From Bacteroidota bacterium (GTDB taxonomy: Bacteria > Bacteroidota > Ignavibacteria > Kryptoniales > JAKASW01), in contig JAJYRM010000005.1 of NCBI GenBank assembly GCA_021794075.1, positions 6,620-70,619 on the forward strand: 64,000 nucleotides of DNA, in the 5' to 3' direction. Shown here piece after piece: positions 1-64,000 of the stretch. Both the position numbers and the translations under genes were made by a program. Position 1 is the stretch's first letter; each line of letters opens with the position of its first letter. A model generated the notes under the pieces. That model saw nothing but the letters and a program-made list of their open reading frames with translations. It was not told the origin of the DNA and did not search any database.

Positions 1-690
1 ATCGCCGATGCCGACATGATGCGGGACGCATTCATAGATTTGCTGAGAAGTAAAGGCTACTCAATACCTGAAATAGCGATCGGAAGCGACGCTATCGCGG
101 CTCTCGAGGGGGCATTCTCCGGCCGTCCTGGCATGATACTCATCTCAGGTACGGGTTCCATTCTTTTCGCCAAAGATCGTTTGGATCGCATCCACCGTGC
201 CGGAGGCTGGGGGCGTGTCATAGGGGATGAAGGAAGCGGATACTCAATCGGACAAGCCTGCCTGTCGGCAATCGCGCGCCAACTTGACGGGAGAGAGAAA
301 GTGACTTCTATGTGGCCTCTGTTTCAAGAGAGGCTAAGAATTCAAAGTTCGCAAGATTTAATAGCCGCTGTTTACCAGAATAAACTCGACATCGCGTCGC
401 TCGCCCTAATCGTAATTGAAGCAGCCGAACGCGGCGACGAAGTGGCTGGAGAAATTCTGTCAAAGGCTTCAATTGATCTATGTGACCTCATCGATGCGGT
501 TCTCAGGCAGTTAGACGTACCGGTTCCGCTTGTGCTATGCGGGAGTTTGCTGGAATCCGATAATTCATTTTCACAAAAACTGAAACTCAGTATCAAAACT
601 AGATTTACACATTTAAAGATACAGGAACCGGATCACTCACCAGCAGTTGGTGCGGCTCTCTTAGCCGTCAAGAAAATAGGACCATCATGA
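1..690 (+). CDS. BadF/BadG/BcrA/BcrD-type ATPase, N-acetylglucosamine-kinase-like (5' end lies outside window)
   Basis: The frame is open from base 1; track ORF 16..690 begins at the first in-window Met. ASKHA-fold sugar-kinase motifs ILISGTGSI and GGWGRVIGDEGSGYSIG are present. The stop overlaps the next start as ATGA (687-690). Confidence 0.75.
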   Translation: MADADMMRDAFIDLLRSKGYSIPEIAIGSDAIAALEGAFSGRPGMILISGTGSILFAKDRLDRIHRAGGWGRVIGDEGSGYSIGQACLSAIARQLDGREKVTSMWPLFQERLRIQSSQDLIAAVYQNKLDIASLALIVIEAAERGDEVAGEILSKASIDLCDLIDAVLRQLDVPVPLVLCGSLLESDNSFSQKLKLSIKTRFTHLKIQEPDHSPAVGAALLAVKKIGPS

Positions 691-3600
691 AACGTCTCTT
701 GCCAATACTCCTCGCATCCGTCCTTCTCATGTCATGCTCTTCAGGTCATTACCAGACCAAGAACGATGGAAAGCTCCCTTCATCTTCCGCCGGATCGGCG
801 CAGCAGGTCAATTCCGGTTACATACTTCAACAGCCGACAGGCACAGACTATAAATGGATCGCTGATACCGCATGGGTGGACAGTACCCTCAGCTCTCTTT
901 CGCTTCGCGAAGAAGTGGGTCAGATGATCGTGCCATTTACATACGCGAAATATATGAGCGACAACAGCAACTCTTACGACGAGCTCGCGCACCTGGTGAA
1001 GGAATTCCACGTGGGTGGTTTCGTCATGTCGATAGGGAATGTCTACGAAGAGGCAATGCTCATCAACAGGCTTCAGAAAATATCAAAGATCCCCCTTCTC
1101 TTCGCATCCGATTTTGAATATGGTCTTGGAATGCGTTTGAGAGACGCTGTCTCATTCCCAATGAACATGGCGCTCGGCGCGACACGCGACACGACTCTGG
1201 CGTTCAAGATCGGGCACGCGGTCGGCGACGAGGCGCGGGCGATAGGAGTGCTTCAGGTATACGCGCCCGTCTCAGACGTGAACGATAACCCCTCTAATCC
1301 GATAATCAACGTGAGATCTTTCGGAGAGAACCCTCAGCTTGTCGGACGGATGGCATCCGCCTGGGCAACCGGAGCACAGGAAGCGGGCGTGGTCGCAACC
1401 GCCAAACATTTTCCCGGCCACGGCGACACGCAGGTCGATTCCCACACGCAACTTCCGACGATCAACTATCCCTATTCAAGGCTCGACACGCTGGAACTTG
1501 TCCCGTTCCGTGACGACATAGCGGCCGGAATAAAGTCTGTCATGGTGGCACACATCGCTTTCCCGTTGTTCCAGCATGAAGTCGGCGTTCCCGCGACTTT
1601 GTCGCGGCAGATCACCACGGGTATGCTCCGGGATTCGCTCGGGTTCCACGGCCTTATAGTTACCGATGCCCTGACGATGGGCGGGGTTACGAAAGATTAC
1701 TCGACGGCGGAAGCCGCTATTAGAGCAGTAAACGCCGGAGCGGACATTCTTCTTATGCCGCCGGATGACAGGACAGCCGTCGATGCAATTGTCAAGGCAG
1801 TCCATGCAGGCGTGATCGCTCACGCAACTATTGACCGTGCCGTCAAGAAGATATTAACCGTAAAGTCCGAACTAGGTCTGGAAAAGCGACGATTCGTCAA
1901 CGTCGACAACATCGATAAAGTGATCGGTTCCATGAGTCATGAACTCCTCGCTCAGAAAGCGGCGAGGAGATCGATAACAATCGTAAGAAATATCGGGAAT
2001 TACCTTCCCCTTCAGTATCATCAGCCGCAGCAACTCCTCTGCCTCACGGTCGCCGACGACGGTGATCCATCAGTCGGACAGCGGTTCAGGAATGAGCTGG
2101 CAGAGCGGTGCGATAACATCGCTTACGCCCAGATCAATCCGACCTCGAATCAGATGAACTTCGACGATGTTTACAAGGAGGCGGAACAGTCGAACATCAT
2201 CGTCATCGCTTGCTATGTTCAGTGGGGAGCCGGCCAGGGAACCGTAGACTTCACTCCGCAGATTAAGGATTTTCTCAACAAAGTCGCTGCGCTCAACAAG
2301 CCGTGCATCATGGTCTCCTTCGGCAATCCGTATCTGCTAAGAAGCGTGCCGATTGTTCCCGCTTATGTCTGCGCTTACAGCTCGTCGAGGTACAGCGTCA
2401 ACGCTGCGGTGCAAGCATTGTTCGGCGAGATTAACGTGACCGGTAAGCTTCCGGTTACGATACCGAACGCTGCCAACTACGGCGACGGCGTCATGCTACC
2501 CAAGACAAGCCTGCAGTACTCCCCGCCGCAAGAGGCGGGTTTCAACCCCGTGAGACTCGACAGGCTCGACTCGATCATGAATTATTGGGTTGCGAAGGGC
2601 GCCTTCCCTGGCGCGCAACTACTTGTCGCGAGACACGGCATGATTGCATACGACAAGTGCTTTGGGACTCTGGACACATCGCTCTACTCCAGACGCGTCA
2701 CGCCTAACACGATGTTTGATTTAGCTTCGCTCACGAAAGTTATCGCAACAACATTCGCGGCGATGAAGCTGTACGACGAAGGAAAGCTCGACCTGGATGC
2801 GCCCGTTGCGAGATACATCCCGCAATTCGCGCAAAACGGGAAATCAGAAGTCACTATACGCAACCTGCTGGTACACGATTCAGGACTACCGCCGGATCCG
2901 CCGCATTTCCTCTGGGAGACGAGCGCAATCCCGCAAAGCCAGCTTGAGAGACTCCTGAAAGATCCTCACGCCTTCGTGTACGCCGACTCGTTCGGAAGCA
3001 ACTTTCATCTCGCACACCAGGCAATGTACGACAGCATCTACGCCATGCCGCTCTCATACAAGACCGGGACGAAGATGGTGTACAGTGATATCAACTTCAT
3101 CGTGCTTGGAAAGGTCATCGAGAGTATCACTGGAATGCCGCTCGATCAGTACGTGGAGCAAAATTTCTACAAGCCTCTAGGTATGACGCGCACCATGTAC
3201 AATCCGCCCAGCAATTTGTGGAAAGATTGCGCGGCGACCGAATACGATTCCGTCGCCGGTTATCTACTTCAGGGAGTTGTGCACGATGAAAACGCCCGTT
3301 CACTTGGAGGCGTGTCGGGGCACGCTGGACTCTTTTCTACAAGCGAGGACCTCGCGGTGTATGCTCAGATGCTTCTCAATGGCGGCATTTACGACGGGCG
3401 ACGATATCTGAAGGCCTCGACGATTTCACTCTTCACCAGAAAGCAGTCCGATCTCAGTACTCGAGCGCTAGGCTGGGATACTAAATCTCCCGAACACTCA
3501 ACCGCGGGAAGATATTTTTCGCCGACTTCCTTTGGCCACCTTGGTTTCACAGGCACGATGATCTGGGTCGACCCTGTAAGGAAGCTCTTCGTCATTCTAC

Positions 3601-3704
3601 TGACGAACCGAGTGTGCCCGACGAGAAAGAACGAAGAGATCCAGATAGTCAGACCCACGGTATGCAATGCCGTCATAGAAGCTTTGTCTTCCGACAAAAG
3701 ATGA
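687..3704 (+). CDS. Lipoprotein fusion enzyme: GH3 beta-N-acetylhexosaminidase (NagZ-like) plus serine beta-lactamase-fold hydrolase
   Basis: Lipoprotein-type signal LLASVLLMSCSS. GH3 motifs KHFPGHGDTQVDSH and GLIVTDALTMGG in the N-terminal ~600 aa. The C-terminal ~380 aa has the serine-hydrolase SxxK motif (FDLASLTKVIATT) and a YSD(IN) motif typical of the class C beta-lactamase/AmpH fold. Confidence 0.85.
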   Translation: MKRLLPILLASVLLMSCSSGHYQTKNDGKLPSSSAGSAQQVNSGYILQQPTGTDYKWIADTAWVDSTLSSLSLREEVGQMIVPFTYAKYMSDNSNSYDELAHLVKEFHVGGFVMSIGNVYEEAMLINRLQKISKIPLLFASDFEYGLGMRLRDAVSFPMNMALGATRDTTLAFKIGHAVGDEARAIGVLQVYAPVSDVNDNPSNPIINVRSFGENPQLVGRMASAWATGAQEAGVVATAKHFPGHGDTQVDSHTQLPTINYPYSRLDTLELVPFRDDIAAGIKSVMVAHIAFPLFQHEVGVPATLSRQITTGMLRDSLGFHGLIVTDALTMGGVTKDYSTAEAAIRAVNAGADILLMPPDDRTAVDAIVKAVHAGVIAHATIDRAVKKILTVKSELGLEKRRFVNVDNIDKVIGSMSHELLAQKAARRSITIVRNIGNYLPLQYHQPQQLLCLTVADDGDPSVGQRFRNELAERCDNIAYAQINPTSNQMNFDDVYKEAEQSNIIVIACYVQWGAGQGTVDFTPQIKDFLNKVAALNKPCIMVSFGNPYLLRSVPIVPAYVCAYSSSRYSVNAAVQALFGEINVTGKLPVTIPNAANYGDGVMLPKTSLQYSPPQEAGFNPVRLDRLDSIMNYWVAKGAFPGAQLLVARHGMIAYDKCFGTLDTSLYSRRVTPNTMFDLASLTKVIATTFAAMKLYDEGKLDLDAPVARYIPQFAQNGKSEVTIRNLLVHDSGLPPDPPHFLWETSAIPQSQLERLLKDPHAFVYADSFGSNFHLAHQAMYDSIYAMPLSYKTGTKMVYSDINFIVLGKVIESITGMPLDQYVEQNFYKPLGMTRTMYNPPSNLWKDCAATEYDSVAGYLLQGVVHDENARSLGGVSGHAGLFSTSEDLAVYAQMLLNGGIYDGRRYLKASTISLFTRKQSDLSTRALGWDTKSPEHSTAGRYFSPTSFGHLGFTGTMIWVDPVRKLFVILLTNRVCPTRKNEEIQIVRPTVCNAVIEALSSDKR

Positions 3705-3737
3705 GGCCATCGACGAGTAGAAAGATTTTCTTGAACC

Positions 3738-3762
3738 GCGGCCGCCGATCCTGGGTGGCCGC
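3738..3762 (+). terminator. GC-rich stem-loop between the GH3 fusion gene and the response regulator gene (no T-tract)
   Basis: GCGGCCGCC-gatcctg-GGTGGCCGC forms a 9-bp stem with one G-U pair, 34 nt after the stop. It is followed directly by AGGAG and the ATG at 3778. No U-run follows, so intrinsic termination is uncertain. Confidence 0.3.
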
Positions 3763-3777
3763 AGGAGTATAATTGAA

Positions 3778-4461
3778 ATGAGAATCCTGGTAGTTGAAGA
3801 CGAAAAAAAAGTTGCGTCGTTCATTAAGAAAGGGCTCGAAGAGCAATCCTACGCGGTAGATACTGCATTCGACGGCCTCGAGGGTGAACTTATGGCTTCT
3901 CAGACTCCCTATGATGCTATCATTCTGGATGTCCTTTTGCCGAAACAGGACGGCATCGTCACGTGCCAGAAGATACGGTATAAGGGAGTCAGCACACCGG
4001 TCCTCATGCTCACCGCGCTCGGGGAGACCGACGACAAGGTGCGCGGCCTCGACTCAGGCGCCGACGATTATCTAACGAAGCCTTTTCACTTCGAGGAACT
4101 TCTGGCAAGAGTTCGGGCGCTTCTGAGAAGGAAGAGTCAGGACAAATCCGCGCTTCTGCAAGCTGGCGGGCTGGTGCTCGACCCAGTGACGAGAAAGGTA
4201 GAACGCGAAGGAAAACAGATCCGCCTCACGAGCAGAGAATTCGCGCTGCTTGAATACTTCATGAGAAACAAAGGGCAGATACTATCGCGAGCAAATCTTG
4301 CCCAGCATGTTTGGAACGTCTCCTTTGACATGGAATCCAACGTAATAGACGTTTACGTCAAGCTTCTGCGACAGAAGATCGACAAGGGATTCGAGAACCC
4401 GATGCTGCAAACAATAGTTGGAGCTGGTTACGTTTTGAAAGACACGGATGAGAACGATTAG
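3778..4461 (+). CDS. OmpR/PhoB-family response regulator
   Basis: Receiver domain (MRILVVEDEKK, AIILDVLLP, TKPF) plus winged helix (LTSREFALLEYFMRNKGQILSR ... GAGYVL). AGGAG lies upstream of the ATG. Confidence 0.9.
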   Translation: MRILVVEDEKKVASFIKKGLEEQSYAVDTAFDGLEGELMASQTPYDAIILDVLLPKQDGIVTCQKIRYKGVSTPVLMLTALGETDDKVRGLDSGADDYLTKPFHFEELLARVRALLRRKSQDKSALLQAGGLVLDPVTRKVEREGKQIRLTSREFALLEYFMRNKGQILSRANLAQHVWNVSFDMESNVIDVYVKLLRQKIDKGFENPMLQTIVGAGYVLKDTDEND

Positions 4462-5923
4462 AGCAAAAATAATTGTCCTCTTCGTCGTAATCTTCGGGCT
4501 TACGCTGTCTGCCTTCTCGGGTGTGCTGTATTACCTTTACGCCAGACAGAGTGCCCAGAATTTCGATCTGAGTCTAAGCAATGACGCTCTTGCGATCGTC
4601 GGCATGGTCAAGGGAAACAGCTTCCTGGAACAGGAGATACTCTCAGGTATCATACAGCAGCCACTCCAAGCTAATTTCGGACCGAACAGATATGTCCAGG
4701 TACTCTCTATAAATGGCAATATCATCATCAGGTCGTCGGATCTTAAGGATGTCACGCTTCCCGTCAGCCCCGACGTTCTTGCCCTCGCGTTAAGTCAACA
4801 CCAGGTCTTCGAGACGCTGAACGGCAAAACGGCCGGTAAGCTGATTGGTACAGGCCGATTGAGAATGGTGACGTATCCCGTGTTTGAGGATGGAATGCCG
4901 AGATACCTCGTGCAAGTCGCATCAAACACTGAACCGCTTGATGAAAACATGTTGCAATTGCGACTCCTCCTTTTCATATCGGTACCATTAGCGATTTTGG
5001 CTGCCGCGTTGGGAGGGCTTTTTATTGCCAAGAAGGCATTCGACCCGATCGATAAGATTATCAGGACGGCGCAATCAATTTCCGCTGAGCATTTGGACAA
5101 GAGGCTCGAAATGGGAAAGATAGACGACGAGGTGTCGCGCCTATCAAAAACACTGAACGCAATGTTCGACCGCATAGAAGAGGCCTTCAGACTTCAGAAG
5201 CAGTTCACTGCCGACGCCTCCCATGAGCTTAAGACGCCCCTAACGATATTGCTCGGCGAAATGGAGGTCACGCTAGCTAACCCACGGACAGCCAAAGAGT
5301 ATGTCGAGACCCTCGGAAGCGCCGTCGAGGAGATTCGTCGGATAACCAAGATCGTCGACGAACTCTTGACTATTGCCCGCTTGGAAAGCGGACAGCTGGC
5401 GATGCAAAAACAACCGGTACGACTCGATGAGCTTCTCCTGGATGCCGTTTCAAAGACTTCCGCCTACGCTTCAAGGAGATCTATAAAGATCAACTTTGAA
5501 GTGCACGACCGCCCTACCGAGGAGAGCGAGGAGGTCTTAATTTCGGGAGACGAGGACAAGCTCCTCAGCGTTTTCATCAATCTGCTTGACAACGCCATCA
5601 AGTACTCAAACGACGACACAACAATCAGAGTGTCGCTCACCGTCTCCGGAGGATTCGCCGCCGTCGATATAATCGATAAAGGAATAGGTATCGACGCAGA
5701 CGATCTTCCGCACGTGTTCGACAGATTCTACCGGGCCGATAAATCGAGATCTTCGGAGGGAGCAAGGCGCGGAACCGGATTAGGCCTGTCAATTTCAAAG
5801 TATCTCGTCGAAGCTCACGGCGGAAGCATCAGCGTCGCCAGCACCAAGGGAGCCGGCACAACCGTATCGGTAAGACTTCCCATTTGTGAGCCTGCAGTTG
5901 AGCTCAAAGTACCTCAGGCATAA
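4448..5923 (+). CDS. Sensor histidine kinase (2 TM, periplasmic loop, HAMP, HisKA, HATPase)
   Basis: H-box FTADASHELKTPLT, N-box LLDNAIKYS, G-boxes DKGIGI and GTGLGLSISK. The start overlaps the response regulator gene by 14 nt. Confidence 0.9.
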   Translation: MRTIRAKIIVLFVVIFGLTLSAFSGVLYYLYARQSAQNFDLSLSNDALAIVGMVKGNSFLEQEILSGIIQQPLQANFGPNRYVQVLSINGNIIIRSSDLKDVTLPVSPDVLALALSQHQVFETLNGKTAGKLIGTGRLRMVTYPVFEDGMPRYLVQVASNTEPLDENMLQLRLLLFISVPLAILAAALGGLFIAKKAFDPIDKIIRTAQSISAEHLDKRLEMGKIDDEVSRLSKTLNAMFDRIEEAFRLQKQFTADASHELKTPLTILLGEMEVTLANPRTAKEYVETLGSAVEEIRRITKIVDELLTIARLESGQLAMQKQPVRLDELLLDAVSKTSAYASRRSIKINFEVHDRPTEESEEVLISGDEDKLLSVFINLLDNAIKYSNDDTTIRVSLTVSGGFAAVDIIDKGIGIDADDLPHVFDRFYRADKSRSSEGARRGTGLGLSISKYLVEAHGGSISVASTKGAGTTVSVRLPICEPAVELKVPQA

Positions 5924-5963
5924 ATACTAAAGTCCGCCGCCTCCCGAGAGTCCAACTGCACGC

Positions 5964-5989
5964 AAAAAAAAGAGCGGCTCTTGCCGCTC
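5964..5989 (-). terminator. Rho-independent terminator of frr
   Basis: On the minus strand, GAGCGGC-AAGA-GCCGCTC is followed by T8, about 29 nt downstream of the frr stop. Confidence 0.8.
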
Positions 5990-6017
5990 ATAAAAGGCAT
6001 TTGATTGTCCAGAGACC

Positions 6018-6587
6018 TCAAACTTCCATAATCTCTTTCTCTTTCCCTGAAAGAATATCGTCCAGTTGCTTTATGAATTTGTCTGTAAGCTTCTGGACCT
6101 CCCCCTCGCCGTGCTTCCGTTCATCTTCCGAAACGTGCGCTTCCTTCTCGGCTTTCTTCAAATGTTCATTCGCGTCCCGGCGGACGTTACGCACCGTTAT
6201 CTTTCCATCCTCGGCAAATTTTTTCGCAACTTTCACAAGCTCTTTTCTTCTTTCTTCCGTGAGCGGGGGAACTGGAAGCCGGATGATTGTACCGTCGTTA
6301 GTCGGCGTCAAGCCGATATTGGCGGCAAGTATGGCTTTCTCGATCTCCTGGAGGACAGATTTATCCCACGGTTGTATGGTAATCAGATGAGCGTCAGGCG
6401 CGCTGATCGAAGCTGTCTGAGCTATCGGCATCTTCTGACCGTAATAGTCGATCCTGATATCGTCGAGTATAGCGACAGTCGCCTTCCCCGACCGGAGCTT
6501 GGAAAGTTCCTGTCTCGTAAATTCTACGGCCTTCTTCATTTTGTCATCTGTCTCGTGGATAATCTTGTCCAGCATAAATTTCTCCAA
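6018..6587 (-). CDS. frr: Ribosome recycling factor
   Basis: 189 aa with full-length resemblance to Frr (RSGKATVAILDDIRIDYYG, LTEERRKELVK, VRNVRRDANE). Confidence 0.95.
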   Translation of the reverse strand: MEKFMLDKIIHETDDKMKKAVEFTRQELSKLRSGKATVAILDDIRIDYYGQKMPIAQTASISAPDAHLITIQPWDKSVLQEIEKAILAANIGLTPTNDGTIIRLPVPPLTEERRKELVKVAKKFAEDGKITVRNVRRDANEHLKKAEKEAHVSEDERKHGEGEVQKLTDKFIKQLDDILSGKEKEIMEV

Positions 6588-6606
6588 ATTAATGATCGAT
6601 TAGTTG

Positions 6607-7320
6607 TTACTGCTGTACGGTCGATCCAACCTCTTCACCTGTCACAATTCTCTTGAGGTTTCCCGGTACGTTCATATTGAAAACGACAATGGGGAGTTTG
6701 TTCTCCCGGCAGAGAGTGATCGCGGTAAGGTCCATGACCTTCAAATCTTTTTTAAGTACGTCCATGTACGAAATTTCAGGAAATTTAATCGCGGCAGGAT
6801 TCTTCTCGGGATCGGAATCATATATTCCGTCCACGCGCGTGCCCTTCACGATTACGTCCGCCTTGATCTCGACAGCTCTAAGGGCTGCGGCCGTATCAGT
6901 TGTAAAGTATGGGTTCCCCGTCCCCGCGCCGAATATTACGACTCTGCCTTTCTCGAGATGTCTAATCGCCCGCCTTCTTATGTAAGGCTCCGCCATTTCT
7001 TCCATCGAGATCGCACTCATCAGCCTCGTGTACGTTCCGTTCTTCTCAAGCACGTTCTGAAGAGCGAGGGCGTTGATAACCGTTGCGAGCATTCCCATCT
7101 GGTCGCCGACAACCTTATCGACCCCGTCGGCAGCCGCGGCAATGCCGCGATAGATATTCCCCCCGCCGATCACTATTCCAATTTCAACGCCGAGCGAGCG
7201 GACCGCAGCGACCTCAGTCGAAAAGTGCTCCATCACGGCAGGGTCGATACCATAGCCTTTGTCGCCCATGAGAGCCTCGCCGCTGAGCTTCAAAAGAATT
7301 CTGTGATATTTAATATCCAC
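6607..7320 (-). CDS. pyrH: UMP kinase
   Basis: [20 protein letters not shown] and [20 protein letters not shown]. It lies 19 nt upstream of frr. Confidence 0.95.
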
Positions 7321-7365
7321 GCTCGCTCCTTCTCAAGGTTAATGTAACAAGTTACAAAAAAAAGC

Positions 7366-7404
7366 TGCACTTCCGAATAACTCAAGTGCAGCTTCAATGG
7401 CTTA
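7366..7404 (-). terminator. Rho-independent terminator of tsf
   Basis: On the minus strand, AAGCTGCACTT-(11-nt loop)-AAGTGCAGCTT is followed by T8, about 44 nt downstream of the tsf stop. Confidence 0.8.
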
Positions 7405-7447
7405 GGCTGATATGCCTATATGGCAATCAACGGGTCGACAAAGCCGT

Positions 7448-8053
7448 TCACTTAGTTCCATCGATCCCGAGCTCAAATCTCTGGAATCTGCGGATGGAGA
7501 CGTTCTCTCCAGTTTTCGCAGTCATGTCCATGATGAGATCCTTGATCATTCTCTGAGGGTCCTTAATAAAGGCCTGTTCTGTGAGTACCACTTCCTGGTA
7601 ATACTTTTCGAGTCTTCCTTCGGCGATCTTGTCAGCTATCTGCTCGTTCTTTCCTTCCGAGATAGCCTGTTCGCGAGATTCCTTTCGTTCCTTTTCAACA
7701 AGCTCGCTCGGCAATTCTGCGCGCTCGACAACCATCGGGTTCATCGCGGCAATTTGCATCGCGATGTCGCGAGCTAGAAGTTTAAACTCGTCGGTTCGTG
7801 CCACAAAGTCCGTCTCGCAATTAATTTCGACCATCGCGCCGATTCTGCCGCCAGCGTGAATGTAAGCCTCGACGACGCCCTGTTTCGCTTCACGTCCCGC
7901 ACGCTTCTCGGCTACCTGCGCGCCACGGGCGCGGAGAATCTTTTTCGCCTGTTCGACATCCCCGTTCGCTTCCTGTAGCGCTTTCTTGCACTCCATCATC
8001 CCCGCCCCTGTCACTTCGCGGAGAGATTTTACCATTTCGACGTTAATTTCCAT
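7448..8053 (-). CDS. tsf: Elongation factor Ts (short ~200-aa form)
   Basis: N-terminal EF-Ts signature VKSLREVTGAGMMECKKALQEANGDVEQA. It lies 2 nt downstream of rpsB. Confidence 0.9.
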   Translation of the reverse strand: MEINVEMVKSLREVTGAGMMECKKALQEANGDVEQAKKILRARGAQVAEKRAGREAKQGVVEAYIHAGGRIGAMVEINCETDFVARTDEFKLLARDIAMQIAAMNPMVVERAELPSELVEKERKESREQAISEGKNEQIADKIAEGRLEKYYQEVVLTEQAFIKDPQRMIKDLIMDMTAKTGENVSIRRFQRFELGIDGTK

Positions 8054-8055
8054 TT

Positions 8056-8820
8056 TTACTTTTCGCTTTCTCCTTTTGCTGACGCGCCAGCCGTGTTCGC
8101 CGACTGCTCCATCATAGCTTCCACTTTAAGTTCCTTAGTGCGCTGACTACCTTCGATATACGCGTCGGTGAGCGCTGCAGTGATCACTTCGATCGCCTTC
8201 ACAGCGTCGTCATTCGAGGGAATCACATAGTTTATCGGATCCGGATCGCAGTTGGTATCGACCATCGCGAAGATCGGGATGCCCAGTCGCTCTGCTTCCT
8301 TGATCGCTATATGCTCTTTCTTAATATCCACCACGAAGAGAGCGCCGGGAAGTTTGTTCATGTCTCTCACGCCTGACAAAATCTTATCGAGCTTCTGCTT
8401 CTCTCGCGCGAGGTGCAGCCCCTCTTTCTTCGTCATGTTTTCGATGGTGTTGTCGGTCTCCATTTTCTCAATGTGCTGGAGGCGCCGGACGCTCTTACGT
8501 ATGGTGCTGAAGTTAGTCAACATTCCACCAAGCCATCGCTCAGTCACATAATGAACGCTGGCACGCTCAGCCTGTTTGCGTATGATATCTCTTGCCTGCT
8601 TCTTAGTGCCGACATAAAGGATCTTCTTCCCTTCTGCGGCCAGGTTCGCTATCGCGTCGCAGGCCTCTTCCAGAAGCTGCTGTGTCTGTCTAAGATCGAT
8701 GATATGAATGCCGTTTCGTTCCATGAAGATGTAAGGCTTCATCTTTGGATCCCAGCGGCGGGTGAGATGTCCGAAATGAGCACCCGATGAGAGGAGTGCT
8801 TCTACACTTGCTCTTGGCAT
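8056..8820 (-). CDS. rpsB: 30S ribosomal protein S2
   Basis: I placed the start at ATG 8820 ([18 protein letters not shown]), which is preceded by AAAGGAG. The 33 extra N-terminal codons of the track ORF do not resemble S2. Confidence 0.95.
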
Positions 8821-8998
8821 TTTAGCTCCTTTGGTTTTTCTTCTACTTTCTTCGTCTTCACGCGGAATCCCTTCGCTCGATTTTCGAGCCGGGACACCAC
8901 CGCGCAAATTCCCGCCCACTTAACCGCGGCGGGAGGCCGCACTCACAAGGCGTGAGCAGTCGGCACGGAAAGTATGCTTGTTGTTATTTGTAAGATGA

Positions 8999-9400
8999 TT
9001 AACGCTTTGTCCACTGGAAGGATTTGCGAGCCTTCCGCCGGCCATACTTCTTTCGCTCGACCATTCTCGGGTCACGCGTCAGCACTCCGGCTGCCCGAAG
9101 TCGCGGGCGCATTTCTTCCCCTTCCTTAAGAAGGGCCCTGGCTATCGCCAGCTTCAACGCGCCTGCCTGTCCCGACAGACCACCGCCGTCTACTATGGCG
9201 TAAACGTCGTACTTACCCTGCGTCTCAGTTGCCTCGAACGGCCTGAAGAGCTCGTTCTGAACAGACACGACGGGAAAATATTCGTAATGGGGCTGGTCGT
9301 TCACAAAAATCTTTCCGGTTCCCGGGACCAGTTTCGCTCTGGCAGTGGAAGTTTTCCTTCTACCTACGGCAACATTTGCATTTTGAACCGATGCCATCAA
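8999..9400 (-). CDS. rpsI: 30S ribosomal protein S9
   Basis: 133 aa with GGGLSGQAGALKLAIARAL and the basic C-terminus KKYGRRKARKSFQWTKR. Confidence 0.95.
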   Translation of the reverse strand: MMASVQNANVAVGRRKTSTARAKLVPGTGKIFVNDQPHYEYFPVVSVQNELFRPFEATETQGKYDVYAIVDGGGLSGQAGALKLAIARALLKEGEEMRPRLRAAGVLTRDPRMVERKKYGRRKARKSFQWTKR

Positions 9401-9409
9401 AACTCCTGA

Positions 9410-9850
9410 TTATAATTCTATTACTGTTGGCTTCTGTGCGGTGTGCGGATGATCTGAACCCGCATAGACCTTCAGCTTCGTGAAGAGCCTCGCACCGAGC
9501 CGGTTCTTCGGGAGCATTCCCTTCACCGCGTGCTCGATCACAACTTCCGGCTTCTCCTCGATCAGCTCTTTGTACTTGGTGTAGGTAGCACCGGTTGGAT
9601 ACCCCGTATGATGGAAGTATACCTTGGTCTCAGCCTTCTTTCCGGTCACTCTCACCTTGCTGGCATTCACCACTACCACAAAATCGCCGGTATCGGTGTG
9701 CGGGGTGAACTTCGCGCTGTTCTTTCCCCTCAGAATGCTCGCCACTTTCGTAGCCAACCTTCCGAGCGTCTTGCCGTTAGCGTCGACAACGTACCATTTT
9801 TGCGGTACGTCTTCCCTTGTAAAACTCTTTGTTGAATATTCAGGTGACAA
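9410..9850 (-). CDS. rplM: 50S ribosomal protein L13
   Basis: [26 protein letters not shown]. The track ORF starts at TTG 9883. A second in-frame TTG at 9850 is preceded by GGAGATACAA and gives a typical 146 aa, so the start is uncertain by 11 codons. Confidence 0.9.
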
Positions 9851-10500
9851 TTGTATCTCCAATTTTGCCGAGTAATATAGCAACTGGAGGTAAATCAGTC
9901 AAGACACCGCGAAAATCCCCTGCTATCGAGCCACCCAAGCGCCCCCGCGATAATTTGGCCCATCCAACTCTCTGCCAAATGCTGAACAGATTCAGCAAGA
10001 CACCGACGAGGAAAAGTGAGAGACAGCGACAGATGAAATTGCACACCGCGTCGCTTCTTGAAATTATCAAAGATAAGCAACATCCACCTGCCAGCCAGGA
10101 GCAAGACAATTGGACGGACCGCCATAGAGAAAGAAAAGAGAGATATGCAAAGAAAAAAAAGCACTCGTAACTTCACTCTCGGGTCAAGCCTCTTCTCTTT
10201 CGTCGAATAGAAGCTTGCTCAGTTTGATATGGCTGTATTTGCCTTCAGATACTAACAGGGGCGTAGCTTTCCTCCTCAGCGAGCAAAATATGAATAGCAT
10301 GGCGCCACACGAATCGAAAGATGAGCCTCGAAGATCCTCGAAACCAAACCGAGAAGAACCACACAAAGAATAGAGTGTATCGCGCTTCCCAAGAATTCCG
10401 ACCATTGATAATCCGCAGCTTAAGAATGAAAGGATATACCCAATTTATCGTTTGCCTTACGATGCGAGGCTGATAAATTGTAAAAAAAATAGGAGCAGTG

Positions 10501-11241
10501 ATGCCAAAATGGTCATGGCGAGGAAGAGTACTGAACGGTAAGAAATTAACCTCACACACTGAGGCGGTCCACACACCGGGTGGTAGCATCGTCCGCGAGC
10601 TCGTCTTCGGCGCCAACGACGGCCTTGTAGCGGCGTTCGCTGTGGCCTCAGGTGTCAACGGTGCGGGTGTCCAAAGCAAAGTCATACTCATAGCAGGCCT
10701 GGCAGAGCTTATTGGCGGCACAATCTCAATGGCACTTGGCGCCTACCTTTCGACGAAATCCCAGATAGAATATTACGGCGGAGAGATGAGCCGGGAAGCA
10801 TACGAGGTCGATAATTTCCCAGATATTGAGAGACAGGAGATCCGAGAGATCTATGCGTCTAAAGGCTTCAGCGGAGAGATACTTGACCGGATCATCGCGC
10901 ACATAACTTCGGACAAGAAGCGGTGGATAAACATAATGATGCAGGAAGAACTTGGTTTGTCGCTGGATCAGACAGTTTCCCCTCTCAAGTCGGGGATCGC
11001 CACAGGTGGGGCGTACGCCTTCGGCGCTCTTATGCCCGTTCTCCCCTATTTGCTCATGCAGCCGGGGCCCGGCCTGATAGCAAGCGCCATCCTGACGCTT
11101 TCCGTCCTCTTCGGTGTCGGAGCGGCAAAGACGATCGTCACCGGCAAGAATGCCTGGCGAAGCGGATTCGAAAGCATGGCAATCGGCGGACTTGCCGCCG
11201 CGGCGACTTTCTTCGCGGGCAAACTTTTTTCAAGATTGTAG
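10501..11241 (+). CDS. VIT1/CCC1-family iron/manganese transporter
   Basis: ELVFGANDGLVAAFAVASGV signature plus C-terminal TM helices. AGGAG lies 5 nt upstream of ATG 10501; the track ORF begins one codon earlier at GTG. Confidence 0.85.
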   Translation: MPKWSWRGRVLNGKKLTSHTEAVHTPGGSIVRELVFGANDGLVAAFAVASGVNGAGVQSKVILIAGLAELIGGTISMALGAYLSTKSQIEYYGGEMSREAYEVDNFPDIERQEIREIYASKGFSGEILDRIIAHITSDKKRWINIMMQEELGLSLDQTVSPLKSGIATGGAYAFGALMPVLPYLLMQPGPGLIASAILTLSVLFGVGAAKTIVTGKNAWRSGFESMAIGGLAAAATFFAGKLFSRL

Positions 11242-11245
11242 AGTA

Positions 11246-11872
11246 TTAGAGTGTTCCGAATATCCTGTCGCCAGCATCCCCCAAACCAGGGAGTATATAA
11301 CCGTTGTCGTTGAGTCTCTCGTCGAGTACCGCCGCATATATCTTGACATCCGGATGCTCTTTCTCAAGTAGAGAAACTCCCTCAGGTGCCGCCACGACGC
11401 AGCTAAGCCTGATGTTGACCGCCTCCTTTTTCTTGAGATAGGTTATCGCCGCCGCAGCGCTTCCCCCAGTTGCCAACATGGGATCGACCAGGATCACAAC
11501 ACTCTTGGAAATGTTGGGCGGAAATTTCGCATAGTAGTCAACGGGCTTTAGAGTTGTCTCATCACGATATAGACCGATGTGCCCGACTCTGGCGTCCGGG
11601 ATGAGCGAAAGATAGGCTTCAACCATACCAAGTCCGGCCCGCAAGACAGGAACAAGTATCACCTGATCCGCGCCAACGTAACCCTCCGTCTTTGCGAGAG
11701 GCGTCTCAATCGCTTTGGTAACCATCCTAAGGTCACGAGTCACTTCGAATACCATTAACGACGTGAGCCGCCTCAGCACTATTCTGAAATCCTCGCTCGT
11801 GGTTCTTCTGTCCCGCAGGATGCTGATATCCCTTTTGATAAGTGGGTGATCAATCACTTGAATGTTTTTCAT
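11246..11872 (-). CDS. upp: Uracil phosphoribosyltransferase
   Basis: 208 aa with PRPP loop VILVDPMLATGGSA and C-terminal YILPGLGDAGDRIFGT. Confidence 0.95.
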   Translation of the reverse strand: MKNIQVIDHPLIKRDISILRDRRTTSEDFRIVLRRLTSLMVFEVTRDLRMVTKAIETPLAKTEGYVGADQVILVPVLRAGLGMVEAYLSLIPDARVGHIGLYRDETTLKPVDYYAKFPPNISKSVVILVDPMLATGGSAAAAITYLKKKEAVNIRLSCVVAAPEGVSLLEKEHPDVKIYAAVLDERLNDNGYILPGLGDAGDRIFGTL

Positions 11873-11962
11873 AGGCCCTAAATTAAGATTGTTTTGGAAA
11901 TTGATTCTGTACTCTCTGATCGGCAGACCGAAAGAATCTAAGCGGACGAGGCCAAGCGCTCG

Positions 11963-12772
11963 TCATGTGAGGCTTTCCACAAGTTCCTTGACAGTTTCAA
12001 AAGTCCAGTCAGGGACAATGCCATGATGTTCGCTGTACGAATCGTTATACTTACCTGTCTTCACGAGTATCCCAATAAGCCCGGCGTCAGCGGCGCCTCT
12101 TATGTCGGCTTCTACATCGTCTCCCACGAAAGCAAAATCCGCGGAGAGCCATCTCTCCCCGGCCTCCACACGTATATCGTGCACTGCCAGGTTGAAGAAC
12201 TGACGGGAAGGTTTTCCGATGATCTTCGCCTGTTTTCCCGAAGCATATTCAAGAGCGTCAACAAAAGCGCCCGCGTCAATTTGTAAACCGTTCGCGCCCC
12301 GAGAATACCTTCTCTTCTGCAAAGCGATCAACTCCGCTCCGCCCATCACCAATTGGAATGCCTTATTGAGAAGATCGTAGTTCATCCCTTTTCCCAAATC
12401 GCCAACCACAACATAATCCGGATTCGTTTCGGACATCTCAATTCCCTGGAACTCTTCCAGGATATTTTCAGTGACTTGGAAGTAACACATCACGCCGTCA
12501 AACGATCTAAGCAGCTGTGCCACCGCCGATGCAGCCGTAAAAATCTCCTCTGGCTTTATATCGAGCCCAAGCTTTGCCGCGTGCTCGGAGATCTGTTTCC
12601 TCGTCAGGGTTGAGGTATTAGACACGAATCGATAATGCTTCCGCTCCTCGCGCAGCCAACGAATGAAGTCCGTGGCTCCAGGTACTAGCGTGTCGCCGAT
12701 ATATAGAGTCCCGTCCAAATCGACGAGCCAGCCCTTTATCTCGTCGAGTCTCTTTACTTTCTGATCGATCAA
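11963..12772 (-). CDS. HAD-superfamily subfamily IIA hydrolase (NagD-like phosphatase)
   Basis: Motif I LVDLDGTLY, motif II FVSNTS, motif IV FVGDDVEADIRGA. Confidence 0.8.
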   Translation of the reverse strand: MIDQKVKRLDEIKGWLVDLDGTLYIGDTLVPGATDFIRWLREERKHYRFVSNTSTLTRKQISEHAAKLGLDIKPEEIFTAASAVAQLLRSFDGVMCYFQVTENILEEFQGIEMSETNPDYVVVGDLGKGMNYDLLNKAFQLVMGGAELIALQKRRYSRGANGLQIDAGAFVDALEYASGKQAKIIGKPSRQFFNLAVHDIRVEAGERWLSADFAFVGDDVEADIRGAADAGLIGILVKTGKYNDSYSEHHGIVPDWTFETVKELVESLT

Positions 12773-12937
12773 ATCTTTTCGACTTCTTTTAAGCTTGTGA
12801 TTAAGAAATTAAAAATAGCCTAACTCTTTGTAATAATGCAAAAGATTTGTTCGGACAGTTTGGGCACCAGCATGACAATCGGACCCGTTTGCCAGAGACA
12901 AAAACAATCGTCGCTACTTATTTCATGACATAGACAA

Positions 12938-12972
12938 GCCGACGAGGCCGTCACGGACGGCGCGTCGTCGGC
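12938..12972 (-). terminator. Long GC-rich hairpin downstream of the cytochrome operon
   Basis: The outer stem is GCCGACGA/TCGTCGGC and the inner stem is GCCGTC/GACGGC, about 65 nt after the last cytochrome stop. Only a weak T-run (TTGTCTATG) follows on the minus strand. Confidence 0.45.
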
Positions 12973-13036
12973 TTTCAATAAACATGGCCAAGCGTTTACG
13001 GACGATTAGTTGTGACATTCGTCCGCAGCGCTCAAG

Positions 13037-13729
13037 CTACCAGGCCGATACTACTTTTCCGTATAGAACAAGCTTCCCTGTCACGTGCATACTGTTTTCC
13101 AATATGACCCCGTCCGGACCAATCATGGGAGAGTGACAATAGTAGCATGTCTGAAGGGTTATGCCCTTCCCGTTATGCGTCGCATCGTTAGGAGGAAGAC
13201 CGTGACAGCTTCCGCAAGAGTCCTGGCTCGAGTTAACGACGTTCCATGTCGGTGAAGAGTTGTTCCCGCCCTTGAAGTTTCCGTGGCAGTAAGTGTTGGA
13301 ACACTTCAGAGTCTTCGCGTTGAACGAAGGTTGAGGCGTTACCGTGGCGAGGGTGCTGTCATAGAATCGTGTACCCGGTGTATTCGTCTCCGTCATCGCG
13401 ACACCCGAGAAAGTCACGAGAGTCGCGGACGATATGCCGCCCGGATGAATTCCGGGACCAATTGAGGTGGGCACAATGTGACAGGTCGAGCATTCCACCG
13501 TCGAGGCGAACGCGCTCCCGTTTAGATGCACCTGGTGGGCTCCCACGAAAGGAGATGCGGTGCTGGTGTCACCCGCCGCGTCAGGAGGAGGGGCCGGGTT
13601 CATCACGCTTCCGTGGCACGAACTGCAATTCGCCGTCGCAAGGACGCCTGTGTTTTGAAGTTTGCTGCACGATGCCAGCGTCAGTCCTGCAGCAATTATG
13701 AATACTAATCCAAATCGTGTTTTCATCAT
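13037..13729 (-). CDS. Lipoprotein c-type cytochrome (4 CXXCH + 1 CX4CH)
   Basis: I took the start at ATG 13729 (MMKTRFGLVFIIAAGLTLASCS, lipobox LASC). Haem motifs are CSSCH, CSTCH, CSNTYCH, CGSCH and CYYCH. The unit CSNTYCHG...W...CGSCHGLPP resembles the Geobacter CxxxxCH...CXXCH repeat family (TIGR01904, recalled from memory). The start overlaps the upstream stop as TAATG. Confidence 0.85.
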   Translation of the reverse strand: MMKTRFGLVFIIAAGLTLASCSKLQNTGVLATANCSSCHGSVMNPAPPPDAAGDTSTASPFVGAHQVHLNGSAFASTVECSTCHIVPTSIGPGIHPGGISSATLVTFSGVAMTETNTPGTRFYDSTLATVTPQPSFNAKTLKCSNTYCHGNFKGGNNSSPTWNVVNSSQDSCGSCHGLPPNDATHNGKGITLQTCYYCHSPMIGPDGVILENSMHVTGKLVLYGKVVSAW

Positions 13730-14991
13730 TATCTCCCCGGATTGCTCCCATGACAGTAACCGCAAAAGCCGATGCCCGGTTGACCGCCCGGATGGGCGTT
13801 AGGATCGGTATGACACACATAACAAACAGCACCGGGGTCAGTATGCCAGTTCCCATTGACATCATGCATGTACATCGGCGGATGTGTCCTCGGATTGTCA
13901 CCCTGGACTCCATCGGGATCGCTGTGGCATGTAACGCAAACCGGATCGCCACCCTGTATGTCATGACACGCCGCGCAGCTCTCTATATCTCTCCTCGCAT
14001 AGATGGCGTGTCGTCCCCCGCCGGTTCCGACACCATTCGTAACGAAATCGCCGCCGAAGTGCCACACCGGCTCTATCATAGCGCCATTAGCTTCCGAATT
14101 ATGGCATTTCACGCAGAAGTTACGCTCGTCGTGGCATGTATAGCACGTGCTCTCGCGTCCGCTCGCCATTATCCCGTGCGTATAACGGAAATCGGGTGGG
14201 TGAACTTTCTGGGCTGTCGTATTCTTATTGCTGGGCAGCGGAGAAAGAGACGGCGTGAAAGGTACGTATGGCTGACCGGGGGTTAGATCGACAGCAAGGT
14301 TTGCCGCATCGTGGCACTCCTGGCAGCTCGCCTCCGTGTGGCATGACTTGCAGCTATTCTGCGGTCCGGCCATACCCACCAACTGCTGATGGGTCTTGAG
14401 GAAGTTAGGCTGCTGATGTGATTCAGGCACAAGCTTCACCAGATCCTTATGACATTCTTCGCAAGCTCCAGGAGCGGCTGTTATCGGGTGATCCACTTTC
14501 TTAGCGGTGAAATTCGTCTCGCCCTGGCCGTGGCAAGTCATGCACACTTGCATCTTCGGAAGCCCCTTGTTCGGGGCGTTCTCGGCATACGTCACTTTCG
14601 AAATACCTTGATGGCAAGTCTCGCATTTGAGTTTCAGCGAATCTGTGTGCTGGGCATGCGAGAAGCTTACAGGGCTGGGTATCAACGCGAGCTTCCGGTA
14701 AGTCGTCGTGTCCGTCGAAGTATGGCAGAAAGTACATTTCGTCGATGACTGATCATGGCACATGAAACATGTAGACATCGACGGAAGGAGATCTTGTTTA
14801 ATGCTGGCGCTTGTCTTGACATTAGTATGACAATCAGTACACGAAGCGCCAACGTCATTGATATGCTTGCTATGAGAAAACTTTATGAGCGATGAATTGT
14901 CGACCGGCGGAGCCTTCTTGCTCGCAAACAGGGTTGAAATGGACAGAAGCGCTACGATACCGACAATCCCGAAGATTCTAGTCTTTTTCAT
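13729..14991 (-). CDS. Secreted multihaem c-type cytochrome (14 CXXCH)
   Basis: Start at ATG 14991 (MKKTRIFGIVGIVALLSISTLFA), preceded by GGAGG 5 nt upstream. I counted 14 CXXCH motifs and no CXXCK. The track ORF begins 5 codons earlier at TTG. Confidence 0.9.
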   Translation of the reverse strand: MKKTRIFGIVGIVALLSISTLFASKKAPPVDNSSLIKFSHSKHINDVGASCTDCHTNVKTSASIKQDLLPSMSTCFMCHDQSSTKCTFCHTSTDTTTYRKLALIPSPVSFSHAQHTDSLKLKCETCHQGISKVTYAENAPNKGLPKMQVCMTCHGQGETNFTAKKVDHPITAAPGACEECHKDLVKLVPESHQQPNFLKTHQQLVGMAGPQNSCKSCHTEASCQECHDAANLAVDLTPGQPYVPFTPSLSPLPSNKNTTAQKVHPPDFRYTHGIMASGRESTCYTCHDERNFCVKCHNSEANGAMIEPVWHFGGDFVTNGVGTGGGRHAIYARRDIESCAACHDIQGGDPVCVTCHSDPDGVQGDNPRTHPPMYMHDVNGNWHTDPGAVCYVCHTDPNAHPGGQPGIGFCGYCHGSNPGR

Positions 14992-15002
14992 TTGCGCCTC
15001 CG

Positions 15003-16481
15003 TCAATTGCCGCTAAAATTCTTGAAGAAATAGTAATTCACCTGCAGATATCCCCTTAGATCATTTTTGAACACGGGATCTTGATAGTACTGTCCCTGCA
15101 GCGTTATCGCCAGAAGCTTTAACGGACGGTAAGTTACACCGAGCGCTCCGTTATAGAGACGATTTGCCGAAGTAAGCTGTTGAAGGACCTTGTAATCCGT
15201 CGCGGAGGCCGAAGCTATCAAGACGAATCTCTGATTCATGAACGGATATATTACCTGCGCGTTCACGCCGTTCAGATTGCCGGCGAACCCATCGTTATGT
15301 GAGAAACTTAGGGTGAAAAGATATATGTTGGTGCCGACAGTAAATTGATTTGAATTGGCGCCCGTGTAAAAGATTCTGTCATACGAACCGAACGCGCTAA
15401 TATCCTGCGTGAAGAGATAGCTTGCTCCCAGGTCAAGTTCGTCGGTCCCACTGTGATCAAACACAGAAAAAATAGAGTTGTATGGAAGATTTGACGTTCG
15501 ATGATAGTACCCGACATTCGCCGAGAAAGAGGCGAAGGGGGAATATCGGAACGACACTATAGTTCTGTCTATGTCGTAGAGATTCAGGTCATAATCAAGA
15601 CGAAAGTACCCCGATAGGTTGTCGGTAAAGTAAGAAAGATCTCCGGATACGAACCGGTTGGCAATGGCGTCAGGGCTAATGAGAATGCTGTCCTGGGCCC
15701 CAGGGGTGTTGAACGATTCAGACAACCGGTAAGCATAGTAACTTGGCGGCTTGAAGTTTTTGTTAACGTAGGCGCCTCCAATCCGAAAGTTATCGAATGG
15801 AGAATAGTAAGCCTCACCCCCGTAGAGCATGTTATCTTTCAGGTCGGTGTTCAGCTCGATTCTTTCATTCATCGGTGGAAGCGCGCCTCCAAAAGCGAAG
15901 AGAGAGATCTTATCGTCAAAGAGCTTTGCACCGGCGCTTAGTCCGTCAAACGACGACACCCCAACTCTCGAGAAAACCGGCTGCCTGCCGAGTTTCAAGT
16001 CAAAGATTTTTGCAATGTTCCTCGCCTCGAAGTATAGGTTTGCGGCACGAAGGAGCGGGTCGTTCGGCAGTTGAGTCATGAAATCGTTAGTAGCCAGAAG
16101 ATAAGTATGCAGCTGATAATTGCCTGAACCGAAATTCAGCTGCATCGCTTCAAACCCGCGCAGGCTCAACTTGGCATTGTTGGAAGTATCATACTGTTGA
16201 TACGAATAGAACGTAGTCATGAATCTTCCGCTTACCATTTGAGCACGCGCGTTCCTTACGCCGAACGGGTTCGCGAGGATAAGGAAGACTGCGATAAGTA
16301 ATCCCGGAAGTATTGTCGGGAGAAAGAATCGAGCGGGGAGCGCCCTTTCAGGCGGCCCCGCGCTGGGCCAGACTCGTCGTACGGGTCCAGCCTTATCTTT
16401 TCTGTTTCGAAATCTGCAGTTGATATACGGATGCTTCCGTGCGCTGCATCTTTCTGACGCTATTTCCGGGATACCTTTCAC
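15003..16481 (-). CDS. Predicted outer-membrane beta-barrel protein (porin-like) of the cytochrome operon
   Basis: GTG 16481 (preceded by AAGGAAGG) is the only canonical start that retains the hydrophobic signal segment LPGLLIAVFLILA, with predicted cleavage at ARA/Q. The mature protein is ~410 aa of alternating aromatic/aliphatic strand patterns with Gly/Asn/Asp turns, and has an aromatic C-terminus (YLQVNYYFFKNFSGN). It has no haem motif. Confidence 0.7.
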   Translation of the reverse strand: MKGIPEIASERCSARKHPYINCRFRNRKDKAGPVRRVWPSAGPPERALPARFFLPTILPGLLIAVFLILANPFGVRNARAQMVSGRFMTTFYSYQQYDTSNNAKLSLRGFEAMQLNFGSGNYQLHTYLLATNDFMTQLPNDPLLRAANLYFEARNIAKIFDLKLGRQPVFSRVGVSSFDGLSAGAKLFDDKISLFAFGGALPPMNERIELNTDLKDNMLYGGEAYYSPFDNFRIGGAYVNKNFKPPSYYAYRLSESFNTPGAQDSILISPDAIANRFVSGDLSYFTDNLSGYFRLDYDLNLYDIDRTIVSFRYSPFASFSANVGYYHRTSNLPYNSIFSVFDHSGTDELDLGASYLFTQDISAFGSYDRIFYTGANSNQFTVGTNIYLFTLSFSHNDGFAGNLNGVNAQVIYPFMNQRFVLIASASATDYKVLQQLTSANRLYNGALGVTYRPLKLLAITLQGQYYQDPVFKNDLRGYLQVNYYFFKNFSGN

Positions 16482-16536
16482 AACCCACCTTCCTTTATGA
16501 ACAAAAAAATGAACGAACCCGACGACTGCGCGAGCC

Positions 16537-17088
16537 TTACTGCTGAGGAACTGGGTGAGCTATCTTAGCCCACATAGTTTTGAAGTCGAATCCCTTGAAG
16601 GTCGGGCTCTTCTTGTTATGGCAGGTTTCGCAGAATTTCTCCGCGCTGCCGTCTTTAACCGAGAGGAGCGTAAGACCGTGGGCGACAGCTTCTTTCTCGT
16701 TCTTCATAATGTCCATCTTCATATAGTCCTTGCCGGGGCCGTGGCACGTTTCGCACTGCACGCCGTCTTCTTTGCTGAATCTCGGACCGAGCTGAGAAGC
16801 GGGAGCGTTGTACGCTGTTTCATGGCACTGCACGCACTCAGGTGCATCGGCAGGGCTACCCTTTATTCCTCTCGCTTCGGCGATCTTCTTAGCTTCCGGG
16901 GTCAAGAGGGTTTTATAAGCCTGAGAGTGCTTGCTCGCTTCCCATTTCTGGAATTGCTCGCCACTCTTCGGGGTTCTGTGGCACATGGCGCATACCTTCA
17001 CTCCGACGTACTGGTGGCTGGGTTCAGCGGCCAGCGAAACGGCAGAGGTCAGGGCAAGCGCCATAACCACTAGTGTTAGTGTTTTCAT
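16537..17088 (-). CDS. Secreted tetrahaem c-type cytochrome (cytochrome c554-like family)
   Basis: Start at ATG 17088 (MKTLTLVVMALALTSAVSLAA), preceded by GGAGG. Haem motifs are CAMCH, CVQCH and CETCH x2. The N-terminal pattern CAMCH...W..SKHSQAY is typical of the c554-type multihaem family (PF13435, recalled). Confidence 0.85.
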   Translation of the reverse strand: MKTLTLVVMALALTSAVSLAAEPSHQYVGVKVCAMCHRTPKSGEQFQKWEASKHSQAYKTLLTPEAKKIAEARGIKGSPADAPECVQCHETAYNAPASQLGPRFSKEDGVQCETCHGPGKDYMKMDIMKNEKEAVAHGLTLLSVKDGSAEKFCETCHNKKSPTFKGFDFKTMWAKIAHPVPQQ

Positions 17089-17109
17089 TTGGATACCTCC
17101 ATTTTGATT

Positions 17110-17121
17110 TGGTATATACCA
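17110..17121. promoter_or_regulatory. Perfect 12-bp palindrome TGGTATATACCA in the largest intergenic gap of the cytochrome operon
   Basis: It lies 22 nt upstream of the tetrahaem cytochrome ATG, within the 96-nt gap 17089-17184. Its function is unknown; it could be an operator or an internal promoter element. Confidence 0.3.
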
Positions 17122-17184
17122 GGTAACGTTACAGACGAGACGACCTGAACCGGCCGCTCGCACTTGCATCTTCCTAATATCAAC

Positions 17185-17523
17185 TCAGTTTTTCTTTCCG
17201 CACGCATCGCAATATGTTCTTGTCAAGGCTTTTTCTAACTCCTTCTTGCCGATGAAGGCGGAGCACCGTTCGCAATAACCATAGGTCCCGCTTTTCAACC
17301 TTTGAAGGGCCAACTCAAGCTCCTTGAATTCCGTTTCCATCTTCCTGGCGAGCTCACATCTGTAATCGGGCTCAACTTCGCATCTCTTGTGCTGAATGTC
17401 GCAAACGCTGCATATGTACGCTTCCCCGCTTTCCAAATCGACAAGGTCATCGGGTTTCATATACATCATTTGGAGAACCACGCTAATCCTGTTCCTGATC
17501 AAATTGTTAAAGTGCTCCGTCAT
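17185..17523 (-). CDS. DksA/TraR-family C4 zinc-finger protein (paralogue A)
   Basis: The C-terminal YGYCERCSAFIGKKELEKALTRTYCDAC is CxxC-x17-CxxC, the DksA/TraR spacing. I took the start at ATG 17523 (MTEHFNNL), 8 nt after the upstream stop. The track ORF extends 16 codons further and would overlap the cytochrome gene. Confidence 0.75.
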   Translation of the reverse strand: MTEHFNNLIRNRISVVLQMMYMKPDDLVDLESGEAYICSVCDIQHKRCEVEPDYRCELARKMETEFKELELALQRLKSGTYGYCERCSAFIGKKELEKALTRTYCDACGKKN

Positions 17524-17530
17524 CTGTCGA

Positions 17531-20239
17531 TCAGCTCTCCCTGTCTTTATCTTTGTCTTTCTCATCGTCATCGCTCCCTTTGGGATTTTCTCCGTTCTCT
17601 ACAACGATGTCTCCTGCCTTTTCTTCTTCGCTTAGTATCCTGTCTAATTCCACCGGATGCTCTTCTTCCATCTCCTCTTCGGTGATCGTTCCGAACAGCC
17701 AGGAAAGGTTCATTGGATAGACATCAGGGTTAAAGATTGAGAAGTACATATGCCACACGAGAATCGCGAGGGTCGCTAGAATCGCTTCATAATAATGCAC
17801 GAGTGTCGCTACATCGATCCCGAGAAGAGTGAATCTCCCTACAGTGAAGGTATTGAACCAGAGAAGAAGTCCGGTAAGGACCATCACGGTTGTCCCCCAG
17901 ATGAGCGCCCAGTATTCCGCTTTCTCGATGTAGCTGAACCTATCGAATCGCGGTCGCTTATCGGAAATTCCGAGGTAATACTTCACCGCGTCCCTGACGT
18001 CGGCCGCGTCTTTCAAATTCGGGAGCATGTCTTTGATAAACTGCCTCCCGCGTTGAGTGAAGATTACATAGTACACGTGGTATAACGCCGTCACAATCAT
18101 GATGACTGCGCTGATGCGGTGGATCAGACCACGCAACTCAAACACTCTCTCGCCTCCGCCTCCGATTTCACGGATTAGTCTCACCCACCATGAATCCGGG
18201 AATTTCAACATAAACCCCGTGAAGACAAGAAGAGTGAAGCTCACGAGCAGCCCCCAATGCTGCAGACGTTCGGCCTTGGTCATCCTCACATAGAGTTTCT
18301 TTCCAACATGCTTAAGTTCGGCGGACGGATCTCTTCTGAGTTTCAGTTTCGCCTTCGACTTCTTCACGAAATCGAATACGTTGTGTATCAGCATCATACC
18401 GATAACGCCGAAGATGAGCACCGCGTAGATCTGTGAAATCCAGAAGAGCAGCGGCTGATTGGTCGGCGTGGGAGCGATGTGTACAGGGAACGAAGCAAAT
18501 TTAGCATCGGCTCCAGGATGACACTTACCACATGTCTTGGCAATATTCGCTTTGTTAATTGGAGAATTAGGATCGGACGAAGGTAGTATTTCATGAGCGC
18601 CGTGGCAGCTCGCGCAATTGGCAACGGTCGTCATTCCCCCCTGTTTCGCAAGTCCGTGATAGCTGTCGAGATAACTTCCCACTGCGTGAGCGGGAAGGCC
18701 GTATCTGCTGGTGAGCCTGACTGAACCGTGGCAATGCGAACATGTCTGGACGATGTTGTTCTTGGAAACCGTCGATTGAGGATTGTTCGGAGCAAGTATC
18801 TGATGGTCGCCGTGGCAACTGGTGCACACGGGAGCGCTGTTGTTGCCGTTTTCCATGGCCTTGCCGTGAATCCCGGCCATGTAACGCTTCTCGATCCCAG
18901 AGTGACACCCGCTTTGACCGCAAGTAGCAGGGATATTATTCCTGAATATTCTGGATTTCGGATTTCCCGCGGGAAGCATACTGTGGGCGCCGTGACAATC
19001 GCTGCACGTGGCAGCCTTTAGATTTCCCTTTTCGAGCGCGACGAGATGGACGCTATATTTAATGCTCTCAAGGAACGGACGCGACACACCCACCATCTTA
19101 AAGACAGTCTTGTTATCCAAATGGCAACGCAGACATGTCTTGGGCTCATTCTGCCTGCTCACCGGCGATTCGGGATTGCTGACGGAAACAACGTTGTGAT
19201 CGTTATGACAATCCGTGCAAACCGGAGCAACCGCGAGCCTTTCCTTGTAAGCTTTTCCATGGGAAGACTCCAGGTAGTCAGCCGCTTGCTTCTGGTGACA
19301 TTTGGCACAAGTCGATACAATATTCAACCTGTTGACTGGCGAAGCTGTGTCGCTGGCCGCAAGCATGGAGTGCGAACCATGACAGTCCACACAGGTCGCC
19401 CCCTTGCCGGTTTTCCTGAGCGACTCAACATGAATGCTGTGTTCGTAGGAGTCGACAAATGACGTCATAGGCTTGCCGTTGGCCGCCTTCATCCCCTGGA
19501 AGAGCTTCGGATTAGAGTGACACTTGTAGCAAGCTTCCGAAACATTCTTCTTGGATACATGGGGATCGTGAGCGCTATGGCATGAAACACAAGTCACCGT
19601 GCCTTCGTCAAAAGCCTTCTTATGCACGCTATGGTTAAGATCAGAGGCAACACCTTTGTGGCACTGCATGCAAAGCGAGTCGATCTTCACTCCCTGCAAC
19701 GAAGCGACAGTCTTCACGTCATGAGCCTTGCCATGGCACGTCACGCACGTGAACGGCTCCTTGCCGACGGTTGCCTTCGCATGCGCCGACTGGAGAAACA
19801 CCTTCTTTGAAGCGTGACACGATATACACTTTGCGTCTACTACGATTTTGCTGGCAGGCTTGATATCATGCGTGCCGTGACAGCTCCAGCATTTCACCGA
19901 AGAATGCGCCAAATGGTAATTCGCGCCCTTGGGCGCTAGAAGATTGACGCTGTGACACTGGTCGCAGTCAACGTTTGGAGAGGTCTGTTTGTGAGGCACA
20001 TCATCGGCGCTGAATCCTTGATGACAGTCCGTGCAAGCGACCCCCGCGTCTCCGTGTACCGAGGAACTGAAGATGGCAGGATTGACGTACAGACTGATTG
20101 TCTTCCCATCCTTCTGCATTGTCAAAGTGGAATCGGAGTGACACGCAAGGCAATCGTCGTTTGAGCTGGCAAAAATAGGTCGTGCGAAAAGCGAATTTAA
20201 AAGAATAATGGTAAGTAATGAGAGTAATCTAATTTTCAT
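17531..20239 (-). CDS. Multihaem c-type cytochrome (18 CXXCH + 1 CX4CH) fused to an FdnI/HydC-type cytochrome b membrane domain (CbcL-like quinol oxidoreductase candidate)
   Basis: Signal peptide MKIRLLSLLTIILLNSLFARPIFA. I counted 19 haem motifs, including five tandem paired-CXXCH modules. The C-terminal ~300 aa has 5 hydrophobic helices with ERLQHWGLLVSFTLLVFTG, LIHRISAV..LYHVYY and LVHYYEAI..VWHMY, the His pattern of PF01292-type dihaem b. Confidence 0.85.
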   Translation of the reverse strand: MKIRLLSLLTIILLNSLFARPIFASSNDDCLACHSDSTLTMQKDGKTISLYVNPAIFSSSVHGDAGVACTDCHQGFSADDVPHKQTSPNVDCDQCHSVNLLAPKGANYHLAHSSVKCWSCHGTHDIKPASKIVVDAKCISCHASKKVFLQSAHAKATVGKEPFTCVTCHGKAHDVKTVASLQGVKIDSLCMQCHKGVASDLNHSVHKKAFDEGTVTCVSCHSAHDPHVSKKNVSEACYKCHSNPKLFQGMKAANGKPMTSFVDSYEHSIHVESLRKTGKGATCVDCHGSHSMLAASDTASPVNRLNIVSTCAKCHQKQAADYLESSHGKAYKERLAVAPVCTDCHNDHNVVSVSNPESPVSRQNEPKTCLRCHLDNKTVFKMVGVSRPFLESIKYSVHLVALEKGNLKAATCSDCHGAHSMLPAGNPKSRIFRNNIPATCGQSGCHSGIEKRYMAGIHGKAMENGNNSAPVCTSCHGDHQILAPNNPQSTVSKNNIVQTCSHCHGSVRLTSRYGLPAHAVGSYLDSYHGLAKQGGMTTVANCASCHGAHEILPSSDPNSPINKANIAKTCGKCHPGADAKFASFPVHIAPTPTNQPLLFWISQIYAVLIFGVIGMMLIHNVFDFVKKSKAKLKLRRDPSAELKHVGKKLYVRMTKAERLQHWGLLVSFTLLVFTGFMLKFPDSWWVRLIREIGGGGERVFELRGLIHRISAVIMIVTALYHVYYVIFTQRGRQFIKDMLPNLKDAADVRDAVKYYLGISDKRPRFDRFSYIEKAEYWALIWGTTVMVLTGLLLWFNTFTVGRFTLLGIDVATLVHYYEAILATLAILVWHMYFSIFNPDVYPMNLSWLFGTITEEEMEEEHPVELDRILSEEEKAGDIVVENGENPKGSDDDEKDKDKDRES

Positions 20240-20595
20240 CTGGCGGTGTCACTCTTTTCGTGTATCGCGGTCTGACATGACGGACATAATCTAGCCGTGA
20301 GATTTGATTCTAGAACTTCGGAGGGGATCTCATGCCTGCATATAACACATTGCCCGTAGATACCTTTCTCTATTCGCCGAAGAGCAAAGGCGATCTCGTT
20401 TAGCTCAGGGCAGTCAAACCTCGCTGCTTCCTGGAGAACGAGTTCCTTTCCCCCATCGACAGAGACTCCATGCTTTGCCAAGAGAATGTCGCGAAGCTTC
20501 TGAACCACAAGCTTTTCGTATTTGGAAAGTTCTTCTGATTTCATTTTAGAATGTCTGTGTTCAAGCTGTGTGCCGATTGCTTCAAAAAGAGGCAT
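20236..20595 (-). CDS. DksA/TraR-family C4 zinc-finger protein (paralogue B)
   Basis: YGQCVICRHEIPSEVLESNLTARLCPSC is CxxC-x17-CxxC. The stop overlaps the start of the 902-aa cytochrome as ATGA (20236-20239). The start is ATG 20595; the track ORF begins one codon earlier at TTG. Confidence 0.75.
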   Translation of the reverse strand: MPLFEAIGTQLEHRHSKMKSEELSKYEKLVVQKLRDILLAKHGVSVDGGKELVLQEAARFDCPELNEIAFALRRIEKGIYGQCVICRHEIPSEVLESNLTARLCPSCQTAIHEKSDTAR

Positions 20596-20600
20596 CAAAG

Positions 20601-20619
20601 ATAGCCTAAATCAGGCTAT
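20601..20619. promoter_or_regulatory. Inverted repeat ATAGCCT-N5-AGGCTAT immediately upstream of the first gene of the cytochrome operon
   Basis: It has perfect 7-bp arms and lies 6 nt upstream of the start codon. It could be an operator or a 5'-UTR hairpin. Confidence 0.3.
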
Positions 20620-20952
20620 ATTGGCCCAATTCAACAATCGAGGAAGTCAGGCTTCAAAATTCTGTGGTTTTATGGCCCATCGTGAGCAAAGTTTCCACAC
20701 CCGTAAAAAGGAGGCTGCCGCCAGGCAACTTTTGAAATCGTCTGGCAGCAGCAGGAGGAGGAAAGAGGAGATCTTTCTCTTGAAACAAAGAAAATTTTTG
20801 GGCTGCCGAGATATGGCAGTGCCTTCCCCTGAGCGAGTAGCATTTAAATAAATCAGCAGCCCAAAACCATTTTGCTCTATAGCAAGCTCGCAGTAACCAC
20901 GTTGCAACTACCGCATGAGCAACGTCGGCACGCTGGGAAGAATAAAACCTAT

Positions 20953-21351
20953 TCAGGCAGGTTGGTCTTCCAACCCATTATCCATGGGCTGAATGGACCG
21001 ACGAGTCTTCTCAAGCGTCTGCTTTATAGTGTTGCTCAATTGCCTGAGGTTCAGCGGGCGATCCTTCACCAGAACAGCCTCAGTTTCCACATCCGCATAA
21101 TCCTCATCGCAACACTGCACAATAAGCACAGCAGGTTTTGTCCTTTTCAAATTGTCAAACCATTTTCTCGACCGACTCGGATTTCTTGTCGGTGCAAGTA
21201 TAATGAGAGCAAGGTCGCCTGAATCGGAACTGTCAGATAAAACTCGTCTCGTCTCATAACCTTCTTTGTCGAGGAATTTGTCAAGCAACTCGTACATAGC
21301 CTCTTCATCCGTGACTATTCCGACAGGTACCTTTTGTTCTTCTTTTCTCAT
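20953..21351 (-). CDS. Stand-alone receiver-like (pseudo-receiver) protein
   Basis: Receiver-fold pattern is present (VGIVTDEE / DLALIILAP / PAVLIVQCC / VLVKDRP). The position of the phospho-acceptor Asp reads IILAP, with no Asp. The family assignment is by eye only. Confidence 0.45.
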   Translation of the reverse strand: MRKEEQKVPVGIVTDEEAMYELLDKFLDKEGYETRRVLSDSSDSGDLALIILAPTRNPSRSRKWFDNLKRTKPAVLIVQCCDEDYADVETEAVLVKDRPLNLRQLSNTIKQTLEKTRRSIQPMDNGLEDQPA

Positions 21352-21365
21352 TATGCATACTATTA

Positions 21366-21381
21366 GTCAATCATCGTGCCG
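21366..21381 (-). promoter_or_regulatory. Sigma54-like -24/-12 element CGGCACG-ATGA-TTGAC (imperfect)
   Basis: The minus strand reads CGGCACGATGATTGAC. The GG-N10 spacing is correct, but the -12 dinucleotide is GA rather than GC and a C replaces the T 5' of the GG. It ends 14 nt before ATG 21351, which would give a near-leaderless mRNA. Confidence 0.3.
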
Positions 21382-21831
21382 ACTGAAAAGTCAGGCGAGG
21401 GAGCAAAAATGCTTTTAACTTCAAACGAATTTGAGGCACGACCGAATTAGATGGTTTGAATTGCGTCATTTTACCTGAACCTCATGGAGGAATAATTCCG
21501 CATTTCTTCGAAAGCCGCCCCCGCGAGGATGAGGATGCCCGGGTGACAGATTTCAAAGAGTATTTGAAGTGCGGCATGAGGACTCTACTTCAAAAGCAGC
21601 GCGCCTTTCCGGCCGATAAGCATTCGTGGTATGGCGACAAACCTTGATGTCAGATTGAGGATTCGTTCGCTTCGCCTGGTGACCAGATCTCTCGCGCAAT
21701 ACCACCCTGCGCTAGAGTACTGCGAATCAGAATGCGGTTTGTGCCCCAACTTACGTTTGAGAAATCCCCCATAACATTGAAAATTACTCCACAGTTTGTA
21801 AACTTAAGTAGATAAGAGACAATTCAATCGC

Positions 21832-23700
21832 ATGTTCAGCACACTTAGAGCAAAGGTAGCGGCGGGCTTTACAGTCCTCGTGATAATAAACGTCATCGTG
21901 AGCGTATGGTCGATCTACAATTTCGACCAGCTTACGCAGGCGATCACAAAGATGATCAAACAGAACTACCAGAACGTCATAGCGACCCAGAACATGCTTA
22001 TGGACCTCGAACGCGACAATAGCGCGCAGCTCGTGATGCTAAACGGTTACGTCGATCTAGGATACAAACAGTTCCAGGATAACCACAGCGACTTCTTCAT
22101 TTGGTACCAGCAGGCTGTGAACTCGAACGTGTCCCAGCGGGGCATGCAGATCTTAAATAATATTAAGAAAAACTACGCCGAGTTCGCCGCTGCCACCGAT
22201 TCATTGCGTGATGTCCTGATGACCCACGGCCAGGTGTATGCGCAGGATTTCCACTATCGGAACGTTCTACCTCTCTCAAACCAGATCAAGGACGGCTGCT
22301 TCCAACTCCTGGACATGAATCACAACGCGATGGTGGCCACGGACACGAAAGCGAGCGACATTTCCAACCAAGCCACCGTAGCAGTACTCGGGGCGGCTCT
22401 CCTGGCTATTGTCCTGAGCATCGTCGCAAGCTGGCAATTTTCACAATATATTCTGGAGCCCGCCGAGAAACTCACCGATACCGTTAGAAAACTCGGAAGG
22501 GGTTACCTCGACGTGCGGGCCACCATCAACTCCAACGACGAGATCGGAGAACTCGCCCGCGAATTCAATCGTATGGCGGAACGTCTTAAGAAATACGACG
22601 AGCTAAATATCGAGAAGCTCATTTCCGAAAAGCGGAAATCCGAAGCTATCGTCGGGACAATTTCAGATCCAATTGTGGTTGCGGACCGTGACGGCAAGAT
22701 CGTATTGATGAACCAACTTGCCGAAAACATTTTCGACGTGTCAGAGGAGGCTTCAATTGGAGAGCAGTTCCAGAGTGTCATCAAGAACACCGACCTCAAC
22801 AAGTACGTAAAGCGTTACCTTGACGGCGAAAACTCAGTGAACATCCCACCTTATTTCCAGCTCCGCTTCAACGGCGAAGACAGGTACTTCAGGATAAAAT
22901 TGAATTCGTCAACGGACGCGGCGGGCAAGGTCGCCGGCGTCATACTCATTCTCCAGGATGTGACCCAGTTCAAAGAACTTGACAAGATGAAATCGGATTT
23001 CATGGCGAGAGTCTCGCATGAATTCAGGACCCCGCTTACTTCGATTAACATGACGCTCGATATTTTGAAAGACGCACACATAGGTCATGTCAACAAAAGG
23101 CAACACGAACTCCTCGTTGCCGCAAAGCAAGACGCTGAGAGATTGACTAAGCTCGTTCGGGAATTACTGGAGCTTTCCCGCCTCGAGTCAGGAAAGATCC
23201 AGCTCAAGGAAGACAAGATAGACACAAAGTCGCTGATCGATTTTTCAGTTCAGCCTGTACTCCTCCAATTCACCGATAAGAGCGTGCAACTCGTAGTAAA
23301 CGCGGACGACACGATCCCGGAATTTGTCGCCGATTTTCAGCAGCTCTCTTGGGTGGTTTCAAACCTTGTGACAAACGCGCTCAGGTTCACGGACCCCGGC
23401 GGCAGTGTCACCGTTGATGCCACGAGCGACGGAGAAGATCTCATCGTTGCCGTCAGAGACACAGGTTGCGGCATAGAACCTGCCGAGATGGAAAAAGTAT
23501 TCGACAAATTCGTACAGGTCCAGGACTCCTCCAACCCTTCGCCCGGCTCGGTCGGCCTCGGTCTTTCGATAGCTAAGGAGATTGTCGAGCTTTATGGCGG
23601 TAGAATATGGGTCGACAGCAGGGTTGGCTCCGGAAGCGTGTTCACGTTCTCCATTCCCATCAAAAAGCGTATGTATCACGAAAGAGCAATTTCCGCATGA
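21832..23700 (+). CDS. Sensor histidine kinase (TM, four-helix-bundle-type periplasmic sensor, TM, HAMP, PAS, HisKA, HATPase)
   Basis: HAMP NDEIGELAREFNRMAERL, PAS segment ISDPIVVADRDGKIVLMNQLAENIF, H-box VSHEFRTPLTSI, G-box GSVGLGLSIAKEIV. Confidence 0.9.
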   Translation: MFSTLRAKVAAGFTVLVIINVIVSVWSIYNFDQLTQAITKMIKQNYQNVIATQNMLMDLERDNSAQLVMLNGYVDLGYKQFQDNHSDFFIWYQQAVNSNVSQRGMQILNNIKKNYAEFAAATDSLRDVLMTHGQVYAQDFHYRNVLPLSNQIKDGCFQLLDMNHNAMVATDTKASDISNQATVAVLGAALLAIVLSIVASWQFSQYILEPAEKLTDTVRKLGRGYLDVRATINSNDEIGELAREFNRMAERLKKYDELNIEKLISEKRKSEAIVGTISDPIVVADRDGKIVLMNQLAENIFDVSEEASIGEQFQSVIKNTDLNKYVKRYLDGENSVNIPPYFQLRFNGEDRYFRIKLNSSTDAAGKVAGVILILQDVTQFKELDKMKSDFMARVSHEFRTPLTSINMTLDILKDAHIGHVNKRQHELLVAAKQDAERLTKLVRELLELSRLESGKIQLKEDKIDTKSLIDFSVQPVLLQFTDKSVQLVVNADDTIPEFVADFQQLSWVVSNLVTNALRFTDPGGSVTVDATSDGEDLIVAVRDTGCGIEPAEMEKVFDKFVQVQDSSNPSPGSVGLGLSIAKEIVELYGGRIWVDSRVGSGSVFTFSIPIKKRMYHERAISA

Positions 23701-25010
23701 AAGCCAACGTCCTTCTCGTAGATGACGAGCAAAATATACTTCGTACCGTAACAATCTGTCTCGAGTCCATCGGGCTCGAGGTGACCGCAACTCCAAAACC
23801 TGAGGAAGCGTTAAAGCTCGCCTCCGAGAGACATTTCGATATTGCTTTCTTCGACCTTAAGATGTATCCGGTGGACGGCCTTGAACTCCTCGCCCACATG
23901 AAGAGGTATTCGCCCGATACGATAGTTGTCATCGTGACTGCTCACGGATCTGTGGATACTGCCGTGCAGGCTATCAAACAGGGCGCGTATGACTATCTTC
24001 AGAAGCCTTTCGATTTTCAGGAACTCCAGCACTTCGCCCAGAAAGTGTATGACCATTTCCTTCTTCAGAAGCAGCTGAAAGACCTGAAAGAGGAGCTTCA
24101 TAAATACCAGGCGGCAGAAGAGATAATAACCGCGGACCCTCAGGTGCTTTCCCTTCTCAATCTCGCGAGAGAGGTGGCCGATACCAACATCAGCGTGTTG
24201 ATTGAAGGAGAGAGCGGAACGGGAAAAGAACTACTCGCGAAGTACATTCACAAGTCGAGCGCTCGTGCAGACGCACCATTTGTTACCGTCAACTGTGCCG
24301 CTCTCTCCGAAAGCCTTCTCGAGAGCGAACTATTCGGCCACGTCAAGGGCTCTTTTACAGGCGCGGTCAGAGACAGACAAGGGAGGTTTGAGATGGCCGA
24401 TACTGGGACGGTTTTCCTCGACGAGATAACCGAGATCCCGACCACGACGCAGGCCAAGCTGCTTCGCTTCCTGCAAGGGCGGGAATTCGAGCGCGTCGGC
24501 GACTCTCAGACCATGAAGGTCGATGTCAGATTCATTGCGGCGACAAACCGCGATCTAAAAGCTTCCCTCTCATCCGGAACGTTCAGGGATGACCTGTATT
24601 ACAGAATAAACGGCGTGACCATAAAACTCCCTCCCCTTAGAGAACGCCCGGACGACATTCCACTTCTCATCAAGCACTTCATACAAAAGTTCGGCGGGGA
24701 GAATCCTCCTGAGATTGGGCCCGACGCCTTCGGAATACTGGCCAATTACCGTTGGCCTGGTAATATCCGGCAGTTGGAGAATGTGATAGAGCGTTCGGTT
24801 CTTCTGGCTCACGGAAAGAAAATAGAGGTACACCATCTTCCGGAAGAGATCCGGCAGCTTGAGGGTAAGCGCCTCGTTTCGCTCGAAGAGCTGGAGAAGG
24901 AACATATCTCAAGGGTAATTCAGCAAACCGCTACTGTCGATGAGGCCTCGCACGTGCTCGGGATAGACCCGGCGACTCTCTGGCGAAAACGGAAGAAGTA
25001 CGGGCTTTAA
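23697..25010 (+). CDS. Sigma54-dependent response regulator (NtrC family: REC + AAA+ + Fis HTH)
   Basis: Start ATG 23697 (MKANVLLVDDEQN) is in an ATGA overlap with the kinase stop. Motifs are Walker A GESGTGKE, GAFTGA variant KGSFTGAV, and C-terminal HTH ASHVLGIDPATLWRKRKKYGL. Confidence 0.9.
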   Translation: MKANVLLVDDEQNILRTVTICLESIGLEVTATPKPEEALKLASERHFDIAFFDLKMYPVDGLELLAHMKRYSPDTIVVIVTAHGSVDTAVQAIKQGAYDYLQKPFDFQELQHFAQKVYDHFLLQKQLKDLKEELHKYQAAEEIITADPQVLSLLNLAREVADTNISVLIEGESGTGKELLAKYIHKSSARADAPFVTVNCAALSESLLESELFGHVKGSFTGAVRDRQGRFEMADTGTVFLDEITEIPTTTQAKLLRFLQGREFERVGDSQTMKVDVRFIAATNRDLKASLSSGTFRDDLYYRINGVTIKLPPLRERPDDIPLLIKHFIQKFGGENPPEIGPDAFGILANYRWPGNIRQLENVIERSVLLAHGKKIEVHHLPEEIRQLEGKRLVSLEELEKEHISRVIQQTATVDEASHVLGIDPATLWRKRKKYGL

Positions 25011-25079
25011 CAGGACAACATATTTCGACAGACGCATTGATCGTTAAATTAGGCGTCGAAGAAATTTGAGACGCTATCC

Positions 25080-26228
25080 TCAGCCTCCAGGTGTGACGCA
25101 CGATGTTCCGAAAGTAAATGAGTATGCCGCAAGTGCATCCGATGAGGGGACAAGCGTCAAAATATGCCTGCCATACTTTCTGCACTTGACGAGATCATAC
25201 ATGCCGGGATTGGTCACCGTGAAGAAAGTCTTTCCCAACCTATTCATCCTCATGCCGGCAGGCCGATCCCTTATCGGAACCGGCAGACTATCCAGATAGA
25301 CATACACACGAACCGGACCTCGTTTCTCATCAGGAGATAGCGACTTGAAATCCGATCTCAGCACGAGATTTACAGAAGCAGCAGCGTAGTTCAAAAGTAT
25401 CTTACCGCCAGCTTCTTCCCCAGCGTATCGCGCGTATTGACCCCGGACTTTCCACTTTCCTACCAGATAAAACCTGTTTTTCTTTATGGACTTCGGCGGA
25501 CGATAATCCGCAATGCGGTCGTCGGTGTATCCCTGACTGTTGCCGATGTGCCCCCTTTTATATCCCAGGTAAGTCTCAGAGGTTGGAAGGTAACAGACAG
25601 CGCCCGGTACGTCTGTGGGTCGAAGAGGCCGCATCAGAGGAGGGAATTTCAGTTTGTGATTCCCCTTCCGGAGTAGCTTCCTGATCATCTGCTCCGAATT
25701 TCCGTACTCGCCTTCCCCGACGTGAACATAGCAAAGAATGCCTCGACGATTAAAGAGATATTCTTCGGGCCATGACTGATTGCCGAATTCCCTCCAGAGC
25801 GCGAAATTGTTGTCCATGACGATCGGATACTTCAAGCCGAATTGCTCAACTGCCTTCTCGAGATTAGCCCGCTTTCGGGCAAAGAGGAATTCAGGTGAGT
25901 GTATCCCGATGATGACGAGGCCGTCTTTCGCGTAACGCTTGTACCATTCTTTCAGGTATGGAAGTGTCCTGATACAGTTGACGCATGTATAATCCCAGAA
26001 ATCCACCAGTACAACCTTCCCCCGAAGGTTGTCTACTATGTCGGGAGAAGCGTTAAGCCAGTCCGTAGCCGGCAATTCAGGCAAAGAAGGCATTTTGACT
26101 TGCAGATATTCAATATCCCCGGGCGCGTAATCAGGATTCGTATACACTTTCGTCCCTCCGACGAACGCGCAACCGCTCAGGAACGATGTAGCGGTGATTA
26201 TGGTGACAATTATGAAGCGGCGTTTCAT
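25080..26228 (-). CDS. Thioredoxin-fold (TlpA/redoxin, DipZ-like) lipoprotein with a C-terminal beta-rich domain
   Basis: Lipobox FLSGCA. Redox motif VLVDFWDYTCVNCIRTLPYLKEWY (CxxC). Confidence 0.8.
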   Translation of the reverse strand: MKRRFIIVTIITATSFLSGCAFVGGTKVYTNPDYAPGDIEYLQVKMPSLPELPATDWLNASPDIVDNLRGKVVLVDFWDYTCVNCIRTLPYLKEWYKRYAKDGLVIIGIHSPEFLFARKRANLEKAVEQFGLKYPIVMDNNFALWREFGNQSWPEEYLFNRRGILCYVHVGEGEYGNSEQMIRKLLRKGNHKLKFPPLMRPLRPTDVPGAVCYLPTSETYLGYKRGHIGNSQGYTDDRIADYRPPKSIKKNRFYLVGKWKVRGQYARYAGEEAGGKILLNYAAASVNLVLRSDFKSLSPDEKRGPVRVYVYLDSLPVPIRDRPAGMRMNRLGKTFFTVTNPGMYDLVKCRKYGRHILTLVPSSDALAAYSFTFGTSCVTPGG

Positions 26229-26336
26229 TCATCCTCCTCGTTGTGTACATCCATCAATTAGCAGGTGCGCAAGGTGCGTTTCGGGTAACCTGCCCGTTGT
26301 ACACAACTAACAACCTTCAGAGCGAAAGTTGTTCCC

Positions 26337-26807
26337 TCAGGGGACGACGAATTCGTGCTCGTGGGGACGGATGGTAAGCACCGGGCAAGGAGCCTTCCTC
26401 ACCACCTTATCTGCGGTGCTTCCAAAGAGAACATGATCCATGCCTGTTCTGCCATGCGAAGAAATGACTATGAGGTCTGTGTTTTCAGACTTTGCTACTT
26501 CGACGATTTCGATGAATGGTTTGCCAATTCTGATGATTGGAGTGGCCTTGATACCGGTTGGAATTTCTCTCGCGACGAGTTCGGTCAGCTGCTCCTCGCT
26601 ATGTTTCCTGATTTCTTCTTCCATTGCCGGAATGCTTACCTGCCCGAAGCTGAAATCGGCAGGATAGACTATCGGTTCGACGATGTGAAGGACAATCAGC
26701 TCCGATTTGAAGAGCTCCGCGAAAGTCACGGCATACTTCAGCGCATGAAGGGAATATTCTGAGAAATCCTGCGGCACAAGGATCTTTTTTAGACTAACGG
26801 TCGACAT
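26337..26807 (-). CDS. Universal stress protein (UspA family)
   Basis: KKILVPQDFSEYS, DLIVISSHGRTG and GSTADKVVRKAPCPVLTI. Confidence 0.9.
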   Translation of the reverse strand: MSTVSLKKILVPQDFSEYSLHALKYAVTFAELFKSELIVLHIVEPIVYPADFSFGQVSIPAMEEEIRKHSEEQLTELVAREIPTGIKATPIIRIGKPFIEIVEVAKSENTDLIVISSHGRTGMDHVLFGSTADKVVRKAPCPVLTIRPHEHEFVVP

Positions 26808-27363
26808 CTTCTTTTCCCCCTACGTTTTTCTCTAACCTTTCGAGATTGGCGCTCGCGTTACCGAGTTGCTCATTCGTTATCCTCAGACGCGTCCCGATTA
26901 CCTCGCCGAGTTTGAAGAGAATCTTCGTACCGGATTTCGGAGAACGGTTGAGGAGATCTATAAGATCAGGCCTGAAAAATCCTATGATGCGGGAATGTCC
27001 TTTGGCGATAGCAGATGCGCTTCGTGGGGATTCATCGAGGAGAGACAGCTCCCCAAAAAAATCGCCTGTCTTGAGAACCGCCAGCGTCTTCTGAACACCA
27101 GCCTGGTCGGTAAACATTATCTCTACCTGGCCATCCTGGACCACGTACATGCCGAGTCCCGGATCTCCCTGACTAAAAACAAATTCGTTGGACGTGTATT
27201 CCCTTTTGTGAACTATGGCCGCCAGCTTACGAAGTTCCCTGGCCGTCAGTTGGGAAAAGATGGGAACGCTCGCAAGCAGAGCCTCGAGCGAGTTATCTTC
27301 TTCCGACCTCTTCCTGAAGAAGTTAGACCATAAGCTATTTTGACCCAGTATCTCCTGTGCCAT
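26794..27363 (-). CDS. Stand-alone cyclic-nucleotide-binding domain protein
   Basis: cNMP-binding barrel motif GDFFGELSLLDESPRSASAIA with no recognisable output domain. It overlaps the usp start by 14 nt. Confidence 0.85.
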   Translation of the reverse strand: MAQEILGQNSLWSNFFRKRSEEDNSLEALLASVPIFSQLTARELRKLAAIVHKREYTSNEFVFSQGDPGLGMYVVQDGQVEIMFTDQAGVQKTLAVLKTGDFFGELSLLDESPRSASAIAKGHSRIIGFFRPDLIDLLNRSPKSGTKILFKLGEVIGTRLRITNEQLGNASANLERLEKNVGGKEDVDR

Positions 27364-27374
27364 CGCCCGCAGAG

Positions 27375-28298
27375 TTAGTCATAAACGAAAGTAAGCCAAT
27401 CGTGCTTGTCTTCTCCGTCCTTCACTACTTTGAAGAACCGTTTCTGCATCTCGCGAGTAACGGGCCCCGGTTTTCCTGTGCCCACTTTTATTTTATCGAC
27501 GGACCTTATCGGGGTAATTTCGGCGGCCGTTCCGGCAAAGAACACTTCGTCGGCGAGATAGAGTATCTCGCGAAGCATGGTTTCTTCTCTTACTTCGATG
27601 CCTGCTTCCTTCGCCAGTTCCATGATAGTGACTCTGGTAATCCCGGGGAGTATAGCAGACTTGACAGGACTGGTAAACATCACTCCGTCATGCACGACAA
27701 AAACATTTTCACCGCTTCCTTCGCTGATATACCCCTCCGCGTCGAGGGCAATTCCTTCCGAGTAACCGTTCGCAATCGCCTCGAGCTTTATGAGCTGCGA
27801 GTTCATGTAATTGCCGCCGGTCTTTGCCATCGTCGGGAAGGTGTCTGGCATTGGACGTCTCCAGCTGGAGACGCAAACATCGATGCCGTTATCGAGCGCT
27901 TCCGAACCTAGATACTGTCCCCATTCCCAAACGGCCACTACCGTATCGACCGGATTATTCGCAGGGTTAACGCCGACGTCGCCGTAACCTCTGAAAGCTA
28001 TCGGACGGACATAACACGACTTCATCTTGTTGGCACGTATCGTGTCGAGCACGGCGGCTTTCATTTGTTCGCGGGTATAAGGGATTTCAGTACGATAAAT
28101 CTTTGCAGAGTTCTCGAGACGTTTCAAATGCTCTTCCAGCCTGAACACGCCTGCGCCTCTGGCGGTGTCGTAGCAGCGTATTCCCTCGAACCAGCTTGTC
28201 CCATAATGGACCACGTGTGAAAGGACATGTATCTTCGCATCGTCCCAATTAACCAGCTTCCCGTTCATCCAAATCTTATCTACTTTCTTAACTGCCAT
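27375..28298 (-). CDS. ilvE: Branched-chain-amino-acid aminotransferase (class IV)
   Basis: 307 aa with HVVHYGTSWFEGIRCY, RGYGDVGVNP and AAEITPIRSVD. Confidence 0.9.
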   Translation of the reverse strand: MAVKKVDKIWMNGKLVNWDDAKIHVLSHVVHYGTSWFEGIRCYDTARGAGVFRLEEHLKRLENSAKIYRTEIPYTREQMKAAVLDTIRANKMKSCYVRPIAFRGYGDVGVNPANNPVDTVVAVWEWGQYLGSEALDNGIDVCVSSWRRPMPDTFPTMAKTGGNYMNSQLIKLEAIANGYSEGIALDAEGYISEGSGENVFVVHDGVMFTSPVKSAILPGITRVTIMELAKEAGIEVREETMLREILYLADEVFFAGTAAEITPIRSVDKIKVGTGKPGPVTREMQKRFFKVVKDGEDKHDWLTFVYD

Positions 28299-28317
28299 TT
28301 TACTCGATGTCCTCCGC

Positions 28318-29436
28318 TTAAAATTCTTTCTTATATACTCGATAAGTCTTATAGCGCTCCGCGTTCATCAGGTCGGCGCTCCGGTTCATCATCAGGTTAT
28401 CCTCGAGCACCCACGAGGCTTCTCCGTCAAAGTATCCGCGTGCTATACCTCTCTTCGCCGTTTCGTGGAACAATACCGCGGCTATTCCGGTCTGCTGATA
28501 ACTATGGATTACGCCGAGCACCATAATCCTTAGCCAGTGTATATCTTTCTTCTTCGTAAGCAGATGATACACACCGGGAAGAATATGTCCTTTTTTGTTG
28601 AACTTCAACGCATAATTGATATCCGGAAGCGAGAGGGCAAATCCAACCGGCTTCCCCTTTGCCAAAGCGAATATCGCGAGGTCAGGGACCACTACCTGCT
28701 TGAGATCTTCCGCGAGGAAGTCAAACTCTTCATCCGTCATCGGTACGAAGCCCCAGTTTTTACTCCACGCTTCGTTGTAGACTTCTTTGACGAGCTTTAT
28801 TTCATCGTTGATATTCTTCATGTTAATGCTTCTGAATGTGAGCTCTTCCTTATGAGTCACCATCCTCGAAACACGTTCAAGCTTTTCAGTGAATACCCTG
28901 TCCTTTGACACGTGATAAGCGTAAAGATCTTTTTCCTTCTTCAATCCATAGTTCGTGAACAAATCCAAATAGTACTTAGGATTATATGTCATAAGGACCA
29001 GCGGACTGCTGTCGAACCCTTCCACGAGAAGACCGACCTCGTCGTTTGTTGACGGGTTCATCGGACCGCGCATCGAGGAGAAGCCTTTCTTCACGATCCA
29101 ATCTTTGGCTGTGTCGAGAAGACTATTCGCGACCTGCTGATCGTTTATCGACTCGAAAAATCCGAAGAAGCCGATTTCCTCATTATGGAACTTGTTGTGA
29201 TTGTAATTAATTATGGCCGCGATCCTCCCTACAAGCTCGCCATCCTTTCTCGCCAGAAACATTTCCATATCGGAGTGCTTGTAGAAGGGATTTTTCTTTG
29301 TATTCAAGAGTTTTTTTCGGTCCATGAGCAGCGGAGGAACCCAGTAAGGATCCCCCTTATAAATCTTCCACTGAAGTTTTATAAAAGCCATGAGGTCCTT
29401 GTCGGTGCGAACGGGTTCGACGGTAATATTGCTCAT
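28318..29436 (-). CDS. GNAT-like acyltransferase-fold protein of unknown specificity
   Basis: Start at ATG 29436 (MSNITVEPVRTD), preceded by GAGGA. Features are LVGRIAAIINYNHNKFHNEEIGFFGFFE and a second half with GIAAVLFHETAKRGIARGY (acyl-CoA-binding-like). The family assignment is tentative. Confidence 0.55.
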   Translation of the reverse strand: MSNITVEPVRTDKDLMAFIKLQWKIYKGDPYWVPPLLMDRKKLLNTKKNPFYKHSDMEMFLARKDGELVGRIAAIINYNHNKFHNEEIGFFGFFESINDQQVANSLLDTAKDWIVKKGFSSMRGPMNPSTNDEVGLLVEGFDSSPLVLMTYNPKYYLDLFTNYGLKKEKDLYAYHVSKDRVFTEKLERVSRMVTHKEELTFRSINMKNINDEIKLVKEVYNEAWSKNWGFVPMTDEEFDFLAEDLKQVVVPDLAIFALAKGKPVGFALSLPDINYALKFNKKGHILPGVYHLLTKKKDIHWLRIMVLGVIHSYQQTGIAAVLFHETAKRGIARGYFDGEASWVLEDNLMMNRSADLMNAERYKTYRVYKKEF

Positions 29437-29491
29437 CTGGTTTCCTCTGTTTAGTGCTACACTAGTAGAATTAAGGTTTAAAGCCTGATCT

Positions 29492-30727
29492 TCAGGCAAT
29501 GACTCCAAGCTCTTTGCCGATGACTCCAAAAAGCTCCACAATCTTATCGAGATGCTCCTTTTCATGAGTCGCCATGTAACTGGTCCTCAACAACTCACCT
29601 CCAGGAGGCACGCCGGGCCGGACAAAAGCGTTCGCATAGACGCCGGCATCGAAGAGCTTCTTCCAGAAAAGGAGAGTCTTCATGGTCTCGCCGATAATCA
29701 CGGGAACGATCGCCGTCTTGTTCTCATACACTTTGAAACCGAGCTGCTTCAACCCTTGTCTGACTCTATCTGCATTACTTATGAGCCTGTCCACGCGCTC
29801 CGGCTCTTCTTCAAGTATCTTCAGCGCTTCGATCGTCGCCGCGACAGATGCAGGCGTCGGACTCGCGCTGAAAATATAGGCCGGAGAGTTGTGCCTTAGG
29901 TAGTTTATGACAGCCTTACTACCAACTACAAACCCGCCAAGCGAGGCGAAAGTCTTCGAAAACGTTCCCATCACAAGGTCGACATCGTTGTCGAGTCCGA
30001 AATAGCTCGCCGTTCCTCGTCCGCCCTTCCCTATCACACCCACGGAGTGAGCGTCGTCTAGCATTATTCTCGCGTTGTACTTCTTCGCGACCTTAACCAT
30101 CCCCGGCAAATCAACTATATCCCCGCTGGTCGAGAATACTCCGTCCGAGACGATCAGTTTCGGAGCCTCCAGCGGAAGACGTGATACGACGCTTTCAAGG
30201 TTCTGCACGTCGTTGTGCTTGTACCTTACCAGCTCAGCGGTCTGCCCTTTTGATATGAGCGTGCCGAGGACAATGCAGGCATGGTTATCACGATCCGAGA
30301 TTACATATTCACCGTGCCCAACAAGCGTCGAAATGACGCCGAGCGCGGTCTGGAAACCAGTGGAATAAGTAAGGCACGCCTCCTTGCCCATGAACTTCGC
30401 GAGGCGTTCTTCAAGCTCGATATGGAGATCGACAGTGCCGGTCAGATACCGGGAGCCCGAGCATCCGGTCCCATACTTCTCGATAGCCTTCTTGGCCGCT
30501 TCCTGGACTCTCGGGTGGGTCGTCAGGCCGAGGTAATTGTTGGATCCGGCCATTACGACTTTCCTGCCGCCGATCATGACTACCGGTCCCTCGTTTTCCT
30601 GGAACGCATGTGAATATGGATAGAGTCCCTGCTTCTTTACCTCGTCTGCAAGCGTGTAATCATTGCACTTCTGAAATATGTCCAATCGAGTTTGCCTCCT
30701 ATTAGTGGATGTGGAAACTGTTTCCAT
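29492..30727 (-). CDS. PLP-dependent alpha-oxoamine synthase (serine palmitoyltransferase / KBL / BioF family)
   Basis: [31 protein letters not shown] and the Schiff-base lysine in [12 protein letters not shown]. Confidence 0.85.
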
Positions 30728-30838
30728 CGTTTTTTAAATATATATTTCAGGTCAGAAAAATGCTAACCGAGGCTCTTCGGCACGTTTTCATGTCGAAGTT
30801 CATCTTACCCAAACTTTTCCCCATGCCCTCCTCCCAAT

Positions 30839-32029
30839 TCATTCCTCCGGATTTGCTTCGCACTTCTCAATGTCTTTTGCCTTCCCACTCCCGCCGATGC
30901 TGAGGACGAGATAAGGAACACAAAAAATAAAATATCCGACGTCGAACCTGTTTCTCAGGAACACGCCCTGCCAACCGACGTCAACTACTCTCGCGACAAA
31001 TGCCCAGAGGACAAGAAGGAAAAGCAGGATACCCGCATAGAAGAAAATATCTTCTATGTCTTTTGACGATAATCCGATAACAATCGAAAGCACGAGCGAT
31101 ACGCCCATCATCCAGAACGGCACATAGCCGAACTGCACAGCGAATGGTCCGTCTAACATAAACTCACGGGAGTTCCAAATAATGAACGGAAGGAATGTCG
31201 CGAAAAAAACGGCAATCACCGTCAGTGAAAAAATGAGCCCGTTGAAAAGACTCTTTTTCAGGAATTTGAACACGACGTACGGAGAATAAAGGAGCGCCAC
31301 TATGCTTCTCGTTGAAAGAGCCAGTCCCAGCAGTATAGCAGTGAAGAAAAAGTTTGAGTCTCGCTTTGATGGATCGACACGTTCATCAGCCACAAGCATG
31401 AGAACGGCAATTAAAGACATGTTAAAGAGTAACTCGCTTCTTGTAACAAGCTCGTAATAGGTTGTGGGTAGAAGCATCATGATCATCAACTGCATCTTAG
31501 CCCTTTGAGAGTCACGACCGCTTAAGATCAGCGCGGAAATCCCGAATAACAATATTCCAGCGGCTTCCAGCAGCCCCGTATTCCCCAGGAGATAGAACGG
31601 GCTCGCTGCAAAGAAAAGGCCCGGAAACGCGGACGGATTCAGCGAAGTACCGTACGGATAATGCCCACTGAAAAGGGCATTGAGCCATGCGGTGATGGCG
31701 GGGAGTCTGCTCACATCACTTCTATCCGGCAAAACTACCACCGCGATTATTGAAGCCAGGGTCATGAAAGATATTAGCAGTAACGCGTTAAGATGAAATT
31801 TCTGAAGGATCCTTTTTCTATCCGCTTCCGTCAACCCCCAAACCGCGACGAGGAAGACCGCGACATAAAGAATACCATCTATCCAGCCGTGAGACATGTG
31901 CCGCCCGGCATACTTCAAGACAAAAACCCCGCCGACAAAGCTGAGGATCGCGGCGGCTAAGAAGCTACGCGGATTGTAAGAAGCTTTTCCCAAAGGAGTT
32001 GATATTGATTCGTTGTGGAGTGCGCTCAC
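30839..32029 (-). CDS. Polytopic integral membrane protein (~10 TM), family not recognised
   Basis: Hydrophobic helices are spread over the whole 396 aa with no soluble domain. The topology resembles GT-C or O-antigen-polymerase-like proteins, but I recognised no diagnostic motif. Confidence 0.6.
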   Translation of the reverse strand: MSALHNESISTPLGKASYNPRSFLAAAILSFVGGVFVLKYAGRHMSHGWIDGILYVAVFLVAVWGLTEADRKRILQKFHLNALLLISFMTLASIIAVVVLPDRSDVSRLPAITAWLNALFSGHYPYGTSLNPSAFPGLFFAASPFYLLGNTGLLEAAGILLFGISALILSGRDSQRAKMQLMIMMLLPTTYYELVTRSELLFNMSLIAVLMLVADERVDPSKRDSNFFFTAILLGLALSTRSIVALLYSPYVVFKFLKKSLFNGLIFSLTVIAVFFATFLPFIIWNSREFMLDGPFAVQFGYVPFWMMGVSLVLSIVIGLSSKDIEDIFFYAGILLFLLVLWAFVARVVDVGWQGVFLRNRFDVGYFIFCVPYLVLSIGGSGKAKDIEKCEANPEE

Positions 32030-32120
32030 AGAGGGAGAACCGGTTGAGAATATGATCTTAGAAGATTAGAATACGGCGCCGTCGGGTGAGTGACGTCAAA
32101 GGGAAAATACAGACGGGCCT

Positions 32121-34361
32121 CTACTTGTGAATCAACGCGATCTTTGTGACAGAACTTTGGCTGCCGTCAGAACTATAGGCCACGACAATATAAACTCCTG
32201 TAGGCAGAATATTCCCAGATTGATCGGTGCCGTTCCAGTAAGCGACATTTCCTCCCTGGGCTTGGAACTGGTCAACCAACTTACCGTCGATGCTGAATAT
32301 TTTTATCTCGCTGTTGGCGACCAGCCCTTCGATGTGGATTGGCTGTGAAATCGGAAGAACCGCCGGATCAGGGAAAACTTTTAGCTTCGCGAAACTCTGC
32401 AGAGGGAGTTTGACTCCGGTCTTCAGCTCGGTAATTCCATATTCGGTTGCCATGTAAACTATTCCGTCCTTCCTGTCGCAGGCGATCGAAACAACTTTGT
32501 CGCTTGGGAGAGGACTATTAGCAGTGTTGTAACTTGCTACCGATGTGTTGCCATCATTGGAAATGACATACACGCCAGTGTTGGTTGCCACCCATTTTTG
32601 GTCGAGCGCATCATAATCAATGGAGTTTATGAACTGGTCGTATAACGAATAAATCGTACTTATATAAAAAACGTTTGCTGGGTCCGGGTCATATATGGCC
32701 ATAAGCCCAAGTGACGTTCCGATCCAAACCTGGTCGTCGTTGTCCACGACGACGGAGTTAACCTGGTTGCTCAGCAGGCTTGAGTTGTTAGTGGTGAAGA
32801 GGTATGACTGATCATCCGAGAGATTATCAAGCGTCCCGTTATCGTTATAATAGAAAAGGCCGCCGTAACCGATCCCCGATGCCTGGCCGAAGGCATCTCC
32901 CGTCCAGACGCCGTTGTAAGCGTCGATCGCGATCGGAATGAAGGCAGAAGTCTGTCCCAAGCCATTATGAAATGAATGCCACGTAGAGTCCGAGGGTGAA
33001 TATACATCGAGGGAGTTGCCGTTGTATGCAAGAGGGTTGGTAATCCATATGTTGCCGGACTGATCACACGCCGCATTGCCAACGAGAACATAGTTCGCGC
33101 TATTCGGCTCCCCCACTAAAGTAGAGTTGGTGTTACCGTAGTACTTGGTCGTATCTCCCGACATCATCAGCATGCCGAATCCCCATGTCCCCAGTATGAT
33201 TTTGTTTCCGCAAACCGCGCTCACGTATTTCACGTTCTGGTTTGACTTCAACTGAGGGAGGTTGCTCTGATAATAATTCTTCCAGTTCGTGCCGTTGAAT
33301 TCCATGAAGGCTACACCGGCGGGATCACCATTATTTGCAGCGCACCAGAGATTGCCGGACGAATCCACAGCAAGATCAGATATTGTATTCGTGGCAGGCC
33401 CGGGCGGAAGCAAAAACTGGCTTGATGCTCCGACGACTAACATCCCGTTTGCGGTCGCAGCAAACATGAGCGTATCTGAATACTGCGCCACCCCGTTAAG
33501 CTGAGTACCTCCGGAATAGAGCGTTTTAAAGGAACCATCAGTCGAGCTCAAGCTATACAAGCCAGAAGCAGCATTCACGAGGAGATCCGAAGATGTCGGC
33601 GTCAATGTGTGGATACCGCCGCTCGGCGATCCTGTGACAAGCTGGAATGTAAATCCATCGCTCGTATAATAGAGTCCGCCCTTCGTCGCGACGAACAATT
33701 TCCCATCGAAAACTTCAAGGTCATTTACGCCGTTGGCAAGTCCGAGCGTATCCGCGAGCCGCCACAAGTCGGGGGCGGCGAGGTTGATCGCCGACGTCGG
33801 CGCATATGAAAGGCCGAATTGGCTTCCCACATAAATTCTTCCGCCGAAAACTGCGACGGCGTTCGACTGTATTGAACCCTGCTTGGGATCGAAATGGGAA
33901 TACGTATCCAACACATTGAAACTCTTGCGCGAGATCAGGACTACTCCAAACGGGGTACTCGCGAAGATCGTATCGCCGGCAATGGAGAGCGACGTAATTT
34001 CTTTGGTAAGGGCGGAGAAATCAACGATGCCTCGCTGCGACCTGATAACCCTTCCCGTAGAATCCAGCTCATCAATGGCGCCGTTCACCTCACCGACAAT
34101 CAAACGCCCCGAAGAATCGGAGCATATCGCAGTCGCCTGTATGTTTGAGAGTCCTTCTGTGGTCGTGAATTCAGAAAAAGCTCCAGTCGAGGGAGCATAT
34201 GAGAATACGCCACCGGTAGTGGCCGCCCACACTTTCCCGCCTGAAACGGCAATCCCGCTTATGTCGTACATGCTCGTGTAGTTCTTCCACGTCAAGGTTT
34301 GCGAAAATGCGGAACCGGCAACCGCCAGCGAGAAAAAAAAGAGAGAGAGTCTTCGGATCAT
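32121..34361 (-). CDS. Secreted beta-propeller repeat protein (two-component-regulator-propeller type) with a T9SS C-terminal sorting domain
   Basis: Signal peptide with cleavage at AFS/QT. Repeated propeller blades are present. The last ~80 aa (KVFPDPA...IKIFSIDGKLV...GVYIVVAYS...IALIHK) fit the Por secretion tail pattern. Confidence 0.8.
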   Translation of the reverse strand: MIRRLSLFFFSLAVAGSAFSQTLTWKNYTSMYDISGIAVSGGKVWAATTGGVFSYAPSTGAFSEFTTTEGLSNIQATAICSDSSGRLIVGEVNGAIDELDSTGRVIRSQRGIVDFSALTKEITSLSIAGDTIFASTPFGVVLISRKSFNVLDTYSHFDPKQGSIQSNAVAVFGGRIYVGSQFGLSYAPTSAINLAAPDLWRLADTLGLANGVNDLEVFDGKLFVATKGGLYYTSDGFTFQLVTGSPSGGIHTLTPTSSDLLVNAASGLYSLSSTDGSFKTLYSGGTQLNGVAQYSDTLMFAATANGMLVVGASSQFLLPPGPATNTISDLAVDSSGNLWCAANNGDPAGVAFMEFNGTNWKNYYQSNLPQLKSNQNVKYVSAVCGNKIILGTWGFGMLMMSGDTTKYYGNTNSTLVGEPNSANYVLVGNAACDQSGNIWITNPLAYNGNSLDVYSPSDSTWHSFHNGLGQTSAFIPIAIDAYNGVWTGDAFGQASGIGYGGLFYYNDNGTLDNLSDDQSYLFTTNNSSLLSNQVNSVVVDNDDQVWIGTSLGLMAIYDPDPANVFYISTIYSLYDQFINSIDYDALDQKWVATNTGVYVISNDGNTSVASYNTANSPLPSDKVVSIACDRKDGIVYMATEYGITELKTGVKLPLQSFAKLKVFPDPAVLPISQPIHIEGLVANSEIKIFSIDGKLVDQFQAQGGNVAYWNGTDQSGNILPTGVYIVVAYSSDGSQSSVTKIALIHK

Positions 34362-34368
34362 TCGGCCA

Positions 34369-34830
34369 TCAAATATGTTTGAAAAGATTTACCATCTCGA
34401 TTGCATCTGCCGCGGCATCGAAACCTTTGTTTCCAGATTTGCCTCCGGCGCGATCGACGGCCTGTTCCAAAGAATCGGTTGTCAAGACACCGTAAACGAC
34501 AGGCACCTGCGCTGCCAACGAAAGCTGGCCGACACCTTTGGCCGATTCGCCAGCGACGTAATCAAAGTGAGGGGTCTCACCACGAATTACCGCGCCGAGA
34601 CATATTACTACGTCATGTTTCTTCGAGTCAATGACTCTTTTCGCGACGGACGGGATCTCGAATGCCCCCGGACATTTGTAAATATCTATGTCGTTTTCCG
34701 AAACCCCGCGTCGCACCAAACCATCTAGCGCTCCTGACAGCAGCCGGTCAGTGACCACACTATTAAATCTGCTCACGATAATCGCGATCTTCAGCCCTTT
34801 TCCGTCGAGTGCCCCTTCATGATTTACCAA
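34369..34830 (-). CDS. ribH: 6,7-dimethyl-8-ribityllumazine synthase
   Basis: KIAIIVSRFNSVVTDRLLSGALD, CPGAFEIP and GAVIRGETPHFDYV. Confidence 0.95.
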   Translation of the reverse strand: MVNHEGALDGKGLKIAIIVSRFNSVVTDRLLSGALDGLVRRGVSENDIDIYKCPGAFEIPSVAKRVIDSKKHDVVICLGAVIRGETPHFDYVAGESAKGVGQLSLAAQVPVVYGVLTTDSLEQAVDRAGGKSGNKGFDAAADAIEMVNLFKHI

Positions 34831-34864
34831 CTTTATTTCCTCCGTTCTGAAATGAATGCAAGCA

Positions 34865-35716
34865 TTATAATTCTAATTTCTCCAACATTGCGTTGGCCCA
34901 TTCATGGTCAATCAGATATCTGCCGAGATTCGCCTCGTCATGTTTGAGTCCGCCGTGAAAGTCGCTTCCACCCGATTTGAGGATCGAGTTATCATCGGCG
35001 AACTTCGAGTAGTAGAGCGTCTCCTCCGGGGAGTGAGAAGGGTGCACTACTTCGACTCCGTGCAATCCGCTTTTCAAGAGATACCCCAGAAGCCCTTCGT
35101 TGACGTAGTGAGACGGATGAGCCAGGAAACTCAAGCCACCGGCGGCGGTTATCATTTCTATCGCCTTTTCTGGAAGGAAAGGATAATTCGCCTCATAAGC
35201 GGGACGACCTATCCCGATGTACTTCTCAAAAACTTCGTCGTAAGTGCTGGCAAAACCTTCCTCGACCATCGTATTAGCTATATGAGGCCGACCTACCGCT
35301 CCGTTTTCTCCGGCCCTTTCAAACACAGATTCGAATTTCAAAGGTATCTTTATGTCGTTCAGTTTTGCGATGATGCGTTTCGCGCGCTGAATGCGTCCCT
35401 CCCGGAGCTCGATCAGGCCGCCGAGAAATTTCCTGTCCGCGTAGTCGATGAAGTAACCGAGTATGTGTAGCTGGAACCGTTTGTACCTCGTGGTGACCTC
35501 AATCCCCGGAACAACCGTAACAGACATTTCACTCGAAAGACGGAATGCCTCATCAAGCGACAACACGGTATCATGGTCGCAAATCCCAAGCGTTGTAATT
35601 CCGGCATCTGCAGCCTTTGCCATCAAATCACGTACACTTAATGCCCCGTCGGACGAATCTGTGTGAGTATGAAAGTCTATCTTATCTGATTTCGTTCTTT
35701 TATCCACAAAGCACAT
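34865..35716 (-). CDS. PHP-domain phosphoesterase (TrpH/YciV-like)
   Basis: IDFHTHTDSSDGALSVRDL and ICDHDTV, with C-terminal GGSDFHG. The start shares one base with the upstream stop (TGATG). Confidence 0.85.
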   Translation of the reverse strand: MCFVDKRTKSDKIDFHTHTDSSDGALSVRDLMAKAADAGITTLGICDHDTVLSLDEAFRLSSEMSVTVVPGIEVTTRYKRFQLHILGYFIDYADRKFLGGLIELREGRIQRAKRIIAKLNDIKIPLKFESVFERAGENGAVGRPHIANTMVEEGFASTYDEVFEKYIGIGRPAYEANYPFLPEKAIEMITAAGGLSFLAHPSHYVNEGLLGYLLKSGLHGVEVVHPSHSPEETLYYSKFADDNSILKSGGSDFHGGLKHDEANLGRYLIDHEWANAMLEKLEL

Positions 35717-36399
35717 CAGGTGAATTTCTGCCTGAACAAATCGTAATCCAATATCGTTACGGCATTACCTTCCACGTGGAGAAGTTTCAGCTTCTCCATT
35801 TTGCTGAAAGTGCGCGAGACGGTCTCTCGCGTAGTTCCCGCCATGTTCGCGATTTCTTGCTGGACAGGGAGGTTGTCGATCTCGACCTTACCCTGCTTAA
35901 TTCTGCCTCTCTCATCGGCGAACTGAAGGAGGACGTAACCCACGCGGTGGTACGCGTCTTTTAGCGAAAGACTTTTTATCAAAGCGTCCGCTCTTCTGAG
36001 CCGCTGCGTCAGATGCTTGAGCAACGAAATAGCAATGCTCGGATATTCGTGCAGAAGCCCGAGGAAGTCCTTCCGATGAATCACAAAAAGCTCTGCATCG
36101 TCAAGCGCGACGACGCTTGCCGACCTCGCTTCGCCGTCGAGCAATGCCATCTCTCCAAAAATATCGCTCGGGCCGAGAATGCTAAGTATCACTTCACGCC
36201 CGTCTTCTCCAATTCTTACGACCTTAACCTCTCCGCTGACGATTACAAACAGCGCCGATCCCGATTCTTCCTCCATCAGGATAACTTCCCCCTTCTTGTA
36301 GCTCTTCCTTACGCCACAAGCGCTTACACGCGCAAAATCTCTTTCTTCCAGCTCCTCGAAAATTGGAGCATTCCTCAGAAACTCCATTGCTTCTCTCAT
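35716..36399 (-). CDS. Crp/Fnr-family transcriptional regulator
   Basis: cNMP-binding-like barrel (FGEMALLDGEARSASVVA) plus C-terminal HTH (QQEIANMAGTTRETVSRTFSKM). It has no N-terminal Cys cluster. Confidence 0.9.
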   Translation of the reverse strand: MREAMEFLRNAPIFEELEERDFARVSACGVRKSYKKGEVILMEEESGSALFVIVSGEVKVVRIGEDGREVILSILGPSDIFGEMALLDGEARSASVVALDDAELFVIHRKDFLGLLHEYPSIAISLLKHLTQRLRRADALIKSLSLKDAYHRVGYVLLQFADERGRIKQGKVEIDNLPVQQEIANMAGTTRETVSRTFSKMEKLKLLHVEGNAVTILDYDLFRQKFT

Positions 36400-36612
36400 G
36401 CCAAGGCTCCCACGTTTCTTTAGCGATAGCTGCCAGGATTTCTAAATAAAAATATAGAAGCACCCCGACATAAAGTCAACGTCAGTTGGTGAGCCTCCAT
36501 GCCCGGCCAAATGCTTACGATAGACTGTGCGACAAAGGAGGTCTAACTCGAACTAAATCTTACTCCGATGAGTTTTATATTCAGTTATGAATAAAGATTC
36601 ACGGACGGAAGG

Positions 36613-37794
36613 ATGAAAAGAATATATCTCGATTACACGGCTACGACTCCCATGGATAAACGCGTCGTCCAGGCGATGGTTCCCTTTTTTACCGACACGT
36701 TCGGAAACGGGTCAAGCATACATTCGTTCGGAAGAGAGGCGAAGGCCGCCCTCGAGACTGCGCGCGAGTCAATAGCGTCTCTGATCGGCGCCCGACCTTC
36801 GGAGCTTCTCTTCATGAGCGGAGGAACCGAGTCTGACAATTCCGCGCTGAGGGGAATTGCTTCGGCGCATTCCGGAATCGGAAAGAAGCACTTAATCATC
36901 TCTTCGATTGAGCATCACGCCGTCTTGCACACAGCCAAGTTCCTGGAACAGGAAGGTTTTGAAGTTACTCTCCTTCCGGTTGATGCGAAGGGATATGTAT
37001 CGCCGGATGAGCTCACAAGGGCCATCACCGATAAGACGCTTCTCGTGAGCATCATACACGCGAACAATGAGATCGGTTCGACGCAGGATCTAAAGGCAAT
37101 CGCGGAAATCGTACACGCTGCCGGAGCTCTTTTTCACACGGACGCGGTACAATCGTTCGGCAAAATCCCTCTCGACGTATCCGAATCCGGCGTCGACCTC
37201 GCGTCGTTCACTGCGCACAAGATTTACGGCCCTAAGGGAATCGGCGCTCTGTACATAAGACGAGGGCTCGAATTCCAACCCACTTTTCACGGAGGCTCAC
37301 AGGAACGGAACAGGCGACCAGGCACAGAGAGCGTTCCGCTTGCAGTCGGCTTTGCGAAGGCGGCTGAGTTGGCCTCGCAAGAGATGAAGGAAGAGCTTGA
37401 AAGGTTAGCCGGCCTCAACGGGCTTCTCAGAAGTCGAATCAGTAACGAGATCGCTGGCGCCGTATTCAACTCACCCGTAGATCGCGCGATCCCGAACATC
37501 CTGAGCGTGTCGTTAAACAGCGACGAGATTGAAATTGACGGAGACGCGCTTATCATAAATTTCGACTTGGAAGGGATAGCGGTCACGAGCGGATCCGCGT
37601 GCTCTTCAGGCAGCCTTCAGCCTTCGCATGTAATAAAAGCCCTGGGAAGAAACGACTCGACGACAAGAGCGACGGTGCGGTTCTCATTCGGAAGATTCAC
37701 AAGTGAGGAAGACATTCACATCGCCGCCGATGCCTTTGTCCGCATCGTGAACCGGATCGGCAAGCGCAAGAAGTTCAGCTCAGCCGTTTCATAA
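36613..37794 (+). CDS. Cysteine desulfurase (NifS/IscS class)
   Basis: IYLDYTATTP, SSIEHHAV, and FTAHKIYGPKGIGALY with the PLP lysine. The catalytic Cys loop is SGSACSSGS. Confidence 0.9.
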   Translation: MKRIYLDYTATTPMDKRVVQAMVPFFTDTFGNGSSIHSFGREAKAALETARESIASLIGARPSELLFMSGGTESDNSALRGIASAHSGIGKKHLIISSIEHHAVLHTAKFLEQEGFEVTLLPVDAKGYVSPDELTRAITDKTLLVSIIHANNEIGSTQDLKAIAEIVHAAGALFHTDAVQSFGKIPLDVSESGVDLASFTAHKIYGPKGIGALYIRRGLEFQPTFHGGSQERNRRPGTESVPLAVGFAKAAELASQEMKEELERLAGLNGLLRSRISNEIAGAVFNSPVDRAIPNILSVSLNSDEIEIDGDALIINFDLEGIAVTSGSACSSGSLQPSHVIKALGRNDSTTRATVRFSFGRFTSEEDIHIAADAFVRIVNRIGKRKKFSSAVS

Positions 37795-39088
37795 CAGCCC
37801 CAAAGAAACCGTCCATATTATGGCGGTGAGGATAAGTCGTAAGAAATCCGTTCTCAATCAGCCGGTTAAATCTTTCCCCCGGCAGATAGTTCGCGGCATC
37901 CTCCCGCTGGAATCCGCCATTAGCTTCCAGGAAAGAATTCACGACCTCGATGTTTTCCTCGGCGAAGATGCTACAAGTCGAGTAGACTAACACGCCGCCA
38001 ACCCTAACGAGCCTCGCGTAGCGTTCAAGGATTTCCTTTTGATAACGAGCGTGACTCGCTACCGATTCCTTCGTGAGCCTGAATTTCTTGTCGGGATTTC
38101 GTCTGATCGTCCCGCTTCCGGAACATGGGGCGTCCACTACGACCTTGTCCGCGACACCTAACAATTTCCCTGCCTCTCCAAGATCGCGTTCTGTCACTTT
38201 TATGGGGGAAATATTCGTGTACCCGTTTCTGTTCGCTCGCGTGACCAAATTTCGGAGCCGCGCGTCGTCAACGTCCAGCGCGAACACTTTGCATTTCCCA
38301 GCGGCCAAGGCCGCAATCTCCAGGCTCTTTCCTCCCGCACCTGCACACGCGTCTACGATAGTCTCGTCTTCGCGCGGATTAACGAGAAACCCCACGAGTT
38401 GGCTCGCTTCCTCCTGGACTTCGATGATACCGGTTTTATAAAGTGCATCATTATTCAGATTCAATCTCTTCGACAAATTCAGCCCAAGAGGAGAATACTC
38501 CGTCGCTTCAACAGAATTGCCCTCCGCTATAAATTTTCCGGCAACATCCTCGCGCGACATCTTGTTGATGTCGACACGGATACAAACCCTCGCTTCGCGG
38601 TTTAGGGCGGCCATCACCGGAATCACTTCATTTCTGACATCATCCGTCAGAAGCTCCGGAAAGAAATCCGGAAAAGAATAAAGCAATGGCTCTTCGCGAT
38701 GGTTTTCGGCAAGGTCATTCCATGCCGACTTCACACACGATTCCCACGCGGCCAGGTCTAACTTCTCGCCAGACATCCGGTACGACTCGATCAGCGTCGG
38801 GTAGGCGCCTTCCAGTTGCGCCGCATTCGTTCCATCTGATATAATTTCCCGCGCGAGGAAGACGTAAAGCGGGCTGGCCTGACCGACACATTTTTCCGAT
38901 ATGGTTCGAAGCAGAAGAAAATTTCTGATAATGTCATAGATCTTATCGCTGATCCATCGCCTGTCGTGAGAGCCGAGATAACGCCTTTCCCTGAAGAAGT
39001 CCTGAATTACCCTGTCTGATGGGAGGGTGCTCCTCACCACCCTGTCGAGGAGCTCGACAGTATGCCCGGCAAGAGAAGAAGGATTCAT
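37775..39088 (-). CDS. rsmB: 16S rRNA (cytosine-C5)-methyltransferase, RsmB/Sun family
   Basis: NusB-like N-terminus. SAM motif DACAGAGGKS and catalytic Cys motifs DAPCSGSGTIRRNPD and YSTCSIFAEEN. Confidence 0.85.
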   Translation of the reverse strand: MNPSSLAGHTVELLDRVVRSTLPSDRVIQDFFRERRYLGSHDRRWISDKIYDIIRNFLLLRTISEKCVGQASPLYVFLAREIISDGTNAAQLEGAYPTLIESYRMSGEKLDLAAWESCVKSAWNDLAENHREEPLLYSFPDFFPELLTDDVRNEVIPVMAALNREARVCIRVDINKMSREDVAGKFIAEGNSVEATEYSPLGLNLSKRLNLNNDALYKTGIIEVQEEASQLVGFLVNPREDETIVDACAGAGGKSLEIAALAAGKCKVFALDVDDARLRNLVTRANRNGYTNISPIKVTERDLGEAGKLLGVADKVVVDAPCSGSGTIRRNPDKKFRLTKESVASHARYQKEILERYARLVRVGGVLVYSTCSIFAEENIEVVNSFLEANGGFQREDAANYLPGERFNRLIENGFLTTYPHRHNMDGFFGAVMKRLS

Positions 39089-40011
39089 CGCCCCGAAGAT
39101 TGCATATGCTTGTAGAGCAGATAGCCGTAGCGAAGGCCGCGGTCCGTGGATAGGAACTCACTTACTCCGGCGGCTTCAATGGCTTTCTCGAGAATCAGCG
39201 TACCAGCTAATATCACATCTTCCCTTCCCTCGGCGGCCTCGGTAAGCTTGCGGATTTCGTCGGGTGTCTTCCACCTCAATCGACCGAAAACATCCTTAAG
39301 AACAGTCGTAGACATCCGGTAATTGTTTACCGCCTCCGGCGCAAACTCATATCTTTCCTGCGCGATCAGGGCGATCGTCGTAGCGGTCCCTGCTACCGCG
39401 AATACTCGGTCAGGCGATATCTCAAAAAAGGGAAAATTCTTCAGTGCGTCTTCGATGTATTTTTCAGCTTTCTGAATCTCATCATCCAAGGGAGGAACAT
39501 GCTTGAAAAACATCTCCGTGATGCGGACCGCCCCAACATTGATACTCTGGAAATGGGATGGTTCGGACCCGCTTCCGTAACTGAACTCAGTGCTTCCGCC
39601 ACCGATGTCGATAACGAGAGATCGACGCGATTTGTCGGGCTCGCCGCTCACCGCGCCTAGGAATCCTAACTTCGCCTCCGTTTCTCCCGGAATAACCTCC
39701 ACGTTGATACCGCACAGCTCTCTCGCGGCAGATATGAACTGGTCCCGGTTGATTGCGTCCCGAACGGCGCTCGTTGCGGACGCGAAAACTCGGCTGACGT
39801 CGTAATCGTCCGCAATCCCGCGATACTTCTTAAGTATCTCAGTCGCCCTTGCGATAGAATCACTGTCAAGCATCCTGGTCGCCGAGACGCTTTTGCCGAG
39901 ACGCGGAACTGAGTAAAAGTCTTTAATCGGATTTATGGTTTCGGTCCCATCAATTGTCCCTATCAGCATCAAGATGGTGTTCGTTCCGATGTCTATCGAA
40001 GCGTATTTCAT
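39085..40011 (-). CDS. Ppx/GppA-family exopolyphosphatase / guanosine pentaphosphate phosphohydrolase
   Basis: Start ATG 40011 (MKYASIDIGTNTILML) is in an ATGA overlap with the prmA stop. LVIDIGGGSTEF is present. The stop overlaps the rsmB start as ATGA. Confidence 0.85.
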   Translation of the reverse strand: MKYASIDIGTNTILMLIGTIDGTETINPIKDFYSVPRLGKSVSATRMLDSDSIARATEILKKYRGIADDYDVSRVFASATSAVRDAINRDQFISAARELCGINVEVIPGETEAKLGFLGAVSGEPDKSRRSLVIDIGGGSTEFSYGSGSEPSHFQSINVGAVRITEMFFKHVPPLDDEIQKAEKYIEDALKNFPFFEISPDRVFAVAGTATTIALIAQERYEFAPEAVNNYRMSTTVLKDVFGRLRWKTPDEIRKLTEAAEGREDVILAGTLILEKAIEAAGVSEFLSTDRGLRYGYLLYKHMQSSGR

Positions 40012-40859
40012 TTGCTGAGCGCTATAGCCGACCATTCGGCTTCGCGTAGCGTTTCGACTACCTTGAATCCGGATTTCGTATACGATTTTACAATATCTTC
40101 CTCGTCAAGAGTGAGGAGGCCGGCCAGCAGCAACACGCCACCCGGCTTACATCGCCTCCTCAATTCGGGTTCGATGTAAAGTAGGGTGTTCCTGTTTAGG
40201 TTCGCCACCTCAAAGTCAAATTCCTCGTCACCGAGTGAAGCGATCTCGCCGCGAATTACCTCGACCTTCTCTAAAACGCCGTTCCTCCTGATATTCTCGA
40301 TCGAATTCTCGATAGACCACTCGTCGCGGTCCACCGCGATGCAGCGGTCAGCGCCAAGCTTGATAGCCGCAATGGCGAGCACGCCTGTACCGGTGCCGAC
40401 ATCGAGTATCCTCTCGCCGCCTTTGATGTATTTTTCGAGGAGCCGCACCATCATCCGCGTGGTTTCATGGTGACCGGTCCCGAACGACATCTTCGGGTCT
40501 ATTTCAATGACAATCTTCGCGCTTCCGTTGTATTCCTTCCAGCTCGGTTTGATCGCGATATTATCGGTTACCTCTATCGGCACAATTGATTCTTCCCATT
40601 TCATATTCCAATCCTGATTCATTATTTCTGAAACTTCAACGGTATATTTTCCAACCTTGCCTTCACTTCTCAGGTGCCCGAGAAATCTAACGACATCTTC
40701 TTTGTATTGGGGATTCCATTTTGATTCGGCAAAGTAGCATTTGAGTTCATTCTCCTCCTCGACGAATCCCTCGGCTCCGACATCACTCAGGAAACCTACA
40801 ACCAGATCGTTGACCGCGCCGTCGGTGGAAACTAAGAGTTCGAAATATTTATCCTGCAT
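40008..40859 (-). CDS. prmA: Ribosomal protein L11 methyltransferase
   Basis: PKMSFGTGHHETT and ILDVGTGTGVLAIAA. Confidence 0.9.
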   Translation of the reverse strand: MQDKYFELLVSTDGAVNDLVVGFLSDVGAEGFVEEENELKCYFAESKWNPQYKEDVVRFLGHLRSEGKVGKYTVEVSEIMNQDWNMKWEESIVPIEVTDNIAIKPSWKEYNGSAKIVIEIDPKMSFGTGHHETTRMMVRLLEKYIKGGERILDVGTGTGVLAIAAIKLGADRCIAVDRDEWSIENSIENIRRNGVLEKVEVIRGEIASLGDEEFDFEVANLNRNTLLYIEPELRRRCKPGGVLLLAGLLTLDEEDIVKSYTKSGFKVVETLREAEWSAIALSK

Positions 40860-41838
40860 ATCGCGTGTACGGGTAGCTGTTTAATTTTCTGTAAATCACT
40901 TCGAGCAAAACTCTTCCTACAGCATCGAGACTCTCGGGACTGCACTTGTCTGGTGTGTCTTCGAGCGTGTGCCAGTATTTATAATTGAAGTCGATCAGAT
41001 CGACGGCTTTGATTCCTATATTGTCCAGCTGGAGATGGTCGTCGTAAATATACCCGCTTGTGCTGTCGGCAAATTGCGTAACCCCCATCTCGGCAGCCGT
41101 ACTCCAGATGAGATTAACTACGTCAGGCGCATATTCTACGGAATAGGATTCCTTTGGTATGCTCAAGTCTTTCTGCCCGATCATGTCCAGGTTAATGGCA
41201 AAGAGGGGTTGATACATCGTAGGTTTTGTGGCAGCCCAGTATTTTGAACCGAGGCAGTAGTAGTTCATGTCGCCTTCCCTGCCGTAGTCCTCGCCGTCCC
41301 AGAGTATTATGTCGATGCCGACAGGTGGCGGAGATGCCTTGAAATCCCTTGCAAGTTCAAGAAGGACAGCGACTCCGCTCGCCCCATCGTCCGCGCCGGG
41401 AATCGGCTTGTCCACCGGTCCGCCTGGCTGGTGATCGGCGCGCGGACGGCTGTCCCAATGCGCGGTAAGAAGAATGTGCACCTTCGATTTCATATTGAAA
41501 TGGGCAATGACATTGGCAAGATGAAGGACGACTCCATCGTATCCTGGGACATTGAATTTCTGAAGCTGAACGGAATCAGCATAAAGACTGAATTCATGCT
41601 GGAGATATTGCAAACATTTAGCATGAGCTTCGCTGTTCGGGGCTCGCGGGCCGAAATCGACCTGCTTGACCAGATAGCTAAAAGCCTGCTGAGCGTTGAA
41701 TTTCGGCATCGGCACAGTCGGAATTATGTTCGTCCGCTCCTGGCTGTTTTGCGTTCCAAGCGCCTGCTCCTTCTTCGAATTCTTTGAACACGAAGTCAGA
41801 GTTATCGCGGCGGCAAGCAGAAGCAGTAATTTTTGCAT
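40849..41838 (-). CDS. M28-family lipoprotein, glutaminyl-peptide cyclotransferase-like
   Basis: I took the start at ATG 41838 (MQKLLLLLAAAITLTSCS, lipobox LTSC). Motifs are AFSYLVKQVDFGPRAPNSEAH, ILLTAHWDSRP and PGADDGASGVAVLLELAR. I cannot distinguish an aminopeptidase from a cyclase by eye. Confidence 0.7.
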   Translation of the reverse strand: MQKLLLLLAAAITLTSCSKNSKKEQALGTQNSQERTNIIPTVPMPKFNAQQAFSYLVKQVDFGPRAPNSEAHAKCLQYLQHEFSLYADSVQLQKFNVPGYDGVVLHLANVIAHFNMKSKVHILLTAHWDSRPRADHQPGGPVDKPIPGADDGASGVAVLLELARDFKASPPPVGIDIILWDGEDYGREGDMNYYCLGSKYWAATKPTMYQPLFAINLDMIGQKDLSIPKESYSVEYAPDVVNLIWSTAAEMGVTQFADSTSGYIYDDHLQLDNIGIKAVDLIDFNYKYWHTLEDTPDKCSPESLDAVGRVLLEVIYRKLNSYPYTRYAG

Positions 41839-42126
41839 AAAGAAGTTTAAAGATTGTGATAGGAATTTCCAAAGCATATGAAGTCGCCATCAAAGGTAAA
41901 ATCCACTTTGCTGAAGAGACGACATAGCTGATAGAGCTCGTTCCTCTCCGCGGTTCCTGGTCTAAAAACCTGTTGCTCCCGACAAAGCCCTTTTGGAATT
42001 ACTCTCCCGCGCACGATCGGATGTCCGCACTCCTTGACATTACCAGGCTTCATTTGTCGAGCCCAACTCGGCTGCGAGACGAGTGCAGGCAAGTCCTTCA
42101 TCGCCTTTATAAGCGTTTGGTTTCTC

Positions 42127-42519
42127 CTAACCGCTCTTCTTCTTCGACTCGAAGAAGTGGAGGCAAAAGCCATCCGACGGACACACCTCCACGTAGTTAC
42201 CGTATTCGCCATGTTTAATCACGAGCGGCAACGAAAGAAGTCTTTCAAGTTTCGACCGCAATTCCTCAAGTCCCTCCACCTTAAACGTGATCACAAACTT
42301 TTTCGGTTTTCCATAAGTCACCGCGAAGTCGAAACCGGAGACCTTAAACTCCGACCAATCGCCGTCAACGTGCGCCGGAGCACCGAACAAACTCGCGTAA
42401 AACTCCTTGGCAGGAGTCGGTTCTTCGAGGGCGCAATGAACATTCTCGAGCCCTTTGATATGAGAAATAATTTCAGATTGCGATGGCTGCCGATACTGCA
42501 TAGACCTCAGAAGCTCCAT
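42127..42519 (-). CDS. Small VOC/glyoxalase-fold protein (tentative)
   Basis: The N-terminal pattern ISHIKGLENVHCALEEPTPAKEFYASLFGA is typical of glyoxalase/bleomycin-resistance folds. The start is uncertain and overlaps the comF stop by 29-47 nt. Confidence 0.5.
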   Translation of the reverse strand: MELLRSMQYRQPSQSEIISHIKGLENVHCALEEPTPAKEFYASLFGAPAHVDGDWSEFKVSGFDFAVTYGKPKKFVITFKVEGLEELRSKLERLLSLPLVIKHGEYGNYVEVCPSDGFCLHFFESKKKSG

Positions 42520-43180
42520 TAGATTTGAGGGTCCTGGCGCACTCCTTGATTGTCGCGCCGGTTGTAATCACATCATCAATGAGAAGTATCTTCTTTCCAT
42601 TCACTTCATTCGCGCTAACTTTCCCGAGTCCGAAGGCTCCCTTTACGTTCTTCTTTCGTCCTTCGGCGTCGAACGAAGTCTGTGTTTGAGTCTGGCGAAC
42701 CCTAACCAGGAGACCCGGTTCGTGTGCCACCCGGAGAATTCTCCCCACGCTTCTTGCGATAAGTTCGCTTTGATTATAACCCCGTTCACGCCGCCTCGCC
42801 GGGTGAAGCGGAACAGGAGAAACTACATCACAGAGCGAAAGCATGTCGTCGTTCACTATTTTCTTCGAGATATAGAAGCCGAACCTCTCGGCGATAGCCT
42901 CCGCGCCTCCGTATTTCAGGAGGTGCACAGCTTCGCGGACGCGATTGTCCTGCTCGAAGAGGAATACGGAGTCGATCTTGTCGATGGTTTCGTCTGAAAG
43001 GAACTTGGCCTCGATCAACTGAGTGATCGTCTCGGTAGGCGCCACTCGCTCAAAGTCTTCCCAACAATTCGAACAGACATAGGCTTCGGCTCTCCCTAGT
43101 TTCCTCTCACATGTCGAGCAAACCGGTGGATAGATAAAATCAACAATCGCACCCGAGATTTTACCGATGTAAGAAATCAT
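42473..43180 (-). CDS. comF: ComF-family protein (phosphoribosyltransferase domain)
   Basis: N-terminal Cys pairs CSTCERKL...CSNCW. PRTase loop KKILLIDDVITTGATI. Confidence 0.85.
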   Translation of the reverse strand: MISYIGKISGAIVDFIYPPVCSTCERKLGRAEAYVCSNCWEDFERVAPTETITQLIEAKFLSDETIDKIDSVFLFEQDNRVREAVHLLKYGGAEAIAERFGFYISKKIVNDDMLSLCDVVSPVPLHPARRRERGYNQSELIARSVGRILRVAHEPGLLVRVRQTQTQTSFDAEGRKKNVKGAFGLGKVSANEVNGKKILLIDDVITTGATIKECARTLKSNGASEVYAVSAAIAI

Positions 43181-43262
43181 GATCTGACAAAGAAATGTGA
43201 TTATTTAATATCAAAAAATCGGCGCCCAGTCAAAGGGACCTAATTGCCGCTATTTTTCCGAA

Positions 43263-45281
43263 CTACTTCTTCTCCGACAGCCTGTGGATCTCATCGCGAA
43301 GTTCGGCTGCTTTCTCGAAATCGAGGTCCTTTGCCGCCTCATACATCTCCTTCGTCAGCCTGTCCACAAGTTCCCTTTTCTGCTGGTCGGTTAGATATCT
43401 CTGGTTAGGTTCGGCGACGCTGGCTTCCTGCAGCCGTCGCGTCTTCTCTTCTGCGTCGGAACGCACGTCCGCGATGGCGGTGGACGCCATTATTTCCTCG
43501 GCGGTTTTCACGATCGACTTCGGCTTGATGTTGTGCTCTGTATTATAACTGGTCTGTATCTTCCTGCGCCGTTCCGTTTCATCGATCATCCTTCTCATGC
43601 TCTTGGTGATAGTATCGGCGTAGAGAATGACTCTGCTCTCTATATTTCTCGCCGCCCGGCCCGCTGTCTGAATCAGACTCTTCTCCGACCGAAGGAACCC
43701 TTCTTTATCCGCGTCGAGAATGGCGACAAGCGATACTTCGGGTAGATCCAGCCCTTCGCGAAGGAGGTTGACGCCGACAAGCACATCGAACTCGCCAAGC
43801 CTCAGATCCCTGAGAATCGAGACACGTTCTAGCGAATCTATATCAGAGTGGACGTACCTCACCCTTATATTCAATCCGCGCAGATACTCGGTCAGGTCCT
43901 CCGCCATGCGTTTCGTGAGCGTCGTTACAAGAGTTCTCTCCTTTAAGGTGACACGCTCGCGAATTTCCTGGAGAAGGTCATCCATCTGATTCTTCACAGG
44001 CCTTACTTCAACTTCAGGATCCACGATGCCCGTCGGCCTGATGACCTGCTCGACGAAAACGCCGCCGCTCTTTTCGAGTTCGTACTCGTCAGGGGTCGCG
44101 CTGACATAGACCGCCTGGTTCACCATGGATTCGAACTCCTCGAACTTCAGTGGGCGGTTGTCGAGCGCCGAAGGAAGCCTGAAGCCGTACTCGACCAGCG
44201 TCATTTTGCGCGAACGGTCTCCGTGGTACATCGCGTGAAGCTGCGGCAGAGTCTGGTGAGACTCGTCGATAAACATCAGAAAGTCTTTCGGAAAATAATC
44301 GAGGAGCGTGTACGGCCGCTGCCCTGGCTCTCTACCGGTGATATGTCTCGAATAATTTTCGATCCCGCTGCAGTATCCTACCTCCTTCATCATCTCGATG
44401 TCGAATCTGGTCCGCTGCTCAAGGCGCTGCGCCTCCAGGTATTTGCCGAGCGCCCGCAACTCGGTAAGCCTGTTGACGAGTTCGGCCTCGATACCAACTA
44501 TCGCCCGCTGGAGGTTCTCCTCGCTCGTGACGAAGTGCCTTGCCGGGTAGATCGCAACCTCTTCCATATCGATTGCCGGAACTCCGGTTAGCGGATCGAA
44601 CGTCTTGATAGACTCAATCTCATCTCCAAAGAATTCCACCCTTATCGCTTCTTCGATCTCGTATGCCGGGAAAATCTCGACCACGTCCCCCCTCACCCTG
44701 AAGACGCCGCGGAGGAACTCAACATCATTGCGGGCATAGAGGCTTTCGATGAGTAGCTGCTGAAGGTGACGCCTACCCATCTTTTCGCCTTTCCGGATCA
44801 AGACCATTTCGTTCTTGTAGTCATGCGGCGAGCCTATTCCGTAGATGCAAGAGACCGAAGCTACAACCACGACGTCGCTTCGTCCGGAAAGTAGCGAGCT
44901 CGTCGCGCGGAGACGAAGCCTGTCGATCTCGTCGTTGATGGAGGAGTCCTTTTCTATATAGGTGTCCGTCTGTGGGATGTAAGCTTCAGGCTGGTAATAA
45001 TCGTAATAGGAGATGAAGAACTCGACGACGTTTTCCGGGAAGAGCTGCTTGAATTCTCCGTAAAGCTGCGCAGCGAGGGTCTTATTATGAGAAATAACCA
45101 GCGTAGGCCGGTTGATGTTCTGCATGATATGGGCCATCGTGTAAGTCTTCCCGCTCCCCGTCACTCCGAGAAGCGTCTGGTGCTTCAGCCCTTTTCTTAT
45201 CCCCTCCGTGAGCTCTTTTATGGCCTGCGGCTGATCGCCGGACGGTTTATAATCTGAAACTAATTGGAATTTATTTTGCAT
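43263..45281 (-). CDS. uvrB: Excinuclease ABC subunit B
   Basis: 672 aa with [14 protein letters not shown] and a C-terminal UVR domain ([14 protein letters not shown]). Confidence 0.97.
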
Positions 45282-45392
45282 TCGCTTCTCTCAAGTCTTA
45301 TCCTCACATAAATCTAACCCTGCAACCGAGAAAAACGAAATCGATGGAATAGCCGCCGAATACTTTCGATGGAGTTCACTCCATGCTTTTCC

Positions 45393-46295
45393 CTACTTCC
45401 CCGTCAAAACCGACTTGAACACATATCCAGCGACCTGCGGATTTTCCTTGAAACGTCTTATCGAATATGCGTACCATTGCTTCCCAAAAGGGACATACAC
45501 GCGAAGCTTGTGCCCATCTGCCACGATCCGGTCCCTTAGATCCTGTCTTACGCCATACAGCATCTGGAACTCATAACCGTCCGGCTGCAAATGATCGCGG
45601 CTCAGAAGGTCGTATGCCGCCCGTACCAGCATGTCGTCGTGAGTCGCGATTCCGATCTTGCACCCGCCTTCCATCAGCATGGTCATGAGCTTCACGTAAT
45701 TCTTTCGTATTTCATCCTTTTCCTTGAACGCGATCGACTCAGGCTCGACATAGATGCCCTTACAAAGCCTAACGCCCGCCTTCATGTCGATCAGTCGCCT
45801 GACGTCTTCCTCACTCCGGCGTAGATACGCCTGTATCACGACGCCCGTGTTTTCGAACCCGGCCTTACGAAATCTTTCGTAGGTATCGAGCGTAGCCGCA
45901 GTAACATTTGAATCTTCCATATCGATACGAACGAATATGCCGAGGCTCTTCGCCGTATCCATGACTCTTTTCACATTTTCAAAACAAAAATCCCTGTCTA
46001 TGCTGAGACCGAACTGGGTAAGCTTGATCGAAAGATTCGCGTTGAGCTTATTCTTTTCGATCATCTTCAGAACCTCGATGGCCGCATCGGAAGAGGCAGA
46101 TGCCTCCTCTTTTGTGTTCACGTTCTCACCGAGGACGTCAATCGTCGCCATCATCTTTCTGGAATTGAGTTCTTTCACCACCTTTTTCGCATCTTCGATA
46201 TACTCGCCTGCGATGTAACGCATGGCGAAACGCTTCACGAATCCTTTTGGGAAAAGCTGGAGCGTCGAAACTATGACATTGTTCAGCGGGTTCAT
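45393..46295 (-). CDS. Proline dehydrogenase (monofunctional)
   Basis: 300 aa with TIDVLGENV, VRIDMEDS, YVPFGKQWYAYSIRR and ENP. Confidence 0.85.
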   Translation of the reverse strand: MNPLNNVIVSTLQLFPKGFVKRFAMRYIAGEYIEDAKKVVKELNSRKMMATIDVLGENVNTKEEASASSDAAIEVLKMIEKNKLNANLSIKLTQFGLSIDRDFCFENVKRVMDTAKSLGIFVRIDMEDSNVTAATLDTYERFRKAGFENTGVVIQAYLRRSEEDVRRLIDMKAGVRLCKGIYVEPESIAFKEKDEIRKNYVKLMTMLMEGGCKIGIATHDDMLVRAAYDLLSRDHLQPDGYEFQMLYGVRQDLRDRIVADGHKLRVYVPFGKQWYAYSIRRFKENPQVAGYVFKSVLTGK

Positions 46296-46306
46296 TCATT
46301 CTCCAT

Positions 46307-46696
46307 TTAGAGTTGGGTTGTACTTCTTCGCCCGGCAAATCCCGAATCGATCGGGTGCCAGAACAATATGTCCTCCTCACCTAGTTTGTAACAAAGGTAG
46401 ACTTCTTCGTCATTCTCCCTGATATGCGGAAAGTCTATCAGGCCGTCATCCAGACTCTTCACGAGCACGCCTTGCTCCGTAAGTCTCCTTACGATGGTCA
46501 CAAGTTCGTCAAGCTCTTGAGGATACGTCCCGGAACCGTTGGGTCCGGCGCCGCCGAAGTAGCGGTGCCGATAAACATCATAGCCCTTAGCTCCAAGAGA
46601 GTTCTTCAGCGCGACAATTCTCGATAGATCCGGAAGGATCATACTCAAAAGCGATCGGGCCTCCCCGAGTGTGAAGTGCCTGGCATGAAGCGGCAT
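46307..46696 (-). CDS. DUF2203-like protein
   Basis: FTLGEARSLLSMILPDL and GLIDFPHIRENDEEVYLCYKLGEEDILFWHPIDSGFAGRR. The family is recalled from memory. Confidence 0.6.
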   Translation of the reverse strand: MPLHARHFTLGEARSLLSMILPDLSRIVALKNSLGAKGYDVYRHRYFGGAGPNGSGTYPQELDELVTIVRRLTEQGVLVKSLDDGLIDFPHIRENDEEVYLCYKLGEEDILFWHPIDSGFAGRRSTTQL

Positions 46697-46999
46697 GTGA
46701 AAATTTATCAGAGCTGTCCCCGAGAATCAAATCATGGATAGAACCGCGTGACCGGCGAAACTGATTTTATCTCCTGTCTTTGTTAACTTTCGGTTCATTC
46801 TCATGAACCTATTCATGGATAAGTGATGCATATGAACGAGTTCAATATTTCCCGAGAGCGGGGATCGGCCGATATCTTGTCGATGCCGCGTCGCGCAGGC
46901 TTTCATGCCCCCACGTCGCCTGAAACATACAGGCACCGAACCGTCTTGAAGCTCGGTACGCTTCATCTTCTAAAGGCGAACCGTACGCTGAAATATCTT

Positions 47000-48985
47000 A
47001 TGATCACAGCATTCGCATCTTTATCCATTCTACTCGCTTCGTGTTCTTCAGAATCTTTCGTCGACCTGGCCTCGTTGAAATCGAGTCTCAACCTGAAAAC
47101 TTTTCCGGGAAGGAAGCAATACCCGAACGCTGATGCAGTCATATTATCCAACGTTCACGATGTGCAGGCAATGATCGATCGCGACGGCGATGTCGAGACA
47201 AATGAGTCTGTCACGAAGGTGATAAAGCTCCTCCGGAACGTGGATGAACACGCTTCCGTACAATTAGAAGTTTACAGCGGCCAGAGTATTTTCGGGTTGA
47301 AGGCGAGGACGATTGAACCAGACGGCAAATCCATAGTGCTCTCCAAGCGCGACTTTCACATTATAACCGGCGCGGGAAGCGATTACATCTTCTACTCCGA
47401 CGAAAAAAAGATCCGCTTCACCTTTCCTGCTGTGCAGAAAAACTGCGTCATAGAATACCATTACGGCATACACGAAACGCATCCATTCGTGCAGGACGTA
47501 TGGCAAATTCAGAGCCGTTACCCGGAGCTGATAAATACTTACCGCCTCACAGTCCCGGTTCTTCTGCTCCTCCCTCCGGCCCGCGGCGGCTATGGATGGA
47601 ACTGGAGATACAAGATTTACAACAGCAGCCTGGGCAAGCCGGAGTACGAACAGGATGCGGATGCCGACACGCCTCCGAGCGAGCAGACCGTCACACTCAC
47701 TTGGACTAAGCGAAACATCCCGGCATTCAAGCCCGATCCTATGATGCCGCCCGCATTGGATTACATCAAGTACGTGAAATTCGCTCCTTCTGCCTGGAAA
47801 ACGTGGAATGATATATCGAGATGGTATTACGGCTACCTTTTCAAACCGCAGCTCGAGATAACGCCGGACATCGTTCAAAAGGCAAAAGACCTGACAAGGG
47901 GTTGCCATACAGACTCCCAGAGGATTGAAAAGCTCTTCGATTACGTTCAGAGCCTGAGGTACGTTGCAGTCGAGCTTGGTGAAGGTGGATATCAGCCGTC
48001 AAGACCAGAAACCGTGATGAGAAGAATGTACGGCGACTGCAAGGACAAGTCGATTCTCCTTATAAGTTTGCTTCGCAGTTTAGAAATCACGGCGAGGCCG
48101 GTCCTCGTGCTGACTTCCGATGAAGGCGAAGTGGATCCGGATTTCCCAAGCTGGATGTTCAATCACATGATAGTCAAAGCCAGAACCAGAAGCGGCAAAT
48201 CCTACTGGCTCGACGCGACAGCTGACCACTGCGCTCTCGGCGAGCTCCCGTACATGGACCAGGGAACCAACGCTCTAGTTCTCAATTACGACAACACCTC
48301 AAGAATCGAAACAATCCCTTCAAGCACATTCACGCAAAACGGGCAAAACATGGTGGCACACGTGAACGTGGACACTAGCGGAACCGCAACATTTTCGGTC
48401 GCGATACAGTTCAACGGAGAGGAGAACCTGGAAGCGAGGTCATTCCTGACGGGCAAGAGCCGAGATGAAATAGTCGCCTACTGTAAATCTCTCGTAGCCA
48501 GAAATTTCCTGAACGTGCACGTAAAGGACTACTCTTTCATCAACATCGCAAACCCTGATACCAGTCTTATAATGAGAATCCGTATCAAAGCGGCGCACGC
48601 AATGCGGGACCAGGGAGGCCTGAAAATCCTTGATATCGACCCGTTTAGAATTTCTGGCGACTGGACATGGCTGTCTGCTAACTCGAGGAAATACCCGATG
48701 GACTTCGGCTATCCGAGGCTGATCACAAAGACCATTGACGTCTCTTTGCCAAGCGGATATAGCGTTTCGGAGCTTCCGAGCAAGATAGTCTCAAACACCG
48801 CCGGGCTTTATTTCACGAAATATTACACCCTTACAGACAGCTGTCATTTCATTATCAGCGAATCGCTTGCGATCACCGGAAGAATTGTCTCACACAAAGA
48901 TTATCAGAAGGTCAGAAATTTTGCCGAGAAGATGCTCGACGCGTCGGAAACCCCCATAGCCCTTTACGAAAGGCGGCACAGATAG
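47000..48985 (+). CDS. Lipoprotein with a transglutaminase-like core (DUF3857/transglutaminase/DUF3858-type architecture)
   Basis: Start at ATG 47000 (MITAFASLSILLASCS). The catalytic Cys context is RMYGDCKDKSILLISLLRS. The upstream 59 codons of the track ORF have no signal peptide and look non-coding. Confidence 0.8.
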   Translation: MITAFASLSILLASCSSESFVDLASLKSSLNLKTFPGRKQYPNADAVILSNVHDVQAMIDRDGDVETNESVTKVIKLLRNVDEHASVQLEVYSGQSIFGLKARTIEPDGKSIVLSKRDFHIITGAGSDYIFYSDEKKIRFTFPAVQKNCVIEYHYGIHETHPFVQDVWQIQSRYPELINTYRLTVPVLLLLPPARGGYGWNWRYKIYNSSLGKPEYEQDADADTPPSEQTVTLTWTKRNIPAFKPDPMMPPALDYIKYVKFAPSAWKTWNDISRWYYGYLFKPQLEITPDIVQKAKDLTRGCHTDSQRIEKLFDYVQSLRYVAVELGEGGYQPSRPETVMRRMYGDCKDKSILLISLLRSLEITARPVLVLTSDEGEVDPDFPSWMFNHMIVKARTRSGKSYWLDATADHCALGELPYMDQGTNALVLNYDNTSRIETIPSSTFTQNGQNMVAHVNVDTSGTATFSVAIQFNGEENLEARSFLTGKSRDEIVAYCKSLVARNFLNVHVKDYSFINIANPDTSLIMRIRIKAAHAMRDQGGLKILDIDPFRISGDWTWLSANSRKYPMDFGYPRLITKTIDVSLPSGYSVSELPSKIVSNTAGLYFTKYYTLTDSCHFIISESLAITGRIVSHKDYQKVRNFAEKMLDASETPIALYERRHR

Positions 48986-49062
48986 AAGCCTCCTTCGCAC
49001 ATCCCCGGTACCTCAAATCGACTTTCCGCCTGCTACCTTCAGGACGCAATTGTCAAAAAAAA

Positions 49063-51819
49063 CTATCTGTCACCATTTGCGGACTTGTCTAGCACTTCCC
49101 TGATTTTTCTGAGCACATCGTTCGGGCTATACGGCTTTTGAATGAATCTGTCGACGCCGATTTCGAGCATCTTCTGCCGGTCCGCATCGCCTACGAATCC
49201 ACTTACCAATATCACCTTCACTTTGGGATTTAACTTCCTCATCTCCACGAACAGATCGAGCCCACCCACTTTAGGAAGCCCGATATCTGATACGACAAGC
49301 TGCACACTTCGGTCATCAAGAAACAAGGCAAGGGCTGCTTCCCCATCATCAGCCGTAAGTACCTTGTATCCATGGCTTCTCAAAATATCGGAAAGCAGCT
49401 CCCTTAGTCCGGGCTCATCTTCAACCACAAGGATACTCTCATTCCCACCCGGCGCCGCATCCGAGCGGGCGAACGCCGGATCGGATTGATGGTCAGCCCG
49501 CGCGCGCGCCGGCAGGAGAAGCGTGAATGTCGAACCCTTTCCCGGCTCGCTCTCAACTTCGATGATCCCTTCATACGAGCTGACGATCCCATAGACAGTC
49601 GACAACCCAAGCCCCGTTCCTTTTCCTCTCTCCTTAGTGGTGAAGAACGGTTCGAAAATCCTTTGTTTAGTATCTTCGCCGAAACCGACGCCGGTATCAG
49701 AAACGGCTATGAGTGCGTAAGTGTCCGCTTGCGCCATCGGGTGCCTCTGCTGAACGTCGCTGCCTTTTTCCAGCCGGGACGAGATCGTCAGCGTGCCTCC
49801 CGCCAAGACACCTGCGGGGCGATCCATCATTGCATCACGGGCGTTTACGCAGAGATTCAGAACCGCCTGGTGGATCTCCGTTTGATCGCAGTTGACTAGA
49901 AGCTCTCCATCGGCAGCAGACATCTTCATGGAGATTACTTTGGGGAAAGTTTCCTTAACCATTTTATAAACATCGTCTACGATAGAGGTGACATCGAGCG
50001 TTTGAAGGACTCGTTCCTGTTTCCTGGCGAACATCAGTAGCTGGCGGACAAGACCCACACCCCGCTCCGCCGCGGACTCGATTGAATGTACATTGCGCTC
50101 GAGGATCTTGTCTTCTTTAGCAGAGCGCAATGTGAGAGTGGCATAGCCAATTATTATCCCCAGTAAATTATTGAAGTCGTGCGCGATGCCTCCTGCGAGT
50201 GTGCCGATACTCTCCATCTTCTGAGCCTGGCGGAGCTGCTCCTCAAGCGCAACCTGAGACGTCACATCGCGGGCGATGCCAAGTATGCCGGTCGAGCCGT
50301 CCTCCATCGTAAAACGGGTAGTGCTGGCTTCCACCACGATGTAGCTTCCCGATTTGCTCCTAATTCGAAATGTCTCAAAATCCGAAAGCTCGCCATTGAT
50401 CGCCGACTGAAACAGCTTCGCTGCTGAAGGCAAATCATCCGGATGAAGCAGATCAGTAAAGCTCTTTCCGATCCACTCATCCGGTCTCCATCCGGTAATG
50501 GTTCCAAAGGCCGGATTAACACTCAATATCCTCCCTTCGCTCGATACTGCATATATGGCGTCACGCGCACCTTCCACAAGCTTGCGATACCTCTCTTCTG
50601 AACGTCGAAGTGATTCCTCGGCGCGCCACCTTTCTGTGATGTCCTGCGCGATAGTTATTGCATAACGCAGGCTCCTGTCTTCACCACGGATCGCAGAGAT
50701 GGTAAGGTGGACTCTGATGATCCTGCCGTCCTTCCTGAGATATCTCTTTTCGAACTGTACAATCTCACATTTCCCGGACTGAAGGTCGGCCATCATCTTC
50801 ATGCCTATGCCCGTGTCATCAGGGTGGGTGAAATCGTTGAAATGTCTATGCTGGAGTTCGTCGGCTTCATATCCGAGCAGTTTTGTCGCCGCAAGGTTTG
50901 CTTTCAAAATCCGCCCGTCAGGAGTCACATTGGTCATGGCGACCGGGGACGACTCAAAAATGCCTCTAAACATCTCCTCGCTTTCGCGCAGCGCTAGCTC
51001 TGTTTGCCTGGATATGGTAATGTCTCTTATCATCGCAAGGACGGATATTTCATGGTCCACTTGCATCGGCGAAAGCATAATGTCGGCGGGAAACTCACTT
51101 CCGTCCTTTCGTTTTGCCACCAGCTCGAGTCCCGAGTTCAATGCGCGGGCATGAGGGGCAATTCTGTAAGAACCCATGTGACCACGATGCATTCCTTTGA
51201 ATCTGTCAGGTATTAGAATTTCGAGCGGCTGACCGATAAGTTCGTCCTTACTATATCCGAACATATTCTCGGTGTGTACGTTCGCGAAAGTGATCAGGCC
51301 ATCGGAGTCCACAATGATTGCGGAATCTGGCGCGCAATCGAGGAGCCCCCTGAACCTGGCTTCGCTCTGTTTGAGATTTTCCAGGGCCGACTCGCGTCGC
51401 ATCTCCGACAGCTTCAACTCTTCTTTCGCTTTGGATTCAGTTATTGCTCTACGAACTGCCGGAGCCAACCTCGCCATCTTGGATTTCAACACGTAATCTG
51501 TCGCCCCTTGTAATACGCACTCGATAGCGGCGTCCTCGCCAAGAGTGCCGGAAACAAATACAAATGGAACCTCGGGAACGCACGCTTTAGTTATCGTGAG
51601 CGCTTCCCTCCCGTCAAACGAAGGAAGAGATAAATCCGAAAGGATCAGATCATATTTCCCCGTCGCTATTTCAGTTTCAAATTCCGTACGGGTCCTGACT
51701 ACATGGATGCGACAGACAATCCCAGACTCGGCAAGTGTGTCGCGGACGATTTCCGCGTCCATAGCGTTGTCTTCCACATGGAGGATCTTAAAAGCAAGTT
51801 GGTCATCCGTATCAAACAT
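49063..51819 (-). CDS. Hybrid sensor histidine kinase (REC, 3 PAS, HisKA, HATPase, REC)
   Basis: N-terminal REC (ILHVEDNAMD...LILSDLSLP). PAS repeats (e.g. SAIIVDSDGLITFANVHTENMFGY). H-box GGIAHDFNNLL, G-box GTGLGLSTVYGIV, and C-terminal REC (ILVVEDEPG...VVSDIGLP). Confidence 0.9.
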   Translation of the reverse strand: MFDTDDQLAFKILHVEDNAMDAEIVRDTLAESGIVCRIHVVRTRTEFETEIATGKYDLILSDLSLPSFDGREALTITKACVPEVPFVFVSGTLGEDAAIECVLQGATDYVLKSKMARLAPAVRRAITESKAKEELKLSEMRRESALENLKQSEARFRGLLDCAPDSAIIVDSDGLITFANVHTENMFGYSKDELIGQPLEILIPDRFKGMHRGHMGSYRIAPHARALNSGLELVAKRKDGSEFPADIMLSPMQVDHEISVLAMIRDITISRQTELALRESEEMFRGIFESSPVAMTNVTPDGRILKANLAATKLLGYEADELQHRHFNDFTHPDDTGIGMKMMADLQSGKCEIVQFEKRYLRKDGRIIRVHLTISAIRGEDRSLRYAITIAQDITERWRAEESLRRSEERYRKLVEGARDAIYAVSSEGRILSVNPAFGTITGWRPDEWIGKSFTDLLHPDDLPSAAKLFQSAINGELSDFETFRIRSKSGSYIVVEASTTRFTMEDGSTGILGIARDVTSQVALEEQLRQAQKMESIGTLAGGIAHDFNNLLGIIIGYATLTLRSAKEDKILERNVHSIESAAERGVGLVRQLLMFARKQERVLQTLDVTSIVDDVYKMVKETFPKVISMKMSAADGELLVNCDQTEIHQAVLNLCVNARDAMMDRPAGVLAGGTLTISSRLEKGSDVQQRHPMAQADTYALIAVSDTGVGFGEDTKQRIFEPFFTTKERGKGTGLGLSTVYGIVSSYEGIIEVESEPGKGSTFTLLLPARARADHQSDPAFARSDAAPGGNESILVVEDEPGLRELLSDILRSHGYKVLTADDGEAALALFLDDRSVQLVVSDIGLPKVGGLDLFVEMRKLNPKVKVILVSGFVGDADRQKMLEIGVDRFIQKPYSPNDVLRKIREVLDKSANGDR

Positions 51820-52522
51820 TTGACTTCTCGTCCTTTAGCATAACGTACAATGCGCCGCCAAATGCCATTATCTCCAGTTTAATCAATTGGTTGAACGCAT
51901 CGCCCATTCATTCTTCGAACATTCATATTCTTCTGTTTTCTGACTTGGGTTCCGCCCTCCGATAATCGCTAATTGGAAACGGCTTGTCATAAGTATTCCG
52001 CCTCGGCAACAAGAGAAGATGCTTCACGTCGTCTCGCTTGGAAATGTCCCGGACGACTTTGGACTGCGGCGTTCTCGTCTCATAGATAACAAACGATTCT
52101 TCGGAAGGTCTGGTCCATATAGCTTCAGTTTGATGCTTGTTCATCAAAGCATTCCAGAAATCCACCTCCTTCTTAACCCAATCCGACCTGCAACGACAAG
52201 TGGCTAACACGAATCGTCATCAAAACTTCTCCGTAAAAGAGTCGGCATCAGGACCGACCCGACAAAGCTTCAAGTCTCCGGCCATCCCGGGAAACAACGT
52301 AAACCGCCGGTCGGCCAGACAAGCCTTATGCTCCCGTGAACATGCTGAATGAGTACTACTTTTGAGTTAACAGGATTGCCAAGGACGAGGTTCCTATTTC
52401 GATAACACTACCGACACTTCCATGCAGGAGCTACGGGATCCACGCGACGTGTGACGGTGTTGAGCTCCGATCCTATTCGTGAATTGGCAAAGATGACATC
52501 GCCGCATCAGGCCCCTAGTAGA

Positions 52523-55027
52523 TTAATTAAGAGAAACGATGCGTCCTCTATGAGACAGCACCTGACGAATTCTGACAGCCAATTCATTGAGGTCAAATGG
52601 CTTTTGAATGAAATCCAGTGGTCGGACGCCGTTCGATCCCTCTTCGAATCTATCTAAACTGTATTCAAACATGAAAAGCGTCTTCAGCCCTTCCCTCTGT
52701 CTGGAAATCTTCTTGCTCAGATCCTTCCCGCTCATCTCCGGCATAACTGCGTTCGTCACCAGAAGATGTATCTCTCCTGAATATGACTCCACCAGAACTT
52801 CGGCGTCGACCGGGCTTGAAGAAGCGATGACATTGTATCCGCACTCCTCCAAAAATGTCTTCATCAGAGTCAGCAGATCGGCTTGGGCTTCAACGACAAG
52901 CACGGTCTCAGTACCCCGCATCGATTCATTGGCGGAACGCAGTTCGACATTTTGAACGGCGCCGACGAATCTTGGGATGTAAACCGTAAAACCGCTTCCC
53001 TTCCCGAGTTCGCTCTTCACTTCGATAGTACCACCGCTCTGCTTGAGAATTCCGTAGACCGTCGAGAGCCCTAATCCCGTGCCGTGCCCTTTAGGTTTAG
53101 TAGTGAAGAAAGGTTCAAAGAGACGCTTCAAAGTCTTCTCGTCCATCCCACGGCCATCGTCCTCAAATTCTACGGTAACGTACTCACCCGGAGCAAGGCG
53201 CAATCCTGTAGGAATATCTTCTCTTGTGAACTTCCTATTGAAAGTTTTTACGGTAATCGTCCCTTCGCCTTCGATCGCATCTTTAGCGTTAGTCACCAGG
53301 TTAACGACAATCTGGTCAAACTGAGTCGGATCAATCTTCACGTTCCAGAGCCCGCTTTCAGGAACAAAGACCAGCCGGATCTTCTCTCCGATAATTCTAT
53401 GCAACATGTTTACTATCGAGTCGATGGAAGAGTTTATGTTTATTACTTTGGGAGAGACAATATCTTTCCTTGCGAAGGCGAGGAGTTGCCTGGTCAGGTC
53501 GGCTCCGCGCTTAGCCGCGGCAAGTATGGATTCTATCGGCTTCCTGGCAGGATCGTCATCCGTGAGTTTTCGTCTCAAGAGGTCGCTATAACCCACCACG
53601 ACATTCAGGATGTTGTTGTAATCGTGCGCCACTCCGCCAGCGAGCTGCCCGATTGCCTCAAGCTTCTTGGATTGGAGAAGCTGTTCCTCCAAAAGCTTGC
53701 GAGCAGTAATGTCCTGCTTGACGGCGACGAAGTTCGTGATCTCCCCGCGATCGTTTCGCACCGGAGTGATGGTCATTGACTCGTCATAGAGAGATCCGTC
53801 TTTGCGTCTGTTCACGAGCTCTCCGTGCCAAACGTTCCCGGACAGAATCGAATCCCACATGTCCTTGTAGAAAGTCAGCTTTTGCTTTCCTGAGCTCACC
53901 AGCTCTTTTGGGCTCTTGCCGGTTACCTCATCGAGCGAGTAACCGCTTAGCGCCTCGAAGGCCGGGTTCGCCCAGACTATGTTGCCCTCCCTGTCAGTAA
54001 TGATAACAGCGTTCCCTGCCGAGTTCAGTGCCGTAATGCGAAGATGAATCTCTTCCCGCAGCTCCCGCAGTTGTGTTACATCTTTCACGATCGTCTGAAC
54101 CGCGGACTCGCCTCTGAAAACAACCGGCATGCTGGATATTTCGACAAATGCAACTGACCCGTCAAGTTTCAGTAACTTCCCTTCGGTGGGCCGCGACGAA
54201 ATTCCTTCTTCACCAGGTTTTGCCAGGAGAGTCGAAACGAGTTCTCGCGAATCGGGATGAACAAATGTCATTATTGACTTCCCAAGAAGCTGCTCCGATG
54301 AATCAGCCTTCAGCAACTTCAATGAAGCCGGGTTAAGATGCAGGAATCTCGCGCGAGCGTGGATCACGATCGCGTCCGGTGAGGCATCAATGAATGAGAT
54401 GTAACGCGATTCGTTTTCTTGCGCGAATTCTTCGGACCTTCGCATATCGTCGCGCTCTTCTTCCGCCACCCGCAGTGCCAGTCGCACCCGCCGAGTCGCA
54501 AAAATCGAGACCGACGCCGCCAAAAAAAGGAAGAAGATATGCGGCAGGAGCATGCCCAACGAAAGTCCTCTCGATAAGGAATGGATTAATCCGTCCCTGA
54601 TTAGAAGCGCAAAGATAATTTCCGTCACGGCACAAACAGCTGCCGCAAAATATCCAGCCCGCTTTCCGAAAAGAAGTCCCGCCGTAACGACAACCAAAAG
54701 GTATCGATTGTTGTCGAGAGGTATCCGGTTTGAATAAAGAACACCGACAAGCGTCAAAACTCCCCACGCAGTTATGAGTAGAAGAATAATTGCGGGCCTT
54801 GTTCTTCCGCTTGAGTTCATCTTAAGACCGACACAAAACGCAGCTGTCATAGGAAGGAAGAAAGTCATCCACACGATAGAATTAGCCGGATGAACAATCG
54901 TGAGTGCTGCCCAAAGCAGCGTCAAAGCACCGGTCGATAGCCAAATATAGTAGTAGAAGTCCCACGCGAGTGAGCCCGTCTTAGGATCGCCCACAGTGGC
55001 AGGCTTGAATGGCAAATTCATATTCAT
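52523..55027 (-). CDS. Membrane-bound hybrid sensor histidine kinase (~6 TM, 2 PAS, HisKA, HATPase, REC)
   Basis: Hydrophobic N-terminal ~190 aa. PAS (DAIVIHARARFLHLNPASLKLL; NAVIITDREGNIVWANPAFEALSGY). H-box GGVAHDYNNIL, G-box GTGLGLSTVYGIL, and C-terminal REC. Confidence 0.9.
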   Translation of the reverse strand: MNMNLPFKPATVGDPKTGSLAWDFYYYIWLSTGALTLLWAALTIVHPANSIVWMTFFLPMTAAFCVGLKMNSSGRTRPAIILLLITAWGVLTLVGVLYSNRIPLDNNRYLLVVVTAGLLFGKRAGYFAAAVCAVTEIIFALLIRDGLIHSLSRGLSLGMLLPHIFFLFLAASVSIFATRRVRLALRVAEEERDDMRRSEEFAQENESRYISFIDASPDAIVIHARARFLHLNPASLKLLKADSSEQLLGKSIMTFVHPDSRELVSTLLAKPGEEGISSRPTEGKLLKLDGSVAFVEISSMPVVFRGESAVQTIVKDVTQLRELREEIHLRITALNSAGNAVIITDREGNIVWANPAFEALSGYSLDEVTGKSPKELVSSGKQKLTFYKDMWDSILSGNVWHGELVNRRKDGSLYDESMTITPVRNDRGEITNFVAVKQDITARKLLEEQLLQSKKLEAIGQLAGGVAHDYNNILNVVVGYSDLLRRKLTDDDPARKPIESILAAAKRGADLTRQLLAFARKDIVSPKVININSSIDSIVNMLHRIIGEKIRLVFVPESGLWNVKIDPTQFDQIVVNLVTNAKDAIEGEGTITVKTFNRKFTREDIPTGLRLAPGEYVTVEFEDDGRGMDEKTLKRLFEPFFTTKPKGHGTGLGLSTVYGILKQSGGTIEVKSELGKGSGFTVYIPRFVGAVQNVELRSANESMRGTETVLVVEAQADLLTLMKTFLEECGYNVIASSSPVDAEVLVESYSGEIHLLVTNAVMPEMSGKDLSKKISRQREGLKTLFMFEYSLDRFEEGSNGVRPLDFIQKPFDLNELAVRIRQVLSHRGRIVSLN

Positions 55028-55280
55028 CTAAAAGGTTCGTCCTGCCGAATTAATAGAAGGCCTGTTGAATCGCTCATCATCATAAACTATTGTGCAGCTC
55101 CGTAAATGTTCATGTCTTTTTCGATACAGTATTCTACAATGATACTTCGGAATTTTCAGCGCATTCTAAAATCTCGGTCAGGCGGCGATCTGATTCCCGA
55201 AGAAGGTTAAATACCAAACAACAGCATTCTGCCGCACGGTTCCCTGCGAAATTAAGATTCAGCATTCGTTTCAAATCGCC

Positions 55281-55307
55281 GTCGGACGGAATTGAATTCC
55301 GCCCGAC
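55281..55307 (-). terminator. Hairpin downstream of the PQQ-propeller gene
   Basis: GTCGGGCGGAATT/AATTCCGTCCGAC forms a 13-bp stem with one mismatch, 15 nt after the stop. Only a weak T-run follows. Confidence 0.45.
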
Positions 55308-55321
55308 AGTTCATGATCCTA

Positions 55322-56770
55322 TCAATGCATGGATGGCTCGGCCGCAATTTTCTCTTCGGGCAGAATCTCCGAAATCGGCATGGCCATAAGCCAGCCATAT
55401 ATATTTGAGACATAAAGGGTCCCGCCTACTACGACAGGCGAGGATGGACCGAAGGCTCCTCCGATATGCTTGTTCGCAAGAAGAGAGCCGTTCGAAGCCT
55501 CTATGGCCGCAATGTCACCAGACTTGTATGGAACGTAAAGGATTCCTTTATCCAGCACCGCACCGGCGCGGATCTGTGCGCCGAGGTGAACTTTCCAGAG
55601 CTCGCGGCCATTCTTCAGGTCGAGCGCGTAGTAATTTCCGGTCACCGGACTTCCCTCAAAAACATTGCCGTCAGCAATCATCGGAGTTGCCGTCTTCATC
55701 GCCGGTGGAATCACCCCTTGGGAAAACTCTTTCTTCCATACAACTCTCCCGGACGCGGCATCGAGCGCGAGTAAAACATTCGCAACAGGCATTCGTGGAT
55801 CGCCGCTTTGCACGGTCGCTTGCTGTACCACGATGCCATCCGAATAAGCCGGTGTGCAATCTCCCATGCCTGTGGCCACCAGCTTAGGTAGAGTCATCCT
55901 CCAGACCACTTTGCCGGTCCTCTTATCGAGGGCATAGAAGAAATTCGGGTGGGTACCGCCGACAAAAAGGTAATTCCCGCCGAGAACCGGCGAAGACATG
56001 CTTACAAACGAAACGATGTCCGAAATCCATTTCGGCTTCCCGGTCGCCGCGTTCAGCTTGTAGACGTGCCCGTCGCCTGTGCCGATGTATAGATAACCGT
56101 CTTCGTATGCCGCGGTCGGCATCGCCTCGCCCGCGAAGTGATAGACCCAGAGCTTCTTCCCTGTCCTCGCGTCAAGAGCGTAAAGCGAATTGAGCCCAGG
56201 GCCGCGAGTCGGGCGCTTCCCCTGGACGTACAACATGGTATTCGCGTAGTTGAAATAAGCACTACCGGTCGAGACGAACACGCGTCCATCGACGACGATC
56301 GGATTGCTCATATTCATGTTCCATCCGTAATGAGCCCAGATTAACTTCCCAGTAAGCGCGTTCAGCGCGTACGTGTAACCGTTATCGCTCCCGATGTATG
56401 CGATCCCCGCGACGACCGAAGCACCCACGGGCATGCCGACACCGTAAGCGGTAGTGATGATGCTGTTGTTCAGTGGTGCGCCCTCTAGAGGAAGTGCACC
56501 CGCGCCTGCGAACTCCCACTTGACTCCCGCACGCAAGATTTCCGGAACGTCTTTAGTCAGAGGGAAGTCTGCATTTCGACCTGGATTGGAGGAATATGTA
56601 GTCCAGACGGAGGGAAAGTATTTCATGTAATTTACTTCCGGCTGGTTCTGGGGAAAATATTGATCAGGAAATTCAGCCTCGACGGGATTGTCGTTCCTGT
56701 TTTGAGCAAATGCCGGCGCAAATTGCAGAACGGCCATTATGACCAATGTCATGAAAATTCGTGTAAACAC
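55322..56770 (-). CDS. Secreted PQQ-like/BamB-like beta-propeller repeat protein
   Basis: Signal peptide with cleavage at AFA/QN. Repeated blades are YALNALTGKLIW, YALDARTGKKLW, YKLNAATGKPKW, YALDKRTGKVVW, LALDAASGRVVW and YALDLKNGRELW. Confidence 0.85.
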   Translation of the reverse strand: MFTRIFMTLVIMAVLQFAPAFAQNRNDNPVEAEFPDQYFPQNQPEVNYMKYFPSVWTTYSSNPGRNADFPLTKDVPEILRAGVKWEFAGAGALPLEGAPLNNSIITTAYGVGMPVGASVVAGIAYIGSDNGYTYALNALTGKLIWAHYGWNMNMSNPIVVDGRVFVSTGSAYFNYANTMLYVQGKRPTRGPGLNSLYALDARTGKKLWVYHFAGEAMPTAAYEDGYLYIGTGDGHVYKLNAATGKPKWISDIVSFVSMSSPVLGGNYLFVGGTHPNFFYALDKRTGKVVWRMTLPKLVATGMGDCTPAYSDGIVVQQATVQSGDPRMPVANVLLALDAASGRVVWKKEFSQGVIPPAMKTATPMIADGNVFEGSPVTGNYYALDLKNGRELWKVHLGAQIRAGAVLDKGILYVPYKSGDIAAIEASNGSLLANKHIGGAFGPSSPVVVGGTLYVSNIYGWLMAMPISEILPEEKIAAEPSMH

Positions 56771-56854
56771 TTTTTTCTCCTTGAGAATTGTCTTGAAGGA
56801 TATGGCGGCACGTTGCCACGTGGATAGTGGTAAGCCGATTGTAACTACGATGAA

Positions 56855-57316
56855 TTAAAGGCAATAGAAAGGAGGTGCGCGTCCTGCGTAGGATGAGACT
56901 GGACTTGACTGCTCAGAGAAGCTTTCGGCATCCGGAAGAACTGTGTAAGGATTGGGTACAAAAAGACTCACGGTAACTACAGCGGGGCTTACGGCGGTTT
57001 GAGCGAAGAGCTGCGCGGGGCATGTGTGCGCTCTCGGTGCCAGAATGAGTGCGCATGAAAACGGGTTTAACTCAGGCTGGCGATTCACGCTTTCGAAAGG
57101 AAGTGAGCCGAACCGCCCAAGCTGGAATGAGCCGACCACTACAAAATAAATCACCAGAACGTAGCCGGCGACGCTTCTTCGACTGTCCGCTGACATTCGT
57201 TTCCCGTCTCTCATGAATATAGTGACGCTATCGGCGGCGAATAAGTTCCTGAGAAGCCATTCGACATCGAAGGACTCGACTATTCCCTCCCTATCCCTGT
57301 CCGGACATGGTGACAC
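56855..57316 (-). CDS. Hypothetical protein with one predicted TM helix
   Basis: The ORF fills the gap between the acetate-kinase paralogue and the propeller gene on the same strand. The hydrophobic segment is VAGYVLVIYFVVVGSF. The start is GTG and I recognised no family. Confidence 0.35.
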   Translation of the reverse strand: MSPCPDRDREGIVESFDVEWLLRNLFAADSVTIFMRDGKRMSADSRRSVAGYVLVIYFVVVGSFQLGRFGSLPFESVNRQPELNPFSCALILAPRAHTCPAQLFAQTAVSPAVVTVSLFVPNPYTVLPDAESFSEQSSPVSSYAGRAPPFYCL

Positions 57317-57354
57317 AGCTTAATGCCTCTGTGGCCTCAACGCGGGAAATGGAA

Positions 57355-58455
57355 TCAGAAAGTCATCGTCGTCGCAAGCCTAGAGCGACAGTAGCTTTCC
57401 GCTATCAGTCGGTCGAGCGTATCCTGCATAAAGAAGAGCGCTGGATGGAATGGCGCGGAAGATGCTCCGATTAATTTCGGGATAAGGCGTCCTGCAAGTC
57501 TATCTGCCGCTTCGACATATCTCCCCGAGAACGCGACAGTATCGAACCCGCCCATGACGCTCATCGCCGCTCCGCAGCTCAGGAGAATTCTGTACTCAAG
57601 CAAGTCGCTCGCCTTTTCAAAATCTCTCCCTCCGCGGAGCACTTCAGCTATGGTCGCGTTTCTGCCAACGAGGGCCGTGACCCCACTTTTCCTGGAGAGC
57701 ATCTCGTTAATCCTCTCGGGGCCCCATTTCTTTTTCTCCTCGAGGAGCAGAATAATCCCAGGATCGAGTTCTCCACAGGTCGAGTTACCAGGCAGCCCCT
57801 CGAGTGGAGTGGATCCGCCCGAGACAGTCACCGGCTTCCCGTCATAGATACCCGCCACCTCCGGAATCGGCTCGAGACATATCGACAATATTTTTCTCGC
57901 ATCGATTCCTCTCTCCTTGATTTTGCCGGCAAGCGCGCCGTGGAACAGTCCGTGATAGCCATAACGTCGAATGTCCCCAAGACCTTCGCCGTAGGCTTCA
58001 GAGAGATTCCCATCGATGGCGTAAGTTCTTTCGCCGAGCGGCAGGTTGGCGAAGAACGCGGTTTCAAAGAAAAGGTAAATCTCCGGCGTGGGAACGATTC
58101 GCTCCAGCGCCTTAAGCAATCTGACCGAGGGGGGAATGTGTAACGGGGACCGCGCCGCAAGCGATTCGAGTCGTTCGAGTATCGACCTGTCATAAATCTG
58201 CGTTCTCTTGAATTCCTCACCGCCGTATAGAATTCGTACGGCAATTGCCTCGGGGGAATATTTTCCTATAAGCTTGCGAAGCTCTTCCAGTGACAGGCCC
58301 TCGCCTCTGAACCTAATCTTTCCCGTCCACTCTAAACTGCAGGCTTCCCATGGTTTTGTGGCGTGACCGTCCGTCGCCACCGAGTCTGACTCGACAGAAT
58401 AGACATGGTACTCTATGAAATAACCTTCAGGAATTAATACAATCAACCTGCTCAT
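57355..58455 (-). CDS. Acetate-kinase-fold paralogue with degenerate catalytic motifs (pseudo-kinase candidate)
   Basis: It is collinear with the adjacent AckA. LIVLIPEGYFIEY corresponds to FVLNCGSSSLKY, FFETAFFANLP to VLDTAFHSTIP, RRYGYHGLFHG to RKYGFHGISHQ, GNSTCGELDP to MSTRCGDLDP, and FSGRYVE to FTDTIGE. Confidence 0.7.
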   Translation of the reverse strand: MSRLIVLIPEGYFIEYHVYSVESDSVATDGHATKPWEACSLEWTGKIRFRGEGLSLEELRKLIGKYSPEAIAVRILYGGEEFKRTQIYDRSILERLESLAARSPLHIPPSVRLLKALERIVPTPEIYLFFETAFFANLPLGERTYAIDGNLSEAYGEGLGDIRRYGYHGLFHGALAGKIKERGIDARKILSICLEPIPEVAGIYDGKPVTVSGGSTPLEGLPGNSTCGELDPGIILLLEEKKKWGPERINEMLSRKSGVTALVGRNATIAEVLRGGRDFEKASDLLEYRILLSCGAAMSVMGGFDTVAFSGRYVEAADRLAGRLIPKLIGASSAPFHPALFFMQDTLDRLIAESYCRSRLATTMTF

Positions 58456-59689
58456 CTAAACTTTCTCCTTCCTCAGAACCCGATGAATCACGTTCCTGCG
58501 AGACAAAAAGCTCGTAGGAGTTCTTAGCGATTGCCAGCTCTTCATTCGTCTTTACAACAATTATGCGTACCCGGCTGTCCTTCGCCGCAATGTCAGTCGG
58601 GAATTGTGAGACTTTCTTATTCTTCCACTCGTCGAGTTTTACCCCGAAGAATTCCAAATTTCTGCAGACGGCTTCCCGGACGTACGGAACGGACTCGCCT
58701 ATAGTATCAGTGAAGACTATGGCGTCCGCATGTCCCACCACCGTCAGATACGCTCCCATGTATTTTCTTATTCGCCATAGGTAGACATCGAGCGTCATCT
58801 GGGATCTCTCATCGTCAGTCTTCGTCGCGCGAGAGATAACATCCCTAATATCCGATGAAATGCTTGACATGCCCAGGACGCCGCTCTTCTTGTTGAGGAG
58901 GTCATTTACCTTCGAGTAGTTTCCTCCGGAATACGCGATCAACTTCAGGATGAGTGCCGGATCCAAATCCCCGCATCTTGTACTCATGACCAATCCCTGG
59001 AGGGGTGAGAATCCCATCGTATTGTCCACGGACTTCCCCCCAACCACCGCGCAGATGCTGGCGCCTCCCGAACCTAGATGACAGCTGACCGCATTTAGTT
59101 CCTGGAGCGGAATGTGTAAATAGTCCGACGCCGCGCGAGTGACGTATTGATGACTGATCCCATGGAATCCATATTTCCTAATCCCAAGCTGGCCCGCTAT
59201 ATCCGAAGGAATCGGATATGTGTACGCATAGCTCGGTATAGTCGAATGAAACGCCGTGTCGAGGACTACGGCCTGAGGAATCCCAGGATAACCCCTCTTG
59301 CACTCTTCGATAATCTCGACGACCGGCGGATTGTGTATTGGAGCGAGGCCCTTAATAAGTTCGAGAGCCTCAAAGTCGTCGTCCCTTATGATACTGTTGG
59401 AGGGAAACTCCGTCCCACCCTGGACGAGACGGTGAGCAAAGATATCCGGAGACGCGCCGGACTCGCCTGCCAGGAGCTTCATGACTTCGGAGAAAGCTTC
59501 CCTGTAACCCTTCACGCTGACGCGGCGCACGATTTCGCCTCTCGAGTCGTGATGGACTATTCTCGATGACTCCGCTGTCTTGGCCCCGATCCGCTGCACT
59601 TCTCCGCCCAAAATCTCTTCCTCTGAAGGCATGGATATCATCCTGTACTTCAAAGAAGAACTTCCGCAATTCAAAACGAATATGTTCAT
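58427..59689 (-). CDS. ackA: Acetate kinase
   Basis: MNIFVLNCGSSSLKY, HRLVQGG, APIHNPP, VLDTAFH, KYGFHGISHQY, HLGSGGASICAV, STRCGDLDP and FTDTIGES. Confidence 0.92.
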   Translation of the reverse strand: MNIFVLNCGSSSLKYRMISMPSEEEILGGEVQRIGAKTAESSRIVHHDSRGEIVRRVSVKGYREAFSEVMKLLAGESGASPDIFAHRLVQGGTEFPSNSIIRDDDFEALELIKGLAPIHNPPVVEIIEECKRGYPGIPQAVVLDTAFHSTIPSYAYTYPIPSDIAGQLGIRKYGFHGISHQYVTRAASDYLHIPLQELNAVSCHLGSGGASICAVVGGKSVDNTMGFSPLQGLVMSTRCGDLDPALILKLIAYSGGNYSKVNDLLNKKSGVLGMSSISSDIRDVISRATKTDDERSQMTLDVYLWRIRKYMGAYLTVVGHADAIVFTDTIGESVPYVREAVCRNLEFFGVKLDEWKNKKVSQFPTDIAAKDSRVRIIVVKTNEELAIAKNSYELFVSQERDSSGSEEGESLDEQVDCINS

Positions 59690-59780
59690 GTGTCTTTCGT
59701 AATAAATCTTTCAAATGTCTTCAATCGTAATGCTGTTTCAGACAATTACACATCATCCGATAATTACACCTTGCCGTTAC

Positions 59781-61010
59781 TCATATTTCAAGATCCGACG
59801 TCCAGCCGAACACCGGCACGCCGACGAGACTGTGGACGATAGAAGAAGTTCCTAGGATCGCTTCGGTGATTTTGTCCGTCTCTACGTATTCATTTTCAGA
59901 ATGGGCAGCTTCTTCGAGTCCGGGACCGTAACCGACCGTGGGTATATTGAACCGCTTTGTTAGGATGCTTCCCGCGGTGCCCATTCCGAGATGCGGAAGC
60001 TTCCATTTGCCAGGTTGGTTCTTGCAACCGGCCAAAGCGAGGGCTTCGCGCGCGCGATCCATTAGAGGTGAGAATGGATTCGTCTCCCACGCGTTGCTGA
60101 GGAAGCGAACTTGCACCGTCTGCCCACTCTGCAATCTCTGAACTTCTTCCCTTACCTTGATATCGAACTTCAGGTTGTGTTCAGGAGAAATATTCTGCAG
60201 GCTGTAGTCACGAATTCGCTCAGCGAGTTTATCCGTGTCATCATCCGGAAAGAGCCTGCGGTTGAAACTTATCAGGACATTCCCTGATTCAGTGGCAAAC
60301 TTCGGCTTTTCAACGTTCATAAGTTCCAGGTAGCCTGGTAGGCCCTTCAGTTCACTCGCGTTCAACAGATTTTGAAAGACAACTTTCGCGGCGTCCTGGA
60401 GATAGTTTGGATTCGGCGAATCCATGCCTATTCTAAATTCCACCCATCCGTCGTGCCCGTAGAAAAGACCAAGCCCAGTCGGCTCTCCGAGGATCGCGTA
60501 ATCCACCTTGATATTCATTTCAGCAAGCGTCTTGGAAATCAGATGCTGCACTCCGAGACTTAACCCGTTTTCTTCAGACACCGTTGCGGCTACAATCAAA
60601 GTCCCTCGCAGCGGAAGCATTATACGCTTAAGGAGGTATCCGGCGTAGATTTGCGCGGCAAGTCCCCCTTTACAGTCAGAGCTCCCAACACCATGGAGCT
60701 TTCCCCCCGCCAGCTCGCCGGAATACGGAGGCACTTCCCACAAACCTTCCTTCTCGTTTGGAGCGACAGTGTCCATGTGGCTGTTGAGGAGTACGACCGG
60801 TGATGGATCGATTCCATAAATAATTCCGAACACGTTTCCGAAGTCATCCACGATGACTTTGTCATAGCCTAACTGATACATCCTTTTCTCGACGAGCCTG
60901 GCGACGCTGTTCTCGCAGAGACTTGGACTTGGTGTTCTGACGAGATCTGACGCAAACTCCGCGGCTTGCTTGGCAAGGTAGTTCGCGTGTTCTTTCAGAA
61001 GTGTGTACAT
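59781..61010 (-). CDS. M20-family metallohydrolase (ArgE/DapE/YgeY-like)
   Basis: Start at ATG 61010 (MYTLLKEHANYL). Metal-ligand motifs are LLNSHMDTVAP, GVGSSDCKGGLAAQ and TVSEENG, with C-terminal AHSENEYV. Confidence 0.85.
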   Translation of the reverse strand: MYTLLKEHANYLAKQAAEFASDLVRTPSPSLCENSVARLVEKRMYQLGYDKVIVDDFGNVFGIIYGIDPSPVVLLNSHMDTVAPNEKEGLWEVPPYSGELAGGKLHGVGSSDCKGGLAAQIYAGYLLKRIMLPLRGTLIVAATVSEENGLSLGVQHLISKTLAEMNIKVDYAILGEPTGLGLFYGHDGWVEFRIGMDSPNPNYLQDAAKVVFQNLLNASELKGLPGYLELMNVEKPKFATESGNVLISFNRRLFPDDDTDKLAERIRDYSLQNISPEHNLKFDIKVREEVQRLQSGQTVQVRFLSNAWETNPFSPLMDRAREALALAGCKNQPGKWKLPHLGMGTAGSILTKRFNIPTVGYGPGLEEAAHSENEYVETDKITEAILGTSSIVHSLVGVPVFGWTSDLEI

Positions 61011-61044
61011 CGTATTTCCCTTTCTTGGTTTCACCCACATGAGG

Positions 61045-61060
61045 GTCAATGGGCATGCCG
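61045..61060 (-). promoter_or_regulatory. Sigma54-like -24/-12 element CGGCATG-CCCA-TTGAC (imperfect) upstream of the M20/ackA operon
   Basis: The minus strand reads CGGCATGCCCATTGAC with correct GG-N10 spacing and GA instead of GC at -12. The predicted TSS lies about 24 nt upstream of ATG 61010. An A/T tract lies immediately upstream, and an inverted repeat is centred about 80 bp further up. Confidence 0.4.
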
Positions 61061-61129
61061 AATAAAAAGGGCTCCAGGTTCAAAGATTCGCGCTGTTTTG
61101 CATTGTTGCTGAAGGCAAGGCTTTGTATT

Positions 61130-61149
61130 TTGCAATGGTTGCATTGCAA
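61130..61149. promoter_or_regulatory. Perfect inverted repeat TTGCAATG-N4-CATTGCAA (candidate enhancer/UAS for the adjacent XylR-type activator)
   Basis: It has 8-bp perfect arms and lies in the divergent intergenic region, about 105 bp upstream of the predicted sigma54-type transcription start. Confidence 0.45.
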
Positions 61150-61218
61150 TTGGAAATGCCGAATGGATCGAACCAGTGCCCAAGTCAAATCCAAATTGGA
61201 GAACTAAATATCCGAACT

Positions 61219-62862
61219 ATGAGAGCTGAAGACTTAAGGCTAGACGAGATAGTAAATTTTTCGGAAGGGACCCTTACTCTTCGCGGGCGAGAGGTAGTGC
61301 TCCACAGCCTTCACGCGTTCGCGCAGATAAGGAAAGATCTCATAGACACTGCCGGTCTCGAACACGCGAGGAGCATTCTTTCGAGATTCGGCTATTTCCA
61401 GGGACAGGCAGATGCTTCCGACCTCATGAACAATTTCAAGTGGGATGACAAGGAAGAATTAATTCGCGCGGGATGCAAGCTTCACTCGCTGGAGGGGATC
61501 GCGAGAGATATTGTAAACACGCTAGAATACGACCCGGACTCCGGGCACTTCAGGATGGAAATAAGCTGGTACGATTCCAAGGAAGCGCAGGAACATCTTT
61601 ACACGATCGGTCAATCAAGCGAACCTATTTGCTGGATACTCACCGGCTATTTCACGGGTTTCGTCTCGTTAAGTCTTGGCATGGATGTCTATTTCATCGA
61701 GCAATCCTGCAAGGCACAAGGGCAAAATGTTTGCCACGCCACAGGTAAAGACCTCGCTTCATGGGGCGATGCCATCAAGCCGTTTGTCGACTACCTTAAA
61801 ACCCATGACATAAAGTTGAGGATCGAAAAGCTCACGGAGCAACTTAAGCAGAAATCTTCCCTCTTGAAGAAATACGAGAAAGAGATCGCCGCGCTGGGTA
61901 CCGCAGCAAAGCCGTCGTTCATAGAGATTCACAGCAAAGCCTACAAACAAGTCCTTCTCATCGCCAACAAAGTAGCGCGTTATGATTCAACAGTCCTCAT
62001 AACAGGAGAGACCGGCGCGGGAAAGGAAGTCCTCGCGAAGTACATTCACAGGATGTCGCCGCGCTCCAAAGAATCTTTCGTTGCGGTAAACTGCGGAGCA
62101 CTTCCGGAATCTCTTCTCGAAAGCGAATTGTTCGGACACAAGGCCGGCGCTTTCACCGGCGCTGTAAAAGACAGGATCGGCTTATTCGAGGAAGCGGACA
62201 AAGGGACCATATTCCTGGATGAGATTGGCGACATTAGCGAGGCAATGCAGTTGAAGATACTCAGGGTGCTCCAGGAGCGCGAGATCATGAGGGTCGGGGA
62301 AAGCGCGGCTAGGAAAGTCGACATCAGGATAATCGCCGCCACTAACAAAGACCTGCAAGACATGATCACGCACGAGAAGTTCAGGGAGGACCTCTACTAC
62401 AGGCTTAGCGTCATGGAACTGAAGGTTCCGCCGCTTCGCGAGCGCAAGGAGGACATACTCCCTCTTACACGATTCTTCATAGACAGGATATCGAAGAAGC
62501 TCCATATCCGAAACCTGCATATAGACTCCTCGTGCATCGACTATCTGCAGGATTACGGCTGGCCTGGAAACGTGAGGGAGCTAGAAAACGTGATAGAGCG
62601 GGCCGCGATACTGAGTCCTGACGGAAATATTCTGCCGCAGCACCTCCCCCCTTCCGTCGTCAACATGAGCAAGAAGTCATTCAATGCTGTCCTCGATACC
62701 AATCCGTCGCTTGATGAAATGGAGCGGGCTTATATCGAACGCGTGCTGAACCTCACGAACGGGAACAAGTCGAAGGCGGCTCGCATTCTCGGTATAGACG
62801 TCTCCACGCTATGGAGAAAGCTTAAGTCAGGCGCGTCCCACCAGGTGGGCGGCGGGAAATGA
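61219..62862 (+). CDS. Sigma54-dependent transcriptional activator with an XylR-N/V4R-type sensory domain
   Basis: Start at ATG 61219 (MRAEDLRLDEIVNFSEGTL). The N-terminal ~200 aa resembles XylR/DmpR-type V4R sensors. AAA+ motifs are GETGAGKE, HKAGAFTGAV and ESELFGH. The C-terminal HTH is AARILGIDVSTLWRKL. Confidence 0.88.
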   Translation: MRAEDLRLDEIVNFSEGTLTLRGREVVLHSLHAFAQIRKDLIDTAGLEHARSILSRFGYFQGQADASDLMNNFKWDDKEELIRAGCKLHSLEGIARDIVNTLEYDPDSGHFRMEISWYDSKEAQEHLYTIGQSSEPICWILTGYFTGFVSLSLGMDVYFIEQSCKAQGQNVCHATGKDLASWGDAIKPFVDYLKTHDIKLRIEKLTEQLKQKSSLLKKYEKEIAALGTAAKPSFIEIHSKAYKQVLLIANKVARYDSTVLITGETGAGKEVLAKYIHRMSPRSKESFVAVNCGALPESLLESELFGHKAGAFTGAVKDRIGLFEEADKGTIFLDEIGDISEAMQLKILRVLQEREIMRVGESAARKVDIRIIAATNKDLQDMITHEKFREDLYYRLSVMELKVPPLRERKEDILPLTRFFIDRISKKLHIRNLHIDSSCIDYLQDYGWPGNVRELENVIERAAILSPDGNILPQHLPPSVVNMSKKSFNAVLDTNPSLDEMERAYIERVLNLTNGNKSKAARILGIDVSTLWRKLKSGASHQVGGGK

Positions 62863-63040
62863 AGATAAAGCGCGGACTCGAACCGTGAAATCGCCCGATC
62901 ACACTTCGTTTTAGGAGCGCATCATTTACTTCTTGGATTGTAGAGCAACCGTGAAAAGGGGGACACAAAACATCGCGCCCTCACGAATCTGTTTCTGACG
63001 CGAAACCAGCCGTGAGAGCGCGACGCTCGTTTAAGTCAAC

Positions 63041-64000
63041 TCAATATGAGCCTAGTTGCGTCGAAGAGCCACTTCCGTAAGCTGTAAGCTCACCGGCGTA
63101 ATAGTCTTTGTCCTGACCGACCATCTCATACTTGACAACGCCGCCTGGAACGTTCGCCGCCCTGAAGAGACGCAGAGTCATGCCAGGCGCGACCCCGAAC
63201 TCAAGCTGATCGCACGAGAATGTGCCAGCAGGGACTTTTACCTCTACGCCCTTCTTAACGACAGCGCCCTCGATCGATTCAGGAGTAAGCTGAGTGGGGC
63301 TCGTGTACCACCCTTCCGAGACCGGCACTTCTTTGGGGGCGTCGCCGCCGAATTTCTGTCTCATGCGCCTGATAGATTCATGCTTGGCGCTGAAGAGGAC
63401 CTCCATCATCATGGAATCCTTATCCGGAGATACAAAATCAACCTGCCACCATTCCTGCCCGTTGGGGAGCTTGGTGAGGAAGGCTTTTCTGGTAGCATAT
63501 TCCTTGTCACCGTTTGACGAGATTTGCCATTGCGTAAACTGGCCCTGGTCGTATGCTCCTAAATCCAAACTGTAGCCGTACGCGTTGAATACGTATTGGA
63601 ACAGTATCGGATAGAGCCTCGCGCCCATCATAGCAAACGAATTGCCGCTTCCGCTCGCCGGAGCGGCGCCTTCACTGGCTACGCTTCCGCCGGCCGGTGG
63701 CGCTGCTGCCGCCGCGTAGTTTGCAGTAAGCGTCTTGCCTCCGTCGGCAGGCATCGACACATTATACGACGCTATCATGTTGTCCTGGTACCTAACCATG
63801 ATGTAATACGGCCCGACATCGGAAAAATTTAACTTTGCTATGCCTGTCGAGTCGACGGTTACGGTTTCGCCGCTGCTGCAGCTGACCACCGCGCCGATAA
63901 GCGGAGTATTGCTTGGACCACGCACTTCGATGTTCATCGAAAACAAGTGCAGGCCCATCATGTTCATGCCGAAACATCCACCGCAACCTGACGTCGTAGC
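63041..64000 (-). CDS. Hypothetical exported protein (5' end outside window): beta-sandwich N-domain, Ala/Gly/Pro/Ser linker, unknown C-domain
   Basis: The frame stays open upstream of Met 63967 to the window edge (…ATTSGCGGCFG MNMM…), so a lipobox-like TSGC may belong to the signal peptide. I recognised no family. Confidence 0.55.
   Translation of the reverse strand, partial: ATTSGCGGCFGMNMMGLHLFSMNIEVRGPSNTPLIGAVVSCSSGETVTVDSTGIAKLNFSDVGPYYIMVRYQDNMIASYNVSMPADGGKTLTANYAAAAAPPAGGSVASEGAAPASGSGNSFAMMGARLYPILFQYVFNAYGYSLDLGAYDQGQFTQWQISSNGDKEYATRKAFLTKLPNGQEWWQVDFVSPDKDSMMMEVLFSAKHESIRRMRQKFGGDAPKEVPVSEGWYTSPTQLTPESIEGAVVKKGVEVKVPAGTFSCDQLEFGVAPGMTLRLFRAANVPGGVVKYEMVGQDKDYYAGELTAYGSGSSTQLGSY

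Follow-up and report, generated by a model that had tools for sequence, protein, structure and literature searches.

Acetate kinase is usually taken to be a homodimeric, ATP-dependent housekeeping enzyme, and the one exception known, as regards the phosphoryl donor, is the enzyme of Entamoeba, the determinants and origin of which are unresolved (PMC5517563). In the M. thermophila enzyme (MtACK), residues N211, G239 and G331 contact ATP or line its pocket; specific activity falls ∼200-fold with N211S and G239S substitutions, and the choice of NTP is governed by G331 (PMC4390882). The literature regards an additional glycine and Asp330 as features that only Entamoeba and four sequences from Anaerolineaceae possess (PMC5517563). 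Paralogues that partner a catalytic subunit have been described in other systems. In bacterial t6A synthesis, the essential complex contains TsaD together with its paralogue TsaB (PMC9654439), and the trypanosomatid prozymes of AdoMetDC and deoxyhypusine synthase are dead paralogues that raise the activity of an impaired active paralogue by joining it in a heteromer (PMC5201418, PMC3663545).

Here, we analyze a 64,000-nucleotide stretch of DNA (hereafter, the window) from a Kryptoniales bacterium, in which a gene for an acetate kinase with altered ATP-contact residues, ACK*, is followed by a degenerate paralogue, psiACK. The Entamoeba-like active-site signature of ACK* proves to be common in bacteria and nearly always accompanied by a conserved pseudo-kinase and, in one large subgroup, the ACK*–psiACK pair resides in a portable four-gene sigma-54 module. 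We found no description of the pair in the literature, as covered by open-access papers.

Results

ACK* and psiACK are overlapping paralogues

The pair comprises the following features of the window:

58427..59689, minus strand: ackA-like gene, here named ACK*, 420 amino acids (ORF); catalytic residues intact, ATP-contact residues altered, extended-PHOSPHATE2-loop (Entamoeba-like) type
57355..58455, minus strand: psiACK, degenerate acetate kinase paralogue (pseudo-kinase), 366 amino acids (ORF, PF00871, residue mapping)
58427..58455, minus strand: 29-nt overlap of the ACK* stop region and the psiACK start (ORF coordinates)

The two proteins are homologous (28% identity, BLASTP E value of 3e-29), and both match PF00871, ACK* with 376.6 bits and psiACK with 113 bits (cutoff of 22). 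Against TIGR00016 (cutoff of 293.4), ACK* scores 369.6 and passes and psiACK scores 102.5 and fails; psiACK indeed falls far below the cutoffs of all NCBIfam equivalogs. The 29-nt overlap reported in a preliminary description of this DNA is borne out by the ORF coordinates. The identical overlap is found in three other loci (L005, L092 and L093), and the psiACK start, MSRLIVLIPEGYF, is kept among relatives. Translational coupling from ACK* to psiACK at this overlap is probable.

psiACK lacks the ATPase motifs of acetate kinases

Residues of psiACK were mapped in a phmmer alignment to M. thermophila AckA (1G99) and in a separate 130-sequence MAFFT alignment, and are given in MtACK numbering. 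The canonical motifs used were N7/S10/S11/S12/K14 for PHOSPHATE1, HLGNGxS for PHOSPHATE2 and FT[AG]GIGEN for ADENOSINE. All three ATPase motifs are absent from the psiACK of the window, which carries IPEGYFIE, CLEPIPEV and FSGRYVEA at the respective sites, and these replacements are family-wide. Specifically, the substitutions are N7I, S10G, S12F and K14E in the PHOSPHATE1 region, D148E, H152F, H208C, G210E, N211P and S214E in mid-protein, and R241T, G331R and E384L at later positions. Of the catalytic set R91, H180, R241, D148 and E384 (the Mg ligand), psiACK thus keeps only R91 and H180; N7 is lost as well. H123, H184, P232 and D246 are also retained, and the TPLEG and CG[DE]xDP cores are present. 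The two alignments gave the same register, which rules out an alignment artefact behind the loss of catalytic residues. The register of the preliminary description, made by eye, was therefore right, and the changes it had listed, NCGSSSLK to IPEGYFIE, DTAFH to ETAFF, HLGSGGAS to CLEPIPEV and STRCGDLDP to NSTCGELDP, with GYHGxxH retained, are all correct in both alignments.

psiACK is a widespread family maintained by selection

At least 565 species genomes from at least 10 bacterial phyla carry a relative of psiACK, and 2,665 representatives (50% identity clusters) score E ≤ 1e-30. The carriers include Kryptoniota/Ignavibacteria, Planctomycetota, Verrucomicrobiota/Kiritimatiellia, Lentisphaerota, Spirochaetota, Omnitrophota, Myxococcota and others. 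In an alignment of 127 homologues of at least 300 amino acids, the family has its own near-invariant motifs at the replaced positions, ETAFF, CLEPxPE, T[TS]CGExDP and FSGR[YF]. The new residues include E148 (113/127), F152 and C208 (each 127/127), E214 (126/127) and R/K331 (125/127), with E210 and P211 (each 116/127) as further replaced residues of the cleft. Contacts to acetyl phosphate and acetate persist, namely, R91 in 100, L122 in 108, H123 in 111, H180 in 114 and P232 in all 127 homologues. The blocks that line the cleft are the best-conserved parts of the protein, and the N and C termini are poorly conserved.

The dN/dS of psiACK is 0.08 to 0.13, compared to 0.04 to 0.07 for three neighbouring genes. 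An AlphaFold2 (AF2) model of psiACK shows the full acetate kinase fold (pLDDT of 86.1, pTM of 0.87), and a Foldseek search with this model placed AckA structures on top, with a TM score of 0.78 over the full length. psiACK therefore shares the two-domain ASKHA fold of canonical AckA, TdcD and PduW (PF00871, TIGR00016), but differs from these enzymes in the motifs and residues listed above and in failing the NCBIfam cutoffs. Because of the low dN/dS, the family motifs in 127 homologues and the full-fold model, we conclude, in agreement with the preliminary description, that psiACK is a catalytically degenerate paralogue that is maintained by selection and is not decaying; the same observations, with the intact homologues, rule out a pseudogene.

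ACK* has an Entamoeba-like active-site signature

Residues of ACK* were counted in 74 orthologues taken from psiACK loci. All 74 have N7, S10 to S12, K14, H123, D148, H180 and R241, and most have R91, E384 and P232 (73/74 each), V93 (72/74) and F179 (66/74). The catalytic and acetate-pocket residues of canonical AckA, TdcD and PduW are thus all kept. ACK* departs from canonical Acks at the ATP-contact residues 211, 239, 330, 331 and 335 to 336; Ser211 with an additional Gly in PHOSPHATE2, Ser239 and Thr331 are invariant or nearly so in the 74 orthologues, and residue 330 is Asp. The resulting signature is NCGSSSLK, HLGSGGAS, MSTRCG and FTDTIGE. The earlier view that the 420-residue protein has every acetate kinase hallmark consequently holds for its catalytic residues but not for N211, G239 and G331, which are Ser, Ser and Thr, nor for the additional Gly and Asp330.

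A second Gly in the PHOSPHATE2 loop, an Asp before residue 331 and a non-Gly residue at 331 are the sequence criteria of Entamoeba-type kinases (PMC5517563), and ACK* has all of these. Its closest described counterparts are the PPi-dependent EhACK of Entamoeba histolytica (4H0O) and the putative PPi-type ACKs of Anaerolineaceae (PMC5517563). In the alignment, EhACK has HLGTGGSS, MSTRCGD and VFTDQMGLEV at the signature sites, so that the two proteins have in common HLG[ST]GG[AS]S, Ser/Thr for Asn211, Ser for Gly239, Asp330, a non-Gly 331 and Val336, and both keep all catalytic residues. ACK*, EhACK and a group of bacterial kinases, here called DD-type, form a clade apart from canonical Acks in 165 of 200 bootstraps (82%) of a 154-column neighbour-joining (NJ) tree, in which distances were capped for very divergent pairs. 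In overall score, however, the T. maritima and M. thermophila enzymes exceed EhACK as matches to ACK*. Residues 331 to 332 are Thr-Ile in ACK*, Gln-Met in EhACK and Asp-Ile/Val in the DD-type kinases. Moreover, unlike EhACK, ACK* keeps Glu334, is always followed by a pseudo-kinase and lies inside the M20/sigma-54 module described below.

ACK* has Thr-Ile at the site of the occluding Gln-Met of EhACK and keeps D283, R285 and Glu334, which leaves room for the use of ATP. As judged from its place in the extended-loop clade with EhACK, ACK* probably interconverts acetate and acetyl phosphate with an altered phosphoryl-partner specificity, possibly PPi/Pi, and is not a housekeeping or canonical AckA. 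In two Lentisphaerota loci (L033 and L035), a canonical ackA adjoins the module, showing that ACK* is not redundant with it. The preliminary description had also raised the possibility that psiACK is a kinase with a different acyl or phosphoryl substrate. This is unlikely for a protein that has none of the three nucleotide/phosphate motifs and no Mg ligand, but the idea may hold for ACK* instead.

psiACK is coupled to ACK*

Retrieval by psiACK gave 74 loci with both genes, and ACK* was the gene directly upstream in every locus whose contig reaches that far. The reverse also holds: among loci fetched independently by the ACK* signature, psiACK was found in 35 of the 35 with at least 1 kb of downstream sequence. 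In 53/74 loci, the start of psiACK falls inside the end of ACK*, most commonly with 4 nt shared, and in 67/74 the two are no more than 30 nt apart. This tight coupling fits a role for psiACK as a partner subunit. We noticed no ACK*–psiACK fusions in an incidental look across the homologues and loci examined; the long ORFs of the pseudo-kinase in some loci are upstream extensions in another frame.

The DD-type kinases have their own degenerate downstream paralogue, psi2, in 17 of 23 loci, and the pseudo-kinases psi and psi2 form a separate clade in 200/200 NJ bootstraps. Since psi2 stands beside DD-type kinases and falls in one clade with psi, the pseudo-subunit follows the kinase rather than the M20 or activator genes of the module. 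Recombinant EhACK is reported to be active with no pseudo-kinase partner. Together with the six of 23 DD-type loci in which the pseudo-partner is missing, this indicates that a partner is not strictly needed across the clade. The depth of the pseudo-kinase clade, and the presence of the pair in at least 10 phyla, also mark the pair as ancient and contradict the preliminary description in one respect, that psiACK is a copy of the neighbouring gene as its "parent."

psiACK resembles the trypanosomatid prozymes in that purifying selection goes with loss of catalytic residues, and in its obligate co-occurrence and start/stop overlap with the active paralogue. ACK*, in turn, bears substitutions of the N211S and G239S type, which are crippling when introduced alone into MtACK. 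The prozymes differ in being eukaryotic, lineage-restricted and of unrelated fold, and activation by psiACK is hypothetical. TsaB–TsaD (YeaZ–YgjD) is likewise an ASKHA pair in which a paralogue partners the catalytic subunit, as we propose for psiACK, but it belongs to another ASKHA family with other chemistry and a third subunit, TsaE, and its complex is proven whereas that of ACK* and psiACK is inferred.

The pair is part of a conserved four-gene module

Upstream of ACK*, the window contains three further features:

59781..61010, minus strand: M20 (ArgE/DapE/LysK-like) metallo-deacylase gene, first of the operon (PF01546)
61045..61060, minus strand: candidate sigma-54 −24/−12 element, CGGCATGCCCATTGAC, ∼35 nt upstream of the M20 start (sequence; weak)
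61219..62862, plus strand: divergent gene for a XylR/DmpR-type sigma-54 enhancer-binding protein (Pfam: XylR_N and V4R sensor, AAA+, HTH_8)

The recurrent gene order is activator, M20, in some loci PTA, ACK* and psiACK. All-against-all ORF clustering of 81 loci revealed no conserved neighbours besides the four module genes, with PTA additionally present in a few Planctomycetota loci; other large ORF clusters were discarded as shadow ORFs on the opposite strand. Pairwise identities across the four module genes correlate (r = 0.77 to 0.89). The M20 gene is upstream of ACK* in nearly all loci, and the divergent position of the activator is kept in most, with a conserved start. The preliminary description missed the conserved module of deacylase and sigma-54 activator to which the pair belongs. 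A PQQ-propeller gene and a small ORF downstream in the window are conserved among close relatives only.

The conserved start of the M20 gene is the ATG at 61010, the listed ORF extending to 61049. The best NCBIfam matches of the protein are YgeY, ArgE/DapE and LysK, every one below cutoff, and we therefore assigned it neither to YgeY or another named enzyme nor to a substrate. Alignment to PDB structures shows motifs in the style of M20 metal and catalytic ligands, HMDTV, GSSDCKGG, SEEN, GEPT and AHSENE, which we take to be intact ligands. The activator has full-length similarity to MobR-type V4R regulators (394 bits, under the exception cutoff). The sigma-54 element of the window is weak (GG-N10-GA, with TTGA instead of TTGC at −12), and L005 has the same candidate element, CGGCATGCCTATTGAA. 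Of 63 other loci, 25 have a strict TGGCAY-N5-YTGCH element ahead of the M20 gene, compared to an estimated ∼0.002 expected per locus.

A proposed role for psiACK

Taken together, the sequence data lead us to favor, by a modest degree, the view that psiACK serves, with no catalysis of its own, as a partner subunit in a heteromeric acetate kinase that possibly does not use ATP. In this lineage, M20, ACK* and psiACK would form a sigma-54-dependent operon with the pair as its distal half, which the divergent ligand-sensing activator would turn on in response to a putative effector. The M20 enzyme could plausibly deacylate an N-acylated (N-acetylated) compound and pass the freed acetate to ACK*/psiACK, a role for M20 that is a guess from its family. 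psiACK, with the acetate kinase fold but without residues for ATP/Mg binding and stabilization of phosphoryl transfer, would be the obligate, translationally coupled partner of ACK*; most likely, it would stand in for one of the two chains of the usual acetate kinase homodimer, so that the resulting heterodimer has a single active site, and it may activate or regulate ACK*.

A purely passive scaffold is not what the conservation of psiACK suggests. Conservation of its former active-site residues far exceeds the needs of a scaffold, and R91, H123 and H180 remain in place, a hint that psiACK may bind a ligand or perform some chemistry itself. psiACK might accordingly be neo-functionalised, with its own ligand-binding or catalytic site, and work with ACK* in a pathway instead of as a passive subunit, for example as a sensor of acetyl phosphate or carboxylate, or as an acyl-phosphate-dependent transferase acting through the invariant Cys208. 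The near-invariance across phyla of the replaced cleft residues, above all C208 and E214, the persisting acetyl-phosphate/acetate contacts and the strong conservation of the cleft-lining blocks all speak for such a site. However, none of the three ASKHA nucleotide/phosphate motifs survives, nor do R241 and the Mg ligand E384, and the acidic/basic network of E210, E214 and R331 could merely fill the empty ATP site for stability. The sister family psi2, moreover, also lacks R91, H180 and often H123, so the pseudo-subunits do not share a capacity to bind ligands there. We regard an own-site function as rather unlikely.

The partner-subunit reading must also be weighed against a chiefly regulatory one, in which psiACK would act on the adjacent XylR/DmpR-type activator as an anti-activator or as a co-sensor of acetate/acetyl-phosphate status. 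The activator almost always co-occurs with psiACK in the DT-type module, and its pairwise identities are tracked by those of psiACK (r = 0.85). psiACK is also the last gene of the regulated operon, a position held by feedback anti-activators such as PspA and HrpV. The translational coupling, however, is with ACK*, psi2 adjoins DD-type kinases in loci that have neither activator nor M20, and in a few DT-type ACK*–psiACK loci (L079 and L054) no activator was detected upstream; this role seems to us improbable. The reading of psiACK as a recent, decaying tandem duplicate of the neighbouring ackA, or of its residue losses as an alignment artefact, could appeal to the tandem position, the identity of only 28% and the poorly conserved termini. 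It is already refuted, and has next to no probability left, given intact ORFs of similar length in hundreds of genomes, the low dN/dS, confident model and family-own motifs, the same register in two independent alignments and the separate deep clade of the pseudo-kinases.

A broader form of the partner-subunit proposal, that the bacterial extended-PHOSPHATE2-loop kinases as a group are heterodimers of catalytic and pseudo-kinase subunits using PPi/Pi or another non-ATP partner, we put forward only tentatively. If true, it would place a widespread, overlooked acetate/acetyl-phosphate/PPi node in anaerobes of at least 10 phyla, connected in its DT-type form with a sigma-54 activator that senses a ligand and with an M20 deacylase, and would make the extended-loop clade the likely bacterial source of the PPi-acetate kinase of Entamoeba. 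Since pipelines annotate both genes as "acetate kinase" or "hypothetical," metabolic reconstructions of uncultured anaerobes can go wrong in their treatment of fermentation and PPi economy. With cultured carriers such as Pontiella, the pair is a tractable system that bears on donor specificity, the role of a dead ASKHA paralogue and the acylated compound that feeds the pathway.

Matches to an EhACK fragment

A 158-residue fragment of EhACK was also compared with the protein collection. There was no Entamoeba sequence among its matches, which were chiefly short gene fragments, and one of the matches (P0171) proved to be a canonical Ack. The comparison revealed the DD-type signature.

Overlapping Genes for an Acetate Kinase and a Degenerate Homolog

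Two minus-strand ORFs of the window overlap:

58427..59689, minus strand, 420-aa ORF, acetate kinase (hereafter the DT-type kinase)
57355..58455, minus strand, 366-aa ORF, degenerate acetate-kinase homolog (psiACK)

The ORFs have 29 nt in common, as the preliminary description stated, and their products are 28% identical (E 3e-29). The Pfam acetate-kinase family matches the DT-type kinase with 376.6 bits and psiACK with 113 bits. On the NCBI acetate/propionate kinase model (cutoff 293.4), the former passes with 369.6, while psiACK scores 102.5 and lies below every equivalog. The residue register was checked by a phmmer alignment of psiACK to the Methanosarcina thermophila enzyme (MtACK, 1G99) and by a MAFFT alignment of 130 sequences anchored on an MtACK sequence, which had the correct residue at 20 of 20 landmark positions and appears to match the 1G99 stretch aligned by phmmer. 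In MtACK numbering, psiACK retains R91, H123, H180, H184, P232, and D246. It lacks N7, S10, S12, and K14 (reading IPEGYFIE), D148 and H152 (ETAFF), H208, G210, N211, and S214 (CLEPIPEV), R241 (NSTCGELDP), and G331 (FSGRY), and has Leu in place of E384. The substitutions first listed by eye were all real and in correct register.

psiACK Is a Conserved Family

A protein search with psiACK returned at least 120 relatives, scoring 223 to 819 bits among the matches listed, well above the ∼110 bits that psiACK obtains against solved acetate kinases. Across 127 homologs of 300 aa or more, near-invariant residues of the family's own stand at the lost catalytic positions: E148 (113/127), F152, C208, and L209 (each 127/127), E210 and P211 (116/127), P213 (120/127), E214 (126/127), T/S241 (118/127), S329 (124/127), G330 (127/127), and R/K331 (125/127). 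R91 (100/127), H123 (111/127), and H180 (114/127) are mostly kept. Comparison of the window with two relatives (75% protein identity) gave a psiACK dN/dS of 0.08 to 0.13, and 0.04 to 0.07 for the DT-type kinase and the neighboring M20 and regulator genes. The AlphaFold2 model (45-sequence alignment; pLDDT 86.1, pTM 0.87) superposes over its full length on AckA crystal structures with a TM score of ∼0.78. The low dN/dS, the family's own near-invariant residues, and the confident full-length fold rule out a decaying copy; psiACK is a conserved family, and the paralog is indeed retained, as had been proposed.

When one genome per species was scanned, at least 565 genomes encoded a psiACK relative. 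The best 80 of these are spread over Kryptoniota/Ignavibacteria-type Bacteroidota, Planctomycetota, Verrucomicrobiota/Kiritimatiellia (including cultured Pontiella), Lentisphaerota, Sumerlaeota, Fibrobacterota, Auribacterota, Omnitrophota, Spirochaetota, Elusimicrobia, Gemmatimonadales, and Myxococcota. Among 1.84 billion cluster representatives, a profile search yielded 2,665 matches at E ≤ 1e-30, the lower part of which may include some true kinases; each of the top 150 reaches 276 bits or more.

The Neighboring Kinase Has an Entamoeba-Like Signature

We extracted the kinase upstream of psiACK from 74 loci. All 74 have N7, S10 to S12, K14, H123, D148, H180, R241, and R285; R91, E384, and P232 occur in 73/74, V93 in 72/74, F179 in 66/74. 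The motifs NCGSSSLK, HLGSGGAS, MSTRCG, and FTDTIGE[TS]V are also invariant. Relative to MtACK, HLGSGGAS represents Asn211 to Ser plus one extra Gly, MSTRCG represents Gly239 to Ser, and the last motif represents Ala330 to Asp and Gly331 to Thr, with altered Asn335 and Ser336. The 420-aa protein, credited initially with every acetate-kinase hallmark, therefore keeps the catalytic residues but is altered at 211, 239, 330, 331, 335, and 336; it is not an ordinary AckA. Two canonical Ack genes from Lentisphaerota loci bearing the pair (L033:2319-3596 and L035:2347-3606) have the usual HLGNG and FTGGIGENS and lie directly upstream of the σ54 activator, next to the pair, so both kinds of acetate kinase coexist in one genome.

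In MtACK, Asn211 and Gly331 touch the ATP phosphates, Gly239 hydrogen-bonds Asn211, N211S and G239S lower specific activity about 200-fold, and Gly331 sets NTP choice (PMC4390882). The PPi-dependent Entamoeba histolytica enzyme (EhACK) differs from all ATP enzymes in an extra PHOSPHATE2 Gly, Thr211/Ser239/Gln331, and an Asp before 331, features known as of 2017 only from Entamoeba and four Anaerolineaceae sequences (PMC5517563). The DT-type kinase aligns with EhACK (4H0O) as CHLGSGGAS/CHLGTGGSS, GLVMSTRCGD (identical in both), and VFTDTIGESV/VFTDQMGLEV, but it has Thr-Ile where EhACK has the occluding Gln-Met. Despite this signature, it is overall most similar to the enzymes of T. maritima and M. 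thermophila; for both reasons, its donor may be PPi or ATP. A third group, the DD-type kinases (HLGTGGSS, FTDD[IV]G), corresponds to the Anaerolineaceae-type sequences. In a neighbor-joining tree (154 columns, 200 replicates), DT-type kinases form one clade (200/200), DT-type, DD-type, and EhACK split from canonical kinases and pseudo-kinases (165/200), and DD-type groups with EhACK in 116/200.

Kinase and Pseudo-Kinase Genes Are Strictly Paired

In loci fetched with psiACK, the DT-type kinase gene directly precedes psiACK wherever the contig extends far enough, and both genes are present in 74 loci. This sample is biased by its collection route, so metagenome contigs were also scanned with patterns from the kinase itself. 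Of the DT-type kinases with 1 kb or more of sequence beyond them, 35/35 are followed by psiACK, two apparent exceptions being resolved on re-check. The pairing is strict in both directions. The psiACK start overlaps the kinase stop in 53/74 loci, most commonly by 4 nt and by 29 nt in the window's lineage, and lies within 30 nt of it in 67/74. This arrangement is consistent with translational coupling between subunits, of which it is the usual signature.

DD-type kinases are likewise followed by a second Ack-like gene (psi2), in 17/23 loci of the same scan and in 2/3 loci reached by another route. psi2 is even more degenerate than psiACK (N7 to D/E, R91 to L, H180 to Y/N, R241 to G, G331 to E/D, and E384 to K/R). 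psiACK and psi2 form a single clade (200/200) and both kinase types are paired, so the pair appears to predate the DT-type/DD-type split. The DD-type kinase genes L090:4537-5735 and L091:4523-5741 are each split by a frameshift, in both cases between YTYALP and GFRKYGFHG, probably through a selection artifact, suspected because the fragment query favored short proteins, or an assembly error.

A Four-Gene Module with a Candidate σ54-Type Promoter

The window and relatives from Kryptoniota, Kiritimatiellia, and Phycisphaerae share one gene order: a divergent XylR_N/V4R σ54 activator, an M20 peptidase-family gene, the kinase, and psiACK. Pairwise identities of the four genes correlate (r = 0.77 to 0.89), as expected of a unit inherited together. 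Clustering of all ORFs from the collected loci revealed no other conserved neighbors. In some Planctomycetota (L007:3542-4582, L052, L060, L082), the M20 and kinase genes are separated by an inserted PTA_PTB phosphate acyltransferase gene, which ties the pair to acetyl-CoA/acetyl-phosphate interconversion in those lineages. DD-type loci contain neither M20 gene nor activator; judged by gene context, the pseudo-subunit follows the kinase and not the other module genes.

Along its whole length, the activator is similar to ligand sensors of the MobR/DmpR/XylR type. The M20 protein is nearest to DapE, ArgE, and LysK-type deacylases, reaches no equivalog cutoff, and has motifs that resemble the metal and catalytic ligands of M20 enzymes. 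A strict −24/−12 match (TGGCAY-N5-YTGCH) lies in the right orientation upstream of the M20 gene in 25/63 loci, against our estimate of about 0.002 per locus by chance. The window has only a weaker candidate element, CGGCATGCCCATTGAC (61060..61045), common to a 55%-identical relative. From family membership only, deacylation would free acetate and a small-molecule effector would act.

Directly downstream of psiACK, a 153-aa ORF (56855-57316, minus strand) has no family match; in the close relatives L001 to L004 and L093 a gene of 119 to 156 aa is called at this position, and in L005 and L092 none is. Further downstream, two large hybrid histidine kinases rich in PAS domains (49063-51819 and 52523-55027, minus strand) are syntenic in close relatives and do not accompany the module in other phyla.

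psiACK as a Putative Non-Catalytic Partner

Acetate kinases are homodimers. Because psiACK is coupled, strictly co-inherited, and has the fold but lacks the ATP site, it would most simply stand in for one protomer, giving a kinase–psiACK heteromer; a non-catalytic partner is the best-supported reading of these comparisons. TsaB–TsaD, of the same superfamily, offers a parallel to this putative heteromer. Trypanosomatid prozymes offer another: since the DT-type kinase carries substitutions that alone cripple MtACK, it is plausible that psiACK restores or tunes its activity.

Given its highly conserved remodeled cleft and its retained R91, H123, and H180, psiACK may also bind a ligand, regulate, or catalyze a reaction in its own right; and since the activator is almost invariably present in the DT-type subgroup, psiACK may act in feedback toward it. 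The psi2 data argue that either role would be secondary. The pair would belong to known kinds, pseudoenzyme partners and the acetate-kinase family, and the comparative evidence behind the finding is strong. In the open-access literature we found no description of a degenerate acetate-kinase paralog, of the four-gene module with this pair, or of a bacterial partner for Entamoeba-like acetate kinases.

Elsewhere, the window has the ordinary chromosomal setting of an FCB-group bacterium, including a PorZ-like protein, multihaem cytochromes, UvrB, and RsmB. A multihaem c-type cytochrome cluster (13729-20239, minus strand) includes a 902-aa protein in which cytochrome c7/MtrC-like repeats are joined to a membrane domain of the cytochrome b561 type, and 687-3704 (plus strand) encodes a 1005-aa protein that joins the N- and C-terminal domains of a GH3 glycosidase to a β-lactamase-fold domain.
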